A stretch of 64,000 bases of DNA from Promethearchaeia archaeon (GCA_029856125.1 JAHQWJ010000148.1:8588-72587), one strand, 5' to 3'. Counted from the first letter of the stretch, positions 1 to 64,000 are shown. Translations and numbers: made by a program. The notes: generated from the sequence alone by a model not told the origin.

Positions 1-704
1 ATTCGTTATTGGCGTTTTTAGCTTTACCTTTAGTTATTATTGTCAGTTATTTATATCGCTTACTTACCGTAGGTTTAATAACTCGATTTTTCTGGAAATT
101 TACTGAATATAGAAGTCCAACGAAGGATGGCGTAATTCCACGAAATATCGGTTCCAAGACCGCTAATTATTACCATATTAGATCTTTTATGCTAAAATAC
201 GGAAAAAACGCATTTATGAAAGGAGTCTTCCCATGGTTAGCTAATTTTTACTTTAATTTTGTGGGTTCTGGTATCATTAAGAAAGGCTCCACATTAGAAG
301 AATCAGTTGTTACAGATAAAAATATAAATGTTGGAAGGAATTGCTACATCGGTGTTAATTCTGCATTATCATCTCACTTTGTAGAAGGAATATTTGGCAA
401 TATCGTCTTTTTCGAAATCAAATTGGGAGAAAACACCACATTAGGAGGATTTAACAATATTGCTCCTGGATGTGAACTAAGTGATAATTCATATCTTTTA
501 CCAATAGCGGCCGCGACAAAACATAATAAAACTAAAGGGAATAATTATTACTTCGGGATGCCATTCCGACGCATATTTAAGAAGAAAATTATGGATTACT
601 TAAAAGTGAGCGAAGGGGATTTAGATCGAGCTGAGGAATTAAGAGCTAAACAAGAGAATGAAAAATTAAAAAGACAGTTAAAAGCTACAAATACTGAGAA
701 CTAA
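1..704 (+). CDS. Membrane-anchored hexapeptide-repeat (LbH) protein, paralog 1; 5' end cut by the window edge
   Basis: The frame is open to position 1. The product aligns with the C-terminal ~230 aa of the next two ORFs ('RSPTKDGVIPRNI', 'KYGKNAFMKG', hexapeptide-like 'VGRNCYIGVNSALSSHFVEGIFGNIVFFEIKLGENTTLGG'). The TTG at 9 is unlikely to be the true start. Confidence 0.6.
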   Translation, partial: SLLAFLALPLVIIVSYLYRLLTVGLITRFFWKFTEYRSPTKDGVIPRNIGSKTANYYHIRSFMLKYGKNAFMKGVFPWLANFYFNFVGSGIIKKGSTLEESVVTDKNINVGRNCYIGVNSALSSHFVEGIFGNIVFFEIKLGENTTLGGFNNIAPGCELSDNSYLLPIAAATKHNKTKGNNYYFGMPFRRIFKKKIMDYLKVSEGDLDRAEELRAKQENEKLKRQLKATNTEN

Positions 705-721
705 AAATTAAATAAAGAGGA

Positions 722-1630
722 ATGTATAAGATTTTGATTGAAGATATAAGTGATTCTGGATCGGATATTCCACGGGAATTAGTTCACTTCCAGTATCATA
801 AATACATGGCATTTTTCTTTGCTATCTATGTTGGTTCTTATTTAGTGCCAGTCATAGTTCTAATGTTTTACCTCTTCCTAATCTTAAAACCCTTGTTCTT
901 TGCAGTAGAAAGTTTTATTATTATCCTTACGAGTTTTGATTCTTTAATAGTTTTTTTAACCATTCCACTTGTGGTTATTATATTCTATTTATCTCACCTA
1001 TTTTTCTTAGGAGTGTTTACCCGAATCTTATGGAGGTACACTGAAAAGAAGAGTCCTACGAAGGACGGTATAATTCCTCGCGATATACAGTCAAAAACGG
1101 CAGATTTTTACCACTACAGAAGTTTCATGATTAAATACGGAAAGAACGCTTTCATGAAAGGATTTTTCCCTTGGTTGGTTAATTGGTTTCTTAATTTTGT
1201 GGGTGCTGGTGTTGTAGATAAAGGCACAACATTTGAAGAATCGGTACTTAACGATAGAAATATAATCGTAGGGAAAAATTGCTATATAGGTGTAAACTCC
1301 ACGCTATGTACTCACGTAGTAGAGGGGATCTTCGGAAATATTATTTACTTTAAAATTGTATTAGGGGAAAATGTCACCCTTGGCGGATTCAATCAAATTG
1401 GACCCGGGGGCGATTTAAAAGAAAATTCTTTCTTATTACCAATGGCCGCCGCAACAAAATTTAATACAACGAAGGGAGATAATTACTACTTCGGGATGCC
1501 ATTACGTCGCATATTTAAGAAGAAAATTATGAATTATTTAAAATTAAGCGAAGATGATTTATCTCGATCTGAAGAATTAAGAGTTAGACGAGAAGAAGAA
1601 AAATTAGGAAAACACAATAAAGTGAACTAA
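722..1630 (+). CDS. Membrane-anchored hexapeptide-repeat (LbH) protein, paralog 2
   Basis: 302 aa. It has an acidic N-terminus, long hydrophobic helices ('FFFAIYVGSYLVPVIVLMFYLFLIL', 'LTIPLVVIIFYLSHLFFLGVF'), a [LIV]-G-x4 run and a K/E-rich tail. AAGAGGA lies just upstream of the ATG. Confidence 0.65.
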   Translation: MYKILIEDISDSGSDIPRELVHFQYHKYMAFFFAIYVGSYLVPVIVLMFYLFLILKPLFFAVESFIIILTSFDSLIVFLTIPLVVIIFYLSHLFFLGVFTRILWRYTEKKSPTKDGIIPRDIQSKTADFYHYRSFMIKYGKNAFMKGFFPWLVNWFLNFVGAGVVDKGTTFEESVLNDRNIIVGKNCYIGVNSTLCTHVVEGIFGNIIYFKIVLGENVTLGGFNQIGPGGDLKENSFLLPMAAATKFNTTKGDNYYFGMPLRRIFKKKIMNYLKLSEDDLSRSEELRVRREEEKLGKHNKVN

Positions 1631-1668
1631 GAAAAATTTAGATAAAATAAAGAGGAATGTAGTAGATT

Positions 1669-2589
1669 TTGATTGAAGACACAAGTGATTCTGGACCTGA
1701 ACTTCGAAAGGAAATTGTTCAATTCCAATATCAGAAATATATAGCTTTCTTCTTTTTTATTTATGTAGGGTCTTATTTAGCGCCAGTCATAGCTCTAATG
1801 TTCTACCTTTTCTTAGTATTAAAACCCTTATTTTTAGAAGTAGATAACTTTATTGTTATCCTTACGAGTCTTGATTCATTAATAATTTTTTTAACAATTC
1901 CACTTGTGGTCGTTGGCTTCTATTTAACACACCTATTTTTCTTAGGAGTTTTTACAAGAATTTCATGGAAATTTACAGAGAAAAGAAGCCCATCAAAAGA
2001 TGGAATAATTCCTCGCAATATCGCTTCTAAAACCGCAGATTATTACCACTATAGAAGTTTTATGATTAAATACGGAAAGAATACTTTCATGAAAGGAATT
2101 TTTCCTTGGCTGGCAAACTGGTTTTTTAATTTTGTAGGTGCTTGTGTTATTGATAAAGGCACAACATTTGAAGAATCTGTAAGTAATGATCGAAATATTG
2201 AAGTCGGAAGAAATTGTTATATTGGAGTGAATTCGGCATTAGCATCTCATGTTGTTGAAGGTGTTTTTGGTAACATCGTCTATTTTAAAGTAAAAGCAAG
2301 AGATAATGTTACGTTTAGTGGTTTTAACGTTGTAGCTCCAGGGTGCGAGTTAAAAGATGATACTTACTTATTGCCAATGGCTGCAGCAACAAAATTTAAC
2401 ACAACTAAGGGGAATAATTTCTATTATGGTATGCCTTTTAGACGGATCTTCAAGAAGAAACTAATAGATTACCTAAAAGTAAGTGAAGATGATTTGAACA
2501 GAGCAGAAGAACTAAGAATTAAGCAAGTAAACAAGAAACTGAACAGTTCGAATAAAGAAGAAATAAAAAGTAGAGAAAAATTAAATTAA
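1669..2589 (+). CDS. Membrane-anchored hexapeptide-repeat (LbH) protein, paralog 3 (TTG start)
   Basis: 306 aa, co-linear with paralog 2. The position homologous to the paralog 2 ATG (1657) is followed by two in-frame TAG codons, so the ORF can only start at TTG 1669 or nearby. Confidence 0.6.
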   Translation: MIEDTSDSGPELRKEIVQFQYQKYIAFFFFIYVGSYLAPVIALMFYLFLVLKPLFLEVDNFIVILTSLDSLIIFLTIPLVVVGFYLTHLFFLGVFTRISWKFTEKRSPSKDGIIPRNIASKTADYYHYRSFMIKYGKNTFMKGIFPWLANWFFNFVGACVIDKGTTFEESVSNDRNIEVGRNCYIGVNSALASHVVEGVFGNIVYFKVKARDNVTFSGFNVVAPGCELKDDTYLLPMAAATKFNTTKGNNFYYGMPFRRIFKKKLIDYLKVSEDDLNRAEELRIKQVNKKLNSSNKEEIKSREKLN

Positions 2590-2607
2590 AATCATATGTG
2601 AAATAAA

Positions 2608-3522
2608 ATGACAGAAGAAGAAAAAGACAAGCAAGATATTGTTAAGGAAAATGATGAGACAGATGATGATTCAGATTTCGTTATAGACTTTACAACAAGT
2701 TCAGCAATAAATAAAGTAACTTTGAAATTTTTAGTTGTGTATATCCCAATATTTTGGTTTAGTGGTTTAGTAGTAGCAACTCTATGGTATGGATACACAG
2801 TAAGTCTAGTTCCTTGGATCATCAAATTATTATTTTTACCGTTATTATTGTTATTCTTTTCGTTTCTTTTCATATTTAGTTGCTTGTTCTTCAGTAAATT
2901 ATTCCTTATATTTATTAATCTTATTCACCTCCCTAAAGAAGGGATTTTCCGCACTGATTCGGGTAACCCTGACTTTGAGTTTTGGCGATTTAGAACTGAG
3001 ATAAAGAAGATTACTTTGTGGCTGATAAGAAATTGGCCTCTACCGTGGATTGATGTAATAGCTTTCCGCTGGTTTGGAATAAGGATGGATTTTTCAAGCC
3101 ATTTAAACGACGCATGGTGCGACGCAGAATTCATTTCTTTTGGAAAAAACGTGACTATCGGCCAAGGCGCGGCTATTATGAGCTCAATGGTTGTAGGTAA
3201 TTACCTTATCATTAAAACGATCAGATTTGATGATTATTCGCTCATAGGAGGTCAGAGCACTATCGCCCCAGGAACGCATTTTGGAGAAGATACAGTGCTC
3301 GGTGCTGTTTCTGTAACAACCCTTAATCAAGAATTAGAATCTGGATGGATCTATTCTGGAATCCCCGCAAGAAAATTAAAACCTAACAAATACGCTGAAA
3401 TGCGGAGGGATATTATTCATAAAGTAGATGTTGACGAAGAAGAAGCAGTCGAAACCGAGCACGAAGTTAATATTGACGAAGATAAAAAGCACCTAATTAA
3501 AAAAAAGAGCGAGGATGATTGA
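2608..3522 (+). CDS. Membrane-anchored hexapeptide-repeat (LbH) protein, subfamily B, paralog 4
   Basis: 304 aa. It has an acidic N-terminus, hydrophobic helices, 'LPKEGIFRTDSGNPDFEFWRFR', the hexapeptide run 'FGKNVTIGQGAAIMSSMVVGNYLIIKTIRFDDYSLIGGQSTIAPGTHFGEDTVLGAVS' and an acidic/basic tail. Confidence 0.65.
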   Translation: MTEEEKDKQDIVKENDETDDDSDFVIDFTTSSAINKVTLKFLVVYIPIFWFSGLVVATLWYGYTVSLVPWIIKLLFLPLLLLFFSFLFIFSCLFFSKLFLIFINLIHLPKEGIFRTDSGNPDFEFWRFRTEIKKITLWLIRNWPLPWIDVIAFRWFGIRMDFSSHLNDAWCDAEFISFGKNVTIGQGAAIMSSMVVGNYLIIKTIRFDDYSLIGGQSTIAPGTHFGEDTVLGAVSVTTLNQELESGWIYSGIPARKLKPNKYAEMRRDIIHKVDVDEEEAVETEHEVNIDEDKKHLIKKKSEDD

Positions 3523-4420
3523 GATGAGCGTTCCTAATTCTATGCGTATTGGTCCTTTCTGTGCCTCGGTCTTAGTTAAGAAAAAATACTTGATAGCCTA
3601 CATTTTTTTGATTTGGATAAGCATCCTTCCCGCTATTTTAGAAATTTGGTGGTACTGGCAGATGTTATGGTACGACCCTCGGCCACTCCATTTCTACGTG
3701 TTCCTGCCCCTTTATTTGATAGTAATTTATGTTACAACTGTCTTTGCAGCCATCTTTTCCGCAAAAGTTATGTTAATGATCGCGAGTATTTTCCATAAGC
3801 CTAAAGAAGGAGTATTTCTTCGAGATCCTTCTGATAGGGATTATCGTTATTGGAGCCTTAGAAACACGATAAAGAAATGGCCTACTTGGCTCGCACATAA
3901 GTTTCCATTTCCCTTCTTAGATAATATTTGCTTTAAAGTGTTTGGCGTAAAAACTAAATTTTCTAATTCCCTTTTTGAAGGCTGGGTAGATACAGAATTT
4001 ATAGAGTTCGGTAAAAATGTAGTTATTGGACAAGGTGCTATAGTTCAGTCTTCGGTTATTATAGGGAATTTTTTAATTATTAGAAAAACAGTTATCGAAG
4101 AAAATGTCAGAGTTGGAGCACACGTGATTATTATGCCAGGAACTCACATAGGAAAAAACTGTATTTTAAATACGTGGTCTTCTACGATGGTAGGACAGGA
4201 ATTAGAAGAAGGTTGGATATACAATGGAGGTCCGGCAAAAAAATTTAAGAGAAATAGGTTTTTTGAAGATATCCCAATTGAAAAACTTACTAAATCTATT
4301 GGAGACATGGGCGAATTATTAAAGAAATACGATGACCAAAGAGTCGCTAGAGTAATGAAGAAGCGGAGATCGATTAAGAGAAAAGATAAAGAAGAAAAAG
4401 ACGCGGAAGAAAAAGAATAA
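3515..4420 (+). CDS. Membrane-anchored hexapeptide-repeat (LbH) protein, subfamily B, paralog 5
   Basis: 301 aa, paralog of 2608-3522 ('KPKEGVFLRDPSDRDYRYWSLR', 'FGKNVVIGQGAIVQSSVIIGNFLII'). The ATG at 3515 overlaps the upstream stop by 8 nt. An in-frame ATG at 3524 is an alternative start. Confidence 0.65.
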   Translation: MIEMSVPNSMRIGPFCASVLVKKKYLIAYIFLIWISILPAILEIWWYWQMLWYDPRPLHFYVFLPLYLIVIYVTTVFAAIFSAKVMLMIASIFHKPKEGVFLRDPSDRDYRYWSLRNTIKKWPTWLAHKFPFPFLDNICFKVFGVKTKFSNSLFEGWVDTEFIEFGKNVVIGQGAIVQSSVIIGNFLIIRKTVIEENVRVGAHVIIMPGTHIGKNCILNTWSSTMVGQELEEGWIYNGGPAKKFKRNRFFEDIPIEKLTKSIGDMGELLKKYDDQRVARVMKKRRSIKRKDKEEKDAEEKE

Positions 4421-4422
4421 AC

Positions 4423-5211
4423 ATGAAGATCGGTTACGTACAAACTTCTCCAATTTTTGGTGAAATAACTCAAAACTTTAAACAAGTTGAAGATTTACTA
4501 GGAAATGCTAAAGGAGATTTGCTTGTTTTACCCGAACTATTCGCAATAGGATACACATTTATATCTAAAGAAGAAGCAGAATCTATGGCTGAAACTACTG
4601 AAGGAAAAACTGCCAATTTTTTAATAGGGTTAGCTAAAAAAACGGGTGCTGTGGTTGTAGGCGGATTCATAGAAAAAGATGGTAAACAAATTTATAATTC
4701 GTCTATGATAGTATCTGGTAGCGAAGTTCTTGGGACTTATCGGAAACTCCACCTTTATTACAAAGAAAAACTGTGGTTTTCTCCGGGGAACAAACCTTTA
4801 GAAATATTTGAAGTAAAAAAAACAAAGGTAGGAATCATGATTTGTTTCGATTGGTTCTTTCCTGAGACTCTCCGAAGTCTTGCTCTTCTTGGAGCAGACA
4901 TTATAGCTCACCCCGCTAACTTAGTGCTTCCGTATTGCCAAAGGGCGATGACAACTCGTTGTTTGGTAAATCGAGTTTTCGCTGTAACATGTAATAGGAT
5001 TGGAAACGAAGCAAGGGGAGAAGATAATTTTGTATTTACGGGGGGTAGTCAAATTACTTCTTATAAAGGCGAAGTTCTCTCATCCGCCCCAAAAGATAAA
5101 CCACATATTGACTTTGTTGAAATAGATGTTAAACAAGCGAGAGATAAAAACCTTAACAAATATAATAATGTATTTAGTGATAGAAGAACCGAGTTTTATT
5201 CTCTTGAATAA
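4423..5211 (+). CDS. Carbon-nitrogen hydrolase (nitrilase-superfamily amidase)
   Basis: 262 aa. Candidate Glu-Lys-Cys triad context: 'LPELF', 'YRKLHLY', 'GIMICFDWFFPE'. It starts 2 nt after the preceding stop. Confidence 0.8.
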   Translation: MKIGYVQTSPIFGEITQNFKQVEDLLGNAKGDLLVLPELFAIGYTFISKEEAESMAETTEGKTANFLIGLAKKTGAVVVGGFIEKDGKQIYNSSMIVSGSEVLGTYRKLHLYYKEKLWFSPGNKPLEIFEVKKTKVGIMICFDWFFPETLRSLALLGADIIAHPANLVLPYCQRAMTTRCLVNRVFAVTCNRIGNEARGEDNFVFTGGSQITSYKGEVLSSAPKDKPHIDFVEIDVKQARDKNLNKYNNVFSDRRTEFYSLE

Positions 5212-5227
5212 TAGATAGAGTGATGTT

Positions 5228-6235
5228 ATGAAAGCGGCTGTATTCGACGGGCAAGATATCTCCATTAAGGAAGTACCGATACCAAGACTTGAAGATTCTC
5301 AAGTTTTAATTCAAATAAAAGCGTCAGGAATATGTGGGACCGATATAGCTATAGCAAAAGGGGATTTACCAACGCCAACGCCGATCATTTTAGGTCACGA
5401 GTTTGCAGGTGAAGTTATAGAAGTCGGTAAGAAAATTAACTCAAACTGGGAAGGAAAACATGTCACATCCGAAATTAATAGCAACATCGATTTCAGCTGT
5501 TATTACTGTCAACGAAATATTTTCTCTCAATGCCTATCGCGCAAAGCCTTAGGTATAGATATTAATGGCTCCTTTGCTGAATACATAGTTGTTGAGCCAT
5601 ATATGCTTCACGAAATACCGAGAAAGATTTCTTACAAGGAAGCAACATTTATAGAACCTTTAGCAGCAGCGTATCAAACATTTGAAATGATGCCATTAGC
5701 AGATGAAGACAAAATTATCGCAATCTATGGGCTTGGAAAATTAGGTTTATTACTAGCCCAAGTGGCCTTAGTTAAAGGATTGGATGTAATAGCAGTTGAT
5801 GGTTCAGATAAAAAGCTTTCTATGGCTGAAAAGTATGGTGCAAAGCAACTAATTAACCGTTTTGAGGTAGAAAATATAAGTGATGAAATCAAAGGTTCAA
5901 CTGATAATCTTGGAGCAGATATTGTCGTAGATACTACAGGCAATCCAGAAGCTCTTATAGATATCGTTGCTTCGTGTAAAACGCGAGGTAAAATCCACAT
6001 TAAAAGTACTCATGGATTAAGAACTCCAATCAATCTTACTGATATAGTAGTTCGAGAAATCACCGTTTACAGTAGTAGATGTGGTCCATTTGATAAAGCA
6101 ATTGAGGGACTAAGCTCTGGAGATATTAAAGTTAAAAGTTTAGTCTCCAAAATGTATGACTTAGAAAAAATTAGAGAAGCATTTGCTGCTTACGATGAAG
6201 ATCCAGATTTTATAAAAGCAGTTATCATAATTTAG
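5228..6235 (+). CDS. Zn-dependent medium-chain alcohol/threonine dehydrogenase family protein
   Basis: 335 aa with 'GICGTDIAIAKGD', 'GHEFAGEV' and a Rossmann-type 'IYGLGKLGLL'. Confidence 0.8.
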   Translation: MKAAVFDGQDISIKEVPIPRLEDSQVLIQIKASGICGTDIAIAKGDLPTPTPIILGHEFAGEVIEVGKKINSNWEGKHVTSEINSNIDFSCYYCQRNIFSQCLSRKALGIDINGSFAEYIVVEPYMLHEIPRKISYKEATFIEPLAAAYQTFEMMPLADEDKIIAIYGLGKLGLLLAQVALVKGLDVIAVDGSDKKLSMAEKYGAKQLINRFEVENISDEIKGSTDNLGADIVVDTTGNPEALIDIVASCKTRGKIHIKSTHGLRTPINLTDIVVREITVYSSRCGPFDKAIEGLSSGDIKVKSLVSKMYDLEKIREAFAAYDEDPDFIKAVIII

Positions 6236-6620
6236 TAAATAATACCTGATTTTCCAAGAATCTAACAATTTTTTTACATGTTTGCATCTGGTAGTTTTTA
6301 TTAGGATAAAATACTTCTGGTCTCGGGCAGTCTTGGTCTAAAGTACAGTGTCCTTTATCAGGATCATAAATCAATGGGTAAAAACGGCACCCTTGTGGCC
6401 TCACATCATATATTGTACACAATTTAGCAGCACTATCAAAGAACACACAATATCCTTTAACATTTATTAATTGATTAAATCCTTCTTCGGTTCTTCGAAT
6501 AAAACTGGTTATTTTTAAATGTTTAGGGTTATTTTTTTTAATACGAGCAATATCCTTACTAGATAAGAGCATCTCCGTTTCAATACAGCATTTTCCACAA
6601 TCCTTACATATATTTTTCAT
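6225..6620 (-). CDS. YkgJ-like Cys-cluster (zinc/iron-chelating) protein
   Basis: 131 aa with N-terminal 'CKDCGKCC' plus later Cys residues, typical of the CxxCxxCC family. Confidence 0.55.
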   Translation of the reverse strand: MKNICKDCGKCCIETEMLLSSKDIARIKKNNPKHLKITSFIRRTEEGFNQLINVKGYCVFFDSAAKLCTIYDVRPQGCRFYPLIYDPDKGHCTLDQDCPRPEVFYPNKNYQMQTCKKIVRFLENQVLFTKL

Positions 6621-6801
6621 TTTCCTAATTCTTCTCTCTTAATTAGAACTTCTTTTACATTATAGTCAATCTAGATTGAAAATCATCATGTTTTTAAACA
6701 TAAACAGCATAATTTATAGTAAATTATTATTTTATTGAAATCCTAAGAATACTAATTATAATAGAGAGACGAGATTATTAAAATTAGATGGAGGTAATAT
6801 T

Positions 6802-7923
6802 ATGTCTATTTTAAAACAACTTATGGAGGCAACTCGACTTACCAATCCTTGGATTACTAGCTGGAAAAATGAAGGAAAAAAAGTATTAGGATATTTTTGT
6901 TCGTATATTCCTGAAGAGATTATCTACGCTGCAAATATTTTGCCGATTAGGGTAAGAGCAAGAAAGTGTACTGATACACCAATGGCGGATGCCTATTTAA
7001 GTTCTACCATGTGTAGTTATACGAGATGTTGTCTTGAGCAAGCCAATAGAAAAGAATTTGGATATCTTGATGGAATTGTTTCGTGTAATTGCTGCGACCA
7101 AGTTAGGAGACTTTACGATAATATAAGATATAAGGCCCCGTTTCCTTATCATTACATCATGGGAGTTCCCGGTAATATCAGTGAAACTACATTAGATTGG
7201 TTTAAACATGAACTCTCTAAATTTAAAGTAAGTATTGAGAAAAATTTCAATACTAGAATTACTGATGAAAAGTTAGGTGATACGATTAGATTATATAATA
7301 ATTCTCGTAAATTGCTTAAAGAGATATATGAGCTCAGAAAACATGATTCCCCTCCTATTACAGGTAGTGATGTACTAAATATCATTTCAGCAGGAATCTC
7401 TATTCCAAGAAACGAGTTCAATGCTTTATTAACACAGCAACTTGAGGAGCTTAAAAGTAAAGAGGGTATTTCCGATCATAAATCGAGAATAATGGTAATC
7501 GGTAGTATGCTTGATGAGCCGGAATATATACAAATTATTGAACATCTCGGCGGATTAGTAGTTACTGATTCTACATGTATAGGAACTCGATATTTTTGGG
7601 ATATGGTTGATGAAACTTCAAGTCCTCTTGATGCACTTGGAGAACGTTATCTATCGAAAATCTCATGTCCTCGTATGACTGGTGAACATTTGAAAAGAGC
7701 GCAATTTATGATGGATATGATTAAAGATTTTAATGTAGATGGAGTAATTTTTCAAAGAATGAAGTTTTGTGCGATATGGTGGGCTGAAATTTTCATGTTA
7801 AGGGACAAATTAAAAGAAGAAGGTATTCCATTTCTTGATTTAGAAAGAGAATATGTGTTAAGCGGTGCTGGAGCTATGAAAACTCGTGTCCAAACCTTTA
7901 TAGAAATTTTAGAAGCGAGGTGA
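6802..7923 (+). CDS. 2-hydroxyacyl-CoA dehydratase / benzoyl-CoA reductase BcrBC-family subunit (smaller subunit)
   Basis: 373 aa with 'GKKVLGYFCSYIPEEIIYAANILPIRV' and conserved Cys residues. GGAGGT precedes the ATG. Paralog of 52070-53218. Confidence 0.75.
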   Translation: MSILKQLMEATRLTNPWITSWKNEGKKVLGYFCSYIPEEIIYAANILPIRVRARKCTDTPMADAYLSSTMCSYTRCCLEQANRKEFGYLDGIVSCNCCDQVRRLYDNIRYKAPFPYHYIMGVPGNISETTLDWFKHELSKFKVSIEKNFNTRITDEKLGDTIRLYNNSRKLLKEIYELRKHDSPPITGSDVLNIISAGISIPRNEFNALLTQQLEELKSKEGISDHKSRIMVIGSMLDEPEYIQIIEHLGGLVVTDSTCIGTRYFWDMVDETSSPLDALGERYLSKISCPRMTGEHLKRAQFMMDMIKDFNVDGVIFQRMKFCAIWWAEIFMLRDKLKEEGIPFLDLEREYVLSGAGAMKTRVQTFIEILEAR

Positions 7924-7928
7924 AAAAT

Positions 7929-9248
7929 ATGGATATAGAAGTGTATAATAAATATAAAAAACTTGGAAGAGGAAATTGGGGAAAAGATCTTACTATGTGG
8001 AAAATGATGTATTTGGGATTGTTAAATCAAAATAAAGATGAAGAATTTACACCAGTTTTCGAATTATTATTTAATATCTTCCTTGACCTCCCTAAGGCAA
8101 GGAAAGAAGGAAAACTTGTTATAATGCATTCATTTAATTATGGTCCTGAATTATTTCACGCAATGAACTTAGCACCTCTCATGCAGGAATTATTTAGTGT
8201 TGGATTAGCCCCGTTACATCTAAATGAACCTTATATAGATTTTAGCAATCAAATTGGATATGGAGACAATCCAACAATCTGTAACGCTCAAAGGCCATTG
8301 ATTGGTTCATTTCTGCAAGGTGCCTCGCCAATTCCTGATTTATTATTCTTTCTTTCAACGCCTTGTAATTCTCTTGCTATGACTTATCAAGTTTTTGAAC
8401 ACATAGCAAAAATTCCTGCACATAGTATAGATGTTCCTTATTGGGCTTATGAACACAAAGATAACGAATTTTATGATGAGAATACTATTTCATATATGGT
8501 AAAGCAAGTAAAAGATTTAATACTATGGTTAGAAAAAGAAACAAAGCAGAAGTTAAATCCTGAAAATCTCCAAGAAACAATGAAAAATGTGAATCAATCA
8601 AGGGAATATATATTAGAGTTTAACGAACTTTTAAAAACTGTTCCTTGCCCAGTGCCGAGCCGAGCAGGTTTTGGAAACTTTCTTTCCATGGTGACTCGTG
8701 GCGGCACTGATGATGCTGTTAAAGCTACCAAATGGTTACGTGATTCTGCTTTAGAGAATGTTAGGAATGGGATAGGAGGTGTACCTGATGAGAAGATTAG
8801 AATTGCTTGGCCTTATACTCATGTCTTCTTTGATGCTGACCTTCTCATTTGGTTAGAAGAAACATTCAATGCAGTGGTGATTATGGATATACTTGGATAC
8901 TACCAAGTCCTACCTCACGATATATCTACACTCGAAAAATGTTATGAGAATTTAGCTAAGGGAACATTAGATTTCTCAATGGTAGGAACGTGTCGTGGCC
9001 CAATTGAGTTTTATATCGAATTTTTATTAAATTATGTAAAAGAATATAAAATAGATTGTGTGATTATGCCAATGCAATTTGCGTGTAAACATGCATATGC
9101 AATAGCTCGAGTTGCTTCTGAAGCTGTGCGAGAACAAACAGGAATTCCGACTTTAATTTTTGGTTGTGATCCGTACGATTCACGAGAAGTAACTTCAGAT
9201 GCTATAAGAGAAAGGATTTCAGAATTTCTGACTCAAGTAGTTTTATAA
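7929..9248 (+). CDS. 2-hydroxyacyl-CoA dehydratase family subunit (larger subunit)
   Basis: About 440 aa, paralog of 50734-52023. The ORF track starts at GTG 7920, but ATG 7929 has GAGGTG about 5 nt upstream. Confidence 0.7.
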   Translation: MDIEVYNKYKKLGRGNWGKDLTMWKMMYLGLLNQNKDEEFTPVFELLFNIFLDLPKARKEGKLVIMHSFNYGPELFHAMNLAPLMQELFSVGLAPLHLNEPYIDFSNQIGYGDNPTICNAQRPLIGSFLQGASPIPDLLFFLSTPCNSLAMTYQVFEHIAKIPAHSIDVPYWAYEHKDNEFYDENTISYMVKQVKDLILWLEKETKQKLNPENLQETMKNVNQSREYILEFNELLKTVPCPVPSRAGFGNFLSMVTRGGTDDAVKATKWLRDSALENVRNGIGGVPDEKIRIAWPYTHVFFDADLLIWLEETFNAVVIMDILGYYQVLPHDISTLEKCYENLAKGTLDFSMVGTCRGPIEFYIEFLLNYVKEYKIDCVIMPMQFACKHAYAIARVASEAVREQTGIPTLIFGCDPYDSREVTSDAIRERISEFLTQVVL

Positions 9249-9266
9249 AAGAGGTTTATTATAGAA

Positions 9267-10037
9267 TTGTTAGTAGCTGGATGTGATGTTGGTTCATTAA
9301 CAGGAAAAGCAGTAATATTACAGGATGGTGAAATTTTATGTTATAGTATTGTTCCTACAACACCCAAACCTGAGAAGACTGCTCAAAATGCAATGGATGC
9401 GGCACTTCAAAAAAAAAACTTATCTCTGAATGATATTGAATTCATTGTAGGGACGGGATATGGTAGAATAAAAATTCCTTTTGCCACGTCTCAAATATCA
9501 GAATTGACATGTCATGGTAAAGGCGCTCACTCTTTAATCCCATCAATTAGAACAATAATTGATGTGGGCGGTCAGGATTGTAAGGTAATTAAAGTGGATA
9601 AGAACGGAAAGATTCTGGATTTTGCCATGAATGATAAGTGTGCCGCAGGAACGGGACGATTTTTGGAAGTGATGGCTAGAACTCTGGAACTCAAGCTTGA
9701 AGAGCTCGGCCCTATATCTTTAGAGTCAAAGAATCAGGCTAAAATAACTGCTCAATGTAGCGTTTTTGCTGAAACAGAGGTAGTTAGTCTTATGGCTGAT
9801 GGTATAGAAGTATCAGACATAGTTGCGGGGATTCATGACGCTGTAGCCTCTAGAATTATGTCTCTTGTGTATAGAGTTGGCCTTGAAGAAGATTTGACAA
9901 TAACTGGAGGAGTAGCAAAGAATATAGGAGTTGTAACCTATTTAGAGAAAAGGCTGGAGGTCACATCTAAAAAATTACCGGTTGATCCTCAAATAATAGG
10001 AGCGTTAGGAGCTGCATTAACAGCAAAAGAACAATAA
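9267..10037 (+). CDS. Dehydratase activase (BcrAD/BadFG/HgdC-family ATPase)
   Basis: 256 aa with 'GCDVGSLTGKAV', 'DVGGQDCKVIKV' and 'DKCAAGTGRFLEVMA' (ASKHA fold with a bridging-cluster Cys). TTG start with AGAGGT upstream. Confidence 0.85.
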   Translation: MLVAGCDVGSLTGKAVILQDGEILCYSIVPTTPKPEKTAQNAMDAALQKKNLSLNDIEFIVGTGYGRIKIPFATSQISELTCHGKGAHSLIPSIRTIIDVGGQDCKVIKVDKNGKILDFAMNDKCAAGTGRFLEVMARTLELKLEELGPISLESKNQAKITAQCSVFAETEVVSLMADGIEVSDIVAGIHDAVASRIMSLVYRVGLEEDLTITGGVAKNIGVVTYLEKRLEVTSKKLPVDPQIIGALGAALTAKEQ

Positions 10038-10089
10038 AAAAAAATTATTTTTTATTTTAATTTTAAGAAAAAATCTATTTATTTCTTTA

Positions 10090-11349
10090 TCATTTAATCG
10101 TTTTCTCTATTAGCTGAGAAATATCGTATGCCTTGATTTCATCATTTTTAATATTAGTCTTGAATTGATTTAGACAAAATGGGCAAGATGAGACTATTGC
10201 TGAGGCATCAGTATCTTTAGCTTCTTCAATACGCTCACGAGCAGCGAATTCTGACAAGTCTTTAAATGCAGATCTCACTCCACCACCAGAACCACAACAC
10301 CATGCGTTATGCTTATTTCGATTCATCTCAACGAGTTCAATCCCCGGAATTTCTTCTAAAACAGCTCTGGGTTCTTTATACATTCCCATATGACGACCTA
10401 TATGGCAAGGATCATGATACGTTATTTTCATATTAACATTTTGTTTAAATTTTATTGTCCCATTTTTTAAGTTTCTTAGTATAAACTCGGGTAAATGCAA
10501 AACTTCAATTCCATGCTTAATTCCAAACTTTTTGGGATAAACTTCCTTTAACGCTCTATAACATCCAGCACAGGAGGTTATTATCTTTTCTACCCCCGAA
10601 TTCGTAAACATCTCAACATTACCTTCAGCTATTTTTCTTGCATAATCCACTTGACCCGTCATATATACAGGAGAACCACAACAACTTTCGTTTTCAAGAA
10701 TCTTAAAGTCAATACCAAGTGTATTCAAGATTCTAACGGTAGAAATAGCAATTTCTTTTTCTCGATAACTCGATGTACAACCAACAAAGTATGCTAATTT
10801 AGCGTTTGGAGATTGGAAAGCATCTGAAGGAAACCAATCTTGTCGACTTTCATGTTTTTCTCCATAAGGATTATGAAGATCTTCTACATATTTCGTATAC
10901 TGTTTTTGTTCGGGCATTGGACCATATCCCGCTCGAACGGCTTCTTCTCTCATCGCCATTAACCATTCGCCAGCATAAGTGTGAAGCTCTGGTATTTGAC
11001 ATTGCTGTGTGCATGCTAAACATAAAGAACATTCGTAAAAAATCCGAGCTAGATTATTAGTCCATTTTAGTTTATTTGACATTAAACCCCAAGAAAGCAA
11101 ATTTTTTCCTCCCAAATAATAAGCTTCAAATTGCCCAAATTCACCTGAGGGACAAACCCGAGCCCAATTAACATCTTGAAAAACAGTTCTACAGGTTCCA
11201 CATTTTCCACATTGGTATATTATATCCTTATAATGTTCAATTTCTTTATGTCTATCTATCTCATGATCTTCTTGTTTCATATCTATCTTTTCTATACCCG
11301 TACCTCTTATATATCTGATTTTCTTTGCCATACTAACTACCCCAACCAT
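10090..11349 (-). CDS. (Fe-S)-binding CCG-domain oxidoreductase, GlcF/HdrD-like
   Basis: 419 aa. Two ferredoxin-type motifs ('CGKCGTCRTV..CP', 'CSLCLACTQQC') and two CCG-type motifs ('CCGS', 'CCGSGGG'). An alternative ATG at 11331 sits 1 nt after the upstream stop. Confidence 0.75.
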   Translation of the reverse strand: MVGVVSMAKKIRYIRGTGIEKIDMKQEDHEIDRHKEIEHYKDIIYQCGKCGTCRTVFQDVNWARVCPSGEFGQFEAYYLGGKNLLSWGLMSNKLKWTNNLARIFYECSLCLACTQQCQIPELHTYAGEWLMAMREEAVRAGYGPMPEQKQYTKYVEDLHNPYGEKHESRQDWFPSDAFQSPNAKLAYFVGCTSSYREKEIAISTVRILNTLGIDFKILENESCCGSPVYMTGQVDYARKIAEGNVEMFTNSGVEKIITSCAGCYRALKEVYPKKFGIKHGIEVLHLPEFILRNLKNGTIKFKQNVNMKITYHDPCHIGRHMGMYKEPRAVLEEIPGIELVEMNRNKHNAWCCGSGGGVRSAFKDLSEFAARERIEEAKDTDASAIVSSCPFCLNQFKTNIKNDEIKAYDISQLIEKTIK

Positions 11350-12754
11350 GTCCTGGATTCATTATCGCATTTGGATCCAAAAGCTTTTTTATTTTTTTGA
11401 TCAATTCGTTAGTAGCTGGTAATGTCTTTTCCTCATATACCTCATGAGCCCAAAGTGGAGCCTTATACATTACAACACCATCAATTGATTGAACTTCTTC
11501 ATGAATTTCCTTTAATACTTGGCGAGCAGATTCAATTTCCTCGGGATCGTCTTTATTAAAATTTATGTTAGTTCGAGCAACACAATAATGACCGCCAAAT
11601 AAAATTCGGGAGTAAAATTGCGGAGTACGTCCGTATTTTAGAGCTTTTTCTCTTGCTAGAGCGTAAAATTTTGCAATGTCTCGAGTTGAACAATAACTCC
11701 CAATCCATTGGCCCCCACCTCCCCTAGAGAAATTCCAGCACCCCCATAATTGAATTGGTATCGCATCAAGAAGAGTTGTATCAATTCCTTGGGGTTCAAT
11801 AAGCCCACCTTCTTTTAAGATGGCTTCAATTGCTTCGCATTGAGCTTCATGTTGTTTTTGGGTATAGGCTTGTGTAGTAATAATTCCTGCGAAATCTGGT
11901 AATTTTTTTTCTAAGGGATCTATAGGAATCTTATTTTCATTTGCAGCGAATGAGGATTGAAGCCACCCATAATTTTGAATTACAAGATCACATATACCTA
12001 AACCCACCTTAGAAAGCTTAAGCATAACTGGGACTCCATCATCCATAGTTCTCCCCATCACAACATAATTCCTTCGATATGGTAGTTTTGGCCATAATTT
12101 TATAGCCGCTTTAGTCACGATTCCTGTAGTGCCTTCCCAGCCAATGAACAAACCTGCTAAATCAGGTAATGGTTGCCTTCCATACCAGTAATCAGAAAGA
12201 CAACAAGAACCTACTTTCACTAATTCACCCGAACCTAAGACAGCTTCTAAACCATTAATGAATTCTGCTCCTGTTCCACCAAGCATTCCCAAATCAAACA
12301 TACCATAACATAAGCAAGAAGCTACTACCCCTGTTCCGGGTGGTGACCAAGTTACGCCCGCTCTTAAACCAGAATGGTGTTTTTCAAGATATCCTACTAA
12401 ATCGGCCCATGTAGTTCCCCCTTCGACTAAAGCATACATATCATCTTCATTTACTTCAATTATTCGATTCAGCCTTCTCAGGTCAACAACAATTCCTCCC
12501 TTTATTGGAGTAGCAGTAGAACCAAAGTTGATCCCCGAAACCCAAGGTACTAGTGGAATTTTGTGATTATTTGCAATTTTAACGATTTCTTGGACTTCTT
12601 CTGCTGAATTTGGCATTATTACAATATCACATATTCCTTCTGGTTCAGCCGTGATAAAATCGTAGTGATAGAGAAATGTTATTTCAGGTTGATCTGAAAC
12701 GTATTTTTCTCCAACAACTTTTCCTAATTCATTAACTATTTCACTATTAATCAT
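11333..12754 (-). CDS. FAD-linked oxidase, GlcD / D-2-hydroxyacid dehydrogenase-like
   Basis: 473 aa. PCMH-type FAD-binding N-terminus ('IVIMPNSAEEVQEIVKIANNHKIPLVPWVSGINFG') and C-terminal 'LDPNAIMNPG'. Confidence 0.8.
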   Translation of the reverse strand: MINSEIVNELGKVVGEKYVSDQPEITFLYHYDFITAEPEGICDIVIMPNSAEEVQEIVKIANNHKIPLVPWVSGINFGSTATPIKGGIVVDLRRLNRIIEVNEDDMYALVEGGTTWADLVGYLEKHHSGLRAGVTWSPPGTGVVASCLCYGMFDLGMLGGTGAEFINGLEAVLGSGELVKVGSCCLSDYWYGRQPLPDLAGLFIGWEGTTGIVTKAAIKLWPKLPYRRNYVVMGRTMDDGVPVMLKLSKVGLGICDLVIQNYGWLQSSFAANENKIPIDPLEKKLPDFAGIITTQAYTQKQHEAQCEAIEAILKEGGLIEPQGIDTTLLDAIPIQLWGCWNFSRGGGGQWIGSYCSTRDIAKFYALAREKALKYGRTPQFYSRILFGGHYCVARTNINFNKDDPEEIESARQVLKEIHEEVQSIDGVVMYKAPLWAHEVYEEKTLPATNELIKKIKKLLDPNAIMNPGHGWGS

Positions 12755-12881
12755 AATTTATTCACCCATTAAATAATATTAATTCGCACCCATTATTTAA
12801 ATAAATTTTTGAGAATTTAATTTTTATTTAACCAAATTATTATTTAAATATAAAGAAACAAGTATAGAAGTCCCATCAGTA

Positions 12882-13979
12882 ATGAGAAAAAAAATTAAAG
12901 TCTTTGGTGCTGCAGTTGATGCGAGTGACTTCCCTCTTAGTATTCAGATGAAACTTGCCTACTTAAATCAATTAGCTCAAAATTTTGGTAAGAGGACAAA
13001 TTTCATTGATCCCTACGAAGCTTTTCTTATGCATTCTAGTATTTTAACAGAGCAAAAATTCCTCAAGATTGGTAAATTTCCTATTGACTCTTGGCTAACA
13101 CCTAAACCCAAACTGGAAGATTCCCATCTAATAAATCAATTAAATTTTTCAAAATTTACAAATGATGGCTTATTAAAACCAATTTCAGATAAACTTAAGA
13201 GATATATAACTACTAGTGTATTGCCAGACATTCCCCTAATGGTTGGAGTGGATCACTCGCTAACGGGAGGAGTTTTGACTGCTCTTTCTAAAGAATACGG
13301 ACCTGAAAATCTATTAGTCTTAATTTTTGACGCCCATTTTGATGGATTACCAGCGAATATATCAATCGACATCGCAAAATATACAAACGAACATCCCAAT
13401 GAAGTAAATCCTTTAATACCTGAATATTATTATTCACAAATGGAAGGTCGTGAGATTAGAAATACTTACACATGTGCTTCGTTTCTAAATAATTTGATAA
13501 ATGCGAAAATCATAAGACCTGAAAATTTGATAATTTTTGGATGTCAAGATTATCCAGATGAAAAATATCGAGCCTTAAATGACCCAAGAATTGTAGAATT
13601 TGTTGAGTTTTATGATACAATGGAAAGAAACGGTGTTAAATTCATACCCAAAGCAGAACCTTCACAAATGCTTGATAAATTAAAGCAAATCCTAAAGGAT
13701 ACAGCGAAATCAAATTTTTATCTGTCCTTTGACGTAGATGTTGGTGCTTTAAAAGAAATTATTGCTTCTCGATTTAGAAATGTTCTAGGACTTGATCAAT
13801 CTACTATCCTTAGTGCTGCTAAAATAATTAACAACACAATAAAAACCGCTAATAATAAGCTAGTCGGTCTTGATGTGATGGAAATTGAAACTTATTTGTT
13901 GAAAAAGGTTTTTCCTAAGTCAGGGAGGGAAGATCAAACAATTGAAGTGGTGGATAATTTTCTTAGAATCTTTTTTTAA
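12882..13979 (+). CDS. Arginase/agmatinase/formiminoglutamase-family (ureohydrolase) protein, divergent
   Basis: 365 aa. Metal-site-like blocks 'VGVDHSLTGG', 'IFDAHFDG' and 'LSFDVDVGAL'. Confidence 0.55.
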   Translation: MRKKIKVFGAAVDASDFPLSIQMKLAYLNQLAQNFGKRTNFIDPYEAFLMHSSILTEQKFLKIGKFPIDSWLTPKPKLEDSHLINQLNFSKFTNDGLLKPISDKLKRYITTSVLPDIPLMVGVDHSLTGGVLTALSKEYGPENLLVLIFDAHFDGLPANISIDIAKYTNEHPNEVNPLIPEYYYSQMEGREIRNTYTCASFLNNLINAKIIRPENLIIFGCQDYPDEKYRALNDPRIVEFVEFYDTMERNGVKFIPKAEPSQMLDKLKQILKDTAKSNFYLSFDVDVGALKEIIASRFRNVLGLDQSTILSAAKIINNTIKTANNKLVGLDVMEIETYLLKKVFPKSGREDQTIEVVDNFLRIFF

Positions 13980-14031
13980 TTAAAATGGATTTTTTATTAA
14001 TTAAAAAAAAAAATAGGAATTAATTTGATGC

Positions 14032-14430
14032 CTATTTCTTCTCTTCTCTTAGATAGAAAAAGACATTGAAGACAATTAATACTATCATTACTATGGTGTC
14101 TAACCAATGAAAGACGAGATTAGTTGCTGAGCGAGTTACGTATATATTAGAGGTAAGATTGACAAGAGCCATTATAATAAGAGCTATAATCGCAAATAAA
14201 TAAAACAATTTGATATGTTCCCAATCTCCTTTTAGTATTCCAAGCAAAATTGGAATTCCCATAGCAATTAAGACTCCACCAAAAAGACGCCAAAAGTGAG
14301 GATCAAAATAGGGGGCATCGTTAAGAGAATATACAGCTTCTGGAAGAAACACATACATTATACCATAGACGAATGCGACGATCATGTTAATAATTAACAC
14401 AATTTTCATTTCTTTTGAGAATTCTGCCAT
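14032..14430 (-). CDS. Small integral membrane protein (4 predicted helices)
   Basis: 132 aa, almost entirely hydrophobic segments. Confidence 0.45.
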   Translation of the reverse strand: MAEFSKEMKIVLIINMIVAFVYGIMYVFLPEAVYSLNDAPYFDPHFWRLFGGVLIAMGIPILLGILKGDWEHIKLFYLFAIIALIIMALVNLTSNIYVTRSATNLVFHWLDTIVMIVLIVFNVFFYLREEKK

Positions 14431-14634
14431 GATTTTTATGCCTTGAATTTAGTTTTATTAGTTTTATAAAAAAATTACGAATAATTATTATGAATAATAC
14501 GCAAGACGCATATAAAAGGTTTTACAATAATGTAAATCAAAGTGTAATAATAAAGGGATTTTATGATTTACTAGCTTGGTATTTCATACAAAATTATAAA
14601 AAGAATAAAAAAGATTAGCCATCTTGATTGTTAA

Positions 14635-15342
14635 TTATTTGAGAACAAAGTACATTCTCCTATTATTCTTTCCCTTATTTACCGTTTTAGTCATCTCAAT
14701 TTCGCCAATTTCCATGAGACTTTTAACGTGGGTTCCACCGTCTACTTGTTTATCGATGTCTCCGATTTTAACTATGCGGAATTCTTGTAAGTTTTTAGGT
14801 AAGCCAACTGCTAATCTTGCAAGCTCGGGTTCTTCCAGGACAGCGGCTCTAGACATCGTCTCAATAGTGATGGGAAGGTCGTGCTTAATAATTTCGTTAG
14901 CTTCTTCAACAAAGGTCCGCAATTTTTCTGGTGAATAATCCTCCATAGAGAAATCCATTCGTGCTTTGTCTAATTCAATCTGGTTTCCGGTGATTTTAGC
15001 GTTCGTTCTACGATATAGCAGGTTTGAAAGAAGATGACAAGCAGTATGGTATCGCATATATGTATATCGCCTCACCCAATCGATTTCGCACGAAACTAAG
15101 TCTCCTTCTTTTAGTCCCGGTTTTTCTACTTCGTGGCTAATTTCTCCAGAAAATTTACCTACATACACTACCTTGAATTTCTCACCATTTTTGATTATAT
15201 ATCCTTCGTCCCATGGTTGGCCGCCTCCTTTAGGATAAAAGGCGGTTTTATTAAGGACAATGAATTTATCATCTTTCACAGAAATAACTTTTGCATCCCA
15301 CGTCTTTAAATAGGAGTCGTTCATGTATAAAGCTTCAGTCAT
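14635..15342 (-). CDS. alaX: Alanyl-tRNA editing protein AlaX (Ser/Gly-tRNA(Ala) deacylase)
   Basis: 'YMRYHTACHLL' and 'DGGTHV' zinc motifs of the Thr/Ala-tRNA synthetase second additional domain. I prefer the ATG at 15342 ('MTEALYMNDSYLKTWDAKV') over the longer ORF ending at 15405. Confidence 0.75.
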   Translation of the reverse strand: MTEALYMNDSYLKTWDAKVISVKDDKFIVLNKTAFYPKGGGQPWDEGYIIKNGEKFKVVYVGKFSGEISHEVEKPGLKEGDLVSCEIDWVRRYTYMRYHTACHLLSNLLYRRTNAKITGNQIELDKARMDFSMEDYSPEKLRTFVEEANEIIKHDLPITIETMSRAAVLEEPELARLAVGLPKNLQEFRIVKIGDIDKQVDGGTHVKSLMEIGEIEMTKTVNKGKNNRRMYFVLK

Positions 15343-15539
15343 AGAGTATAAAAAAGTAGTTATGCTTATAATTTTGATCTTAAAAAATTTTTGTTTACAA
15401 CGCACAAAATTAACAGAAATGTATACAAAGAAGACCTCTTTAACATTTTTGTATATGTATAATGAATAATTATGCTAAATTTTAAATCCTTTTAAATTTT
15501 TAAGAGAAATAATTAAATAAATTAATTTATCGACAAAAA

Positions 15540-18179
15540 ATGAAAAATCTAAAGAATTGTATAATTTTATCTGTATTTGTATCAATACTTTTGATGCCAA
15601 TCACTTTTCATCTAATAGATATACAAGGGAATAATAAAAATGATGAGCTAGAATTTGGTTATCTAAATTCTGCAGGTTCTTGGGTGTTAGCCCCATTTGC
15701 AATTAATCCCTACGGCACGCGAGACTATACATGGATTGAAGCTAATGCAACTGAATGGTGTTCTGGAGCAGGAACGGAATTAGATCCTTGGATAATAGAA
15801 AATGTTACTATTGATTCTGGAGGCTTAAGTCATTGTTTAGAAATAGGTCAATCAGTTGATTATTTTATCATTAGAAATTGTACGTTTAACAACGCTTATC
15901 CAAATTATGGTATTTATAGTTGGAGTACGAGTAATGGGATTATCGAAGATTGCACTTTTTTTGATAACTTATATGGGGTATACATAAGCGGTAGTGCTGA
16001 GAATAATACGCTTCAACATAATTATTTCTATAACAATACTGGAGCAAACGTTAGGCTTTCCGGTTCGTCTACTTGTATTAATAATACTATTTCCAACAAT
16101 ATATTCGTTAATCGCCTTACTGCCACACTCCCAACAGGGCTTAGGATTCAAGGATACAACAATAAAATAATCAACAATACGGTGGATAATTTTTTCTGGG
16201 GAGTAAATTTAGACTATGCTCACGATACAATAATAAAATCAAACACTTTCATTTCATCGTGGCGAGGGATATCTATGGGAAGCAACAATTTTAATGCCAC
16301 AGTTTTTAATAACACGATAAGAGATAATCACAATGATTATGGCGTGTATGTGAATGGTAATGGATCACTATTTTATAGGAACAGATTCATTAACAATAAC
16401 ATAAACGCAAAAGATAGTGGTAATTTCAATCGTTGGGATAATGAAGTAATAGGGAACTATTGGGACGATTATGGAGGATTAGATCTCAACGATGATGGTA
16501 TAGGTGATACGGCTTATATTCTTCCTGATTCTGGAGGTTCACAAGATAATTATCCTATCTGGGACGATGGTTTTAATGGTACTAAAATTCATATTGATGA
16601 TACTGGTGTTAATTCATTTGATTGGGAATCTGCTTCTAAACTGATTTGGTGCACTGGTTCCGGAACGTACGATGATCCTTACACTATCCAAGACTTAGCG
16701 ATTGACGCTGGTAATGTTGGTTCACCTATTTTTATTGAAAGCTCAAGCGTCTATTTCGTTATAGAAAACTGTAATTTGACAAATTCTCAAGCAACTGGAG
16801 AGGACGCAGGTATTAAGTTTGAAGATGTATACAATGGCAAAATAGTTGAGAACAATATAACAGATAACTATGCCGGTGTCAAATTAATACGTAGCGATAA
16901 TAACTCGATTTCAGCAAACTATATCTACGATAATACAGGGCAAGGAATAGTTCTTCAACAAAGCAAATATAATGTGATTGCGGGTAATACTGCAAACAAT
17001 AGTAATTATTATGGTCTAATAATTGTTTCCGCGAGTCATAATAATACAATAGAAGAAAACACTTTTGGCAATAATAAGGGAGCTAGTGGATACGGTTCAG
17101 GAATTAAAATATCTGGTAGCAACGATTGTGAAATATCAGAGAATCTGTTAAGCGATAACGATCAAGGAATTAGGATTACTGATAATTCCCATGGCAATAA
17201 ATTCTACGACAATGTAATTCATAACAACGCAAAGTATGGCATTCTGATACAAGATCTTACTAGAAATTGTAATAATTCCGTTTTTTACAACAATAGCCTC
17301 AAAAATCCTCTAGGAATTAACGCTTACGATAATGGATCGAATTCTGAATGGGATAATGGGATACGTGGAAATTTCTGGAATGATTATGAAGGTGCTGATA
17401 ATAACGGAGATGGAATTGGAGACACACCATATTTAATCAGTGGTGATGCTAATAGACAAGACAATTATCCAATATGGAACAAAGGTGACGAAATATACCC
17501 TACAATATCAATTAATTCTCCCTCTGGAGGATCTATCTTTGGAACTGATGCTCCTACGTATAGTCTAAATATCTTTGACTTGTACTTAAATTCGTCTTGG
17601 TATACACTAAATAACTCAGCAACCAGATATTTTTTCACACCGAGTAATGGAAATAATGTCGTCATTATTGATGAAACCGGATGGGATATTTTTTCTGATG
17701 GATCAATGCTAATGACTTTTTACATAAACGATACTGGCGGGAATATTGCAAGTGTCTCAAATATGATCGAAAAAGATGTAACCAATCCTACGATTGCATT
17801 AAATTCTCCTATTGGAGGTACAGTATTTGGTTCTGACGCTCCGCAATTCAACTTAACAATATTCGACTTAAATTTACACGATGCATGGTATACAATAGGC
17901 TCTTCTGTTACGCCACACTCTTTCTCGCCTAGTAATGGTATAAACATTATCCCGATTGACGAAAGTAGCTGGGATACCCTCCCTGATGGTAGTATTACAA
18001 TTGATTTCTTTGTAAATGATATCGCTGGAAATATTCACACTATTCAAGTTATTCTTACTAAGGACCTACCTTCAAGTGATCCAGAACCAGCAATTCCTTT
18101 TGGAGATTATTACATCTTATTTCTTGGAATTGGAATCGCCGCGATATTAGTAGTAGAGCGTAAAAAAAGGAAAAAGTAA
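15540..18179 (+). CDS. Secreted, C-terminally anchored right-handed parallel beta-helix (PbH1/NosD-like) surface protein
   Basis: 879 aa. N-terminal signal-like helix, many N-x-[ST]-rich beta-helix turns, and two 'N[YF]W[DN]DY.G.D.N.DGIGDT.Y......QDNYPIW' blocks. Two 96-aa tandem domains precede a C-terminal TM helix and 'ERKKRKK'. Confidence 0.7.
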   Translation: MKNLKNCIILSVFVSILLMPITFHLIDIQGNNKNDELEFGYLNSAGSWVLAPFAINPYGTRDYTWIEANATEWCSGAGTELDPWIIENVTIDSGGLSHCLEIGQSVDYFIIRNCTFNNAYPNYGIYSWSTSNGIIEDCTFFDNLYGVYISGSAENNTLQHNYFYNNTGANVRLSGSSTCINNTISNNIFVNRLTATLPTGLRIQGYNNKIINNTVDNFFWGVNLDYAHDTIIKSNTFISSWRGISMGSNNFNATVFNNTIRDNHNDYGVYVNGNGSLFYRNRFINNNINAKDSGNFNRWDNEVIGNYWDDYGGLDLNDDGIGDTAYILPDSGGSQDNYPIWDDGFNGTKIHIDDTGVNSFDWESASKLIWCTGSGTYDDPYTIQDLAIDAGNVGSPIFIESSSVYFVIENCNLTNSQATGEDAGIKFEDVYNGKIVENNITDNYAGVKLIRSDNNSISANYIYDNTGQGIVLQQSKYNVIAGNTANNSNYYGLIIVSASHNNTIEENTFGNNKGASGYGSGIKISGSNDCEISENLLSDNDQGIRITDNSHGNKFYDNVIHNNAKYGILIQDLTRNCNNSVFYNNSLKNPLGINAYDNGSNSEWDNGIRGNFWNDYEGADNNGDGIGDTPYLISGDANRQDNYPIWNKGDEIYPTISINSPSGGSIFGTDAPTYSLNIFDLYLNSSWYTLNNSATRYFFTPSNGNNVVIIDETGWDIFSDGSMLMTFYINDTGGNIASVSNMIEKDVTNPTIALNSPIGGTVFGSDAPQFNLTIFDLNLHDAWYTIGSSVTPHSFSPSNGINIIPIDESSWDTLPDGSITIDFFVNDIAGNIHTIQVILTKDLPSSDPEPAIPFGDYYILFLGIGIAAILVVERKKRKK
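17499..18074 (+). repeat. Tandem duplication of a 288-nt (96-aa) domain inside the surface-protein gene
   Basis: 'PTISINSPSGGSIFGTDAPTYSLNIFDLYLNSSWYTL...' (from 17499) versus 'PTIALNSPIGGTVFGSDAPQFNLTIFDLNLHDAWYTI...' (from 17787). Confidence 0.75.
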
Positions 18180-18191
18180 CCAAAAAATCTC

Positions 18192-18204
18192 TTTTTTTTT
18201 TTTT
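18192..18204 (+). terminator. Oligo-T tract (13 T), candidate archaeal-type terminator
   Basis: A run of 13 T begins 13 nt after the stop at 18179. Confidence 0.4.
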
Positions 18205-18215
18205 AATTTATTTCA

Positions 18216-18368
18216 TTATTCTTTCTCGTAAAGTTCTCCGGGTTTCGCACCGCAGAAAGCTTCAATCTTTAAGAATTTCATTTCTTTGGAACAATTAGGG
18301 CAAAAAAACTTTCCCGGTTCTTTATTTTCGAAAGAATAACCACATTCTTTGCAAGCTACAGCATTCAT
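18216..18368 (-). CDS. Unannotated 50-aa zinc-ribbon mini-protein
   Basis: Hand translation: MNAVACKECGYSFENKEPGKFFCPNCSKEMKFLKIEAFCGAKPGELYEKE. It has a CxxC...CxxC pair and is below the 60-aa cutoff of the ORF track. Confidence 0.45.
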   Translation of the reverse strand: MNAVACKECGYSFENKEPGKFFCPNCSKEMKFLKIEAFCGAKPGELYEKE

Positions 18369-18611
18369 ATTATTCAAATGAGGAATAGAATTTTAAAATG
18401 TTCTTATTATGAAAAGAAGATGATTCATTTAATTTTATATTGAAAAATAAGGTTTCTTAAGGTTATTACATAATATAAAAGTCAAATCGGTAAAAAGTGA
18501 AAATTTATACCCCTTAACCTTTAGCGAGGTTGTCAACAAACATCTATAATTTTTTATATTTGTTTCATTCTTCAAAGGGTATTTCATTTTATTATCGCAC
18601 AAAGCTCCCTA

Positions 18612-18722
18612 TCACTTAAATCTTAGCGTAAAGAACTTAGTAAATTTTTCACATACATGACAATAATAGTAGCCTTCTTTTGAGCCACTAGCTTTTGTTC
18701 TACAATTAAGACAAAATATCAT
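18612..18722 (-). CDS. Unannotated 36-aa zinc-ribbon mini-protein (tentative)
   Basis: Hand translation: MIFCLNCRTKASGSKEGYYYCHVCEKFTKFFTLRFK, with a CxxC...CxxC pair. Confidence 0.3.
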   Translation of the reverse strand: MIFCLNCRTKASGSKEGYYYCHVCEKFTKFFTLRFK

Positions 18723-18912
18723 TTTAATCACTTATTAAAGCGCTCGATTCGTTTTAAAGCTTCAATTTATAAGATATAGGTGGATAATTGGCTTGATTAA
18801 TATTTAAAAATGTAAGGAATTTAAGGTAAAACTATATATTTTAAAGAATTTATAATAATTCTCAGATATATCATATTATTTTAATACCGAATTATAATAT
18901 CAAGTGTTATAT

Positions 18913-19947
18913 ATGGCAGCTGTGGAATACAAGGGCGAAAAATACGAAGTTAAAGACGGATTTTTAGACCTGGGCCTACTAGAAATTGAAGACATATCTG
19001 ATATTAAAGGATTAGATAAACTTGATATCAAACATTTAGAGCTGAGTTCCAACGAAATTATCGAAATACAAGGTTTAGAAGAGCTTCACAATTTAGAAAT
19101 TCTTAATTGTGGAAGTAATAACCTATCCAAGATATCTGGGTTGGAAGATTTAACAAATTTAGAAGTTCTACATCTAGCGTCTAATCAGATTACCGAAATT
19201 AAGGGACTTGATCAGTTATCTAATTTAAAAGAAATATATCTAAGAGCTAATCAAATAACTCACTTAAAAGGTTTAGATTCTTTAAAATCGCTTCAGAAAT
19301 TAGATTTGTCTTGGAATATGATTGAAAAAATCGAAGGATTCGATAGTTTGGAGAATTTAGAAGTTTTGTGGCTAGCAGGAAATCAGCTCACAACAATCCA
19401 AGGATTGGAAAAGTTGAAAAAATTAAAAGTTTTAAATTTAGCAGGAAACCAAATTTCTGAGATACAAGGACTTGATCATTTAAAAAATGTAAGTGAAATA
19501 TATCTTAACGATAATAAAATACAAGAAATCAAAGGTTTAGAGAATCTTACCGAATTAGACACGCTGTGGATAACAGCAAACCAAATTGAGAAAATCAACA
19601 ACCTTGATAAATGTAAAAACTTACAAGTTCTTAACTTGAAAGATAATAACATTGCTGAAATTAGTGGTTTATATCCGTTAACTAAATTAAATAAACTATT
19701 TTTATCTAGCAATATTATTTCGACGATTAAAGGATTAGAAACCCTCCAAAATTTAGAGACCTTAGATTTAGGGAATAATTATGTTAAAGCTATAAGAGGT
19801 TTAGAATCTTTAATGGTTTTGAAGGATTTGTGGCTTCAGGGAAATGAGATTGACGAAGAATTGCTAGCTCAATTAGGTGGATTGGATTCAGGTGGTTGTG
19901 CCTTAGAACCGTTAAAATTTGTGGAATATTGCCTTGTTAACTTATAG
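18913..19947 (+). CDS. Leucine-rich-repeat protein (SDS22-like 22-residue LRRs), LRR-only
   Basis: About 13 consecutive 'LxxLxxLxLxxNxIxxIxGLexL' units. I prefer the ATG at 18913 over the GTG at 18904. Confidence 0.8.
   Translation: MAAVEYKGEKYEVKDGFLDLGLLEIEDISDIKGLDKLDIKHLELSSNEIIEIQGLEELHNLEILNCGSNNLSKISGLEDLTNLEVLHLASNQITEIKGLDQLSNLKEIYLRANQITHLKGLDSLKSLQKLDLSWNMIEKIEGFDSLENLEVLWLAGNQLTTIQGLEKLKKLKVLNLAGNQISEIQGLDHLKNVSEIYLNDNKIQEIKGLENLTELDTLWITANQIEKINNLDKCKNLQVLNLKDNNIAEISGLYPLTKLNKLFLSSNIISTIKGLETLQNLETLDLGNNYVKAIRGLESLMVLKDLWLQGNEIDEELLAQLGGLDSGGCALEPLKFVEYCLVNL
19021..19860 (+). repeat. 66-nt periodic coding repeat (LRR units)
   Basis: The 'N.I..I.GL' core recurs every 22 codons. 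Confidence 0.7.
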
Positions 19948-19974
19948 ATAACTTGTTACAAAGAGAATTCGCCA

Positions 19975-20745
19975 TTATTCCAATATCTGATGAATATTAT
20001 CTTTTATTATTTGATAACTAGTTGATTTATCGGATATGTCGATTATTGGTTTACCTTCTAAATCAAATTCTGTTAAGATTTCATCCTCGGGAATCGAAGC
20101 AATCGCAGTTAGATCGTACTCTTTAAGCTTATCTGTGATTTTAGCAATATCTCCTTTAACTCTATTAATAATAACCCCGATTTTTCTGTAATTTGTAAAT
20201 TTTTTAGCACTTTGACTTATCGAATACGCCGTTTCTACGCTCCTAAGAGAAATATCTGTTACGATTATTACGTAATCTACAGATTTTATTACCATCCTAT
20301 TAATTTGTTCGAGACCGGCCTCACAATCAATCAATACGATATCAAAATCCTGTGAAATAGATTCAATAACTTTTCGTAGAAGAGCGTTGGAAGGGCAAAA
20401 GCAACCTGGCCCTTCAGGTTGACCAATTGAAAACAAGCTAAAATCTTTACTTTCCTTTATGGCGCTATAGACCTTAAAATCTATTGACTCTGCTATCGCT
20501 TGAATATTTTCCTTTTTACTAATTGTGTTATCAATTAGATCTGCTCTTATCTTTTCGAGACTTTCCTCCGGGACTAATTTAACCATTTTACTGAGGTGTG
20601 GATGGGTTGGATCCGCATCAATCAATAATAATTTAAACTTATAGGATGTAGAAATAGCTTTAGCAATAAGAGTAGTTATAATTGTTTTACCGACGCCTCC
20701 TTTTCCGGTGATAGCAATTATAAGCGGGGTTTTTTTCAGTTCCAT
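19975..20745 (-). CDS. CooC/AcsF-like MinD-family ATPase (putative metallocentre maturation factor)
   Basis: 256 aa with the deviant Walker A 'GKGGVGKT' and the CooC-type 'GPGCFCP' C-x-C motif. Confidence 0.7.
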   Translation of the reverse strand: MELKKTPLIIAITGKGGVGKTIITTLIAKAISTSYKFKLLLIDADPTHPHLSKMVKLVPEESLEKIRADLIDNTISKKENIQAIAESIDFKVYSAIKESKDFSLFSIGQPEGPGCFCPSNALLRKVIESISQDFDIVLIDCEAGLEQINRMVIKSVDYVIIVTDISLRSVETAYSISQSAKKFTNYRKIGVIINRVKGDIAKITDKLKEYDLTAIASIPEDEILTEFDLEGKPIIDISDKSTSYQIIKDNIHQILE

Positions 20746-20776
20746 TATTTGATTCCATCTATTCGCTATTTTTAAT

Positions 20777-21538
20777 TTAAATCTCTTCTCGAGAAACTAA
20801 CACTTGTTTGATTTTGAAGCATTCTTCTCTATACGGGCATATTTCACAGCCCCAATCGTAATCACAATCAATTCTTTTTTTCCATTCGTCTATTTTCTTT
20901 TTCCATTTTTCTTTTAACTTAGAATGGATATCTGCCGAATGCACAATAAATTGCTCAATAGAGTCTTGATAAGAATTAATGAAAATGATTTCTACTGATT
21001 TAATTAAACCTTTAAATTTTTGTTGATACAGAGAAATTATCGCATTTCCTAAGAATTCGAACGAAAAGCCTTTCTCTAGAGCTGAAGTATTAATTCTACA
21101 CCAAAACCTACGAGGAATTGTTCGAATTGAAAACCCTTCGATACCATTTGAGATGAAATTCAAATGTCTTAACTCATCGATTTCCTTATCAGTACCTTTA
21201 TTGATTCCAATTAATACCATCATTCCAAAATCTATGTTCGTCTCTCCTATCGCATTTATTTCTCTCCCTAATAATGTTATTTTTCCGTGCTCAACTAATC
21301 GAGCGTCGCTAATTGGAAATATAATTGAAAATGATTTTCTATTGACCCCACCAAGCTCTAAACCAGTTTCCTCTCCAAGGATTATTTCTTTGTGGCTATT
21401 TAATCCTACTTTTATGTTAGAATTATGAACTAAATTGATCTGGTTTGAGTCACATCGATAGGAAAATAAGGTTTTTCCACGATTCTGCTCTTGTTCTAAG
21501 AAATCTCTTATCTTTTCAAGAATAACTTTATTTTCCAT
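20777..21538 (-). CDS. Hypothetical protein with C-terminal Cys cluster; possibly related to part of acetyl-CoA synthase (CdhC/AcsB)
   Basis: 253 aa. 'GLELGGVNRKSF', 'IEGFSIRTIPRRFWCRINTSALEKGFSFEFLGNAI' and 'VEIIFIN' resemble, from memory only, CdhC/AcsB blocks. The C-terminus reads 'CDYDWGCEICPYREEC'. Confidence 0.4.
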   Translation of the reverse strand: MENKVILEKIRDFLEQEQNRGKTLFSYRCDSNQINLVHNSNIKVGLNSHKEIILGEETGLELGGVNRKSFSIIFPISDARLVEHGKITLLGREINAIGETNIDFGMMVLIGINKGTDKEIDELRHLNFISNGIEGFSIRTIPRRFWCRINTSALEKGFSFEFLGNAIISLYQQKFKGLIKSVEIIFINSYQDSIEQFIVHSADIHSKLKEKWKKKIDEWKKRIDCDYDWGCEICPYREECFKIKQVLVSREEI

Positions 21539-21741
21539 TAAAATTTTTACCTTATTCAGAATAGTCCAGTATAAAATTATAATAAAGGGGTATTAATCTT
21601 TATTTAGGTTTTAACCGTTTTTTAAGATTTCTATTACCAATTATGCTTTAAATTAGTACTGCCCAACAAGAAATAGTCTTTTATATTTGGAAGTAGAATA
21701 AAAATTAGAAAAAACAAAATTACTTGAAAAAATGAATAAAA

Positions 21742-22437
21742 ATGAATTTACATTCTAAAGAGGAGGAAGAGAAAGATCCAACATGTCACCAATGTGATAG
21801 TTTTAAATATTGTGTTAGGGGCAGAGCGAATAATAAGAAAGATAACTGCCCAATGAAGATTTCTCCGGAAATTGAGAAAGAAGCTCTTGAACTGTACGAA
21901 AAAGATGATTTCGTAAAAAGATCAACGGGCGTAGCTTCTATTGTAGAAGCTAAAGGATATATAAAATGGCCTAGATTAAAAGATACGGTTGAATACGCTA
22001 AAGGAATGGATTATAACAAATTAGGTTTAGCATTCTGTATAGGGTTACACGCTGAAGCAGAACAAATTGCTAAGATTTTAATTGATTATGGTTTTGAGGT
22101 CGCATCGGTTTGCTGTAAAACAGGTAGCGTTCCAAAAACAAAAGTAGGCGTCCCTGAAGAATACACAATGTTTTCTAAGACGGGATATCCTATCGGAACG
22201 ATTACTTGTAATCCTGCAGCCCAAGCATTGTTGTTTAATAAGGCTAAAACAGATCTGAATATCATAATCGGTTTATGCGTTGGACACGACATAACTTTTA
22301 CTCATTTATCGAACGCACCAGTTACCACGTTAATCGCAAAGGACAGATCCTCACCTCATAATCCAGCAGCGTGTTTACTCAATCACTATGGAAAAACGTT
22401 CTTCTCAATGGATCTTAGTGAGATGAAACGAAAATAA
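21742..22437 (+). CDS. DUF1847-like Cys-rich metal-binding protein
   Basis: 231 aa with N-terminal 'CHQCDSFKYC...CP', then 'LGLAFCIGL' and 'GLCVGHD'. Confidence 0.5.
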   Translation: MNLHSKEEEEKDPTCHQCDSFKYCVRGRANNKKDNCPMKISPEIEKEALELYEKDDFVKRSTGVASIVEAKGYIKWPRLKDTVEYAKGMDYNKLGLAFCIGLHAEAEQIAKILIDYGFEVASVCCKTGSVPKTKVGVPEEYTMFSKTGYPIGTITCNPAAQALLFNKAKTDLNIIIGLCVGHDITFTHLSNAPVTTLIAKDRSSPHNPAACLLNHYGKTFFSMDLSEMKRK

Positions 22438-22764
22438 TTTGAAAAAAAGAAGCAAATAGGATAATTGTAGGTAAAACTATTAAAACGATACCTAAGGTCT
22501 ATTTTATTTCTATTTTTTTAAATTTGGTACTTTTATAATAATTTCCAATTTTATTTCGAATAAATTTAAATAGTATATATGAGATAATAGATCGGAGAAC
22601 TAATTCGAATAATTATTCAGCTCGAAAATTAATCGTAAAATTCGTATATTGGAATCCCTTTAGGAGCAAAATAGAGTAAGGTCAAAAAATTTGTTCGAGA
22701 ATATCAGATAGATTCGAATTAGGGCTTAACTTCATAATTAGGAAATTTGAGAGAGTATGGATTA

Positions 22765-23721
22765 ATGATTGCTTTAATCATAGCTATTTTCATTCTTATA
22801 GGGGGGATTGTTCTTGTAATCTTTTCAAGTAAATACGCTGTAAAACACTCGGCAATGCTTGCCGTAGCTTTAGGAATATCGCCACTAATAATCGGAGTAA
22901 CGTTAGTTTCCATAGGTACGGATATTTCTGAAATATTTAATTCGATTATTTCTTGTTCTTTAGGTCACGGAGATATTGACGTAGGAGATTCTGTTGGCTC
23001 AGACCTTACCCAACTCACGTTAGTCTTCGGACTTTTGCCAATAGTTTGCGGCGCGTTTCATATTCATAGAAGAGACATAATAATTCTAGGTTCTTGTGAA
23101 GTTTTATCGCTTATTGTGATATTTTCAATTGTGGAGAAAGGATATATCACGAGGCTAAACGCAATTTTTATGGTTTTCAGTCTAACTATTTATATTTGGC
23201 TGATTTACAGTACGAATAAAGATAGCGTTCAACATAGAATAGAACATCTAGACATAGCGCAACCAACTAAGAAAAAAAGATACCATCTCCTAATTGCCGT
23301 AATTGGCTTCGGTGGCGTGACTATTAGCGCATTTGCTATTGTACAATCCGTAATTTTCATATCACAAGCTATAAACATCCACGAATATATTATTAGTTTC
23401 TTCATCCTTGCTATCGGCACATCCCTTCCAGAGCTTGTAGTTGATATTCACGCTCTCCGAGCTGGTCACCATGGTATAGCTATTGGGGATATTGTTGGTT
23501 CTTGTATTGTTGATTCTACGCTATCTATTGGCATCGGTCAGGTCTTCTTCCCTCAAGCTGTCACAGCAGAATTAGCAGTTCCAACAGTGTTATATACGCT
23601 TATTGTTAGCATAATTGTTATTATTACCGTAGCAGTAAGACAGAAAATAGACAAAAAAGCGGGAGTTTTCTTTATTATACTTTATTTTAGTTCTTACTTT
23701 ATGCTTTTCACTATAATTTAA
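22765..23721 (+). CDS. Ca2+/cation antiporter (CaCA, YrbG-like) family membrane protein
   Basis: Two alpha-repeats: 'SIGTDISEIFNS' and the canonical 'AIGTSLPELVVD'. About 10 hydrophobic helices. I prefer the ATG at 22765 over the TTG at 22747. Confidence 0.7.
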   Translation: MIALIIAIFILIGGIVLVIFSSKYAVKHSAMLAVALGISPLIIGVTLVSIGTDISEIFNSIISCSLGHGDIDVGDSVGSDLTQLTLVFGLLPIVCGAFHIHRRDIIILGSCEVLSLIVIFSIVEKGYITRLNAIFMVFSLTIYIWLIYSTNKDSVQHRIEHLDIAQPTKKKRYHLLIAVIGFGGVTISAFAIVQSVIFISQAINIHEYIISFFILAIGTSLPELVVDIHALRAGHHGIAIGDIVGSCIVDSTLSIGIGQVFFPQAVTAELAVPTVLYTLIVSIIVIITVAVRQKIDKKAGVFFIILYFSSYFMLFTII

Positions 23722-23981
23722 TCAATATTGAATTTTAGATTAACTGAATTATTTTCAAAATTCATTCAATTATTTTTTAAATTAGTTCTAACGATAAAAA
23801 GAAGATTTAATCCAAATCTTATAAATAACAAGATCTATTTATAGTTTTCAGCCTCATTCTTCTAGAAAAAGAAAACTAGATTAGGAATTATTCCAAAGGC
23901 AAAAAATCTTTATATACAATAAGAAACAATCGTTTACATAATAAATTTTTAAATTTATAAAAAAAAACATGATACTGAATT

Positions 23982-25427
23982 ATGAATGAAACAATTGCTT
24001 TTACTGAAACTGAAGTAACAAGACATTCAAAAAAGACATTCCTTTCTAATGCTTCCAGTCTCCTTTGCTCTACTTTAATCGGTTCTATTCAAGGATTTAC
24101 ACTTGTCTATTATGAAACTGTTATTGGATTAAATGTGTGGTTAGTCTTTGTCGCCATGAGTATCTTTCTAGTATATAACGGAATTAACGACCCTATTTTT
24201 GGTTTTTTAATCGATCGGAATTTGAGATTTACGAGAAAATGGGGAAGACGATTTCCATGGATCGCCATAGGCATCATCCCTTGGGCCTTTTCTGTTTTCC
24301 TTCACTTCTCAGCCCCAATTATCGCTACTCCTGCTAATCCTTGGCCTGCTTTTTGGTGGTTATTATTAACATTAGTTTTACTCGACACCTTTGGCACCAT
24401 TGTGAATATTAATTACAAGGCACTTCAAATGGAAAAATTTCGGACGGAGTACGAGCGTAGAAGATTCACAAAATATTATGTACCTCTCGACATTGCAGCA
24501 ATGGTCCTCGGGATGTTATTACCTACCCTTTTCCTTGATAACGAGGCACCAAAAGCCATTCAATTAGCCAATTATTCTTTAATGGGAATAGTCGTCGCCA
24601 TAGTAGCTCTTCTTTTTGGTATTTTGTCTCTTTATGGTAACCGTGAGGATAAAATAATGATTGATCGGCATTTTTCACCCGAGTCTGTGAAGCGAATGAA
24701 TTTTTTTAAAGCCTTCAAAGAAGCTGTAAAATCGAAAACTTTCATGGTATATTTTATCTTTGGAACGTGTCTTGGAATTCAAATAAGCCTTGTAGTAGTA
24801 AATGTGTATTATCTAACGACTTATGTGTTAAATGCTGGTACCTTAACATATTTTCTTGTTTTAGGTTTATATCTCATAGGTACCTTGGTATCTATTCCTA
24901 TCTGGCTCAGGTATATCAAGAAAATAAATAATAACAAGAAGGCGCTAGTGGTTGCGGGTCTCGCATCGTGTGCTGCGTTATTTCCATTAACATTCTTTTA
25001 TGGACCTACTGATTTAATGATCATGGCATTCATTCTCGGACTCGCCCAAGGAGGCTTAAACTCATACGTATATACTATTATCGGTCCGAGCGTGACTGAG
25101 GATGTGATTGTTAAGATGGGGAGAAATCAAAAAGGAGTTCTCTTCGGGATTTCTGCGTTGCTTGGACGGCTTGTAGCATCTATTGACGAGTTAATTATTG
25201 CTGTCATTCATGATATTTCAGGATTCCTTCCCGGATATCCTTCTTATAAAGAATTGGCTGCCGTGGTTTTTGACATGACCCGTATTCAAATAGGAATCCG
25301 CCTTCTTCAGGGAGTCATTCCAGCGTATATTTTGCTCATAGGAATTCTGATTATCTGGTTGTATTTCCCTCTAACTCAAGAAAAGATATTAAGTAATAAA
25401 GCTAAGATGGAAGAACTCGGATTTTAA
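23982..25427 (+). CDS. Glycoside-pentoside-hexuronide (GPH):cation symporter-family MFS transporter
   Basis: 481 aa, about 12 helices, with a GPH-type loop 'NDPIFGFLIDR......WGRRFPW'. Confidence 0.7.
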   Translation: MNETIAFTETEVTRHSKKTFLSNASSLLCSTLIGSIQGFTLVYYETVIGLNVWLVFVAMSIFLVYNGINDPIFGFLIDRNLRFTRKWGRRFPWIAIGIIPWAFSVFLHFSAPIIATPANPWPAFWWLLLTLVLLDTFGTIVNINYKALQMEKFRTEYERRRFTKYYVPLDIAAMVLGMLLPTLFLDNEAPKAIQLANYSLMGIVVAIVALLFGILSLYGNREDKIMIDRHFSPESVKRMNFFKAFKEAVKSKTFMVYFIFGTCLGIQISLVVVNVYYLTTYVLNAGTLTYFLVLGLYLIGTLVSIPIWLRYIKKINNNKKALVVAGLASCAALFPLTFFYGPTDLMIMAFILGLAQGGLNSYVYTIIGPSVTEDVIVKMGRNQKGVLFGISALLGRLVASIDELIIAVIHDISGFLPGYPSYKELAAVVFDMTRIQIGIRLLQGVIPAYILLIGILIIWLYFPLTQEKILSNKAKMEELGF

Positions 25428-25440
25428 TAATTTAAAACTA

Positions 25441-25452
25441 TTTTTTTTTTTT
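25441..25452 (+). terminator. Oligo-T tract (12 T), candidate terminator
   Basis: The run begins 14 nt after the stop at 25427. Confidence 0.4.
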
Positions 25453-25551
25453 AATTTAAAAACTACATAATATTACAATAGAAGTAAAAAGAAAGCTCAA
25501 TTTTGTAAGAGTCTTACATTAAAAAGATTGTGAAGAATTTAAATGGATTAA

Positions 25552-26901
25552 GTGATTTGTATAACGAGTGAAGAAAACAAGCAAAAACATGGTAGAATCC
25601 AAGTGAGAAGAATTGGAAAACGAAATATTTTGTCTATTCTCTTCTTAGGAACCGCAGGACAAATAGCCTGGGTTGTTGAAAATAGCTGGTTTAATACATT
25701 TGTCTTCGATCGGATTACTACCGATCCAACACCCGTTGCGTTGATGGTAGCAGTAAGTGCTATAACTGCTACAATTACCACAATTATAATGGGTATTCTT
25801 AGCGATCGAACTTCTGGGAAATGGGGTAAAAGAAAACCATTCATTGTCTTTGGATATATTCTTTGGGGTATAATAACTGCAATCTATCCTATGGTCGAAT
25901 GGATTCAAACGATTGGGGTTGCTATTTTAATAGTAATCATAACCGATGCAGTCATGACCTTTTTTGGCTCAACCGCAAACGATGCTGCATACAATGCTTG
26001 GTTAACTGATATAGGACATTCGAGTAATCGTAATCGAATACAAAGTATTAATAATATAACTGTATATGTTGCAGCCATATCTTCACTTGTTCTAGCGGGA
26101 GTGATTATTGATATCTTCGGGTATTTCGTGTTTTTCTATATTTTAGGTGGAGTAGTAACTATTGCTGGTTTGATTGCTACGTTTTTAATTGAATCCACTC
26201 CAATAAAAAAAGAAGATATTAAATTTGAAAAATCTTTTCTTAAAGAATTTGCAGATCTCATAAATCCGAAAATTCTGAAAGAAAATCGGACTCTTTTTTT
26301 GCTGTTTCTTAGCATGGCTTTAGGAAGTATAGGAGCGAATGTCTACGGACCATACCTCTTTATATTCATGGAACATTACATTGGTTTCTCAAAAACGGAA
26401 CTAAGTATTTTTGGGGCGCTTTTCTTGCTTCTCACAGTAGTTATATTAGTTATTGCAGGGATCTATAGTCATCGAGTTAATCGCAAGACTTTAGTCATAA
26501 TTGGCTCAATCTTGGGGGCAATGCTAACGATTTTATTAGGGTTAACATCATTATTAGTTGGAGGAAATAGTTCTCTAGCAGTATTGACATTCCTCCTTTA
26601 TTTTGTGGCAACTATACCATCATTACTTTCTTCAGTTGCGTTTGGAGGGTGGCTTTTTGATAATTATCCTGAAGGAAATATTGGAAAATTTCAAGGTATC
26701 CGCATGATTTTCATGGTACTGATACCTATGGTGTTAGGACCTCCGATTGGATCGGCTATTATCAGCACATTCGGAATCCCTATAGCTGATGGATACATTC
26801 CTACACCCGAGATATTCATTTTTGGAGGACTAATTTCCTTGTTGTCAGTGATTCCAATATTTTTTATTAGTAAATCTGAAGGACAAATAAACCTTGATTA
26901 G
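25552..26901 (+). CDS. MFS/GPH-like transporter
   Basis: 449 aa, multi-helix, with 'GILSDRTSGKWGKRKPF'. The start codon is uncertain (GTG at 25552 or an internal GTG). Confidence 0.65.
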   Translation: MICITSEENKQKHGRIQVRRIGKRNILSILFLGTAGQIAWVVENSWFNTFVFDRITTDPTPVALMVAVSAITATITTIIMGILSDRTSGKWGKRKPFIVFGYILWGIITAIYPMVEWIQTIGVAILIVIITDAVMTFFGSTANDAAYNAWLTDIGHSSNRNRIQSINNITVYVAAISSLVLAGVIIDIFGYFVFFYILGGVVTIAGLIATFLIESTPIKKEDIKFEKSFLKEFADLINPKILKENRTLFLLFLSMALGSIGANVYGPYLFIFMEHYIGFSKTELSIFGALFLLLTVVILVIAGIYSHRVNRKTLVIIGSILGAMLTILLGLTSLLVGGNSSLAVLTFLLYFVATIPSLLSSVAFGGWLFDNYPEGNIGKFQGIRMIFMVLIPMVLGPPIGSAIISTFGIPIADGYIPTPEIFIFGGLISLLSVIPIFFISKSEGQINLD

Positions 26902-27100
26902 TTTTGGTGATTTATCAACACTTAAAAAAATTAAATCGTCATCTTATCTATTTATTTAGATTACGATTGATTCTTACTACCATCTCGCCCTTACCACGAT
27001 GGGCCCATGCGTAATAAGATATCGCTACAATATCTTTTTCAATTTGTTTCTTTTTGATTTCTTAAGATGTCATATTAAAAAAAAATTGAATCGACCTAAG

Positions 27101-27168
27101 AAGTAAATTTTTAACACTTCGAACCATATAATTTATTAATTTTTATTAGATATTAGCAAGGTAAAATT
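27101..27168 (+). promoter_or_regulatory. Conserved upstream region shared with the paralog at 29767-29834 (contains TATA-like 'AAATTTTTAA')
   Basis: By hand alignment, 39 of the first 49 positions are identical to 29767-29815. Confidence 0.35.
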
Positions 27169-28425
27169 ATGGGTAATAAAGAAGAAAATGAATCATCGTC
27201 CAAGAAGATTTTGAAAGAAACAAAAGAAAATGGCGAAATAGCCATGCGAGAGAAGGAAGCTAAAGTTAGAGGGCTTTACGTGAAGATGTTGGAAGATGCC
27301 GCGAAGTATGCAGTGCAGTATGAGTTCTACGCAGAGGACATGAAGGATTTCCACGAAGTAGTGCAATGGAAGTTCGGTCCTATCAGAGGATATCAAGTAT
27401 TCGACGAAACAGAGTATTCATTCAAAATCGACGAAGAGGCTGAAGATCCGACCTTAATACTGGGGTGCAAGGATCTTGATCTGGCCTACCAGTTCCTCAA
27501 CGACGAAATCAGTCATTGGCCGGCCCTTCTGGGGACTAAGTTCTTGGTTGGCACAAAGGGCCCCGACGGGACTTATAAGGAAAAGAGAATTGGAAAGTTA
27601 ACTGGTTTTGCCCCCGGCAATGCCCCTAGGTTGAGTACCGCAAAAGAGAATGCCCCCCCCGAGCAAAAAAGATTGTCTTCTCGTCTGTTGAGAATACCCG
27701 TGTTTCGGCCGATCATGGAGCGAACCACAGATCCCGAGAACTCGAACGACGTTCGCATTCCAATCAATGAGTCCTTGGGTACATATGAGAACCAGTCGAT
27801 ACCGCTCGCAGTTCTCGAATACTTCATAAACAAGGCAAGTGACGTCTATATCTTCAATATGTGCCCGTGTCGCTCGCTCGCCAATTGCGAGAATTATGAC
27901 CATTCCATCGGATGCATGGCCCTGGGTAAGGGGGCCCTGAGGATGAATACCTTTGGAAGGATCGGTACCAAAGAAGAGGCATTGGAACGATCGCGACGTG
28001 CTGTTGCTGCTGGTCTCCTGCCTTCTCTGGGGAGAGTCAAATCCGATACGATCGTCTATAGGGCTTTGCCTGAACAGGGCGATCTGATGCATATTTGCTT
28101 CTGTTGCCCCTGTTGCTGTGTCGAGGGCTCTGGAAAGGACTCGCCAAGGTATCTAAGGCTGTGGCATCAGAAGATGGAGGGTGTGTCCGTCACGGTCAAT
28201 GAGGATCTCTGTAATGGATGCGAGCTATGCCTCGAGGTGTGCATATACGGTGGAATGGAGGTCATCGACCACATAGCCGTGATTGACCGGGAGGGCAAGG
28301 ATCACTGCAGAGGCTGCGGAAGGTGCGAGAGGGTATGCCCCACTGGAGCGATAACCATCACCATCGAGGATGATGGTGTGGAGAGGATGATTGCTCGCAT
28401 AGAGTCCTCCGTCGACGTCAGCTAG
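27169..28425 (+). CDS. Cys-rich Fe-S protein ('CPCR', 'CFCCPCCC', C-terminal 2x[4Fe-4S] ferredoxin domain); G+C-rich mosaic copy
   Basis: 418 aa, co-linear with 29835-31007. Motifs: 'CNGCELCLEVC' and 'CRGCGRCERVCP'. The gene body is markedly richer in G+C than the rest of the window. Confidence 0.7.
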   Translation: MGNKEENESSSKKILKETKENGEIAMREKEAKVRGLYVKMLEDAAKYAVQYEFYAEDMKDFHEVVQWKFGPIRGYQVFDETEYSFKIDEEAEDPTLILGCKDLDLAYQFLNDEISHWPALLGTKFLVGTKGPDGTYKEKRIGKLTGFAPGNAPRLSTAKENAPPEQKRLSSRLLRIPVFRPIMERTTDPENSNDVRIPINESLGTYENQSIPLAVLEYFINKASDVYIFNMCPCRSLANCENYDHSIGCMALGKGALRMNTFGRIGTKEEALERSRRAVAAGLLPSLGRVKSDTIVYRALPEQGDLMHICFCCPCCCVEGSGKDSPRYLRLWHQKMEGVSVTVNEDLCNGCELCLEVCIYGGMEVIDHIAVIDREGKDHCRGCGRCERVCPTGAITITIEDDGVERMIARIESSVDVS

Positions 28426-28500
28426 GGGGATGCCAGGTTGTCATAAAGCATATAAATGCTATATATAATAGGAATAGTTTTTAAGAAAAATGATGTGAAT

Positions 28501-29631
28501 TTATGGTTCAAATTTTTCTACGATTTTGGAAACTTTCTTTAACCTTCTCCCATCTCCAATGCACAATTCGTCGCTTATTCCGAGGATTAGGTTTGGAGAA
28601 AATAAGTCAAGGACTTTTTTTGTCAGGTCTATTAATCTCGATTCTTTAAATTCTCGCAAGAATAAGGTAGCTGGAATTCCGTCGACGAGTATTTTTCCAG
28701 AATCCCCTAATGCTCTTGCAATATCTTCCAAAGGCACATCTCCTAGAGGTGGTGGGGTTAACGCCTCGTATCCGTCAAAAGACATCGTGGAGAGATAGGG
28801 TAATAACTGTTTGAAAGAACCATCAATGTGAATGAAGGCAAACTTCCTTGCGTCGTGTAGTAATTTAACGCGGGTTTCATAATAATCCAAGAGGTATTTT
28901 TCAAAATATGGCGGAGACGATAAATTATGATCAATATTTTCTCCAAAATTTACGAGTTTTAAAGGGGATTTTGTTATCACTCGTTTATACTTCTTTAGAT
29001 CAATGGATTCGAGATGGTGAAAGAAATCCTCCATTTCATGCTTGTATTTTCGTAAAAAGATTATCGTTCTTTCAAAGCCGAGATAATTAAGAACGCATTT
29101 CATGTAAGGACTTCGAAAATAATAGCTTGTTGGGATGCCAAAACCTTCCATTTCCTTTTTAGCTTTCTCGTACATGACATTTGAGAAATTAAATTCAGTT
29201 TGATCCTCGAGATACATCATTACTTTAAGATCCTTAATTTTTTTGACGGGAAAATCAATTATTCGAGTATCTTTTTCAACATGAGATACTTCCCCTACCG
29301 GTGTTATCATTTTTATAAGATATGTTTTGTAGTTCAATCGTTTCCTAATTGTTTTTATTTGGTGATTCGGTTTTCTAGTTTCGTGAAATAAAGGATAACC
29401 AAAAGTTTCTTGAGGATATCGAATTGAACCATTAATGTCCTTATAGATTTCCTTGATATTTTTTCCGATGTACTCTTTTGGCACATATTTTTCAACGGCA
29501 GGGTATTTTTCGGGAGTAAGTGATTGAATTCTATTACTATTATACCAATACATTATTCGAGGTTGCCATACAATCCCATCGATGGATTCGTGTGCGAATG
29601 TCCGCAAAATTAATTTGGCAAAATCAATCAC
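28501..29631 (-). CDS. Uroporphyrinogen-decarboxylase (URO-D/MtaA)-fold family protein, divergent
   Basis: 376 aa. The C-terminal half 'FIHIDGSFKQLLPYL....DGYEALTPPPLGDV.LEDI....G..ILVDGIPATLF' resembles URO-D-family barrels. No H-x-C zinc site was seen. Confidence 0.4.
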   Translation of the reverse strand: MIDFAKLILRTFAHESIDGIVWQPRIMYWYNSNRIQSLTPEKYPAVEKYVPKEYIGKNIKEIYKDINGSIRYPQETFGYPLFHETRKPNHQIKTIRKRLNYKTYLIKMITPVGEVSHVEKDTRIIDFPVKKIKDLKVMMYLEDQTEFNFSNVMYEKAKKEMEGFGIPTSYYFRSPYMKCVLNYLGFERTIIFLRKYKHEMEDFFHHLESIDLKKYKRVITKSPLKLVNFGENIDHNLSSPPYFEKYLLDYYETRVKLLHDARKFAFIHIDGSFKQLLPYLSTMSFDGYEALTPPPLGDVPLEDIARALGDSGKILVDGIPATLFLREFKESRLIDLTKKVLDLFSPNLILGISDELCIGDGRRLKKVSKIVEKFEP

Positions 29632-29766
29632 TTTAGCAAATTAGGACCGGATAGAATATAAAGTTACTTTATAAGGATACTGTATTTTTATTTTTGAACC
29701 TTTGATTTTCTGGAAATTATTCGCTCTAACTCAAGAAATCTTTTTGAAGTAAAACCAAGTCTGAAG

Positions 29767-29834
29767 AATTAAATTTATAATATTTCACCTCATATTATTT
29801 ATTAATTTTAATTAGGAAATATTAAAGTGGGAAA
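29767..29834 (+). promoter_or_regulatory. Conserved upstream region shared with 27101-27168 (TATA-like 'AAATTTATAA')
   Basis: See 27101-27168. Confidence 0.35.
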
Positions 29835-31007
29835 ATGGTAGAAAATAAAGCTGAAATTGAATCATTGTTTAAAAATATGCTAAAAGAAACTGAAAAAAAC
29901 GCTCCAAAAGACGCGATTTATCAGGAGGACATTAAAACTATCGGAACGCTTAAAGTCCAGTGGAAGATTTGTGGTATTTTGGGATATCAAATCTTCGAGC
30001 AAGATAAAGTCTCCTACAAATTTGGAGAAAAATTAGAAAAGCCAGATATATCGTTAGTTATTAGAGATAGCGAGATATCACTCACTTTCTTAAAGGGAGA
30101 ACTCTTTGAATTTGATTACGGCCCGGCTTATGGCGGTAATTTTAAAATCAATCAAACTATCGGATGGAAAGAGATTGAAAAAGAAACGGGTAAAAAAAAT
30201 GCTAGGATAAATAAACCTTTCCTGACAGCCCGATTTAACAAAGAAAAAGAATACCATCCTTATGTCTTATCAAAAATACCTATTTTTAGAAAACTTGTAA
30301 CACAACGAGTATCAGAAGATGATTTTGGAGCATTTATACCTATCAATAAAGCTCTTGGAACATATGAAAGTCAAATCATTCCTCTCAAGGTTTTTAAACA
30401 TTTTATTGATAAAGCGAGTAATATTGTCAAGATGAATGACTGTCCTTGTAGAACATACCATGAATGTAAAGATCACAATCGTGATCTAGGATGTATGCAC
30501 ATGGGTAATGATACGTTAAATTTCCCTTCACCCCATTTCAGGAGTAAAGTTATTTCGAAGGAGGAAGCCTTAGAACATGTTAGACTTTGCATTGAGGACG
30601 GTTTAATTCCATTACTCGGTAGAGTAATGGATGAAGCTGAGGGGTTTGGAGTTCCAGATACGGGACATTTCTTATCAATGTGTTTTTGCTGTCCTTGTTG
30701 CTGTATAGATGGTACTATCGTACAAAATGCCTCAAAAGGTCTAACTACGATTTTTAAAAGGATGGAGGGTATCACTGTGAAAGTTGACGAAGACCTTTGT
30801 GTTGGTTGTGAAGAATGTTTCGAGGTTTGTGTCTTTAATGGGATGGAAATGATTGATAACAAGGCTGTAGTGAACCAGGACAACTGCTTAGGCTGTGGCA
30901 GATGTGAAACCACTTGTCCTAACGAAGCCATCTCTATAACTATTACAGATCTTAGTTACGTTGATAATTTGATTAAAAAATTAGAAGCCCATGTTGATGT
31001 TACCTAA
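29835..31007 (+). CDS. Cys-rich Fe-S protein ('CPCR', 'CFCCPCCC', 2x[4Fe-4S] ferredoxin domain); AT-rich native copy
   Basis: 390 aa with 'CVGCEECFEVC' and 'CLGCGRCETTCP'. The N-terminal ~130 aa look SCP2-like ('KPDISLVIRDSEISLTFLKGEL'). Confidence 0.7.
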   Translation: MVENKAEIESLFKNMLKETEKNAPKDAIYQEDIKTIGTLKVQWKICGILGYQIFEQDKVSYKFGEKLEKPDISLVIRDSEISLTFLKGELFEFDYGPAYGGNFKINQTIGWKEIEKETGKKNARINKPFLTARFNKEKEYHPYVLSKIPIFRKLVTQRVSEDDFGAFIPINKALGTYESQIIPLKVFKHFIDKASNIVKMNDCPCRTYHECKDHNRDLGCMHMGNDTLNFPSPHFRSKVISKEEALEHVRLCIEDGLIPLLGRVMDEAEGFGVPDTGHFLSMCFCCPCCCIDGTIVQNASKGLTTIFKRMEGITVKVDEDLCVGCEECFEVCVFNGMEMIDNKAVVNQDNCLGCGRCETTCPNEAISITITDLSYVDNLIKKLEAHVDVT

Positions 31008-31161
31008 TCTGTTAGTACGTTTAGTTATTCAAAGGATATTTTGATGTTATTTTTTTCTCTTTTTTTTCAAAATCTTATTTGATCCTTTTAACGAATAGTT
31101 ATTTTAATTTTGAAGTTTAACTACACCTATATATAGAAAAAATTAATTTTAGGTTAACTAC

Positions 31162-31584
31162 ATGATCTCAATTCAAAAAGGGGAGGATTTGCTCTCAATT
31201 TCCTTAAGCACCATCTTAAACCATAGGAAAGACGAGCCCGAATTTCAAAAACTTGTTATCGATTGGAACAAGAAGATTCTAATTGATATTGAAGATTTCT
31301 ATCCACTTGAAATTATATTTCATCGCAACGAGATTAAATTTAAAGTAAACGATATCGATAAAAAAGTAGATCTTAAAGTTAAAATGAACATTTACACCCT
31401 TTTAGATTTGGCTTACAGAAGACTAAACCCTGTAAAAGCCGTTTTTCAGCGTAAATTAAGATTTAAGGGATTGTTGAAATTTAGAATTTTATTAAAATTT
31501 ATGAACATTTTTCTGAAAAGCATGCAAATGGTTGCTTCAGACCCTAACAATAAATATTACGAATTAAATAAAGATATTAGGTAA
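31162..31584 (+). CDS. SCP2 (sterol-carrier-protein-2)-like small protein
   Basis: 140 aa with 'VDLKVKMNIYTLLDLAYRRLNPVKAVFQRKLRFKGLL', which fits the SCP2 pattern. Paralog of 34273-34695. Confidence 0.5.
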   Translation: MISIQKGEDLLSISLSTILNHRKDEPEFQKLVIDWNKKILIDIEDFYPLEIIFHRNEIKFKVNDIDKKVDLKVKMNIYTLLDLAYRRLNPVKAVFQRKLRFKGLLKFRILLKFMNIFLKSMQMVASDPNNKYYELNKDIR

Positions 31585-31602
31585 AATGGTGAAAGAAAAC
31601 AT

Positions 31603-33078
31603 ATGACTGCAACAAAGGAAAGAAATTTGTACGAGAAAATAAGGAAGGAGAATGTGTTTAAAAAATTAGGAGAAATATTTGGAAGTAAAAACGTCACAGA
31701 TAAATCTGTAGATTTATATCCTTACTCATACGATATGACCGAATGCGAAGCACACATGCCTGATTTTGTAGTTATTCCTGAAAATTCAGCTCAATTAATC
31801 GAACTAGTAAAATTTTGTAATCAAAATTCCATACCAATTGTACCTTACATATCTGGGAATAACGTTGGAGGTTTGACAATTCCAGAATACGGGGGTGTTG
31901 TCGTCGATTTTAGTAAGAAAATGAACAGAATTCTCCACATCAATGAAAATATGATGTATGCTCTCTTAGAGCCAGGAGTTACCTTCGGAGAATTAAAGAA
32001 ACAGTTAGACGAACATTATCCACATCTAAGATATAGTTACCCATTTGCTCCACCTTACGCAGGAGTGGTTGGAAATGTAATTTTGAGCGGTATGAATAAT
32101 CTTTCGTGTAAACTTGGTTCAATGGGAGATTCTATCAATGGACTAGAAGTTATAACTGCTGATGGCGAACTTATTCGAATTGGTTCTTGCTTTTATGGTA
32201 AGGATACCGCAGATGATGATTCTTGGTGGAGCAGATATCCGATGCCAGATTTAATGGGTTTATTTATCAATTGGCAAGGTATGACGGGTTTAGTAACCAA
32301 ATGCGCCGTACAGTTATGGCCAAATCCCCCTCTTAAGAAAACCTATCTTGGAATTGTTTTCGGCTTACCTGATATCGCACCGGTCATAAGAGAAGTTGGG
32401 AGGACTGAAATTGTTGATGACATTTCAGCAGTAAGTATTGAAGTTGTAAAAATGGCTGTAGAACTTCCAGAACCGGTAAAAATACCTGGTGAACCAGATT
32501 TTGCTGCACTTTTTTCTATTTCTGGGAAAACTGAAAGCCTTTTCAAAGCTAAGGAGGAATATTTAAAGCTAACTATAGAAAATTTGAAGAAAAAGGGCAT
32601 AAAAGTTCTTTTAGTTGATGCTGACGAGTTTACAAAGTTATTCAGTTTAAGAGTAAGATGCCATTTAGATCTACCAGCAGTCATTTTATCGTTAGTAGAA
32701 TATTCGGGGTTAACATGGTTTGGATCCTATGCTCCAACACATAAACTCGAAGATTTAATACCTCAAGTGAACGACCTGTTTATAAAATACAAAGTTCCTC
32801 CATTTATTTACATGAAAATAATGAAGCATTCTCATTATGGAATTTTTCGACCTATCCTTAGATATAATAAATACAAAGATGAGGAAAACATTCATAGCTT
32901 ACTAAACGAGATTGCAGAACTATGCATCGCCGAGGGCTGTATTCCTTATAAGACGCCTGCGTGGATGACGGAAAAAATGCGTGAGATAATCAATCCAGGT
33001 TGGCAAAAATTATTCGACAAAATTAAAAATTGCATTGATCCAAATAAAATATTTAATCCCGGAAGATGGAATACATGA
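31603..33078 (+). CDS. FAD-linked oxidase (PCMH/GlcD-type)
   Basis: 491 aa with 'FVVIPENSAQLIELVKFCNQNSIPIVPYISGNNVGG' and C-terminal 'IDPNKIFNPGRW'. Close paralog of 34706-36181. Confidence 0.75.
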   Translation: MTATKERNLYEKIRKENVFKKLGEIFGSKNVTDKSVDLYPYSYDMTECEAHMPDFVVIPENSAQLIELVKFCNQNSIPIVPYISGNNVGGLTIPEYGGVVVDFSKKMNRILHINENMMYALLEPGVTFGELKKQLDEHYPHLRYSYPFAPPYAGVVGNVILSGMNNLSCKLGSMGDSINGLEVITADGELIRIGSCFYGKDTADDDSWWSRYPMPDLMGLFINWQGMTGLVTKCAVQLWPNPPLKKTYLGIVFGLPDIAPVIREVGRTEIVDDISAVSIEVVKMAVELPEPVKIPGEPDFAALFSISGKTESLFKAKEEYLKLTIENLKKKGIKVLLVDADEFTKLFSLRVRCHLDLPAVILSLVEYSGLTWFGSYAPTHKLEDLIPQVNDLFIKYKVPPFIYMKIMKHSHYGIFRPILRYNKYKDEENIHSLLNEIAELCIAEGCIPYKTPAWMTEKMREIINPGWQKLFDKIKNCIDPNKIFNPGRWNT

Positions 33079-33138
33079 ATCATTATTAAGAATTTTTAAA
33101 AATTCTGTTAATTTATCCAAATAAAGGTGATACATTAA

Positions 33139-34170
33139 ATGATCGAAACAAATATAACAAAAATGTTTGGGATTAAACATCCTATATTTAGCGCTCCAAT
33201 GGGTCCCTTTTTTACCCGCGATTTAGCTCTAGCTGTCAGTGAAGCCGGGGGATTAGGAGTGTTATCAAACGTGAATATAGCTGGTACAGATCCCGTTAAG
33301 GAACATAAAGCAAGCCTTGAACACATGATTGAACATACTGATAAACCGTTCGGTCTTAATATCCTAACATCTCGGAATAATCCTGGAGTGAGACAAATGG
33401 TCAGATCATTACCAAGAATAGTCATGGGTAATGTAAAAATGCGCGATCAGTGTAAATATTGGCTGACTTCGGCAGGTTCTTCAAGAGTTCTCGCAGAATC
33501 GAAAAGTTTTATAGAATTAAGAGAGAATTCAGAAGTTAAACACTTTCACGTTGCTCCAGCTGTATGGTTGGCTCAGAAATGTATAGCTTCAAAAGTAGAT
33601 GGAATAGTGGTGACTGGTACTGAAGGTGGAGGTCATCAATCGTATGAGAGAGTTAGTACTCTTGTTCTACTACAACAGATTAATGAGAAATTCCCTGATT
33701 TGCCAAAGATTGCTTGTGGGGGTTTTGCTACTGGAGAGTCTTTAGCTGCAGCACTTTCGTTAGGTGCAGGAGCAGTAGCAATGGGATCAAGATTTATAGC
33801 TTCTAAGCAGAGCGAATTTCACGAAAAATACAAAGCGTTAATTCCCCCTGGAAATCCGCAAGATACAGGGCTCTATACTGGATCGTTCGGTCCTATTCGG
33901 TTGTATAAAAACGAATACGCATTATCGCATCCTGCGCCCAGTAGTAAAGAGGAAATGATCGCTTACGAAAACTCTATATCTCCAGAACAAAGAGCAAAAG
34001 ATATGGGTGCCTATGATAGGGTATACAATGGGGATATTAATACTGGAGCTGTTTTACTAGGTCAATCAATAGGAATTATTGATAGTATAGAGAATGTCAA
34101 TGATATTATTGAACGAATAATGAAAAACGCTGAAACTGCTATTAGAAGAAATAGTTCCATGTTAAAATAA
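33139..34170 (+). CDS. Nitronate monooxygenase / FabK-like FMN enoyl reductase family protein
   Basis: 343 aa with 'MFGIKHPIFSAPMGPF..DLALAVSEAGGLGVLS' and 'GTEGGGH'. Confidence 0.75.
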   Translation: MIETNITKMFGIKHPIFSAPMGPFFTRDLALAVSEAGGLGVLSNVNIAGTDPVKEHKASLEHMIEHTDKPFGLNILTSRNNPGVRQMVRSLPRIVMGNVKMRDQCKYWLTSAGSSRVLAESKSFIELRENSEVKHFHVAPAVWLAQKCIASKVDGIVVTGTEGGGHQSYERVSTLVLLQQINEKFPDLPKIACGGFATGESLAAALSLGAGAVAMGSRFIASKQSEFHEKYKALIPPGNPQDTGLYTGSFGPIRLYKNEYALSHPAPSSKEEMIAYENSISPEQRAKDMGAYDRVYNGDINTGAVLLGQSIGIIDSIENVNDIIERIMKNAETAIRRNSSMLK

Positions 34171-34272
34171 GACCAAATCTAAACTAAAAATAACCAATTT
34201 ATTCCTTTTTTTATAAATTGGGCAAAAGGTTAATTTGTTTTTAAAAAAAAAAACTAATATAAGTGAATTAAT

Positions 34273-34695
34273 ATGCTTAATATAGAATTCCCGGATGATT
34301 TAATTTCTATATCGTTGTATAATGTTTTCAGTTCGAGGAAGGACGATAGAAAATTTATAAAACACGCGAAAGATTGGAATACAAAAATAGTACTTCATAT
34401 CGAGCCTTTCTATCCCGTGACAGTAATCTTCGACGGTAGTAATATAAGGTTTGAAAGGAAAGAATATCCAAAACCAGACATGAAGGTTAAAATTCATATC
34501 AACACCATGCTTGATATCGCTAACGATAGGTTAAATCCTTTTTTTGCTATTGAAGAAAAAAAAATGGAAATTGAAGGATTAGGTGAAGATAGCGAAAAAA
34601 TTATGCGGTTTTTCAATATTTTTGTCTTATCTATGCAGATGGTAGCTCAAGAGCCTAATGTGAATTATTTTGAATTAAACAAGAATACCAGGTGA
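34273..34695 (+). CDS. SCP2-like small protein
   Basis: 140 aa, co-linear with 31162-31584 ('KPDMKVKIHINTMLDIANDRLNPFFAIEEKKMEIEGL'). Confidence 0.5.
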   Translation: MLNIEFPDDLISISLYNVFSSRKDDRKFIKHAKDWNTKIVLHIEPFYPVTVIFDGSNIRFERKEYPKPDMKVKIHINTMLDIANDRLNPFFAIEEKKMEIEGLGEDSEKIMRFFNIFVLSMQMVAQEPNVNYFELNKNTR

Positions 34696-34705
34696 TATAA
34701 CTCTA

Positions 34706-36181
34706 ATGACAGCAACAAAACAACGAAATGTGTTTGAAAAAATTTCAAAAGATAATGTTTATTCTAAATTAGTCGAGATTTTTGGTAGCGATTATGTTAC
34801 TGATAAAAATGTTGACTTGTACCCCTATTCTCAAGATATGACTGAGAACAAACCTCACATGCCCGATTTTGTGGTTATCCCTGAAAATAAAGAGCAATTA
34901 GTGGAACTAGTTAAGTTTTGTAACGAATATTCAGTTCCATTAGTTCCCTATACCACGGGAAATAATGTTGGAGGGCTTACAATCCCTGATTATGGCGGTA
35001 TTATTGTAGATTTTGGAAAAAGGATGAATAAAATCTTACATGTAGATGACAATATGATGTACGCCCTCTTAGAACCCGGTGTTACCTTTGGTCAACTTAA
35101 GAAACACCTAGATGAGAATTTCCCAAGTCTAAGATATAGCTACCCAAACGCGCCCCCTTACTCAGGTGTAGTTGGAAACGCCTTATTAAGCGGCATGACA
35201 AATTTGGGTGCAAAAATCGGCTCAATGGCAGATGGCATTAATGGTCTTGAGGTTATAACCTTTGATGGAACTGTATCTCGAATTGGATCGTGCTTCTACG
35301 GAAATGATAAATCAGAAGACGATAGCTGGTGGTGTAGATATCCGATGCCTGACCTTATGGGATTATTCGTCAATTGGCAAGGCATGACCGGCTTGATAAG
35401 CAAATGCGCCGTTCAATTATGGCCAAAAGAACCAATTGAAAAACCTCAGCTCGTTGTCTTTTTTGGGTTAACAGATTTAGGTCCTTTTTTGAGAGAGGTA
35501 GGTAGAGCAGATATTGTTAACGATGTTGCTGCATTTTCAGTGGAGGTTGCTAAAATGGAGGTTGGAATACCAGAACCCGTAAGATATCCTGGAGAACCTC
35601 TTTATACTGCCGTAATGCCGATGACGGCAAAAACTGAAAACCAAATGAATGCCAAATTAGAAATTCTTAACGATATAATTGAAAAGCTAAATAAAGAAGG
35701 AACTGATATTCATTTAATTGATTATAACGAGTTTGCTAAGCTTTTTGGTCTAAAAGCTCTCAATATTTACAACTTACCATCACAGATTCTTTCCTTACAC
35801 GAATATAGCGGACTTACGTGGTTTGGCGCCTATGCTCCCTCTCATAAATTTGAAGAATTAATTGAGAAAACAGATGCGTTGTATCATAAACATGGGGTAC
35901 CCCCGTTTAACTATCTTAAGATTATGAAAGGAGGTCATTATGGTATATTTAGACCTATCTTTCGGTTTAAGAAATTTACAGATCAAGACAAAATCGTTAA
36001 GTTATTGGAAGAAATAGCTGATGTTTGTATAGACTTAGGGTGTATACCTTATAAAACGCCATCGTGGTTGACTGCAAAATTGCGTAAGAAAATCAATCCA
36101 GGATGGATTAGTCTTTTTGAAAAGATAAAACATTGTATGGATCCTAATAATATATTTAATCCAGGAAGGTGGAACACATAA
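34706..36181 (+). CDS. FAD-linked oxidase (PCMH/GlcD-type)
   Basis: 491 aa, same length as and co-linear with 31603-33078. Confidence 0.75.
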   Translation: MTATKQRNVFEKISKDNVYSKLVEIFGSDYVTDKNVDLYPYSQDMTENKPHMPDFVVIPENKEQLVELVKFCNEYSVPLVPYTTGNNVGGLTIPDYGGIIVDFGKRMNKILHVDDNMMYALLEPGVTFGQLKKHLDENFPSLRYSYPNAPPYSGVVGNALLSGMTNLGAKIGSMADGINGLEVITFDGTVSRIGSCFYGNDKSEDDSWWCRYPMPDLMGLFVNWQGMTGLISKCAVQLWPKEPIEKPQLVVFFGLTDLGPFLREVGRADIVNDVAAFSVEVAKMEVGIPEPVRYPGEPLYTAVMPMTAKTENQMNAKLEILNDIIEKLNKEGTDIHLIDYNEFAKLFGLKALNIYNLPSQILSLHEYSGLTWFGAYAPSHKFEELIEKTDALYHKHGVPPFNYLKIMKGGHYGIFRPIFRFKKFTDQDKIVKLLEEIADVCIDLGCIPYKTPSWLTAKLRKKINPGWISLFEKIKHCMDPNNIFNPGRWNT

Positions 36182-37359
36182 TGGTTGAAATTAAAGAAGA
36201 TTTAATGGGAAAAGAAGTTTTGGAAATGGCATTTGATCGTTGTATCAAGTGCAGTACTTGTAAATATAGCTACAAGGATTTCGAAAAAATGTGCCCAAGT
36301 GGAGAAAAATTCCTATTCGAATCGTATTGGGCATCAGGCCGAATCAGAATAATACGAGGTGTTTTAAATGGCGATCTGGAGTGGACGGAGGATTTACTAG
36401 ATCCTATTTTTGCTTGTACAACTTGTGGCGCTTGTATGGACGCTTGTCAGGCACCCCACGCGGATTATATTGTCGAGATGATAGAAGCCCTAAGAGAATT
36501 AGCTGTAAAAAACATTGGACCAGCGGAAAACCAAAAATTCTTAGTTACCCGATGCGAAGACAGTTGTAATCCTTACGGCGATCCAAACTCAGATAACGCA
36601 GAGTTGAAAAAAGAGTACGACCTACCGGATAAAGCCGAATGGGTCTATTTTATAGGATGTACCTCAAACTACCGTCAAAAAAGCCTAAGAGATTCTACTC
36701 TGAGGTTTTTGAAAAAAGCGGGTATTGATTTTACATTAATAGACGAACATTGTTGTACAAGCCCTATGATTAGAACTGGTCAATTGAGCATTGTTGATGA
36801 ATATATGAAATATAATATCGATCAAATAAAAAAGGCTGGTGCGACTAAAGTAATCACCTCATGCGCAGGATGTTATAAAACTTTATCGAAAGATTTCGAG
36901 AGGTTTGTAAACGCATTAGAATTTGAAATCTACCATTCGCTCGAATTAGTGAAGAACCTCTTAGACGAGAAAAAGATAGAGTTTAAATTTGAATATAATA
37001 AAACCGTTACCTACCACGATCCGTGCCATTTAGGAAGACACATGGGGGTCTATGAGTTACCAAGAGAGATTTACAAACAGATACCCGGATTAAATTTAGT
37101 AGAAATGAAAAGAAATCGAAATTTTGCGTGGTGTTGTGGTGCAGGCGGCGGAGTGAAAATTGGTTATCCTGATTGGGCGTTAGAGGTTTCTAAAGATCGC
37201 TTAGAAGAAGCACAGGAAACCGGAGCAACGGTTATAACATCAACATGTCCATTCTGTAAAACTAACTTAAGCGACGCTAACGATAATTATAACTTTGATT
37301 TTGAAGTACTTGACCTAATGGAAATCATAGATCAATTGGATATTGAAATTGAGAAGTAA
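36181..37359 (+). CDS. (Fe-S)-binding CCG-domain oxidoreductase, GlcF/HdrD-like
   Basis: 'CIKCSTCKY...CP', 'CTTCGACMDAC', 'CCTS' and 'CCGAGGG'. The ATG at 36181 overlaps the upstream TAA (TAATG). Homolog of 10090-11349. Confidence 0.75.
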   Translation: MVEIKEDLMGKEVLEMAFDRCIKCSTCKYSYKDFEKMCPSGEKFLFESYWASGRIRIIRGVLNGDLEWTEDLLDPIFACTTCGACMDACQAPHADYIVEMIEALRELAVKNIGPAENQKFLVTRCEDSCNPYGDPNSDNAELKKEYDLPDKAEWVYFIGCTSNYRQKSLRDSTLRFLKKAGIDFTLIDEHCCTSPMIRTGQLSIVDEYMKYNIDQIKKAGATKVITSCAGCYKTLSKDFERFVNALEFEIYHSLELVKNLLDEKKIEFKFEYNKTVTYHDPCHLGRHMGVYELPREIYKQIPGLNLVEMKRNRNFAWCCGAGGGVKIGYPDWALEVSKDRLEEAQETGATVITSTCPFCKTNLSDANDNYNFDFEVLDLMEIIDQLDIEIEK

Positions 37360-37494
37360 AAACAAATAGAATTATCACTTTTCCTTAATTTTTTATTCTA
37401 AAATTACTTTTTAGTAAAAATCTTTTTAAACTAATTTAGTAAATTAATAGTAATAATTGATTTTGAAGAGAGATATTGTATAAGGGTGTAAAAT

Positions 37495-38544
37495 ATGGAA
37501 TTAGAAGATGAAAGATTTTCGGAAGACGAAAACCTATGGGAAGACCATAAGATTCCATTGACTTATGATCAAGAGAGTATGACAGAATGGTTTAATGAAA
37601 AAAGAGGGGGGATTAAAGGAAGAGCAGATGTCTTCTATCTTATGTTTGGTATAACATATAACTGTCAGCTCAAATGTCCACATTGTTGTGTGGGTAATTA
37701 TAAAAATGAACCGCGTCGGGAACTTTCAACGGATGAAATTAAGGACATATTAGATCAATCTGCTAAAGCTTTTGTGGTCAACTTCTTTGGAGGTGAACCA
37801 ACCATGAGAGCAGACATAATGGAATTAATAAAATACGCTTCAGAAAGAGCTGTATACGTATTTTGTGATACAAATGGATTAAAAATCACGAAGGATTTTG
37901 CAAGACAATTAAAGGATAGCGGTTTAGAAATGCTTTATGTTAGCATCGATAGTCCAATTCCAGAAAAACACGATCAATTGCGCGGAATGAAAGGAACATA
38001 TAATAAAGCCGTTCAGGGTATAAAAAATGCGCTTGAAGTGAGACTAAAATGTTGTCTTTCAACTTATGTAACCAAAGAAAATCTAGCTAACGGTGAATTT
38101 GAAGATGTAATCAAATTTGCAAGAGAGTTAGGGGCAAATGGAGTGAGATATTTATTACCTACCCCAGCGGGTAGATGGTTATATAATCCTGAGGTAAAAT
38201 TAACGCCTCAAGAAGAGAGAAAGGTTAGAAAAATTGCGACATTTCCATATGTATGTAGAGATTTTTATTTTCAAACTCAAAGTTCAAATCAATGCAGGGG
38301 AATAGCAGATAACGTGTATTTTTATATTTCGCCTTATGGAGATGTCCAGCCTTGCTGCTTCATGCCACTTACTTTCGGAAATGTTAGGGAAGAACCTCTG
38401 AAAACAATTTTAGAAAGAATGTGGGGGCACCCAATGATGTGCGAAAGTTGGACAAAAAAAGAATGCCCGATGTTACATGAAGAATTCAGGAGCAAATATA
38501 TAGAAACTATTCCTCCTAAAGCTAAACTACCATTTAAAATGTAA
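37495..38544 (+). CDS. Radical SAM protein with C-terminal SPASM/twitch-like Cys-rich domain
   Basis: 349 aa with 'CQLKCPHCC' (CxxxCxxC), 'NFFGGEPT', and C-terminal Cys residues 'QCRG......YGDVQPCCFMP'. Confidence 0.75.
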   Translation: MELEDERFSEDENLWEDHKIPLTYDQESMTEWFNEKRGGIKGRADVFYLMFGITYNCQLKCPHCCVGNYKNEPRRELSTDEIKDILDQSAKAFVVNFFGGEPTMRADIMELIKYASERAVYVFCDTNGLKITKDFARQLKDSGLEMLYVSIDSPIPEKHDQLRGMKGTYNKAVQGIKNALEVRLKCCLSTYVTKENLANGEFEDVIKFARELGANGVRYLLPTPAGRWLYNPEVKLTPQEERKVRKIATFPYVCRDFYFQTQSSNQCRGIADNVYFYISPYGDVQPCCFMPLTFGNVREEPLKTILERMWGHPMMCESWTKKECPMLHEEFRSKYIETIPPKAKLPFKM

Positions 38545-38560
38545 AGATTATTATATATTA

Positions 38561-38677
38561 TCAAATTTATCTGAGGCTTTGGTACACTACAATTTCGATT
38601 TCCAGGTATTGGATTTGATGGAAATTTTGGATCAGATTGAAATTATTTTCCATTTAGGGAATAATCATTCAGATTAA
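38561..38677 (+). pseudogene. Remnant of the 3' end of a GlcF/HdrD-like CCG gene
   Basis: Hand translation 'SNLSEALVHYNFDFQVLDLMEILDQIEIIFH..' matches the C-terminus of 36181-37359 ('TNLSDANDNYNFDFEVLDLMEIIDQLDIEIEK'). No upstream ORF body is present. Confidence 0.7.
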
Positions 38678-38781
38678 GCCTTACAATTAGTTTCTATGTA
38701 ATAATTGCAAATACATTTAAATTGAGTGAAATTCTAATGTACCCTAACACTTGATATAACAACATTTAGAGTGAGAAAAGG

Positions 38782-39282
38782 ATGAAGTATAAAAGAAATC
38801 AATATTCTGAAGGAGTAAGCGTTTGCTCCTTCATTATAGCAGGTATTTTAATTTATATGGGAACTAACGATATATTTGTACCCCTTTGGGCAGGTACGGA
38901 TATAAATTGGTGGGGGCTTGTCTGGATTGGCATTGCAGCAGCAATAATAATAGGACAGATCGCAGCGTTGGCTAACAAAAGTAAGTTAAGAAACGCAGTT
39001 TTATACGAATACGAGGAACATCCGGAAGCAACCATCGATCAAATTAGTCAAAACACGGGAATTACGATAAGAGACGTACAAGCCATAGTATTAGACCTAA
39101 AAGCAAATGGCTTATTACGAGGTAAATTCTCTTCTACTACAGGACAAATGACGCATGCAGATATTATAAAAAAACCCCAAGAAGAAGTTTCAGAAGGAAA
39201 AGTAGTTTATTGTCCTAATTGTGGAACCGCCAAAGTTAAAGAATCGGCTATTTTTTGCTCGTATTGCGGAACTAAATTATAA
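38782..39282 (+). CDS. Membrane protein with wHTH-like middle region and C-terminal zinc ribbon
   Basis: 166 aa with two hydrophobic helices, 'IDQISQNTGITIRDVQAIVLDLKANGLL' and 'CPNCGT....CSYCGTKL'. Confidence 0.5.
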   Translation: MKYKRNQYSEGVSVCSFIIAGILIYMGTNDIFVPLWAGTDINWWGLVWIGIAAAIIIGQIAALANKSKLRNAVLYEYEEHPEATIDQISQNTGITIRDVQAIVLDLKANGLLRGKFSSTTGQMTHADIIKKPQEEVSEGKVVYCPNCGTAKVKESAIFCSYCGTKL

Positions 39283-39331
39283 TATTTTAGTACGATAATG
39301 TGCTGTATGTATGTACGCTACTAAACAGCCA

Positions 39332-39341
39332 TTTTTTTTTT
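39332..39341 (+). terminator. Oligo-T tract (10 T), candidate terminator
   Basis: Located about 50 nt after the stop at 39282. Confidence 0.3.
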
Positions 39342-39415
39342 CATCGATAGAGTTAATTATTAAATATTTCACGAATAGTAAATATCATATTAACTAAAAT
39401 TTAAAGTGATAAATA

Positions 39416-40897
39416 ATGGCAATAATTGAAACAAAATCCGGTAAAGTTCAAGGTTACATCGAAAATGATGTAGAAGTATATAAGGGCATTCCTTATGCTG
39501 AACCTCCTATTGACGATTTACGTTTTAGCCCCCCAGTTATGAAAAAGCCTTGGGATGGTGTGCTTGAAGCTAAAGAGTATAGTCCTTTTGCATTTCAAGG
39601 CTACTCGATGCTTGAAGATTATTTTGGCAAAAATGAGCCTGAAAGCGAAGATTGCTTGTACCTAAATATTTGGACTCCAGTAGCAGACAATGAGAAGCGC
39701 CCAGTGATGTTCTGGATTCACGGGGGAGCTTTTATAACCGGAGGCGGAGGAGTTCCGATCTATGATGGGTCAGTCTTAGCCAAACGTGGTGATGTAGTGG
39801 TGGTTACCATTAACTACCGATTAGGAGCTTTTGGATATTCCTACATTCCAGGAGTTACTGCCAATGTTGGGCAATTGGATCAAATAATGGCTCTTGAATG
39901 GGTTCGAGATAATATTGAAAAGTTTGGTGGTGATCCAGAAAACGTGACTATTTTCGGTGAATCTGCAGGAGGTTATGCGGTTCTCACTTTATCTGCTATG
40001 TCCGCTGCTAAAGGTCTTTTCCATCGTGTGATTGCCCAAAGCGCTCCGTTTATTAATCCAAAAGTAACTGAGAAACATACTAAAGGTTTGATGAAAATGT
40101 TGAACCTTAAGAAGGGGGATATAGACGCCTTTCGAAAAACTCCTCCGGAAGATATTATTGATGTCCAAAATAAATACCTTGAAAAAATAAACTCAGCAAT
40201 GGAATTCAGGCCTTTAATCGATGGTGTCTCTCTTCCAATACACCCATTAAAAGTATTTCAAAATGGCGATTGCTTAAATATAGATTTTATGATAGGGAGT
40301 AATTTAGACGAAGCTAAAATGTTTACTTCAATGGGAGGGGAAGTATTTGCTAATCCTGAAAAAGCAATATTAATGTTTTTAGGTATGTTTGGAATTGATG
40401 CAACTAATAGTGCCAAAATGTACGAAACTTATAAAAAGGCAAGGGAGGGTAATCTTTCTACTGATCCAAAAGACATTGCAGATGCGATTATAACAGATTT
40501 CATGTTTCGCATTCCTACAATACGTTTCCTCGAAGCTCAATTTAAACACCAAAAAAATACCTATAATTATTTGTTCACGTGGGAATCTCCAGGATTTGAT
40601 GGACAATTAGGATCTTGTCATGCCCTTGAACTTGCATTTGTTTTTGACACTCTGAACATTCCTGGAATGGAAAATTTTACGGGTCAAGGTCCAGAAGCAG
40701 AATTGTTAAGCCAAAAAATAATGGATGCTTGGATAGCTTTTGCTCGTACAGGAAATCCCAATCATGAAGGATTACCGGAATGGCAATCTTATGATACTGA
40801 AAAAAGAGCGACAATGTGTTTAGGAAAAGACTGTAAACAAGTTACTGCTGCTTACGATAAAGAAAGAGAAGCCTGGGATGGGTTCTTAGAAGTTTAA
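39416..40897 (+). CDS. Type-B carboxylesterase (para-nitrobenzyl esterase-like)
   Basis: 493 aa with 'GIPYAEPP', 'EDCLYLNIW', 'HGGAF' and the nucleophile elbow 'FGESAGG'. Confidence 0.85.
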   Translation: MAIIETKSGKVQGYIENDVEVYKGIPYAEPPIDDLRFSPPVMKKPWDGVLEAKEYSPFAFQGYSMLEDYFGKNEPESEDCLYLNIWTPVADNEKRPVMFWIHGGAFITGGGGVPIYDGSVLAKRGDVVVVTINYRLGAFGYSYIPGVTANVGQLDQIMALEWVRDNIEKFGGDPENVTIFGESAGGYAVLTLSAMSAAKGLFHRVIAQSAPFINPKVTEKHTKGLMKMLNLKKGDIDAFRKTPPEDIIDVQNKYLEKINSAMEFRPLIDGVSLPIHPLKVFQNGDCLNIDFMIGSNLDEAKMFTSMGGEVFANPEKAILMFLGMFGIDATNSAKMYETYKKAREGNLSTDPKDIADAIITDFMFRIPTIRFLEAQFKHQKNTYNYLFTWESPGFDGQLGSCHALELAFVFDTLNIPGMENFTGQGPEAELLSQKIMDAWIAFARTGNPNHEGLPEWQSYDTEKRATMCLGKDCKQVTAAYDKEREAWDGFLEV

Positions 40898-40990
40898 CCA
40901 ATTACAATCTGATTTTATTTTTTTATTTATCTTTGTTATTTTCTGAGAAGATTTTATCAGATAATCATAAAAAATTAGTTCAATCACTCA

Positions 40991-41209
40991 TTACCAGGCA
41001 AAATGTTTTAGTATCGCATTAGTGGGGCACGCGTCTTGGCAAGCTAAGCATTCGATGCAATCAATAATATCTTCGGCAACAACTTTACCGTTTACAAGAC
41101 TGTAGACCTCTGCCGGGCAACCACTGACACAATTCGATGCTCCTACGCAGCGATCTAAATCTACTTCTACCCAATTGTCGCCATCTTCCCATCTTTTTAC
41201 ATTTACCAT
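40991..41209 (-). CDS. 2x[4Fe-4S]-type ferredoxin
   Basis: 72 aa with 'CVGASNCVSGCP' and 'CIECLACQDACP'. Confidence 0.75.
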   Translation of the reverse strand: MVNVKRWEDGDNWVEVDLDRCVGASNCVSGCPAEVYSLVNGKVVAEDIIDCIECLACQDACPTNAILKHFAW

Positions 41210-41281
41210 ATTATTTTCTATTTTGGTAATAAATTATTTAAAATTAATTAAAAAAAAAGTAAAAAATAAGATTTATTTCTC

Positions 41282-42382
41282 TTAAGCACTTTGAGCATTA
41301 GCATTGACACTGCCAGTAGATGTTTTTAATGAAAACACATATCTATACATCGCATCTCCGTAGTTTAAAGTCGAGTAAACGCTTCCTAAACTTGTGATCT
41401 CCATAGTTGCGTGAGGTGTGTAATTAAGTGATCCTAGACTAGTTGAACCAACAAATTTAACATTGGTGTTAATTAAATTATCTCTATAAAGCACATCAAC
41501 GCTTCCTGTGGAAGTTTCCCAACTACCGGTTACATTTGCATCCATAGAGATATACTGATAAATTTCCGCATCGATACTACCTGTAGACGTTTTTAGATTT
41601 AAACTAATGTCTTTTGTGTATACCATATTATAACACTTGAAGGTCACACTGCCTGTGGAAACTGTTCCTATTAAATCATCCCCCATTAAACAGTTTGTAT
41701 AGTTTAACGATAACGATCCCGTTGATGTTAGAGCTCGAAAACCGCTGGTAAAATTAGTGTTAGCGGCAAAAGATTCTACGCTACCCGTGCTACTCGCGAG
41801 TCTAACTTTTCCTTGGAACTCGTTGTTTCCTAATGTTGTTAATTTGATTGAGCCCGTGCTTGAAGTTAATGAAGTTCCATTTAGAATGACATCATCAGAA
41901 ACCAGCATTTCAATAGATCCTACAGAAATTAAGGCGGTGAGATCGTATACTACATCTGTTCGTAAAGTAACAGCGACAGTAATGTTATATGATTTAAACC
42001 AATGCGATGGATTGAACCAGGCATCTGGTAGAGCTTGGAGATTAAAGATACCAGTCGTATTATCCCACCATTGTGTACTTGGATGAAAGAAATCCGTGTA
42101 TGTCTTTCCTTCCATATACAAGCCTGCAACTTCTATGTTTACATCGATTTTAGCGTAAGACGTAGTTGGAGTAGTATTATATGTAAAGAGAATTTTTCCG
42201 ATGTCTACATTGAAGGTAAGTTCTTCTATCGGATCGGGAGAACTTGGCTCGTACGAAAAATTAAACGAGTTTTCGATACTCCCTGAAGTTGCGAAACCGT
42301 AGATAACGAATCCTGCACCGCCACCTACAATTAGAGCAACTGCAATAATTAGAGCAATTTTATAATTTCTCATTTTTTTCAC
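41282..42382 (-). CDS. N-terminally anchored DUF4097-like ('toast-rack' beta-structure) repeat protein
   Basis: 366 aa with an N-terminal TM helix and about 9 '[ST]STGS[IVL]' repeats at about 20-aa spacing. Confidence 0.55.
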   Translation of the reverse strand: MKKMRNYKIALIIAVALIVGGGAGFVIYGFATSGSIENSFNFSYEPSSPDPIEELTFNVDIGKILFTYNTTPTTSYAKIDVNIEVAGLYMEGKTYTDFFHPSTQWWDNTTGIFNLQALPDAWFNPSHWFKSYNITVAVTLRTDVVYDLTALISVGSIEMLVSDDVILNGTSLTSSTGSIKLTTLGNNEFQGKVRLASSTGSVESFAANTNFTSGFRALTSTGSLSLNYTNCLMGDDLIGTVSTGSVTFKCYNMVYTKDISLNLKTSTGSIDAEIYQYISMDANVTGSWETSTGSVDVLYRDNLINTNVKFVGSTSLGSLNYTPHATMEITSLGSVYSTLNYGDAMYRYVFSLKTSTGSVNANAQSA

Positions 42383-42561
42383 AATAATTTTATTTGTTTT
42401 TTTTTAAATTACTTAATAGTGAAAGATTTTGGATTATATTTAAATGAAATTTAGACTGATTTTTATAAAGATCTCTGATGATATAAACTTTAATGCAAAA
42501 ATTGCCCCTTAAATAGCATTTTATGATAATTATTCATAAAAGCTTGTTAAAAAAAATGAAT

Positions 42562-43092
42562 TTAGAGATTTTTAATTAAAGAAGTAGCAAAATTCTTAGC
42601 ATTTTCGAGATCTATTTCATTAGGACGGCCTTTCATTTTCTCCATATCTTTTATCGCTTTCTCTTTTTGATCTTCCGGCAATTTTTCTAACATCCCTAAC
42701 TGAGTCTCTAAAGGAATGCCTAAATTCTCTCCAACGCAATCGAATTTTCCAATAATTTCACAATTATGTTCTTTAGCGATATTATTGATCCGCTTAAATG
42801 GTTCTTGATATAGTTTTAAACTTGCATGAGTACAAAAATAAGCGAGTTTCGCAGGGAGATCAGGAACAGCTTTTTTTACCAGAGTTAATACTGATTTATC
42901 AATTCGACTGGCATAAACTCCTGAGCCTAAAAACACAATATCGTATGAGTTCAATGTTTTAGGTTCAACATCTTTAACAGGAATCATGTCCACATCGTGG
43001 TCTGTTAAGCCGTCTTTCAAGCTATTTGCTACTTTTTCGGTATTTCCCGTATTTGAAAAAAAAGTAATTAAAATCTTCAATTTATACATCAA
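42562..43092 (-). CDS. Flavodoxin-like protein
   Basis: 176 aa with N-terminal 'ILITFFSNTGNTEKVA' and 'FLGSGVY'. Confidence 0.6.
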   Translation of the reverse strand: MMYKLKILITFFSNTGNTEKVANSLKDGLTDHDVDMIPVKDVEPKTLNSYDIVFLGSGVYASRIDKSVLTLVKKAVPDLPAKLAYFCTHASLKLYQEPFKRINNIAKEHNCEIIGKFDCVGENLGIPLETQLGMLEKLPEDQKEKAIKDMEKMKGRPNEIDLENAKNFATSLIKNL

Positions 43093-43185
43093 CTCTTTAT
43101 AGTAGAATAAAAATAAGAAATTTTTATGATTTTAAGATTTATGTAAAAAAAGCAATCTATAAACTGCTCATCAGATTAGAGACAA

Positions 43186-44094
43186 TTAACTTTCTACTTC
43201 TATTTTGAAGAAGTTTATAGCATTTTCAACAGTTATTCTACTTACTTCTTGTTGAGAGGTATTGTGAGAATAAGCAATTGCCGCTATAGAATATTTTACA
43301 TTTAAGGGCACATTTACGGGGCCTCTTAGATAAGGATGCTGGTAGTAACTATCTGTTTCTGTAACTAAAGCAGATAATGGAGATTGTTTTGTCACTCTAC
43401 GCCATTTGTTAATCCCATAAGCTGAACTTGGAACTGATAAAGTGTATCCTTGTTTGGGCAAACTTATTCCATACTCGTCTGGACCGGAGAAACAATGCCA
43501 CATAACGCGTTTAGGACTTATATTAAAGTCTTTAATTATATTAAGAATTTCTTTTGTTGCGCCATCCTTTTTATTATATCGATGCTGAGGGTGGTCTCGA
43601 TCAAATTCGTGCTCAGCTGCATTTCTAACATGTAGAACATAGGGTTTATTAATCTCCTCTGTTAATTCGAATATTTTTTTTAGTTCTGTAACCTGTTTTT
43701 CTCGTTTTTCAAGAGTTTTTGCGTGATGAAAATCCAAACCAATTTCTCCAATAGCCAGTAAGTTTTCCTTATATTTTTGAACATTTTCAACCCAATCTTT
43801 CCAATCTCTATTGTATTGGAGTTTAGCAGTGTAGGTGACAGTTTGAGGCGCCCAACCAATTGTAAAACCAATTTTCTCCTTTCCTTTAATAAAATTTAGG
43901 ATTAATTCAAGAGTACTATTATTGATCGAGCTGGTTACTAAGTACACGCCTCCATTATTCAAGAAGTCTCGATATTGCTGCTCATCAGAAGGTAATCTAT
44001 CGTTTTTTTTAGGTCGAGGGAATGGTAGGTGACAATGAACATCGATAATTTTCAGATTTTCTTCTGGTTCTGGGATATTGATTTTCTTGGTCAT
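43186..44094 (-). CDS. tatD: TatD-family metal-dependent hydrolase
   Basis: 'IDVHCHL', 'GEIGLDFHH', 'VLHVRNA', 'HCFSG' and 'ETDSYY'. Confidence 0.8.
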   Translation of the reverse strand: MTKKINIPEPEENLKIIDVHCHLPFPRPKKNDRLPSDEQQYRDFLNNGGVYLVTSSINNSTLELILNFIKGKEKIGFTIGWAPQTVTYTAKLQYNRDWKDWVENVQKYKENLLAIGEIGLDFHHAKTLEKREKQVTELKKIFELTEEINKPYVLHVRNAAEHEFDRDHPQHRYNKKDGATKEILNIIKDFNISPKRVMWHCFSGPDEYGISLPKQGYTLSVPSSAYGINKWRRVTKQSPLSALVTETDSYYQHPYLRGPVNVPLNVKYSIAAIAYSHNTSQQEVSRITVENAINFFKIEVES

Positions 44095-44223
44095 AGGGTC
44101 ACAAAACTATAATATGGAATTTATTTTATGATGAAGTTGTTCTAATAATTTAATCTTTGTTCAAATATCAAATTAAGGGGGGTAATAAAATTTTTAATCA
44201 ATCAACTTTATTTAGATGATATA

Positions 44224-44637
44224 ATGACCGAACAATTAGAATCGAAACTAAAAGAGTTAGAAATTAAAAAACTGGAGTTACAACCTAAAATTGATGAGAT
44301 TGAAGCGAGAAAAGCTGAGGAAATCCAAGAATTAAACAAAAAATACGATCACATGATCCAGGACGCTAATAGTGAAGTTGACGATTTTGAACAGAAAATT
44401 ATGAACGAAATTATTGATTTATTTTCGAAAGCCGTGATGGATGAGTTTGACGCCAAAAGAAGCACAAGTGAATATACAGTTACAGAAAATTTTAAAGATT
44501 TTAGGGAGGGCGTTTCGAAAATTGATCTTTTTCCAAGAGATTTAATAGAGAGATTAGATAAGGTCATCGAAGGCGGCCTTATAGAAAATGTGGCCTACGA
44601 TTTAGAAAAAATCGAAGCAAGCTATAAGAGAAATTAG
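44224..44637 (+). CDS. Hypothetical coiled-coil protein
   Basis: 137-aa ORF, E/K-rich, with no recognised motif. Confidence 0.4.
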   Translation: MTEQLESKLKELEIKKLELQPKIDEIEARKAEEIQELNKKYDHMIQDANSEVDDFEQKIMNEIIDLFSKAVMDEFDAKRSTSEYTVTENFKDFREGVSKIDLFPRDLIERLDKVIEGGLIENVAYDLEKIEASYKRN

Positions 44638-44951
44638 AAAAGAAATTTAATTTCATCTTTTTCTTTATCCATAATTACAACCAATTCTTAGTGTCATTCT
44701 TGGTATTATGTGGATATTAGTGGGTTAAATATGTTCTAGTGAGGCTAGACTTTTCAATATTAAGAAATAATGAGTATATAGGTAAAATGGAAATATTTGA
44801 AGAGGAAGTCGAGATTTATAACGCAAAAATGCGATTATTGACGTGGTTATACGACGAAATCAAAATCCAATCGGGTTTATCTAAAGATTTACTCAATGAA
44901 AAAGGTCAAAAACTACCAATAAATCAATAATTCAATCGATTACTTATTGTG

Positions 44952-45515
44952 TTAACAGATATTCAATATTTCTTCAATAATTTTCTTAATATAAGATATG
45001 CAATCCTCTAATTTACCTTTTCTTGGAATATGAATAAAAATCACAGGGTAATTATTTTTTGAAATATCTAAAGCCCAATGGTATATATAATTACATAAAT
45101 AGAATCCAGGAAAATAAGAAATAGAGAGCCTTAAGCTATCTTTGAGAGCTTTATAAATTTCTTTTATATTTAAAATTGTATTAAATTTTATTGATTTTTT
45201 TATATTAATAAAACCCATTTTATAAAATCCATCCACATCTTTACCAAAAGCCAAATTTAATGAAAATTTTTCTAAATAAATTCTTTTTTTTGAATGGATT
45301 CCCATAAGTATAACTAAATACGGTTTTACTTTAGTTGACTTTAAGAATTCTAGGTATGACTTGACGCACCTTTTCCAACTAACAGGTAAAATGATTTTTT
45401 CAATAGAATACTGTTGAAAGTTATCATCAAAGTATCTAACAATATCACCACTAAGATTTGAAGAAAGTTTCCCAAATTTCTCAAAACCAGTTAAAAGTAT
45501 CGTATTTTTTATCAT
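44952..45515 (-). CDS. pcp: Pyroglutamyl peptidase I (peptidase C15) family protein
   Basis: 'ILLTGFEKFG', 'YLEKFSLN', 'GFYLCNYIY' and 'IFIHIP' match the Glu-Cys-His contexts. Confidence 0.6.
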   Translation of the reverse strand: MIKNTILLTGFEKFGKLSSNLSGDIVRYFDDNFQQYSIEKIILPVSWKRCVKSYLEFLKSTKVKPYLVILMGIHSKKRIYLEKFSLNLAFGKDVDGFYKMGFINIKKSIKFNTILNIKEIYKALKDSLRLSISYFPGFYLCNYIYHWALDISKNNYPVIFIHIPRKGKLEDCISYIKKIIEEILNIC

Positions 45516-45592
45516 TTACCCATGAAGTGTAAAAATTCATTAAAAGTAGAAAATCTATTAGTAAAAAATAAAAGGATAATAAAAATACACAT

Positions 45593-46012
45593 TTATTCTA
45601 CGGTTTTGCTTTTTAGTTCATCTGCTTCCAATTTGTCCAATTTTTTCCTCAAAGCTTTAATGTCTGTCTCGTAAGATTTTATTTTTGTCTTTTTCTCTTT
45701 GAGGATATTGTCCAGTTTCTTATTTAAAGCTTTAGTCTTTCCCTTAACTAAATTATCGTATTTCTTTTTTAATGAAGATACTTCCACAGTTAATTTATTC
45801 ATTTTTTTTGTCCATTCTTTAGATTTTTCTGTGGCTTCTTTTAAATCTACTTCACCCACTTCAAGTTTAGATTTGGTATCGTTAATCTTATCATCAAAAT
45901 CAGCTTCAATTTCTTTCTCAGCAGAAGCCTCCTTTTTAGAGGCGTCCTCTTCAACCCTCGTAATCTCGTCTTCCTTTTCTGAGATTTGCGTCCTAATTTC
46001 TTGTTCTGACAT
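45593..46012 (-). CDS. Hypothetical Lys/Glu-rich coiled-coil protein
   Basis: 139-aa ORF with heptad-like K/E pattern. Confidence 0.4.
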   Translation of the reverse strand: MSEQEIRTQISEKEDEITRVEEDASKKEASAEKEIEADFDDKINDTKSKLEVGEVDLKEATEKSKEWTKKMNKLTVEVSSLKKKYDNLVKGKTKALNKKLDNILKEKKTKIKSYETDIKALRKKLDKLEADELKSKTVE

Positions 46013-46169
46013 ATTATTTTCTCTTAATTATAATAGTTTTGCATTATGTTTTGTTATATTTGATTCCTTAAAAATTAATAAGATTGAGTTACAAATCGAT
46101 CTTATTACTCAAAATGAAAAAAAGATAGTAATTATTTTCGTGTAGAGCGCATTGAAATAAATATAAAAG

Positions 46170-47198
46170 TTAATCTATCGACTCCCCTAAAGCTAATCGA
46201 CAGAGATCGCTAAGGATATAATTTTTTAACCCTTTTCGGCCAACTTTAGAGCCTAAGCTTTCCATACACATAGAACAATTGTAAACGCATGCTTCAGCAT
46301 CATGTTCTATCATATCATCTACGTTATCGCTTTGAGTTTTGCGCCCTAAAGCTTTTTTACCAAGAGTGGCAAATAATCCACCGCAGCATAAAGCGTTTTC
46401 TCGATCGTATTCCCTCTCTACCCTCTCAACACCTATTAATTCGCAAATTTTATCTACCCATTCGTCAACTTCAGGGAGAAAACGATTTGAGCAGGATCTT
46501 TGATAGGCTATTTTCATGCCTAGTTGTTTAACAGCAGATTTATGCTCTTTTAAATAGTTATAGAGATATTCGTAGATGTGAACAGGTTTAAAGCCAGGTG
46601 GAAGATCAATGTTATTTCTAGGACAAAAGGAAGCGTAAAATCCATAGCACTCGTCGTGAAAACATATCATTTCTTTAATACCTTGAGCTTTGATATTTGC
46701 CAATATCATTGGAGCCCTTTCTTTGATAATAGAGTCTCTTCCGTAATGATGATACATTAGGTTGCAAAAAAAGTCAAGGCCACTCACATATTGTAAATTT
46801 TCAAACAACTGCCCTTCCATATTTTTAGCATTTAATTTACCCAATCCACATTTATTTAACACTGGTTTATCAGAGTCAATTTCTTTTAATCTTACTTGAT
46901 CGTGGGGAGCAAATCTATTTACTGTACTCTCAATAATACCAGGGTTTATATTTAACGAATTGTATTTCTCGTGCAATTCTGTTATTAGATCGAAGGGATG
47001 AGATTCATAAGGACAATATTCCTCGCATGCAAAACAAGTAACACAGTCGGACAACACTCGAGATTCTTCCCCGTTGATCATTTTAGTTTTTTCTACTCGC
47101 GCTTCTTCAATATCGCTAAATTCCATCCATTGACAGCGAGTCAAACAATCTATATTTTCACATTTATCACAATTAGATTCGTCGAAAATTTTCTTCAC
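46170..47198 (-). CDS. HdrD-like (Fe-S) CCG-domain protein
   Basis: 342 aa with 'CVTCFACEEYCPY' and the C-terminal 'CCGG' block. Paralog of 47282-48316. Confidence 0.55.
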   Translation of the reverse strand: MKKIFDESNCDKCENIDCLTRCQWMEFSDIEEARVEKTKMINGEESRVLSDCVTCFACEEYCPYESHPFDLITELHEKYNSLNINPGIIESTVNRFAPHDQVRLKEIDSDKPVLNKCGLGKLNAKNMEGQLFENLQYVSGLDFFCNLMYHHYGRDSIIKERAPMILANIKAQGIKEMICFHDECYGFYASFCPRNNIDLPPGFKPVHIYEYLYNYLKEHKSAVKQLGMKIAYQRSCSNRFLPEVDEWVDKICELIGVERVEREYDRENALCCGGLFATLGKKALGRKTQSDNVDDMIEHDAEACVYNCSMCMESLGSKVGRKGLKNYILSDLCRLALGESID

Positions 47199-47281
47199 CC
47201 TTTTATAATTTAGTTTGATTTGTGTATATGTATTTCTCTACACTAATAATAATTATGATGAGATAAAAAAAATAGAAAAAA

Positions 47282-48316
47282 TTAGTATTCCAACTTTTCC
47301 CCTAACGCAAGTCGAGCCAAGTCGCTAATGAAATAGCACTTCATTCCTTTAGCTGTAACTTTCCTTTCTAACGTATCTTTACACATAGGACAATTGAATA
47401 TACAAACCTCAGCACCATGGTCTACCATATCCTGAACGTTGTCATTTTGAGTTTTACGAACGAGATTTTTATGACCCCTCATTGCAAAGGGTGCAGCGCA
47501 ACATAAACCATTTTCTCTATCGTATTTCCTAGCAACCCGTTCTACTCCGATAAGTTCGCATATGTTATCAAGGATTTTATCAGTTTCGGTTACATAACGA
47601 TTGGAACAGTTACGCTGATAAGCGGCTTTAAAGTTTAATTTTGTTATTTCAGATTCGTGATCCTTAAGATAATTATATACATATTCAAATATATGGACGG
47701 GTTTAAAAGGCACTTCAATGTTATTCCTTTGACAATATGAAGTATACAGTCCATAGCATTCGTCATGCCAACAGATGACCTCAGTATCCTTCTTAACACC
47801 AGTTTTTTTGAAGTTTTCAAGAATCAACGGAACTCTTTCCTTGATAATGGAAGGTGTGGCCGTGTGTTGATACATTAATTGACAAAAGAAATGTAAACCA
47901 CCAACTGATTGTAGATCATCAAACATTGGTCCTTTCATTTCTTTTGCATTCGTTTTAGGGAACGCGCACTTATCTAAAATTGGCTTTTCAGGATCAATCG
48001 GGCGTGGTACAAATTCTCCCTTTGCTTTAAACGTATCGATTGCATTTTGAGCAATTGCAGGTAAAATATTTTGAGAACTGTACTTTTCCTGAAGCTCATT
48101 GATTAAGTCAAAAGGATGCGAATTATATGTACAATACTCATCACAGGAAAAACATAGCATACACTCCTTCAAAATACGACAATCCTCATCCTCATTAATC
48201 AATTTAGCAACTTCTTTTCTAGCTGCGTCAATGCTCTCAAAAATGATCCATTGACACTTCATCATACAAGCAACTGTTTTACAATCTTTACAATGCGATT
48301 TATCAAACATATTCAT
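47282..48316 (-). CDS. HdrD-like (Fe-S) CCG-domain protein
   Basis: 344 aa, co-linear with 46170-47198 ('CMLCFSCDEYC', 'LCCAAPF', 'CPMC'). Confidence 0.55.
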   Translation of the reverse strand: MNMFDKSHCKDCKTVACMMKCQWIIFESIDAARKEVAKLINEDEDCRILKECMLCFSCDEYCTYNSHPFDLINELQEKYSSQNILPAIAQNAIDTFKAKGEFVPRPIDPEKPILDKCAFPKTNAKEMKGPMFDDLQSVGGLHFFCQLMYQHTATPSIIKERVPLILENFKKTGVKKDTEVICWHDECYGLYTSYCQRNNIEVPFKPVHIFEYVYNYLKDHESEITKLNFKAAYQRNCSNRYVTETDKILDNICELIGVERVARKYDRENGLCCAAPFAMRGHKNLVRKTQNDNVQDMVDHGAEVCIFNCPMCKDTLERKVTAKGMKCYFISDLARLALGEKLEY

Positions 48317-48409
48317 ACAGCTTTTTGTTATTTTGAATAATTATTATTTATATATTTTTTTATTAGTTTTAATCACGCTACAACCATTATTAATTTTATT
48401 TTCTGGAAT

Positions 48410-48925
48410 TTATTCTTCAATAGTAAATTCCCAAGCGCAATAATAGTTATCTGGATGTTGATCAGGGGGGCAACATATACACTTAGTTTTTATTCTTGGA
48501 TCTATGGTCTTAGCGAAATCTTCGTATTCTATAATTCCTACAGGTTTACAAGGGAAATCCGGAAGTTTTCTTCTTTTTCTAGCAGATTGCACCCGACAAT
48601 CATTCATCCGAAAAACACAACGATTTTCAGAAATCTCTACTGTTTCTTGTATGTTTATATTGGCGTAAACTCTATAATTTAGCGCCTTAACCAATGCTGA
48701 AATTCCTCCATTTTCTTGAATATTGAACCGTCTCATGATTCGTTTTGCTTCAACTATAGTAAATCTTTTCCACTGTGTAGCATCAAGTTCAATGGCTTTC
48801 TCCAATCCAAATTCTCTTTCAACGGCTTGGAACCAAGTTCCATCAATTGCGAGCCAATTCTTGCTTAAATCTTCAATATAGTCTATCAGTTCTTCTTTGG
48901 TTAATCCTTCTAAATCTTTTCTCAT
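48410..48925 (-). CDS. Hypothetical Cys-containing protein
   Basis: 171 aa with the C-terminal cluster 'C..........CICCPPD....YYCAWEF'. No family recognised with confidence. Confidence 0.4.
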   Translation of the reverse strand: MRKDLEGLTKEELIDYIEDLSKNWLAIDGTWFQAVEREFGLEKAIELDATQWKRFTIVEAKRIMRRFNIQENGGISALVKALNYRVYANINIQETVEISENRCVFRMNDCRVQSARKRRKLPDFPCKPVGIIEYEDFAKTIDPRIKTKCICCPPDQHPDNYYCAWEFTIEE

Positions 48926-48949
48926 TATTCCACCACATCATTTTAGTTT

Positions 48950-50662
48950 TTAGTTTTTTTCCTTCCACAATTTACGCAATAAATGTGCTGCCATTTTAGG
49001 TCTTCTATCTCGAGTAAACACACCTTTATAGTTTGTCGATCCCATTCGAGTAATTCCTTGAGATGTTTTAAAGTCACACATATTCCATACATGTTCTCCA
49101 ATTACATAAGGTTTACTCCGACAGACATCAATATATTTTTTTATGAATTCTGTTTGGTATTCTTCGCTAAACATTTCAGGCGGTTGAGAATGCCATCCAG
49201 GAATTGTGTCAGCTCCAAATTCACTAAGAATAATAGGTTTACGATGTTTTTCATATAAATTATCCATTTCTTTTGAAAGGAGTTCGCAAGCTTCATCTAT
49301 GTTTCCTGGTTGCAAATACCATCCATAATATCGATTGATACATAATACTTCGCAGAATTCAAAAGCTTTTTCTTTTACACCCATCATATTTACAACAGTT
49401 ACAGGCCTTGTGTTATCTAAATCTTTTGTCTTGTCGTATAATTTTCTAAAGAATTCCCCAGATTTCAAGCTATTATGGGGTTCGTTTGCTAAACTCCACA
49501 TTATAACGCTTGGATGGTTTTTATCTCTCTTTATTAATACTTCAATGAATTGATCGCATAATTCTTGTTGCCTCTCAATTACATCTTTTCTTAACGTAAG
49601 ACCTACCGCAGGAATTTCGTCAATGACTAAAAAACCAAGGCGATCTGCTAATTCCATCATTTGTTCTGAGTAAGGATAATGCGATGTTCGAAAGGAATTA
49701 GCTCCGATCCAATTCATCAAAGAGTAGTCTTTGATTATTACTGCTGGAACATACCCTCGCCCTGTAATTGGAAAATCCTCGTGACGCCCAAATCCTGTTA
49801 AATAAATGGGTTTACCATTTAATAACAACTTGTCTCCTTTCACTTCAATAGTCCGAATTCCTACTTTAAGCGAATAAGAATCGATTATAGTATCTGCTTT
49901 TACGATCTCAACTATTAGATCGTATAAATTAGGTGTTTCTGGATTCCAAAACTTCGCTTGTTTTACTTCTAAAGTCATTTTTTGAATATTAAGCTCAATT
50001 TTCGATGTATTAGTTATCTCTGAACCAAATCCTTTTAGAGATAGATTCACATAGGCATCATTTAAGCCAACAGTTTCTAAAGTAACATCTAATATTCCCG
50101 TAGTGTCTTTTATAGATGGTCTAACAGTTATGTCTCTTAATCCTTCGTTAGGAATAGCGTAAAGCAAGACTGGTCGATGAATTCCGCAAAAGGGATAAAA
50201 ATCAAAATTAGTTTGCGGATTGTTCATTGGACGCCCGCGAGGTGGCACATGATTATCTGATAACCTCCCATCCACTCTAACTACTAATAAATTATCTTCC
50301 GAGACTATCTTGTCAGATATCTCGTACTCAAAGGGTAGATGTCCTCCCTCGTGATGTCCTACCACCTCTCCATTTAACCTTACATCAGAGAGGTAATTAA
50401 CCGATCCAAACCTAATCATGATTTTCTTTTTATCCCATTCCCTTGGCATCATAAATTTCAGTTGATACCAGGCAGGTCCTAAAAAATCGCGGTCGTCAGC
50501 AAATTGATCGTTCCAACTGGCAGGTACAGCTATTGGACAGCCATTATTAAATCCCTTGGTCCAATTTTCTCCAACCCCTTTATCATCAGGATCAAAACGA
50601 AAATCCCAAAATCCAGATAGGTCTACAAAATGACGATTCTTATTTCTTTGCGGATAGAGCAT
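48950..50662 (-). CDS. Glycoside hydrolase family 2, beta-glucuronidase-like
   Basis: 570 aa. The N-terminus resembles E. coli UidA as I recall it ('L.G.W.F..D....G....W', 'AVPASWNDQFAD', 'WYQ'). Acid/base context 'WSLANEP' and nucleophile context 'ILSEFGADT'. Confidence 0.8.
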   Translation of the reverse strand: MLYPQRNKNRHFVDLSGFWDFRFDPDDKGVGENWTKGFNNGCPIAVPASWNDQFADDRDFLGPAWYQLKFMMPREWDKKKIMIRFGSVNYLSDVRLNGEVVGHHEGGHLPFEYEISDKIVSEDNLLVVRVDGRLSDNHVPPRGRPMNNPQTNFDFYPFCGIHRPVLLYAIPNEGLRDITVRPSIKDTTGILDVTLETVGLNDAYVNLSLKGFGSEITNTSKIELNIQKMTLEVKQAKFWNPETPNLYDLIVEIVKADTIIDSYSLKVGIRTIEVKGDKLLLNGKPIYLTGFGRHEDFPITGRGYVPAVIIKDYSLMNWIGANSFRTSHYPYSEQMMELADRLGFLVIDEIPAVGLTLRKDVIERQQELCDQFIEVLIKRDKNHPSVIMWSLANEPHNSLKSGEFFRKLYDKTKDLDNTRPVTVVNMMGVKEKAFEFCEVLCINRYYGWYLQPGNIDEACELLSKEMDNLYEKHRKPIILSEFGADTIPGWHSQPPEMFSEEYQTEFIKKYIDVCRSKPYVIGEHVWNMCDFKTSQGITRMGSTNYKGVFTRDRRPKMAAHLLRKLWKEKN

Positions 50663-50733
50663 TATAATTCCTCTTTATACGTTATAAATTACAAAAAACT
50701 TCTTGAAATATTAATATAATTGAATCCTCTCAA

Positions 50734-52023
50734 CTACAGTAAGGTCTGAACAAACATCGATATTTTGTCTTTAATAGCCTTTGCCGAGGTTATTCGGGCG
50801 TCTCCAACATCGAAATCAATGACCAACATAGGAATTCCTACTTCGTCCATGAGAGCTTCCCTTAACAGCTGGGGAACGCCTCCAAATTGCTTGCACGCAA
50901 TACTCTGTGTATAAATGAAGCAATCAGCGCTAAAATCTTTTGCCATTCTAATACAATCGTCTAAGAAGGGGTAATAAAACTCAGTTGATTGTTTTATCAT
51001 TGGCCAACCCATAGCTTTTCTGGCCATCTGATAAAATAGAGAATCTAAATCAGCTTTAATATCAACAGGATCTGATAAATTATAGTTAAAGATATCGAGT
51101 AAAACGCTCATCCCCATTTTACGATCCAACCATTCGCATAAAGAAATATCAAAGAAAGTAAGCATGTAAGGCCAGATTGATCTTATCTTTTCTTCGCCTC
51201 CATGATGTTCTTTGTTCTTGTATCTGGATTTTGCGATATCGAGTATCCTACGATAAAAAGAAATGTTTTCAGGAGTTCCAGAAATAATTATCGTTGCTGC
51301 CGCTGAAATTGGATTGAATATGTTTTCAATTGGGCTTGGAACAGCTTTTATTAAGTCAAACAATTCCATTCTTAATTTAGAAACTTCATTCTCTACTTCT
51401 AAAGCCTTTCTCATTTTATAAAAATCGGGTTCTTGACCGATTACTTCCCCCAGACTATGAAGACTTAGCTTTAATTGTTCACCGTAATATTTGTAACTTT
51501 TTTCATCGTGAAGAAAGGGCATATCAGCAATTATTAGAGGAATTTTTTTTTCAAATTGGAAAAAGGGATATGACGCACATGTGGAATCGCATGGCGCTGT
51601 TGGAGTGATAATTGCGTCAAAATGGTACAAGTTTTCTAAACTCATCCCCATTGCTCCTTTTTGTGCGGAACACGTATGAAAGGGATGACCCCAATTTCCA
51701 ATTACATCGTAATACTTTTCAACACCGTTCATTAATAGAGTTCCTAGAAAATAAGAAACTCCTTCAATGCATATAGGTACGCAATCAAAGCATTTAAGAT
51801 AATCAGCTTGAAATGCAAAGTGGTATCCAACGATGGGCACGCCTTCTCGAGCTTTTTCAATATCTCTCCTAACTACCGTTATCATTTCTTCCAAACCTAT
51901 ATTTAAAGAGGGAATTCCTGTTTCGGGAAGGATCTTTTCTACTAACTCGTAGGTCGTTTCCATCGCGTTTAATAACATTTGATAAGGGATAATCCTATTT
52001 TCATTCTTACTTGTAGTATTCAA
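50734..52023 (-). CDS. 2-hydroxyacyl-CoA dehydratase family subunit (larger)
   Basis: 429 aa, homolog of 7929-9248 ('IRSIWPYMLTFFD' versus 'IRIAWPYTHVFFD'). Confidence 0.65.
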   Translation of the reverse strand: MNTTSKNENRIIPYQMLLNAMETTYELVEKILPETGIPSLNIGLEEMITVVRRDIEKAREGVPIVGYHFAFQADYLKCFDCVPICIEGVSYFLGTLLMNGVEKYYDVIGNWGHPFHTCSAQKGAMGMSLENLYHFDAIITPTAPCDSTCASYPFFQFEKKIPLIIADMPFLHDEKSYKYYGEQLKLSLHSLGEVIGQEPDFYKMRKALEVENEVSKLRMELFDLIKAVPSPIENIFNPISAAATIIISGTPENISFYRRILDIAKSRYKNKEHHGGEEKIRSIWPYMLTFFDISLCEWLDRKMGMSVLLDIFNYNLSDPVDIKADLDSLFYQMARKAMGWPMIKQSTEFYYPFLDDCIRMAKDFSADCFIYTQSIACKQFGGVPQLLREALMDEVGIPMLVIDFDVGDARITSAKAIKDKISMFVQTLL

Positions 52024-52069
52024 AAATTCACATCTTTTTGTTTTATTTTTATTCTGAAATTTCTCTAAG

Positions 52070-53218
52070 CTAAATCATTTCTAAAAATGCTTCTATTCTT
52101 GTTTGAAGTCTAGTGGTATCTGCTTGGTAAAATTCGCGATCTAAATTTAATACTGGAATCTCTAAATCCTTTAACTCATGGACATATAACATGTTATCGC
52201 ACCCGTGTAGGTCGCAATTGTTTATTCTTTGTAAGATGACTCCATCAACCTTTGCTCTTTTAATTTCATTTTTTACAAAATCTAATCGTCGTTCGTGATC
52301 GTCCATCATTCTAGGGCAAGACATTCTGTAATACACTCGCTCGACTATGCTTCTTAGTGGATCGCGGTTGAAACCTAAATGAACATCGTCCAGGAAATTG
52401 CGAGTTCCAAAGCATAAAAAATCGCTAACAATTAAGGCTCCAGAATCTTCTATTAATCCAGTAAAATCAGTGCTGTCAACTTCACTTCCAACAAGCATGA
52501 TTCTTTTCGCGTTGGATTTAACACCTTCGCTTTCTTTTAAGGTGTTGATAATTCGTTCTAATTCCCGGTTAGCAGCTTCTTTGGGAATTGAATTGTTCGA
52601 CATTGATATCTGTAACGCTTCACTACCGGTAATTTTGGGAGCGTCAATAACTCTCATTTCGTGGATTTCCCGTAAAAGTTCACGATTCTTATTGTAGATG
52701 TTAATTGTTTCAAGTAAATCTTGATTAGTTATGGTTTCTAGATTAAATTTTTCTTCTAATTCAGTTTTTAATTCTTTTATCTCATCATAATACCATTCAA
52801 AGCCTTCATCCGTAATAACATGAGGGATAGAGTAGTAAAATTGAGAAGCTGGTTTGGGATAATCTTTTCTCCTAAATACTTTTAAATCGAAAAGTTCAAA
52901 CATTCGGCGAGAGTGATCGCAGGAATTACAAATCAAGAGACCATCCAAAAAATCATAGATACCTCTTAGAGCCATATCAAATGTTGCGCGAACAAAAGAG
53001 CATGTAAATCGTACCATATATACATCCGCCAGATTCGTTTCTGTATTCCCCGTTGCTCGTATTCGATATGGTAATAAATTCGCAGCATATAAGAGTTCAT
53101 CCGGGATATAAGTACAATAGTATCCTAAAACTTTCTTACCGTCTGCTAGCCATTCTGTTATGTAGGGATTAGATATTGAGTCTGAAATATGAAGAAATTG
53201 ATCGTTTTTTAAGCTCAC
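52070..53218 (-). CDS. 2-hydroxyacyl-CoA dehydratase family subunit (smaller)
   Basis: 382 aa, homolog of 6802-7923 ('GKKVLGYYCTYIPDELLYAANLLPYRI'). The GTG start overlaps the upstream stop (GTGA). Confidence 0.7.
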   Translation of the reverse strand: MSLKNDQFLHISDSISNPYITEWLADGKKVLGYYCTYIPDELLYAANLLPYRIRATGNTETNLADVYMVRFTCSFVRATFDMALRGIYDFLDGLLICNSCDHSRRMFELFDLKVFRRKDYPKPASQFYYSIPHVITDEGFEWYYDEIKELKTELEEKFNLETITNQDLLETINIYNKNRELLREIHEMRVIDAPKITGSEALQISMSNNSIPKEAANRELERIINTLKESEGVKSNAKRIMLVGSEVDSTDFTGLIEDSGALIVSDFLCFGTRNFLDDVHLGFNRDPLRSIVERVYYRMSCPRMMDDHERRLDFVKNEIKRAKVDGVILQRINNCDLHGCDNMLYVHELKDLEIPVLNLDREFYQADTTRLQTRIEAFLEMI

Positions 53219-53712
53219 GCAAATAAGCCTCCTTTGTAACTATAAACCTCGTGTTTTCCAATCATAAGACATCTTATTAGCTTAATGGCGGCTACATAGG
53301 ATCCTTTAATTTTTGCTTTACCGGGGATTATATACTTCATTAATTTTATTAAACTGAAAAGGTTGTTCTTAGAGCGAATCATGCTACTAATCACACCAAG
53401 GATTTTTTCTTCTTCGACAGTTATAATGAGCCTTGCTACTGGACTGTTAGCTTTTTCGGCACGACAGTCAAAATTTCCCCTTTCGGATGTAAGAATAAAT
53501 GTAATATATCCATCTAATTCGGCGAAATACATTTCTATTTCCTGGCCGTTATGTTTTCCTACTTTTTTAAATGGAGCGTCAAGCCCAAATAAATCTACTA
53601 ACATTTTTGCTAATCTTGCTATGGTTAATACTTTAGTTTCTCTTAATAAGTCGTCTGCTCTAGAATCAATGCTTGTCTTTTCTTGGTCTTCAATTTGACT
53701 AATAATAACCAC
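53215..53712 (-). CDS. Hypothetical protein, possibly SCP2-like
   Basis: 165 aa. 'YIIPGKAKIKGSYVAAIKLIRCL' fits the SCP2 C-terminal pattern. Confidence 0.35.
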   Translation of the reverse strand: MVIISQIEDQEKTSIDSRADDLLRETKVLTIARLAKMLVDLFGLDAPFKKVGKHNGQEIEMYFAELDGYITFILTSERGNFDCRAEKANSPVARLIITVEEEKILGVISSMIRSKNNLFSLIKLMKYIIPGKAKIKGSYVAAIKLIRCLMIGKHEVYSYKGGLFA

Positions 53713-54007
53713 TAAATTCTTATTTTTTTGAAGCCTTTGCCTAGAAATTATATTAGTTAGATTAGTTAATAAAGTTAAAGATTTTGTTTATAAAGTACGA
53801 GAATCATCCGACACGACTTTTTTTTTAAAAACTCCTTGTTTAAAGGGAGAAAAGTAGGCAAATCGCTTGATTTATCAAAGGAAAAGTTTAATAACATTTT
53901 CAATTTCAATAACTTGTATCTATTTTGTTCACAAATAGATTAAATTAAGACTATCAATAAAATAAAAAAATAAAAAATAAAACTAAATTGATTGGTTATA
54001 AGTTATT

Positions 54008-55927
54008 ATGGGGAAAACTTTAACTGAAAAAATAATAGAAGAGCACTTGGTTGATGGTAAATCAGAACGAGGAACGGATATTAGTATAAAAATTGACCAA
54101 ACTCTAACCCAAGATGCTACTGGTACAATGGCTTATTTACAATTCGAAGCGATAGGTATACCTCGAATACAGACAGAATTATCGGTTTCTTATGTAGATC
54201 ACAATACTTTACAAACTGATTTTAAGAATCCCGACGATCACAGATATTTACAAAGTATTGCTGCTAAATACGGACTTTATTTTTCTCGCCCAGGAAATGG
54301 AATTTGTCACCAACTTCATCTGGAACGCTTTGCACGCCCTGGAAAAACTTTATTAGGGAGCGATAGCCACACACCAACTGGTGGAGGCGTAGGCATGATT
54401 GCGGTTGGAGCTGGAGGACTTGACGTAGCAGCTGCGATTGCAGGAGAATCTTTCCATTTAAAAATGCCTAAGGTTGTAAACGTGCTTCTTACTGGAAAAC
54501 TACCTGATTTTGTGTCAGCAAAGGACGTGATTCTCGAAGTCTTAAAGAGAATTGGTGTTAAAGGGGCAGTTAATAAAGTGTTGGAATATACTGGCCCAGG
54601 AGTTAAGACTTTAAGCGTGCCTGAAAGAGGTACAATAACAAATATGGGAACTGAAACGGGAGCTACAACCTCAATATTTCCTTCCGACGAGATCACAAAA
54701 GAATTCTTGATTGCTCAAGAAAGAGGAGAACAATGGGTTCTTTTGGAGCCAGATGAAGGTGCTTTATACGACGAAACCATAGAAATAAATCTAAACGAGC
54801 TCGTTCCTCTTGTATCCTTACCTCATAGTCCAGGCAATGTAAAAACAGTAAAGGAAGTAGAAGGATTAAAAGTTGATCAAGTTTGTATTGGGAGTTGTAC
54901 GAACTCAACTTTAAGGGATCTTAAAGTTTCTGCCAACATTTTAAAAGGAAAAACTATAAGCGAGAATACAGTTTTAACTGTCTCACCTGGTTCTCGTCAA
55001 GTTGTTGATCACATGATAACATCTGGCGAGATGGCATATTTAATTGAAGCGGGAGCAAGAATTCTCGAAAACGCATGCGGCCCATGTATTGGTATGGGAC
55101 TGGCGCCAAAAACTGATGCCGTTACTTTAAGAACTTTTAATAGAAATTTTCTTGGAAGATCTGGAACTAAGAGCGCCCAAGCTTATCTTGTAAGCCCCGA
55201 AACTGCGGCTGTATCTGCAATTCATGGCAAGATTACGGATCCAAGATCTTTTGGAAAATTACCAGAAATAAAAATGCCAGAAAAATTTATGGTTAACGAT
55301 AACATGATTATTCCACCAAAAACAGGTATGGAATCTATTGAAATCGTTCGTGGTCCTAACATCAAACCTTTACCAGAATTCAACCCGTTACCAGATAAAT
55401 TAGAAGGAGAAGTTCTTCTTAAAGTTGAGGACGATATTACCACAGACCATATAATGCCCGCAGGCGCTAAAATATTGCCTTTAAGGTCAAATATTCCAGA
55501 GATAAGCAAGTTTGTGTTTAACCTTGTTGATCCAACCTTCCCTGACAGATCCTTAGAGAAGGGAGGAGGGTTTATCGTTGGAGGAGATAACTATGGTCAA
55601 GGTTCCAGTAGAGAACACGCAGCTATAGCACCAAAATATCTCGGACTTAAAGCAGTCATAGTGAAATCGTTTGCTCGAATCCATCTAGCTAACCTTGTAA
55701 ACTTTGGCATCGTGCCATTAACATTTGCAAATAAAGACGATTATGCTAAGGTCGAACAAGGAGATAAGTTTGAAATCGATCTAACCACGATAGAATCAGG
55801 AAATGTAGCACTAAAGAATCTCACTAAAGGTATTGAAATCAAACTGACTCATTCTTTAAGCGAGACAGAGATTAAAGTTCTAAAAGCGGGAGGAAAACTT
55901 CCGTTCATAAAACAAAAACACAGCTAA
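54008..55927 (+). CDS. Aconitate hydratase (aconitase-family, fused catalytic + swivel domains)
   Basis: 639 aa with 'IDQTLTQDATG', 'GSDSHT', 'IGSCTN', 'ACGPCIGMG' and a swivel domain containing 'GGDNYGQGSSREHAA'. Confidence 0.8.
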   Translation: MGKTLTEKIIEEHLVDGKSERGTDISIKIDQTLTQDATGTMAYLQFEAIGIPRIQTELSVSYVDHNTLQTDFKNPDDHRYLQSIAAKYGLYFSRPGNGICHQLHLERFARPGKTLLGSDSHTPTGGGVGMIAVGAGGLDVAAAIAGESFHLKMPKVVNVLLTGKLPDFVSAKDVILEVLKRIGVKGAVNKVLEYTGPGVKTLSVPERGTITNMGTETGATTSIFPSDEITKEFLIAQERGEQWVLLEPDEGALYDETIEINLNELVPLVSLPHSPGNVKTVKEVEGLKVDQVCIGSCTNSTLRDLKVSANILKGKTISENTVLTVSPGSRQVVDHMITSGEMAYLIEAGARILENACGPCIGMGLAPKTDAVTLRTFNRNFLGRSGTKSAQAYLVSPETAAVSAIHGKITDPRSFGKLPEIKMPEKFMVNDNMIIPPKTGMESIEIVRGPNIKPLPEFNPLPDKLEGEVLLKVEDDITTDHIMPAGAKILPLRSNIPEISKFVFNLVDPTFPDRSLEKGGGFIVGGDNYGQGSSREHAAIAPKYLGLKAVIVKSFARIHLANLVNFGIVPLTFANKDDYAKVEQGDKFEIDLTTIESGNVALKNLTKGIEIKLTHSLSETEIKVLKAGGKLPFIKQKHS

Positions 55928-56050
55928 TTTTTTATTTTTTTCATTTATTTTACTTATTCCCTGCTATTCATTTACAGACAATACTACGATCAAAAGGTTT
56001 TTAAAGATTTTTAGAAAATAATTAATTCAATTAAGTGTTATCGAGATTCA

Positions 56051-56812
56051 ATGAGCAATAGGAAGTATGTTATTGAACCGAAGAAGAGATTTTCTTCCAG
56101 AGTAGAAAACTATATTAAATACCGACCAAGTTATCCATTAGAAATTATAGAATTTCTAAAAGGGAAAAAAATTTTAGCAGAAGATAGTGTAATTGCCGAT
56201 ATAGGTTCAGGTACAGGAATTCTAACAAGACTCTTCTTGGATAATGGTAATCAAGCTTATGGGATTGAACCCAATAAAGATATGAGAAAAGCAGCTGAAA
56301 AATTCCTCCAAAAATATACAAATTTTACAAGTCTTGATGGTTCTGCTGAATCCACCGGATTAGAAGAGAATTGTATAGATCTTATTACTGCGGGACAAGC
56401 GTTTCATTGGTTCGATGTAAAGAAGTCTAAGAGAGAATTTAAAAGAATATTAAAACCGAACGGTAACATAGCATTAATTTGGAACAATCGTGGAAAAGCC
56501 GGAGGAGGTTTTAACAGTAGCTATGAAAATTTCATTTTAAAATACGGCGTAGATTATAGAGAAGTAAGAAAAAATGAGCGAAATGTTGATCTCTTCTTTA
56601 ATTTTCAAAAAGAAATATTTTATAATTTTCAAGAATTAGATTTTACCAGTTTTAAAGGTAGAGTTCTTTCTTCGTCTTATATTCCTTTAGCTAATAATCC
56701 CATTTTCCCTAAAATGATATTGGAATTGGAAGATTTATTTAACAAGAACCAACGGAATGGATTTATTAGAATTGAATACGATACAGAAATATACCTTGGC
56801 AATGTAGAATAA
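56051..56812 (+). CDS. Class I SAM-dependent methyltransferase
   Basis: 253 aa with motif I 'IADIGSGTGILT' and 'LKPNGNIAL'. Confidence 0.75.
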   Translation: MSNRKYVIEPKKRFSSRVENYIKYRPSYPLEIIEFLKGKKILAEDSVIADIGSGTGILTRLFLDNGNQAYGIEPNKDMRKAAEKFLQKYTNFTSLDGSAESTGLEENCIDLITAGQAFHWFDVKKSKREFKRILKPNGNIALIWNNRGKAGGGFNSSYENFILKYGVDYREVRKNERNVDLFFNFQKEIFYNFQELDFTSFKGRVLSSSYIPLANNPIFPKMILELEDLFNKNQRNGFIRIEYDTEIYLGNVE

Positions 56813-56864
56813 TTTTTAATAGTAAAATTGCTTCTATAAAATACTAATTAGTAGATGTTAAAAT

Positions 56865-57449
56865 ATGAAAGTAATTGTTTTTAATGGAAGTCCAAGGAGT
56901 GATGGTAATACCGCCATATGTTTAAACGTGGTAATGGACGAATTGAAAAGTGCCGGGATTGAGACTGAATACATCTGGATGGGTATGGATAAAATTCAAG
57001 GGTGTGTCTCCTGTTATCTGTGTGCTAAGAATAAAGATAAGAAATGTGGAGTTAAAACTGATAAATTAAACGAATACTTGGAAAAAATGGTAGAAGCTGA
57101 TGGTATAATATTAGGTTCTCCTACCTATTTTGCGGATACTACTGCAAGAATGAAGGCTTTAATTGAAAGAGCTGGTCTTGTAAGTAAAGTGAATGGAGAT
57201 TTATTAAAACATAAAGTAGGCGCAGCCGTAGTGTCAGTAAGGCGAGCAGGAGCAACGCATGTTTTTTCTAGTATAAATTATTTTTTCCTAATTAACCAAA
57301 TGTTTGTAGTTGGTTCAAGCTATTGGAATTTAGGCGTTAATCCAAATACTTCAGAACCAGAATTAATTAAAGAAGACAAAGAAGGTATAGCTACTTTTCA
57401 AAATTTAGGTAAAAATATGGCTTACCTACTCCAAAAACTTAATACCTAA
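56865..57449 (+). CDS. Iron-sulfur flavoprotein (Isf) / NADPH-dependent FMN reductase family
   Basis: 194 aa with 'VFNGSPRSDGNT', the compact 'CVSCYLCAKNKDKKC' cluster motif and 'GSPTYF'. Confidence 0.65.
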   Translation: MKVIVFNGSPRSDGNTAICLNVVMDELKSAGIETEYIWMGMDKIQGCVSCYLCAKNKDKKCGVKTDKLNEYLEKMVEADGIILGSPTYFADTTARMKALIERAGLVSKVNGDLLKHKVGAAVVSVRRAGATHVFSSINYFFLINQMFVVGSSYWNLGVNPNTSEPELIKEDKEGIATFQNLGKNMAYLLQKLNT

Positions 57450-57453
57450 TATC

Positions 57454-57462
57454 TTTTTTTTT
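57454..57462 (+). terminator. Oligo-T tract (9 T), candidate terminator
   Basis: Begins 5 nt after the stop at 57449. Confidence 0.35.
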
Positions 57463-57594
57463 CATTTAGGGCGATCTTTTGTTTAATAAAAATATACTTT
57501 TTAAACCAATATTTATTGTATTTATATTAGTGCTTTTTATTTATTTTAAAAACATCGAAATTAGTTAAGCATAAAGCACTTGAAGGCATTTAAA

Positions 57595-59955
57595 ATGAAT
57601 GAGCGAATAAAAAAACTACGAGCACAAAGTCGTAGAGCAATTCCGTATCTTTCATTGGAACGTGCTTTATTAATAACAGATTTTTATAAGAAAGGAGCAG
57701 CTCATAAATATTCTGCTCCAGTTGCTAGAGCTAAGGCATATGAATATATTCTAAAAAATAAAGAAATTTGTTTTAATGACGATGAGCTTATTATTGGAGA
57801 ACGTGGTTCAAAACCGAAGGCGACTCCATCTTACCCAGAAGTTTGTTGTCATACGTTAAATGATTTAGAGATATTAGATTCTCGCGAAAAAATATCTTAT
57901 AAAGTGCAGGACGAAGTGCGGCAAAAATCTAAAGATATCGTCATTCCATTTTGGAAAGGAAAAACAATTAGAGAAAAAATCTTTTCTCAGGTCGACCAAG
58001 AGTGGGTAGATGCCTATTCAGCAGGAATTTATACCGAATTCATGGAACAAAGGGCTCCTGGGCATACTGTAGCTGGAAAGAATATTTGGAACATGGGTTT
58101 TATGGATTTTAAAAAACGAATTCAAGTTTCAATCGAGAACTTAGATTTTTACAACGATCAAGACGCTTTCAACAAAAGAGAGCAATTAAAGGGGATGGAT
58201 ATAGCCGCTGATGCTATAATTATGTATGCTAAAAGGCATTCTGAAAAAGCTCGAAATTTAGCTGAGAACGAGCCTGATCCAATTAGAAGAACTGAATTAG
58301 AAAAAATCGCTGAAATTTGCTCACACGTTCCAGCTCAGGCTCCAAGAACTTTCTGGGAAGCTCTACAACATTACTGGTTTATTCATTTAGGTGTTATTAC
58401 GGAATATAATACTTGGGATGCCTTTAATCCCGGACGGCTAGATCAACATTTATACCCTTTTTACAAGAAAGATCTTTCTGAAGGCATTTTAACAAAAGAG
58501 TGTGCCGTCGAACTGCTCCAAGCTTTCTGGATCAAGTTTAATAACCAACCAGCACCTCCAAAAGTTGGTGTAACGGCCGAAGAAAGCGGTACTTACACAG
58601 ATTTTTGCAATATTAATCTCGGAGGGCTAAAAGAGGATGGTTCTGATGGAGTAAACGAACTGTCTTACGTACTTTTAGATGTAATTGAAGATATGAGAAT
58701 ACTACAGCCTAGTAGTAACATTCAAATAAGTGAAAAAACTCCAGACGATTTTATTAAAAGAGCCCTTAAGATTGTTAAAACCGGTTTTGGTCAACCATCA
58801 GTTTTTAATGCAGATGCTATTATTCAAGAACTTACACGCCAAGGAAAATCGGTACTAGATGCTCGAAACGGTGGTGCGAGTGGATGTGTTGAAACAGGAG
58901 CTTTTGGAAAGGAAGCCTATATATTAACAGGATACTTTAATCTTGTCAAAATTTTAGAAGTTACTTTACATAATGGAAGCGATCCTTTAACGGGTAAACA
59001 AGTTGGATTAAAGACGGGAGATCCTACATCTTTTAGTACTTTTCACGAGTTGCTCGAAGCGTATACAAAGCAAATCCAGCATTTTGTTGATATAAAAATA
59101 AAAGGTAATCTAATAATAGAACGGATATGGGCACAAAATCCCGCCCCATTTTTATCAATTATTATTGACGATTGCATCTTAAATGGAAAAGATTATAATG
59201 ATGGTGGAGCTAAATACAATACATCCTACATTCAAATAGTTGGCATGGGAAGCATAACTGATTGCTTAGTTTCTTTAAAATATAATGTTTATGACAATAA
59301 TATTTATACTATGGAACAGATGCTCGAAGCGCTCAAAAATGACTTTGAAAGTTTTGAGGAAATAAGGCAAAAACTGATTTCTAGAACGCCTAAATATGGG
59401 AACGATAAAGATTACGCCGATCTTATCACCCAACAAGTTTTCGAGATTGTTTTTAGTGCCATTGACGGGCGCCCGAACACTAGAGGAGGAGTTCATAGAA
59501 TTAATCTTCTTCCTACAACAGTCCACATTTATTTTGGAAAGGTAACTGGTGCCACACCCGATGGTAGAAAAGCGTTTACACCTTTATCTGAAGGGATTTC
59601 GCCGGTCCAAGGGATGGATATTAACGGTCCAACCTCAGTAATAAAGTCAGCCGGTAAAATTGACCATCTTCGAACTGGAGGGTCTTTATTAAATCAAAAA
59701 TTTTCACCTAAATTCTTTTCAAGTGAATCAGGTATTAATAATGTAGCTCATCTAATTCGTTCTTATTTTAAAATGGGAGGTCACCATATCCAGTTTAACG
59801 TAGTATCGGCAAAAACCTTACGCGCTGCTCAAAACGATCCAGTACAATATCATAATCTAATTGTTCGCGTAGCAGGTTATAGCGATTATTATGTAAACCT
59901 AGAAAGAGATTTGCAGGACGAAATCATTAAAAGAACCGAACATCTCTCTGTGTAA
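57595..59955 (+). CDS. Glycyl radical enzyme, PFL2/dehydratase-lyase type
   Basis: Glycyl radical motif 'RVAGYS' (59866-59883) and Cys loop 'GGASGCVETG' (Cys codon 58885-58887). I prefer the ATG at 57595 over the TTG at 57580. Confidence 0.85.
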   Translation: MNERIKKLRAQSRRAIPYLSLERALLITDFYKKGAAHKYSAPVARAKAYEYILKNKEICFNDDELIIGERGSKPKATPSYPEVCCHTLNDLEILDSREKISYKVQDEVRQKSKDIVIPFWKGKTIREKIFSQVDQEWVDAYSAGIYTEFMEQRAPGHTVAGKNIWNMGFMDFKKRIQVSIENLDFYNDQDAFNKREQLKGMDIAADAIIMYAKRHSEKARNLAENEPDPIRRTELEKIAEICSHVPAQAPRTFWEALQHYWFIHLGVITEYNTWDAFNPGRLDQHLYPFYKKDLSEGILTKECAVELLQAFWIKFNNQPAPPKVGVTAEESGTYTDFCNINLGGLKEDGSDGVNELSYVLLDVIEDMRILQPSSNIQISEKTPDDFIKRALKIVKTGFGQPSVFNADAIIQELTRQGKSVLDARNGGASGCVETGAFGKEAYILTGYFNLVKILEVTLHNGSDPLTGKQVGLKTGDPTSFSTFHELLEAYTKQIQHFVDIKIKGNLIIERIWAQNPAPFLSIIIDDCILNGKDYNDGGAKYNTSYIQIVGMGSITDCLVSLKYNVYDNNIYTMEQMLEALKNDFESFEEIRQKLISRTPKYGNDKDYADLITQQVFEIVFSAIDGRPNTRGGVHRINLLPTTVHIYFGKVTGATPDGRKAFTPLSEGISPVQGMDINGPTSVIKSAGKIDHLRTGGSLLNQKFSPKFFSSESGINNVAHLIRSYFKMGGHHIQFNVVSAKTLRAAQNDPVQYHNLIVRVAGYSDYYVNLERDLQDEIIKRTEHLSV

Positions 59956-60003
59956 TTTGCCAAAATTAGAAAAATTTTTAGTTTAAGAAAGACTCTAAGA
60001 ATT

Positions 60004-60693
60004 ATGGCACCAGAACCTCAAGTCATGATGGAAACAACTTTCAATGTTATCTATTTGATTTACATTTGTGTTATTGTTATACTCATGTCAAAAAATATGA
60101 GTAAGGTAACTCAAAAAGAATTAGCTACAGCAAAAAGAATACGGCTAGCTTTTTTAGCTTTGTTTATCGGCGATTTAGGGCATGTAGGAGCTCGCTTAAT
60201 CGCTCTTTTCTCGGGAGATGTAGATTTGAATTACATTGTATTAGGAATCGGGACTCTATTTGAGATGGTTGGTTTAATCTTTCTCTTTATGATTTACACA
60301 GATGCTTGGAGGGTACATTTTGATCATCAAAAGAGTGTACTGTTTAAAGTATTAGTTGGCGTAGGAATAGTAGGATTGATTATTTTTGTATTTCCTCAAA
60401 ACCAATGGACCGCTCCAACAGCTCCATACGAATGGCAGGTAATTCGAAACATTCCCTGGGTGATACAAGGAATTGCGTTATCCATATTAATATTTCGTGA
60501 TGCGAAAGCGGCTCATGACAAACAACTACTAAGAATTGGTATTTACATCTTTGTATCGTTCTTCTTCTACACACCAGTGCTCTTCTTCGGAGAATTAGCC
60601 CCTATGCTTGGTATGCTCATGATAATAGGAACTTTGATTTACATGCTTTGGCAATATACGTCCTACAGTCGCTTCTTCAAGCAGAGAGAATAA
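60004..60693 (+). CDS. Seven-helix integral membrane protein of unknown function
   Basis: 229 aa with seven hydrophobic segments by eye. Confidence 0.5.
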   Translation: MAPEPQVMMETTFNVIYLIYICVIVILMSKNMSKVTQKELATAKRIRLAFLALFIGDLGHVGARLIALFSGDVDLNYIVLGIGTLFEMVGLIFLFMIYTDAWRVHFDHQKSVLFKVLVGVGIVGLIIFVFPQNQWTAPTAPYEWQVIRNIPWVIQGIALSILIFRDAKAAHDKQLLRIGIYIFVSFFFYTPVLFFGELAPMLGMLMIIGTLIYMLWQYTSYSRFFKQRE

Positions 60694-60739
60694 AAAAAAT
60701 AGAAAATTTTTTTCCTTGTTCTTTTTATTGATTGTTTCC

Positions 60740-62950
60740 CTAAAATCGAAATTTACTTTCCATAATTTTATTATAAATATCTTTAGTCAGAAGGACATAC
60801 CCTGAACTTTCCGGTAAATACGTATAGATTGCATCATTTGTTTTATTGATATCAAAATTTTCTTTCTTCATATCGGATTTTTGTATTTTAAAGGTGCTTG
60901 TTGTTGATAACTTCGATGAAAAGCGTATAAACTTAGGGATAGCGTACCGGGGTAAGTCAGTTTGTAATATTTCAAATAGACTTTTAAAGTTAAATTCAGT
61001 ATGAGCTTTTGTTGCGATTATAGATGCCATTCCAGCTCGACCATTAGTAGATGGGATTTCGACACCATAAACAGATGAGTGGTTGATTTCCTCAAAAGAA
61101 GCTAGAACATCTTCGACTTCAGATGTAGATACGTTCTCTCCTTTCCAACGGAAAGTATCGCCAAGGCGGTCTACAAATTGAGCATGGTAAAATCCAATAT
61201 TCCTGATCAAATCTCCTGTATTTAACCAGATTTCATTATTTCCAAATGAATTCCGAAATATTTTTCGTTCAGTGGCTTCTTTATTTTTATAACCGGCGAA
61301 AGTAGTTCCATCTCGAATTTTTATCAATAATAACCCTGCTTCGCCGTCATCCACGTTTTGAAAATAGCCCTTTTCATTTTCTACTGGTTTATCGGCATCG
61401 ATGTCATATTTAACAATTGTGTAGGGTTCAAAATTACATCCAATTGTTCGATCCAAATTTAAATAATTGCAGAACATTCCTCTAATCTCAGTTGCTCCAT
61501 AATGTTCAATCACTTCTCGTATACCAAAACGCTCCTTGAATTCGTTCCAAATCTCTGGTTTAAGTCCGTTACCACAGACTTTGTAGACATTATGATTACG
61601 ATCATTAGGATTGGGAGGCTGATTTAAAAGATACCTGCATAATTCCCCAATATAGTTAAAACAGGTAACATTGTACTTTCTAACATCTTTCCAGAAATTT
61701 CGGACGCTAAATTTACGAGCTAAAGCTACTGCTGAACCACCACAAATAGCGGAACTCCAACCAATATGCATCGCGTTGCTGTGAAATAACGGAAGAGTGA
61801 TATACATAACATCGTCAGGATGCATATCCATCGCCATCCGCCCCCAACCATTAATGGCCCCCGCCATGTGAATATTCCGCATAGGGCTTGCTTTTGGAAA
61901 CCCAGTTGTTCCTGAAGTAAATATATAGGCATACGGATCTTTTCCTATAACTTCATCTATTGTAGAAGGTGTAGTCGTACTTTCGTTTTTGACTTCCTTC
62001 TTTAGGTCGATGAAACCTTCAGGTAACCCCAATTCACCTTTATCTTCCAAAAAATAAAGCTTATCATCATTAGAAAGCTCCAGTTTAGAAATAACGTTTT
62101 TAAATGCAGGATATAATTCTTCGCCGACTATGTATGCTTTTACTTTGTTTACTTTTAAACTATGTACTAATGACGCTGATCTCTGTCTTGTGTTAATTAA
62201 TGACGCACTTGAACCTATTTTTGTCATAGCACCGACGATAAACATTAACTCAGGCCGGTTTTCTAAAAAAACATTGATTGTATCTCCCCTTTTAATACCA
62301 ATTTTTATAAAGTAATTAGCGTAACGATTCATTATTTCGTTAAGTTCTCGGTGGGTGTATTTGATGTCCTCATACAAAACGGCAGGTCGATTAGGGTAAG
62401 TTTCGGCATTATATTCAAAATAAGTGCCTACCGACAATTTTTCGTTTGGAATCATAGTTTTAGCGATATTAGCTGCAGTAAAAAGAGAATTTAAACGCCA
62501 ATCAATAGAAAGTATTCCAAATATGAAATCTTTATAGCGGAGCTTGTAACCAGTTATTGATTTGGATTGAATCTCAAGATCTGGACTTATTGGTCCTAAA
62601 AATCCTTCAAATGTAGCAATTAGTTGGTGAAGAAATCGTTTTAAAGAAGAACTGTTCTCTAAGCGAGATAGTAGTTCATCTTCGCCTTTGGGTGTTATCT
62701 TGTACCACATTTCACCGTCAAATTTATATTCTTCTACGAAATCGTTAGTTTTTAAAGCTTCTATCCATTTGTCGAAAACTTTCTCATCTAACCGATCGAC
62801 AATAGAATTCTTATGATCATTGAGAAATTCCTGCAATTTATGAGGGCCATAGACTGCTAAAACGAATAGAATAATGTTGTCGTATTTATCTTCCTTTTTA
62901 TCTCTCAAAATTCTTTTAGGAATTTTAGCTGGAATTGTGTTAATCATCAT
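60740..62950 (-). CDS. FATP / very-long-chain acyl-CoA synthetase-type AMP-forming ligase with N-terminal wHTH-like extension
   Basis: 736 aa with 'YIFTSGTTGFPKA' and the FATP signature 'DRLGDTFRWKGENVST'. The first ~130 aa look winged-helix-like ('YKITPKGEDELL'). Confidence 0.8.
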   Translation of the reverse strand: MMINTIPAKIPKRILRDKKEDKYDNIILFVLAVYGPHKLQEFLNDHKNSIVDRLDEKVFDKWIEALKTNDFVEEYKFDGEMWYKITPKGEDELLSRLENSSSLKRFLHQLIATFEGFLGPISPDLEIQSKSITGYKLRYKDFIFGILSIDWRLNSLFTAANIAKTMIPNEKLSVGTYFEYNAETYPNRPAVLYEDIKYTHRELNEIMNRYANYFIKIGIKRGDTINVFLENRPELMFIVGAMTKIGSSASLINTRQRSASLVHSLKVNKVKAYIVGEELYPAFKNVISKLELSNDDKLYFLEDKGELGLPEGFIDLKKEVKNESTTTPSTIDEVIGKDPYAYIFTSGTTGFPKASPMRNIHMAGAINGWGRMAMDMHPDDVMYITLPLFHSNAMHIGWSSAICGGSAVALARKFSVRNFWKDVRKYNVTCFNYIGELCRYLLNQPPNPNDRNHNVYKVCGNGLKPEIWNEFKERFGIREVIEHYGATEIRGMFCNYLNLDRTIGCNFEPYTIVKYDIDADKPVENEKGYFQNVDDGEAGLLLIKIRDGTTFAGYKNKEATERKIFRNSFGNNEIWLNTGDLIRNIGFYHAQFVDRLGDTFRWKGENVSTSEVEDVLASFEEINHSSVYGVEIPSTNGRAGMASIIATKAHTEFNFKSLFEILQTDLPRYAIPKFIRFSSKLSTTSTFKIQKSDMKKENFDINKTNDAIYTYLPESSGYVLLTKDIYNKIMESKFRF

Positions 62951-63006
62951 GACATCTCTTTTTATTTTGGTTTTTCACTTTCTTTTTATAATTAATTGAT
63001 TATTTT

Positions 63007-63591
63007 TTACAACTTTCTCTTTGGTTTAGGGGGGAGATAATGGATCGAAGGATCCGTTCCCATTTCAGGTTTTAATTGAAAATTGATCCTATTTAAAAGA
63101 AGTTGGGAAACCTCACTGGTTGGATCGTTCAAATCACCAAAATGTAAGGCTTGTCCCTCGCAACAAATAACGCAAAAAGGTTCGAGACCCTTATCAATTC
63201 GATGAACGCATAAGTTACATTTTTCAGCAAGATTACTTTCTTCATTAAAAACGATAACATCGTATGGACATGCTTTCATACAAGCTTTACAACCTGTGCA
63301 TAAATCCTGATCTAATACTACTGGCCCATCATCTCGCTTTTGAAGCGCATCAGCGGGACAAACATCAACACAAGGCGGATTTGAACAATGATTGCATAAT
63401 TTTGGGAGATAATTTAAAGTCAGATTTTGATATTTGCCAGCTGGAGTGTCCTTCGCTTTTCCTCCTTGAGTTTCAACCTTAATCCAGAATTCTGTTGAGT
63501 TATTTTCGATCCGACAAGCTAAGCTGCACGCCTCGCATCCAATACATCGTTCTTGATCAATTACCATACCGAAATGATTTGTTATGCTCAT
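63007..63591 (-). CDS. 4Fe-4S electron-transfer subunit of a molybdopterin oxidoreductase (DmsB/PsrB-like)
   Basis: 'CIGCEACSLAC', 'CNHCSNPPCVDVCP', 'CTGCKACMKACP' and 'CNLCVHR'. The ATG at 63591 overlaps the upstream TGA (ATGA). Confidence 0.8.
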   Translation of the reverse strand: MSITNHFGMVIDQERCIGCEACSLACRIENNSTEFWIKVETQGGKAKDTPAGKYQNLTLNYLPKLCNHCSNPPCVDVCPADALQKRDDGPVVLDQDLCTGCKACMKACPYDVIVFNEESNLAEKCNLCVHRIDKGLEPFCVICCEGQALHFGDLNDPTSEVSQLLLNRINFQLKPEMGTDPSIHYLPPKPKRKL

Positions 63592-64000
63592 CTTTCTGAA
63601 TCCTGCCAAATTTTTATTTGTACCGCAACATCATTCATGTGCATATTAGGTTCATAAACTTTTTCTTGTACTGGGTTAATTATATCGTGAGTGAGATGGT
63701 TAACGCTTCCCTCTTTGAATTGGTCAATCCACCAACCTTCGTTAATGTTTACTACGCCTGGACCTACGCTTTCTGATATACGCGCTTTTAATGTAGTTTT
63801 ACCTCGGTCGTTAAATACGGTAACATAATCATCATCAAAGATTCTTCTAGCCCTTGCATCAATAGGATTAATCTCAACAAAAGGTTCAGGATTCATGTCA
63901 AGTAGAGATTTCACATTAGCAAAGGATGAATGCGTGCGAAAACGACTATGCCCTTGTATGAACGTTAATGGATACTTTTTATCACCAGGAGTAATTGGAG
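63588..64000 (-). CDS. Molybdopterin oxidoreductase catalytic subunit, C-terminal part (gene continues beyond the window)
   Basis: The frame stays open from 63914 to 64000 ('PITPGDKKYPLTFIQGHSRFRTHSSF'). The tail is typical of the molybdopterin dinucleotide-binding domain ('VEINPIDA....I.D.D.V.V.N.RG'). Confidence 0.7.
   Translation of the reverse strand, partial: PITPGDKKYPLTFIQGHSRFRTHSSFANVKSLLDMNPEPFVEINPIDARARRIFDDDYVTVFNDRGKTTLKARISESVGPGVVNINEGWWIDQFKEGSVNHLTHDIINPVQEKVYEPNMHMNDVAVQIKIWQDSER

Follow-up and report, generated by a model that had tools for sequence, protein, structure and literature searches.

Organization of the seven-gene unit and its surroundings

Seven minus-strand genes occupied positions 46170-53712 of the window (the whole 64-kb stretch of DNA analysed). 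The ORF listing reproduced exactly the seven genes of the initial annotation, together with the spacings, namely a GTGA overlap of the orf165 stop with the hgdS start followed by gaps of 46, 71, 24, 93, and 83 nt, and the domain calls made there were borne out by Pfam/NCBIfam matches for the six ORFs other than orf165. The unit, its neighbours, and a distant activase gene were as follows:

9267-10037, plus strand: BcrAD/HgdC-type activase (Pfam BcrAD_BadFG, 206 bits)
44952-45515, minus strand: pyroglutamyl-peptidase-like protein (domain match), conserved downstream neighbour
45593-46012, minus strand: coiled-coil protein of 139 aa (domain match), conserved downstream neighbour
46170-47198, minus strand: HdrD-like protein 2, 342 aa
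47282-48316, minus strand: HdrD-like protein 1, 344 aa
48410-48925, minus strand: DUF6125 protein, 171 aa, 24 nt past the GH2 gene
48950-50662, minus strand: GH2 beta-glucuronidase, 570 aa
50734-52023, minus strand: hgdL, large HGD-D subunit, 429 aa, TTG start
52070-53218, minus strand: hgdS, small HGD-D subunit, 382 aa, GTG start
53215-53712, minus strand: orf165, 165 aa, GTG start
53713-54007: divergent intergenic region of 295 nt, AT-rich (GC 0.22), with TATA-like motifs
54008-55927, plus strand: aconitase-family gene (NCBIfam aconitate hydratase, 976 bits)

The genes come from an Asgard archaeon of the Lokiarchaeia type, so that bacterial operon logic is inapplicable. Judged by position alone, the region 53713-54007 is a plausible promoter location. 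At an intergenic A+T content of about 80%, T-runs and TATA-like motifs carry little weight: no T-run was found in the 46-nt hgdS–hgdL and 24-nt GH2–DUF6125 gaps, a T6 run lay 36 nt past the hgdL stop, the stop of the HdrD-like protein 1 gene was directly followed by T6 and T8 runs, and a TATA-like motif was located 38 nt ahead of that same gene.

Conservation across Asgard loci

The comparison was applied to 76 related Asgard genome loci, mapped by tblastn and profiles. The same gene order was found in independent metagenome assemblies, which excludes an assembly artefact. The trio orf165–hgdS–hgdL was present in nearly all loci having upstream sequence, and a same-strand CCG module followed it in about 48 of the roughly 62 loci that extended far enough downstream: (i) DUF6125 plus HdrD-like genes, as here, in about 28 loci designated type 1 (26 counted by script plus L066 and L072) and (ii) a pair of GlcD-like and GlcF-like genes in 20 loci, starting no more than 125 nt away in 17 of them. 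About 14 loci had neither CCG module near the trio. In at least 23 loci, the aconitase gene and orf165 were divergently oriented. Most type-1 loci had the coiled-coil and pyroglutamyl-peptidase-like genes in synteny 3′ of the HdrD-like gene. The trio was far more diverged than its flanks: between-group identities were 55-69% for hgdL and 59-75% for hgdS, against 84-95% for aconitase and 72-85% for DUF6125 (79-85% without the outlier L033).

The trio orf165–hgdS–hgdL

Both hgdS and hgdL matched Pfam HGD-D (283 and 145 bits, respectively). The best solved relatives of hgdS were BzdN (8S02_B, E 6e-41), HadC, and DCCP, and its Cys35/73/100/269/301/335 aligned one-to-one with Cys36/73/100/263/293/327 of BzdN, listed as [8Fe-9S] cluster ligands in PMC11971306; none of the six varied among 67 Asgard homologs. 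This cysteine pattern predicts an [8Fe-9S] double cubane in hgdS, which would be the electron-accepting and electron-storing subunit. For hgdL, the sole solved relative detected was DCCP, matched weakly (E 5e-5), and its homologs were Asgard proteins with 57-97% identity. Eight cysteines were invariant in hgdL (C78, C81, C85, C118, C145, C357, C368, and C377); hhalign against hgdS matched C118, C145, and C377 to the positions of the proximal cubane and C357 to a single distal position, with no equivalents of hgdS C35 and C269 in this alignment. hgdL is highly divergent and is presumed to be the catalytic subunit, with a 3-Cys [4Fe-4S] site.

The initial annotation had described a dehydratase pair, a label that is imprecise: the cysteine pattern is of the BzdN/double-cubane type, and because hgdS keeps all six BzdN double-cubane cysteines, the pair is nearer to benzoyl-CoA reductase BzdNO than to a classical dehydratase. 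BzdNO (PDB 8S02; PMC11971306), a class I enzyme, is likewise a heterodimer of HGD-D-fold subunits, and the hgdL 3-Cys site lies at the BzdO catalytic [4Fe-4S] positions. The differences were as follows: no similarity of hgdL to BzdO was detected, the NCBIfam scores for BzdN and BcrC were far under their cut-offs, no BzdPQ ATPase module or ferredoxin adjoined the pair, and the conserved 165-aa orphan gene and five additional invariant hgdL cysteines were extra; they make benzoyl-CoA very unlikely as substrate.

The dehydratases HadBC, HgdAB, and FldBC belong to the same HGD-D fold family and share the two-subunit organization, and by analogy with their activators HadI and HgdC, dependence on a BcrAD/HgdC-type activase would be expected here too; paralogous trio loci beside GlcD/GlcF-type dehydrogenases would suit 2-hydroxyacid metabolism. 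The small subunit of these dehydratases, however, has a 3-Cys [4Fe-5S] remnant cluster, whereas hgdS displayed the full six-Cys double-cubane pattern; in addition, equivalog scores were far under cut-off (HadC 153 versus 700; HadB 38 versus 750), and the activase gene lay apart from the pair. DCCP (PDB 6ENO; NCBIfam NF040772) aligned with hgdS over its full length with the six cluster cysteines in common, and this family was the best NCBIfam match of hgdS, yet at 193.6 it remained below the cut-off of 350; moreover, DCCP forms homodimers in which each subunit has its own double cubane, and it is normally encoded beside its own reductase (DCCP-R), while the hgdL partner misses two of the six positions.

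orf165, which gave no Pfam match, was a real conserved gene with about 60 orthologs of 158-167 aa located immediately 5′ of hgdS; none of its 488 database homologs had a Pfam domain, and every named one was Asgard. Its earlier designation as SCP2-like gained weak support: Pfam SCP2 matched 5 of 22 orthologs (best E 0.0014), and the AF2 model (pLDDT 53) had UbiJ-SCP2 as its top Foldseek match (E 0.07, TM 0.27-0.30). orf165 is an Asgard-specific orphan that probably acts as a third subunit or accessory of the HGD-type enzyme. The three genes together look like an undescribed, Asgard-specific iron-sulfur radical-enzyme variant within the BCR/HAD family, which would make them an interesting new form of a known enzyme family.

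The GH2 glucuronidase and its variable slot

The GH2 protein contained all three GH2 domains, scored 604.7 bits against the NCBIfam PRK10150 beta-glucuronidase equivalog (cut-off 544), aligned over its full length with solved bacterial glucuronidases (E ~1e-135), and was 42% identical to E. coli GUS (UidA), of which it kept E394, E481, N544, K546, Y449, R539, W526, D154, and H328. It shared with this enzyme and gut-bacterial GUS the three-domain architecture, both catalytic glutamates, the Tyr, Arg, and Trp of the active site, and the N-x-K motif that recognizes the carboxylate, and these residues were retained in all 10 Asgard GH2 orthologs. The NCBIfam score above cut-off, the conserved catalytic Glu pair, and the N-x-K motif mark what had been called beta-glucuronidase-like as a bona fide beta-glucuronidase. 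Unlike bacterial GUS, the gene is archaeal, Loop 1 is missing (the region is 17 aa shorter than in E. coli GUS), and neither transporter nor uronate genes adjoin it: no uronate catabolism genes were found within the 64-kb window, and no glucuronide transporter adjoined GH2, the nearest GPH-type transporters being about 22 kb off. By these sequence features, the protein is a predicted cytoplasmic "no Loop 1" beta-glucuronidase, carried as cargo in a variable slot. Pollet et al. (2017) are said to have found that the no-loop GUS type favours oligosaccharides over small aglycone glucuronides.

The slot between hgdL and DUF6125 displayed diverse contents. The association of GH2 with the HGD genes was found outside this genome, although in only 11 of the 76 loci, all from a restricted set of related Asgard lineages. 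In 11 loci, hgdL was followed by DUF6125 with nothing between (about 20-513 nt); L025 and L031 carried a sulfatase immediately 5′ of DUF6125 on the same strand, and other occupants included GH94-like, esterase, MBL-fold (metallo-beta-lactamase), BKACE with 3HCDH, and NMO-family proteins. L039 matched L010, L045, and L027 at 92-98% identity in its flanks, but its GH2 was only 68-69% identical to their GH2s, which were 93-95% identical to one another, and GH2 therefore has a history distinct from its flanks. A radical reaction on a glucuronide-derived substrate, proposed earlier, is unsupported in view of the lack of GH2 in most orthologous loci, the unrelated slot genes, and this separate history; a single glucuronide-to-radical-enzyme pathway is unlikely.

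DUF6125 and the HdrD-like proteins

The 171-aa protein matched Pfam DUF6125 (267 bits), and its AF2 model (pLDDT 81.8, pTM 0.79) had the phenol-sensor domains of PoxR, MopR, and DmpR as top PDB matches in Foldseek (TM 0.57-0.60, prob 1.0, E 2.5e-3), with TRAPP Bet3 and H-NOX ranking next. The predicted fold thus matches the superfamily of V4R/PoxR-MopR-DmpR and TRAPPC3 (Bet3), but DUF6125 lacked a Pfam V4R sequence match and, unlike PoxR/MopR/DmpR, was a stand-alone protein without AAA+ or DNA-binding domain. C103, C110, C126, C149, and C163 were invariant and C152 nearly so; in the model, the C-terminal cysteines fall in the Zn-binding region of PoxR, DmpR, and Thor-TRAPPC3, and this Cys-rich part may form a Zn site. 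In place of the earlier name of Cys-cluster protein, a V4R-like ligand-binding domain is the better description, the model predicting a V4R/PoxR-like small-ligand-binding fold rather than an Fe-S carrier.

In almost every type-1 locus, the gene after DUF6125 was HdrD-like. The two HdrD-like proteins were paralogs (55% identical) with one Pfam CCG domain each: (i) protein 1 (CCG 26.3 bits, residues 232-316) combined a Cys-rich N-terminal part resembling ferredoxin with a degenerate CCG region and a single canonical CCG domain and (ii) protein 2 (CCG 29.1 bits, Fer4_10 21.6 bits) had only sub-threshold NCBIfam matches (LdhH, GlcF, HmcF, and "diclust_near_Sec") and no significant solved relative. 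With HdrD/GlcF/LutA, the pair shared the N-terminal ferredoxin-like cysteine motif and the C-terminal CCG, CX35CCX35CXXC; the differences were that the single Pfam CCG domain was weak (26-29 bits) and the first CCG region degenerate, that no NCBIfam family was reached, and that the unit had no HdrE, GlcD, or flavoprotein partner. An ortholog of protein 2 followed DUF6125 in about 25 loci and was kept in nearly all type-1 loci. A second HdrD-like paralog was present in seven of nine loci with GH2 and none of 14 without, a contrast confounded by relatedness.

Activase and electron supply

As stated in the initial annotation, no activase lay in or beside the unit, and a profile scan of the window detected none besides that at 9267-10037, which adjoins another HGD pair. 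An activase was located within 10 kb of the trio in only two of the 76 loci; L012 had one activase among three HGD-type sets, 83% identical to the 9267-10037 activase. Characterized BCR/HAD members depend on electrons of about -600 mV or lower, a potential that they attain through ATP hydrolysis (PMC11971306). Because every characterized family member uses a BcrAD/HgdC-type ATPase, electron supply by an activase is expected, and the 9267-10037 candidate most plausibly acts in trans on the 50734-53218 pair. The distant activase is accordingly the best supported of the three options previously listed (the others being reduction through the HdrD-like proteins and a different radical reaction), and the earlier remark that these activities have no known connecting pathway still holds.

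A probable three-module organization of the neighbourhood

We consider the locus a conserved neighbourhood of three modules, not one dedicated pathway, with a probability of roughly 0.55. For the bound cofactors, trans activation, substrate, and role of module 3, we infer the following. Module 1, the tightly packed orf165–hgdS–hgdL, would be an Asgard-specific BCR/HAD radical enzyme with a BzdNO-like cofactor layout: low-potential electrons would be taken up and stored at the hgdS double cubane, the 3-Cys [4Fe-4S] site of hgdL would be where an acyl-CoA-type substrate undergoes radical reduction or dehydration, orf165 would be an accessory protein, possibly SCP2-like, and the ATP-hydrolysing activase would deliver electrons in trans, probably being shared among HGD-type paralogs. 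Module 2 is the variable slot, in which the glucuronidase would free glucuronate from imported glucuronides or oligosaccharides, a chemistry independent of module 1. Module 3 consists of DUF6125 and of divergent CCG iron-sulfur proteins, either one or two. Since it takes the position of a GlcD/GlcF-type FAD/CCG hydroxyacid dehydrogenase in paralogous loci, it most likely serves the trio's pathway as a partner step in redox or substrate handling, a role as activase substitute being disfavoured.

An integrated deconjugation pathway appears unlikely. The slot hydrolase, the glucuronidase here and a sulfatase or esterase elsewhere, would free a hydrophobic or aromatic aglycone, DUF6125 and perhaps orf165 would bind the aglycone, the BzdNO-like enzyme would reduce or dehydroxylate its CoA-activated form, and the HdrD-like proteins would handle electrons. 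The closeness of hgdS to BzdN, an aromatic-ring reductase subunit, and the phenol-binding sensor domains as best structural match of DUF6125 fit such a route, but hgdL lacks detectable similarity to BzdO, and neither a CoA ligase nor a CoA transferase is encoded in the unit. All genes point the same way and are tightly spaced (GH2–DUF6125 gaps of 24-34 nt in five loci, sulfatase–DUF6125 gaps of 10-59 nt), the hydrolases immediately ahead of DUF6125 are deconjugating enzymes, and 11 loci retain GH2 at the same position; against this, as many orthologous loci miss the hydrolase with all else kept, unrelated inserts including a repeat protein often lie on the opposite strand, and the modules have separate histories. 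The no-loop GUS type and the lack of uronate catabolism genes in the window also argue against it.

Comparably unlikely is that the trio's neighbours are unrelated in function and kept by kinship and rare rearrangement. Clearly unrelated genes are indeed present in the block (aconitase, methyltransferase, FMN reductase, coiled-coil, and pyroglutamyl-peptidase-like genes), several gaps contain T-runs and TATA-like motifs suggestive of separate transcription units, and the hgdL–DUF6125 slot takes many insertions, as expected at a unit boundary. However, a single ancestral block is inadequate because the trio–CCG link recurs in a paralogous arrangement with other partner genes in 20 loci, and the block survives to about 60% protein identity, by which archaeal gene order usually decays unless selected.

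Direct reduction of the hgdS double cubane by DUF6125/HdrD-like proteins (GlcD/GlcF in paralogous loci), which would save ATP in an energy-limited archaeon, is quite improbable: the CCG module follows the trio in two independent paralogous arrangements, a cis activase is nearly always absent, and the window's other HGD set also adjoins a GlcD/GlcF-like pair, but known members need ATP to reach about -600 mV or lower, CCG proteins of the HdrD/GlcF type operate at much higher potentials, the unit has no bifurcating flavoprotein, the natural reading of GlcD/GlcF beside an HGD enzyme is a 2-hydroxyacid dehydrogenase step, the same window carries an activase gene, and about 14 trio loci have no nearby CCG module.

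Some features of the locus sit less easily with three modules. Five invariant hgdL cysteines are left unaccounted for, and all seven genes are co-oriented with gaps of no more than 93 nt. The GH2 position is held across 65-91% GH2 identity, which could reflect selection for co-expression, and the glucuronidase and sulfatase found directly before DUF6125 are both deconjugating hydrolases, which hints at a theme and not at random cargo.

Organization of the seven-gene unit

ORF calling recovered all seven minus-strand ORFs of the initial annotation at their positions, and the GTGA overlap between the first two genes and the successive gaps of 46 (hgdS to hgdL), 71, 24, 93, and 83 nt were likewise reproduced. 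In transcription order, the unit consisted of:

53215–53712, minus strand: orf165, encoding a 165-aa protein
52070–53218, minus strand: hgdS, small HGD-D subunit
50734–52023, minus strand: hgdL, large HGD-D subunit
48950–50662, minus strand: GH2, beta-glucuronidase-like enzyme
48410–48925, minus strand: DUF6125, a 171-aa protein
47282–48316, minus strand: first HdrD-like gene
46170–47198, minus strand: second HdrD-like gene

Both dehydratase-family subunits carried an HGD-D domain (Pfam PF06050, 283 and 145 bits), and the last two proteins were, as annotated, tandem paralogs with 55% mutual identity and one CCG domain each (CCG, iron-sulfur domain of HdrD/GlcF-type proteins). A scan of species-representative genomes gave 76 related loci, nearly all titled as Asgard metagenome-assembled genomes (MAGs), onto which the unit was mapped by tblastn of the window proteins and a profile search of all ORFs. 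The proposed check of gene-order conservation was borne out: the same order occurred on independent metagenome assemblies, so the unit was not an assembly artefact, and GH2 accompanied the trio orf165–hgdS–hgdL in 11 loci. A tRNA scan and Rfam gave no non-coding RNA in the window.

The window was Asgard archaeal DNA (~34% GC), and therefore the logic of bacterial Shine-Dalgarno sequences, sigma-70 promoters, and intrinsic terminators was not applicable. T-runs and TATA-like motifs, listed by script, counted as weak evidence in intergenic DNA of ~80% A+T: the gaps of 46 and 24 nt were free of T-runs, a T6 run followed hgdL, T6 and T8 runs lay immediately after the first HdrD-like gene, and a TATA-like motif was located 38 nt before that gene. 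These signals weakly suggested several transcription units in the locus.

We read the locus as three modules, with a probability of roughly 55%: (i) the trio, which would be an Asgard-specific BCR/HAD-family radical enzyme needing very low-potential electrons, with hgdS/hgdL activated in trans by the single activase (BcrAD/HgdC-type ATPase) of the window at 9267–10037; (ii) the glucuronidase, which would be a passenger gene with its own function; and (iii) DUF6125 plus the HdrD-like proteins, which would probably perform a neighbouring redox or substrate-handling step.

The hgdS/hgdL pair and orf165

The best solved relatives of hgdS in the PDB sequence search were BzdN (class I benzoyl-CoA reductase), HadC, and DCCP. 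The [8Fe-9S] ligands of BzdN are Cys36/73/100/263/293/327 (PMC11971306), and hgdS Cys35/73/100/269/301/335 paired exactly with them in the HMMER alignment; all six, including the distal C35, C269, and C301, were invariant in 67/67 Asgard homologs. Profile-profile alignment with hgdS placed hgdL C118, C145, and C377 on the proximal-cubane positions, as BzdO Cys95/128/380, and C357 at one distal position, with no equivalents of hgdS C35 and C269. The cofactor series of the relatives comprises two double cubanes in DCCP, one double cubane plus a catalytic [4Fe-4S]-OH2 in BzdNO, and a [4Fe-5S] remnant plus a catalytic [4Fe-4S] in the dehydratases (PMC11971306). Given six BzdN-type cysteines in hgdS and a three-Cys site in hgdL, the predicted cofactor layout of the pair is that of BzdNO, not that of the dehydratases.

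Compared to HAD (HadBC/HgdAB/FldBC), the pair likewise comprised two HGD-D-fold subunits encoded side by side, but hgdS retained six double-cubane cysteines, whereas the HAD small (beta) subunit has a three-Cys [4Fe-5S] cluster with the distal cubane lost (PMC11971306), and no activator gene was found beside the pair, one being 36 kb off in the window. Against the NCBIfam dehydratase equivalogs, scores were 153.2 for HadC (cut-off 700) and 37.8 for HadB (cut-off 750). A classical HadBC/HgdAB identity was rejected, as cysteine pattern and scores spoke against it; the annotated label "dehydratase pair" is therefore imprecise.

Compared to class I benzoyl-CoA reductases (BzdNO/BcrBC), hgdS had the BzdN-type six-Cys [8Fe-9S] ligand set in common, but the unit lacked the ATPase module (BzdPQ/BcrAD). 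hgdL was near-unrecognisable by sequence: its sole solved relative was DCCP (E 5e-5), no phmmer match to BzdO was found in PDB at E<0.01, and the NCBIfam BcrB score was 14.7 (cut-off 486). A benzoyl-CoA reductase identity was also rejected, because hgdL was unrelated to BzdO. DCCP (NF040772) is a homodimer with the motif in every subunit, whereas here the [8Fe-9S] motif was present in hgdS and incomplete in hgdL; the score for this family was 193.6 (curated cut-off 350), and every NCBIfam equivalog score of hgdS/hgdL fell far under its cut-off.

Five invariant hgdL cysteines were located outside the predicted three-Cys site (C78-x2-C81-x3-C85, C357, and C368), and these may constitute a further or modified metal site that BzdO and HadB do not have. 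The closest named homologs of hgdL (61–87% identity) came from Hermodarchaeota, Promethearchaeota/Lokiarchaeota, Hodarchaeota, and Heimdallarchaeota MAGs. At 9998–11290 of locus L066, hgdL appeared as two separate ORF fragments with profile scores of 449 and 320 yet gave a one-piece tblastn alignment, which would fit an in-frame stop, a pseudogene, or a sequencing error.

The orf165 protein of the window had no Pfam match, and the gene was conserved nonetheless: its family contained 488 database proteins, none with a Pfam domain and all named members Asgard, and its stop overlapped or abutted the hgdS start throughout the loci. SCP2 was the commonest weak Pfam match among orthologs (5/22, best E 0.0014); the AF2 model was poor (pLDDT 53), with UbiJ-SCP2 as a non-significant top Foldseek match (E 0.07, TM 0.27–0.30), and the orf165 profile gave no meaningful match to PDB sequences. 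The annotated SCP2 likeness of this protein is a lead rather than a result.

DUF6125 and HdrD-like proteins

The AF2 model of DUF6125 was good (pLDDT 81.8), and the top Foldseek matches were the sensory domains with which PoxR, MopR, and DmpR bind phenol (TM 0.57–0.60, prob 1.0), followed by TRAPP Bet3 and H-NOX. All of these belong to the V4R-type ligand-binding superfamily, and a V4R/Bet3-type fold was accordingly predicted for DUF6125. C126, C149, and C163 were invariant and C152 nearly so, all in the C-terminal part and comparable in position to the zinc-binding region of DmpR, of which the zinc ligands are C151/E172/C177/C185; for strain MK-D1, a published study of Asgard TRAPPC3/V4R proteins described a V4R protein termed 'PoxR-like', in which a Zn site was predicted. 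The predicted fold and the placement of the DUF6125 cysteines favour a ligand-binding role for this protein, with a structural metal site, over one in electron transfer. The annotated "Cys-cluster protein" is better labelled a V4R-like ligand-binding domain, and an Fe-S electron carrier was rejected on the predicted fold. Homologs of DUF6125 numbered 4244 at E<=1e-5, and the best 120 of these 4244 were all at least 76% identical.

Each HdrD-like protein contained one weak Pfam CCG domain (26–29 bits) and, by eye, one canonical CxxCxxCxxxCP motif plus one atypical motif, whereas HdrD has two CCG domains and an N-terminal 2x[4Fe-4S] region; Fer4_10 was matched in one paralog only, under its cut-off (21.6 bits). 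All NCBIfam matches of these proteins were far under cut-offs, the PDB sequence search gave no significant solved relative, and neither HdrE nor another defined partner was encoded in the unit.

The glucuronidase and its slot

The annotated beta-glucuronidase-like call was confirmed by the curated beta-glucuronidase family (GUS; NF007538, 604.7 bits against a cut-off of 544). Glyco_hydro_2_N, Glyco_hydro_2, and Glyco_hydro_2_C were all present (Pfam), and GH2 aligned over its whole length with solved bacterial glucuronidases (E ~1e-135) and was 42% identical to E. coli GUS, in the reference sequence of which the expected residues fell at the expected numbers. The active-site check pointed to glucuronide specificity: E394 and E481 corresponded to the E. 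coli catalytic acid/base and nucleophile E413 and E504 and were invariant in 10 Asgard orthologs, and N544 and K546 corresponded to N566 and K568 (N-x-K, glucuronate carboxylate recognition), kept in 10/10 orthologs and missing from the unrelated GH2 of L071. Y449, R539, W526, D154, and H328 were also retained and invariant in the Asgard orthologs. The Loop 1 region, which in the L1 class covers small-molecule glucuronides, lacked 17 residues relative to E. coli GUS, by which GH2 is assigned to the no-loop class, still within the beta-glucuronidase family. In the gut-GUS classification, no-loop enzymes favour larger glycans over small drug-type glucuronides. GH2 had no N-terminal extension and was accordingly predicted to be cytoplasmic. 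Outside its own group, the closest 50%-cluster representatives were 55% and at most 49% identical and named only 'beta-glucuronidase'. What is unusual about this glucuronidase is its host, the family being a known one and the enzyme a typical member.

Uronate catabolic genes, proposed as a further check, were not found by Pfam across nearly all window ORFs of at least 120 aa (UxaC, UxuA/B, KdgK, and KdgA searched). Two adjacent MFS transporters lay at 23982–26901, ~22 kb from GH2, the first of GPH/MFS_2 type. The GPH/MFS_2 family includes the E. coli glucuronide permease, and the two transporters are the sole candidate link to glucuronide uptake in the window.

Across the loci, the position between hgdL and DUF6125 (the slot) was variously filled, as follows.

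Content of the slot between hgdL and DUF6125
GH2: 11 loci; L003, L004, L006 (partial), L010, L027, L033, L039, L045, L066, L068, and L077
Empty: 11 loci; DUF6125 ~20–513 nt after hgdL
Sulfatase directly before DUF6125, same strand: L025 and L031
Second sulfatase plus GH94-like protein: L025
Esterase and MBL-fold genes: L014
MBL-fold gene: L050, only by ~70% identity to the L014 MBL protein
GyrI-like/DUF6144 protein: L005
BKACE plus 3-hydroxyacyl-CoA dehydrogenase, opposite strand: L077, and L033 only by ~90% similarity to L077
NMO-family gene, opposite strand: L045

Among the GH2-bearing loci, the trio was far more divergent than the flanks in pairwise identities: between groups, hgdL was 55–69% identical, compared to 84–95% for aconitase and 72–85% for DUF6125 (79–85% without the outlier L033). 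L039 shared 92–98% identity with L010, L045, and L027 in hgdS, hgdL, DUF6125, and aconitase, but its GH2 (12681–14381) was only 68–69% identical to theirs, those three being 93–95% identical among themselves, which indicates that the glucuronidase gene was replaced or recombined at a fixed position. The identities thus show separate histories for GH2 and its flanking genes. GH2 is apparently optional cargo, and the hgdL–DUF6125 junction behaves like an insertion-tolerant boundary between units.

These data bear directly on an integrated deconjugation pathway, in which the hydrolase, DUF6125, and the BzdN-like enzyme would form one route. The tight same-strand packing, the position of a glucuronidase or sulfatase immediately ahead of a protein resembling a phenol sensor, and the similarity of hgdS to BzdN all speak for such a route, but it is unlikely given a slot that is optional and mixed in content, modules with separate histories, and the lack of a CoA-activating enzyme. 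The glucuronidase–dehydratase pathway raised by the initial annotation was largely explained away, and GH2 is to be read as a bacterial-type GUS carried by some Asgard lineages, not as a member of a radical-enzyme pathway.

The slot sulfatases had an SGSH_C domain (L025, 3243–10065; L031, 7557–9077) and belonged to two Asgard lineages; together with the 903-aa GH94-like protein, those of L025 suggest sulfated-glycan use. No sulfatase was seen in the window, which contained a radical SAM/SPASM gene (37495–38544) of a type broadly associated with anaerobic sulfatase maturation.

Synteny of the trio and the activase

The trio was found in nearly every locus with upstream sequence, sometimes with a second hgdL paralog, and two arrangements followed it on the same strand: (i) type 1, in ~28 loci, with DUF6125, one or two HdrD-like genes, a coiled-coil protein, and a pyroglutamyl-peptidase-like gene, an aconitase-family gene being usually divergent upstream where the sequence extended (at least 23 loci); and (ii) type 2, in 20 loci, with a GlcD-like FAD oxidase, starting <=125 nt away in 17/20, plus a GlcF-like protein with two CCG domains. 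Neither was downstream in ~14 loci; a CCG module thus followed the trio in about three-quarters of informative loci, in two paralogous arrangements. Since DUF6125/HdrD-like occupied the position of GlcD/GlcF in the paralogous loci, a neighbouring redox or substrate-handling step is their probable role.

The annotated lack of an activase in the unit was corroborated: the activase at 9267–10037 was the sole BcrAD_BadFG ATPase of the window and adjoined a second HGD pair (6802–9248, 373 and 442 aa). This set was convergent with a GlcF-like gene (two CCG domains, 10090–11349) and a GlcD-like FAD oxidase (11333–12754), the same GlcD/GlcF pair that followed the trio in the 20 paralogous loci. A BcrAD_BadFG gene was located <=10 kb away in only 2/76 loci and in none of the other 74, and L012 had one activase among three HGD sets. 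By this distribution, the window activase most plausibly serves hgdS/hgdL in trans.

Retention of the neighbours by descent alone, that is, pure synteny, would explain why unrelated neighbours are conserved, but it leaves unexplained the recurrence of the CCG link in a second arrangement and is about as improbable as the deconjugation route. Direct supply of electrons to the enzyme by the CCG modules would explain the recurrent link between trio and CCG proteins, but all characterized relatives gain low-potential electrons by ATP hydrolysis (PMC11971306), and this clash with the known redox demands of the family makes it very improbable. Equally slight was the chance of the most inclusive scheme, a multi-copy three-protein Asgard double-cubane radical enzyme (orphan, BzdN-like, and novel catalytic subunits) energised by downstream CCG modules (DUF6125/HdrD-like or GlcD/GlcF-like) instead of an ATP-burning activase and, in the lineage of the window, fed by a glucuronidase or sulfatase releasing hydrophobic or aromatic substrates, which the V4R-like DUF6125 would bind.

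Significance of the trio

Full-text literature searches gave no paper on DUF6125 and none describing this cluster or linking Asgard archaea with 2-hydroxyacyl-CoA dehydratases. In Asgard papers, bcr-like genes appeared only as candidates for benzoyl-CoA reductase or as transferred genes, and genes of this sort were labelled 'benzoyl-CoA reductase' or 'dehydratase' in inferences on aromatic or amino-acid metabolism. The putative system is new in combining a trio with an orphan subunit, a double-cubane small subunit, a novel catalytic subunit, no cis activase, and CCG partners. The double-cubane pattern of hgdS has so far been tied to one defined function, that of BzdNO, the presumed catalytic subunit hgdL is unlike any characterized, and the pair is accompanied by the gene of an Asgard-only protein. 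For these reasons, neither benzoyl-CoA reduction nor classical hydroxyacid dehydration should be assigned to these genes in metabolic reconstructions. The trio enzyme system is widespread in Asgard archaea, uncharacterized, and testable, and its recurrent CCG pairing and near-universal lack of a cis activase raise the testable question of what powers radical chemistry at low potential in energy-limited archaea.

Other features of the window

Two FAD_binding_4 oxidases of 491 aa each lay at 31603–37359 together with an NMO-family gene and another GlcF-like protein that has two CCG domains, so that the window contained three separate FAD-oxidase/CCG sets within 64 kb. A CdhC-like protein (253–260 aa) paired with a CooC/MinD-like ATPase occurred at 19975–21538 and in L024 (14171–15763), directly after the trio-following GlcD/GlcF in L024 and elsewhere in the window. 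At 57580–62950, a glycyl-radical enzyme (PFL-like plus Gly_radical, 791 aa), which adjoined the conserved block in metagenome contigs L079 and L080 as well, was followed by a 229-aa ORF without Pfam match and a convergent 736-aa AMP-binding (acyl-CoA synthetase-like) gene. On the plus strand at 722–3522, three consecutive 302–306-aa ORFs without Pfam match, which may be tandem paralogs of an uncharacterized family, preceded a 301-aa hexapeptide-repeat protein.
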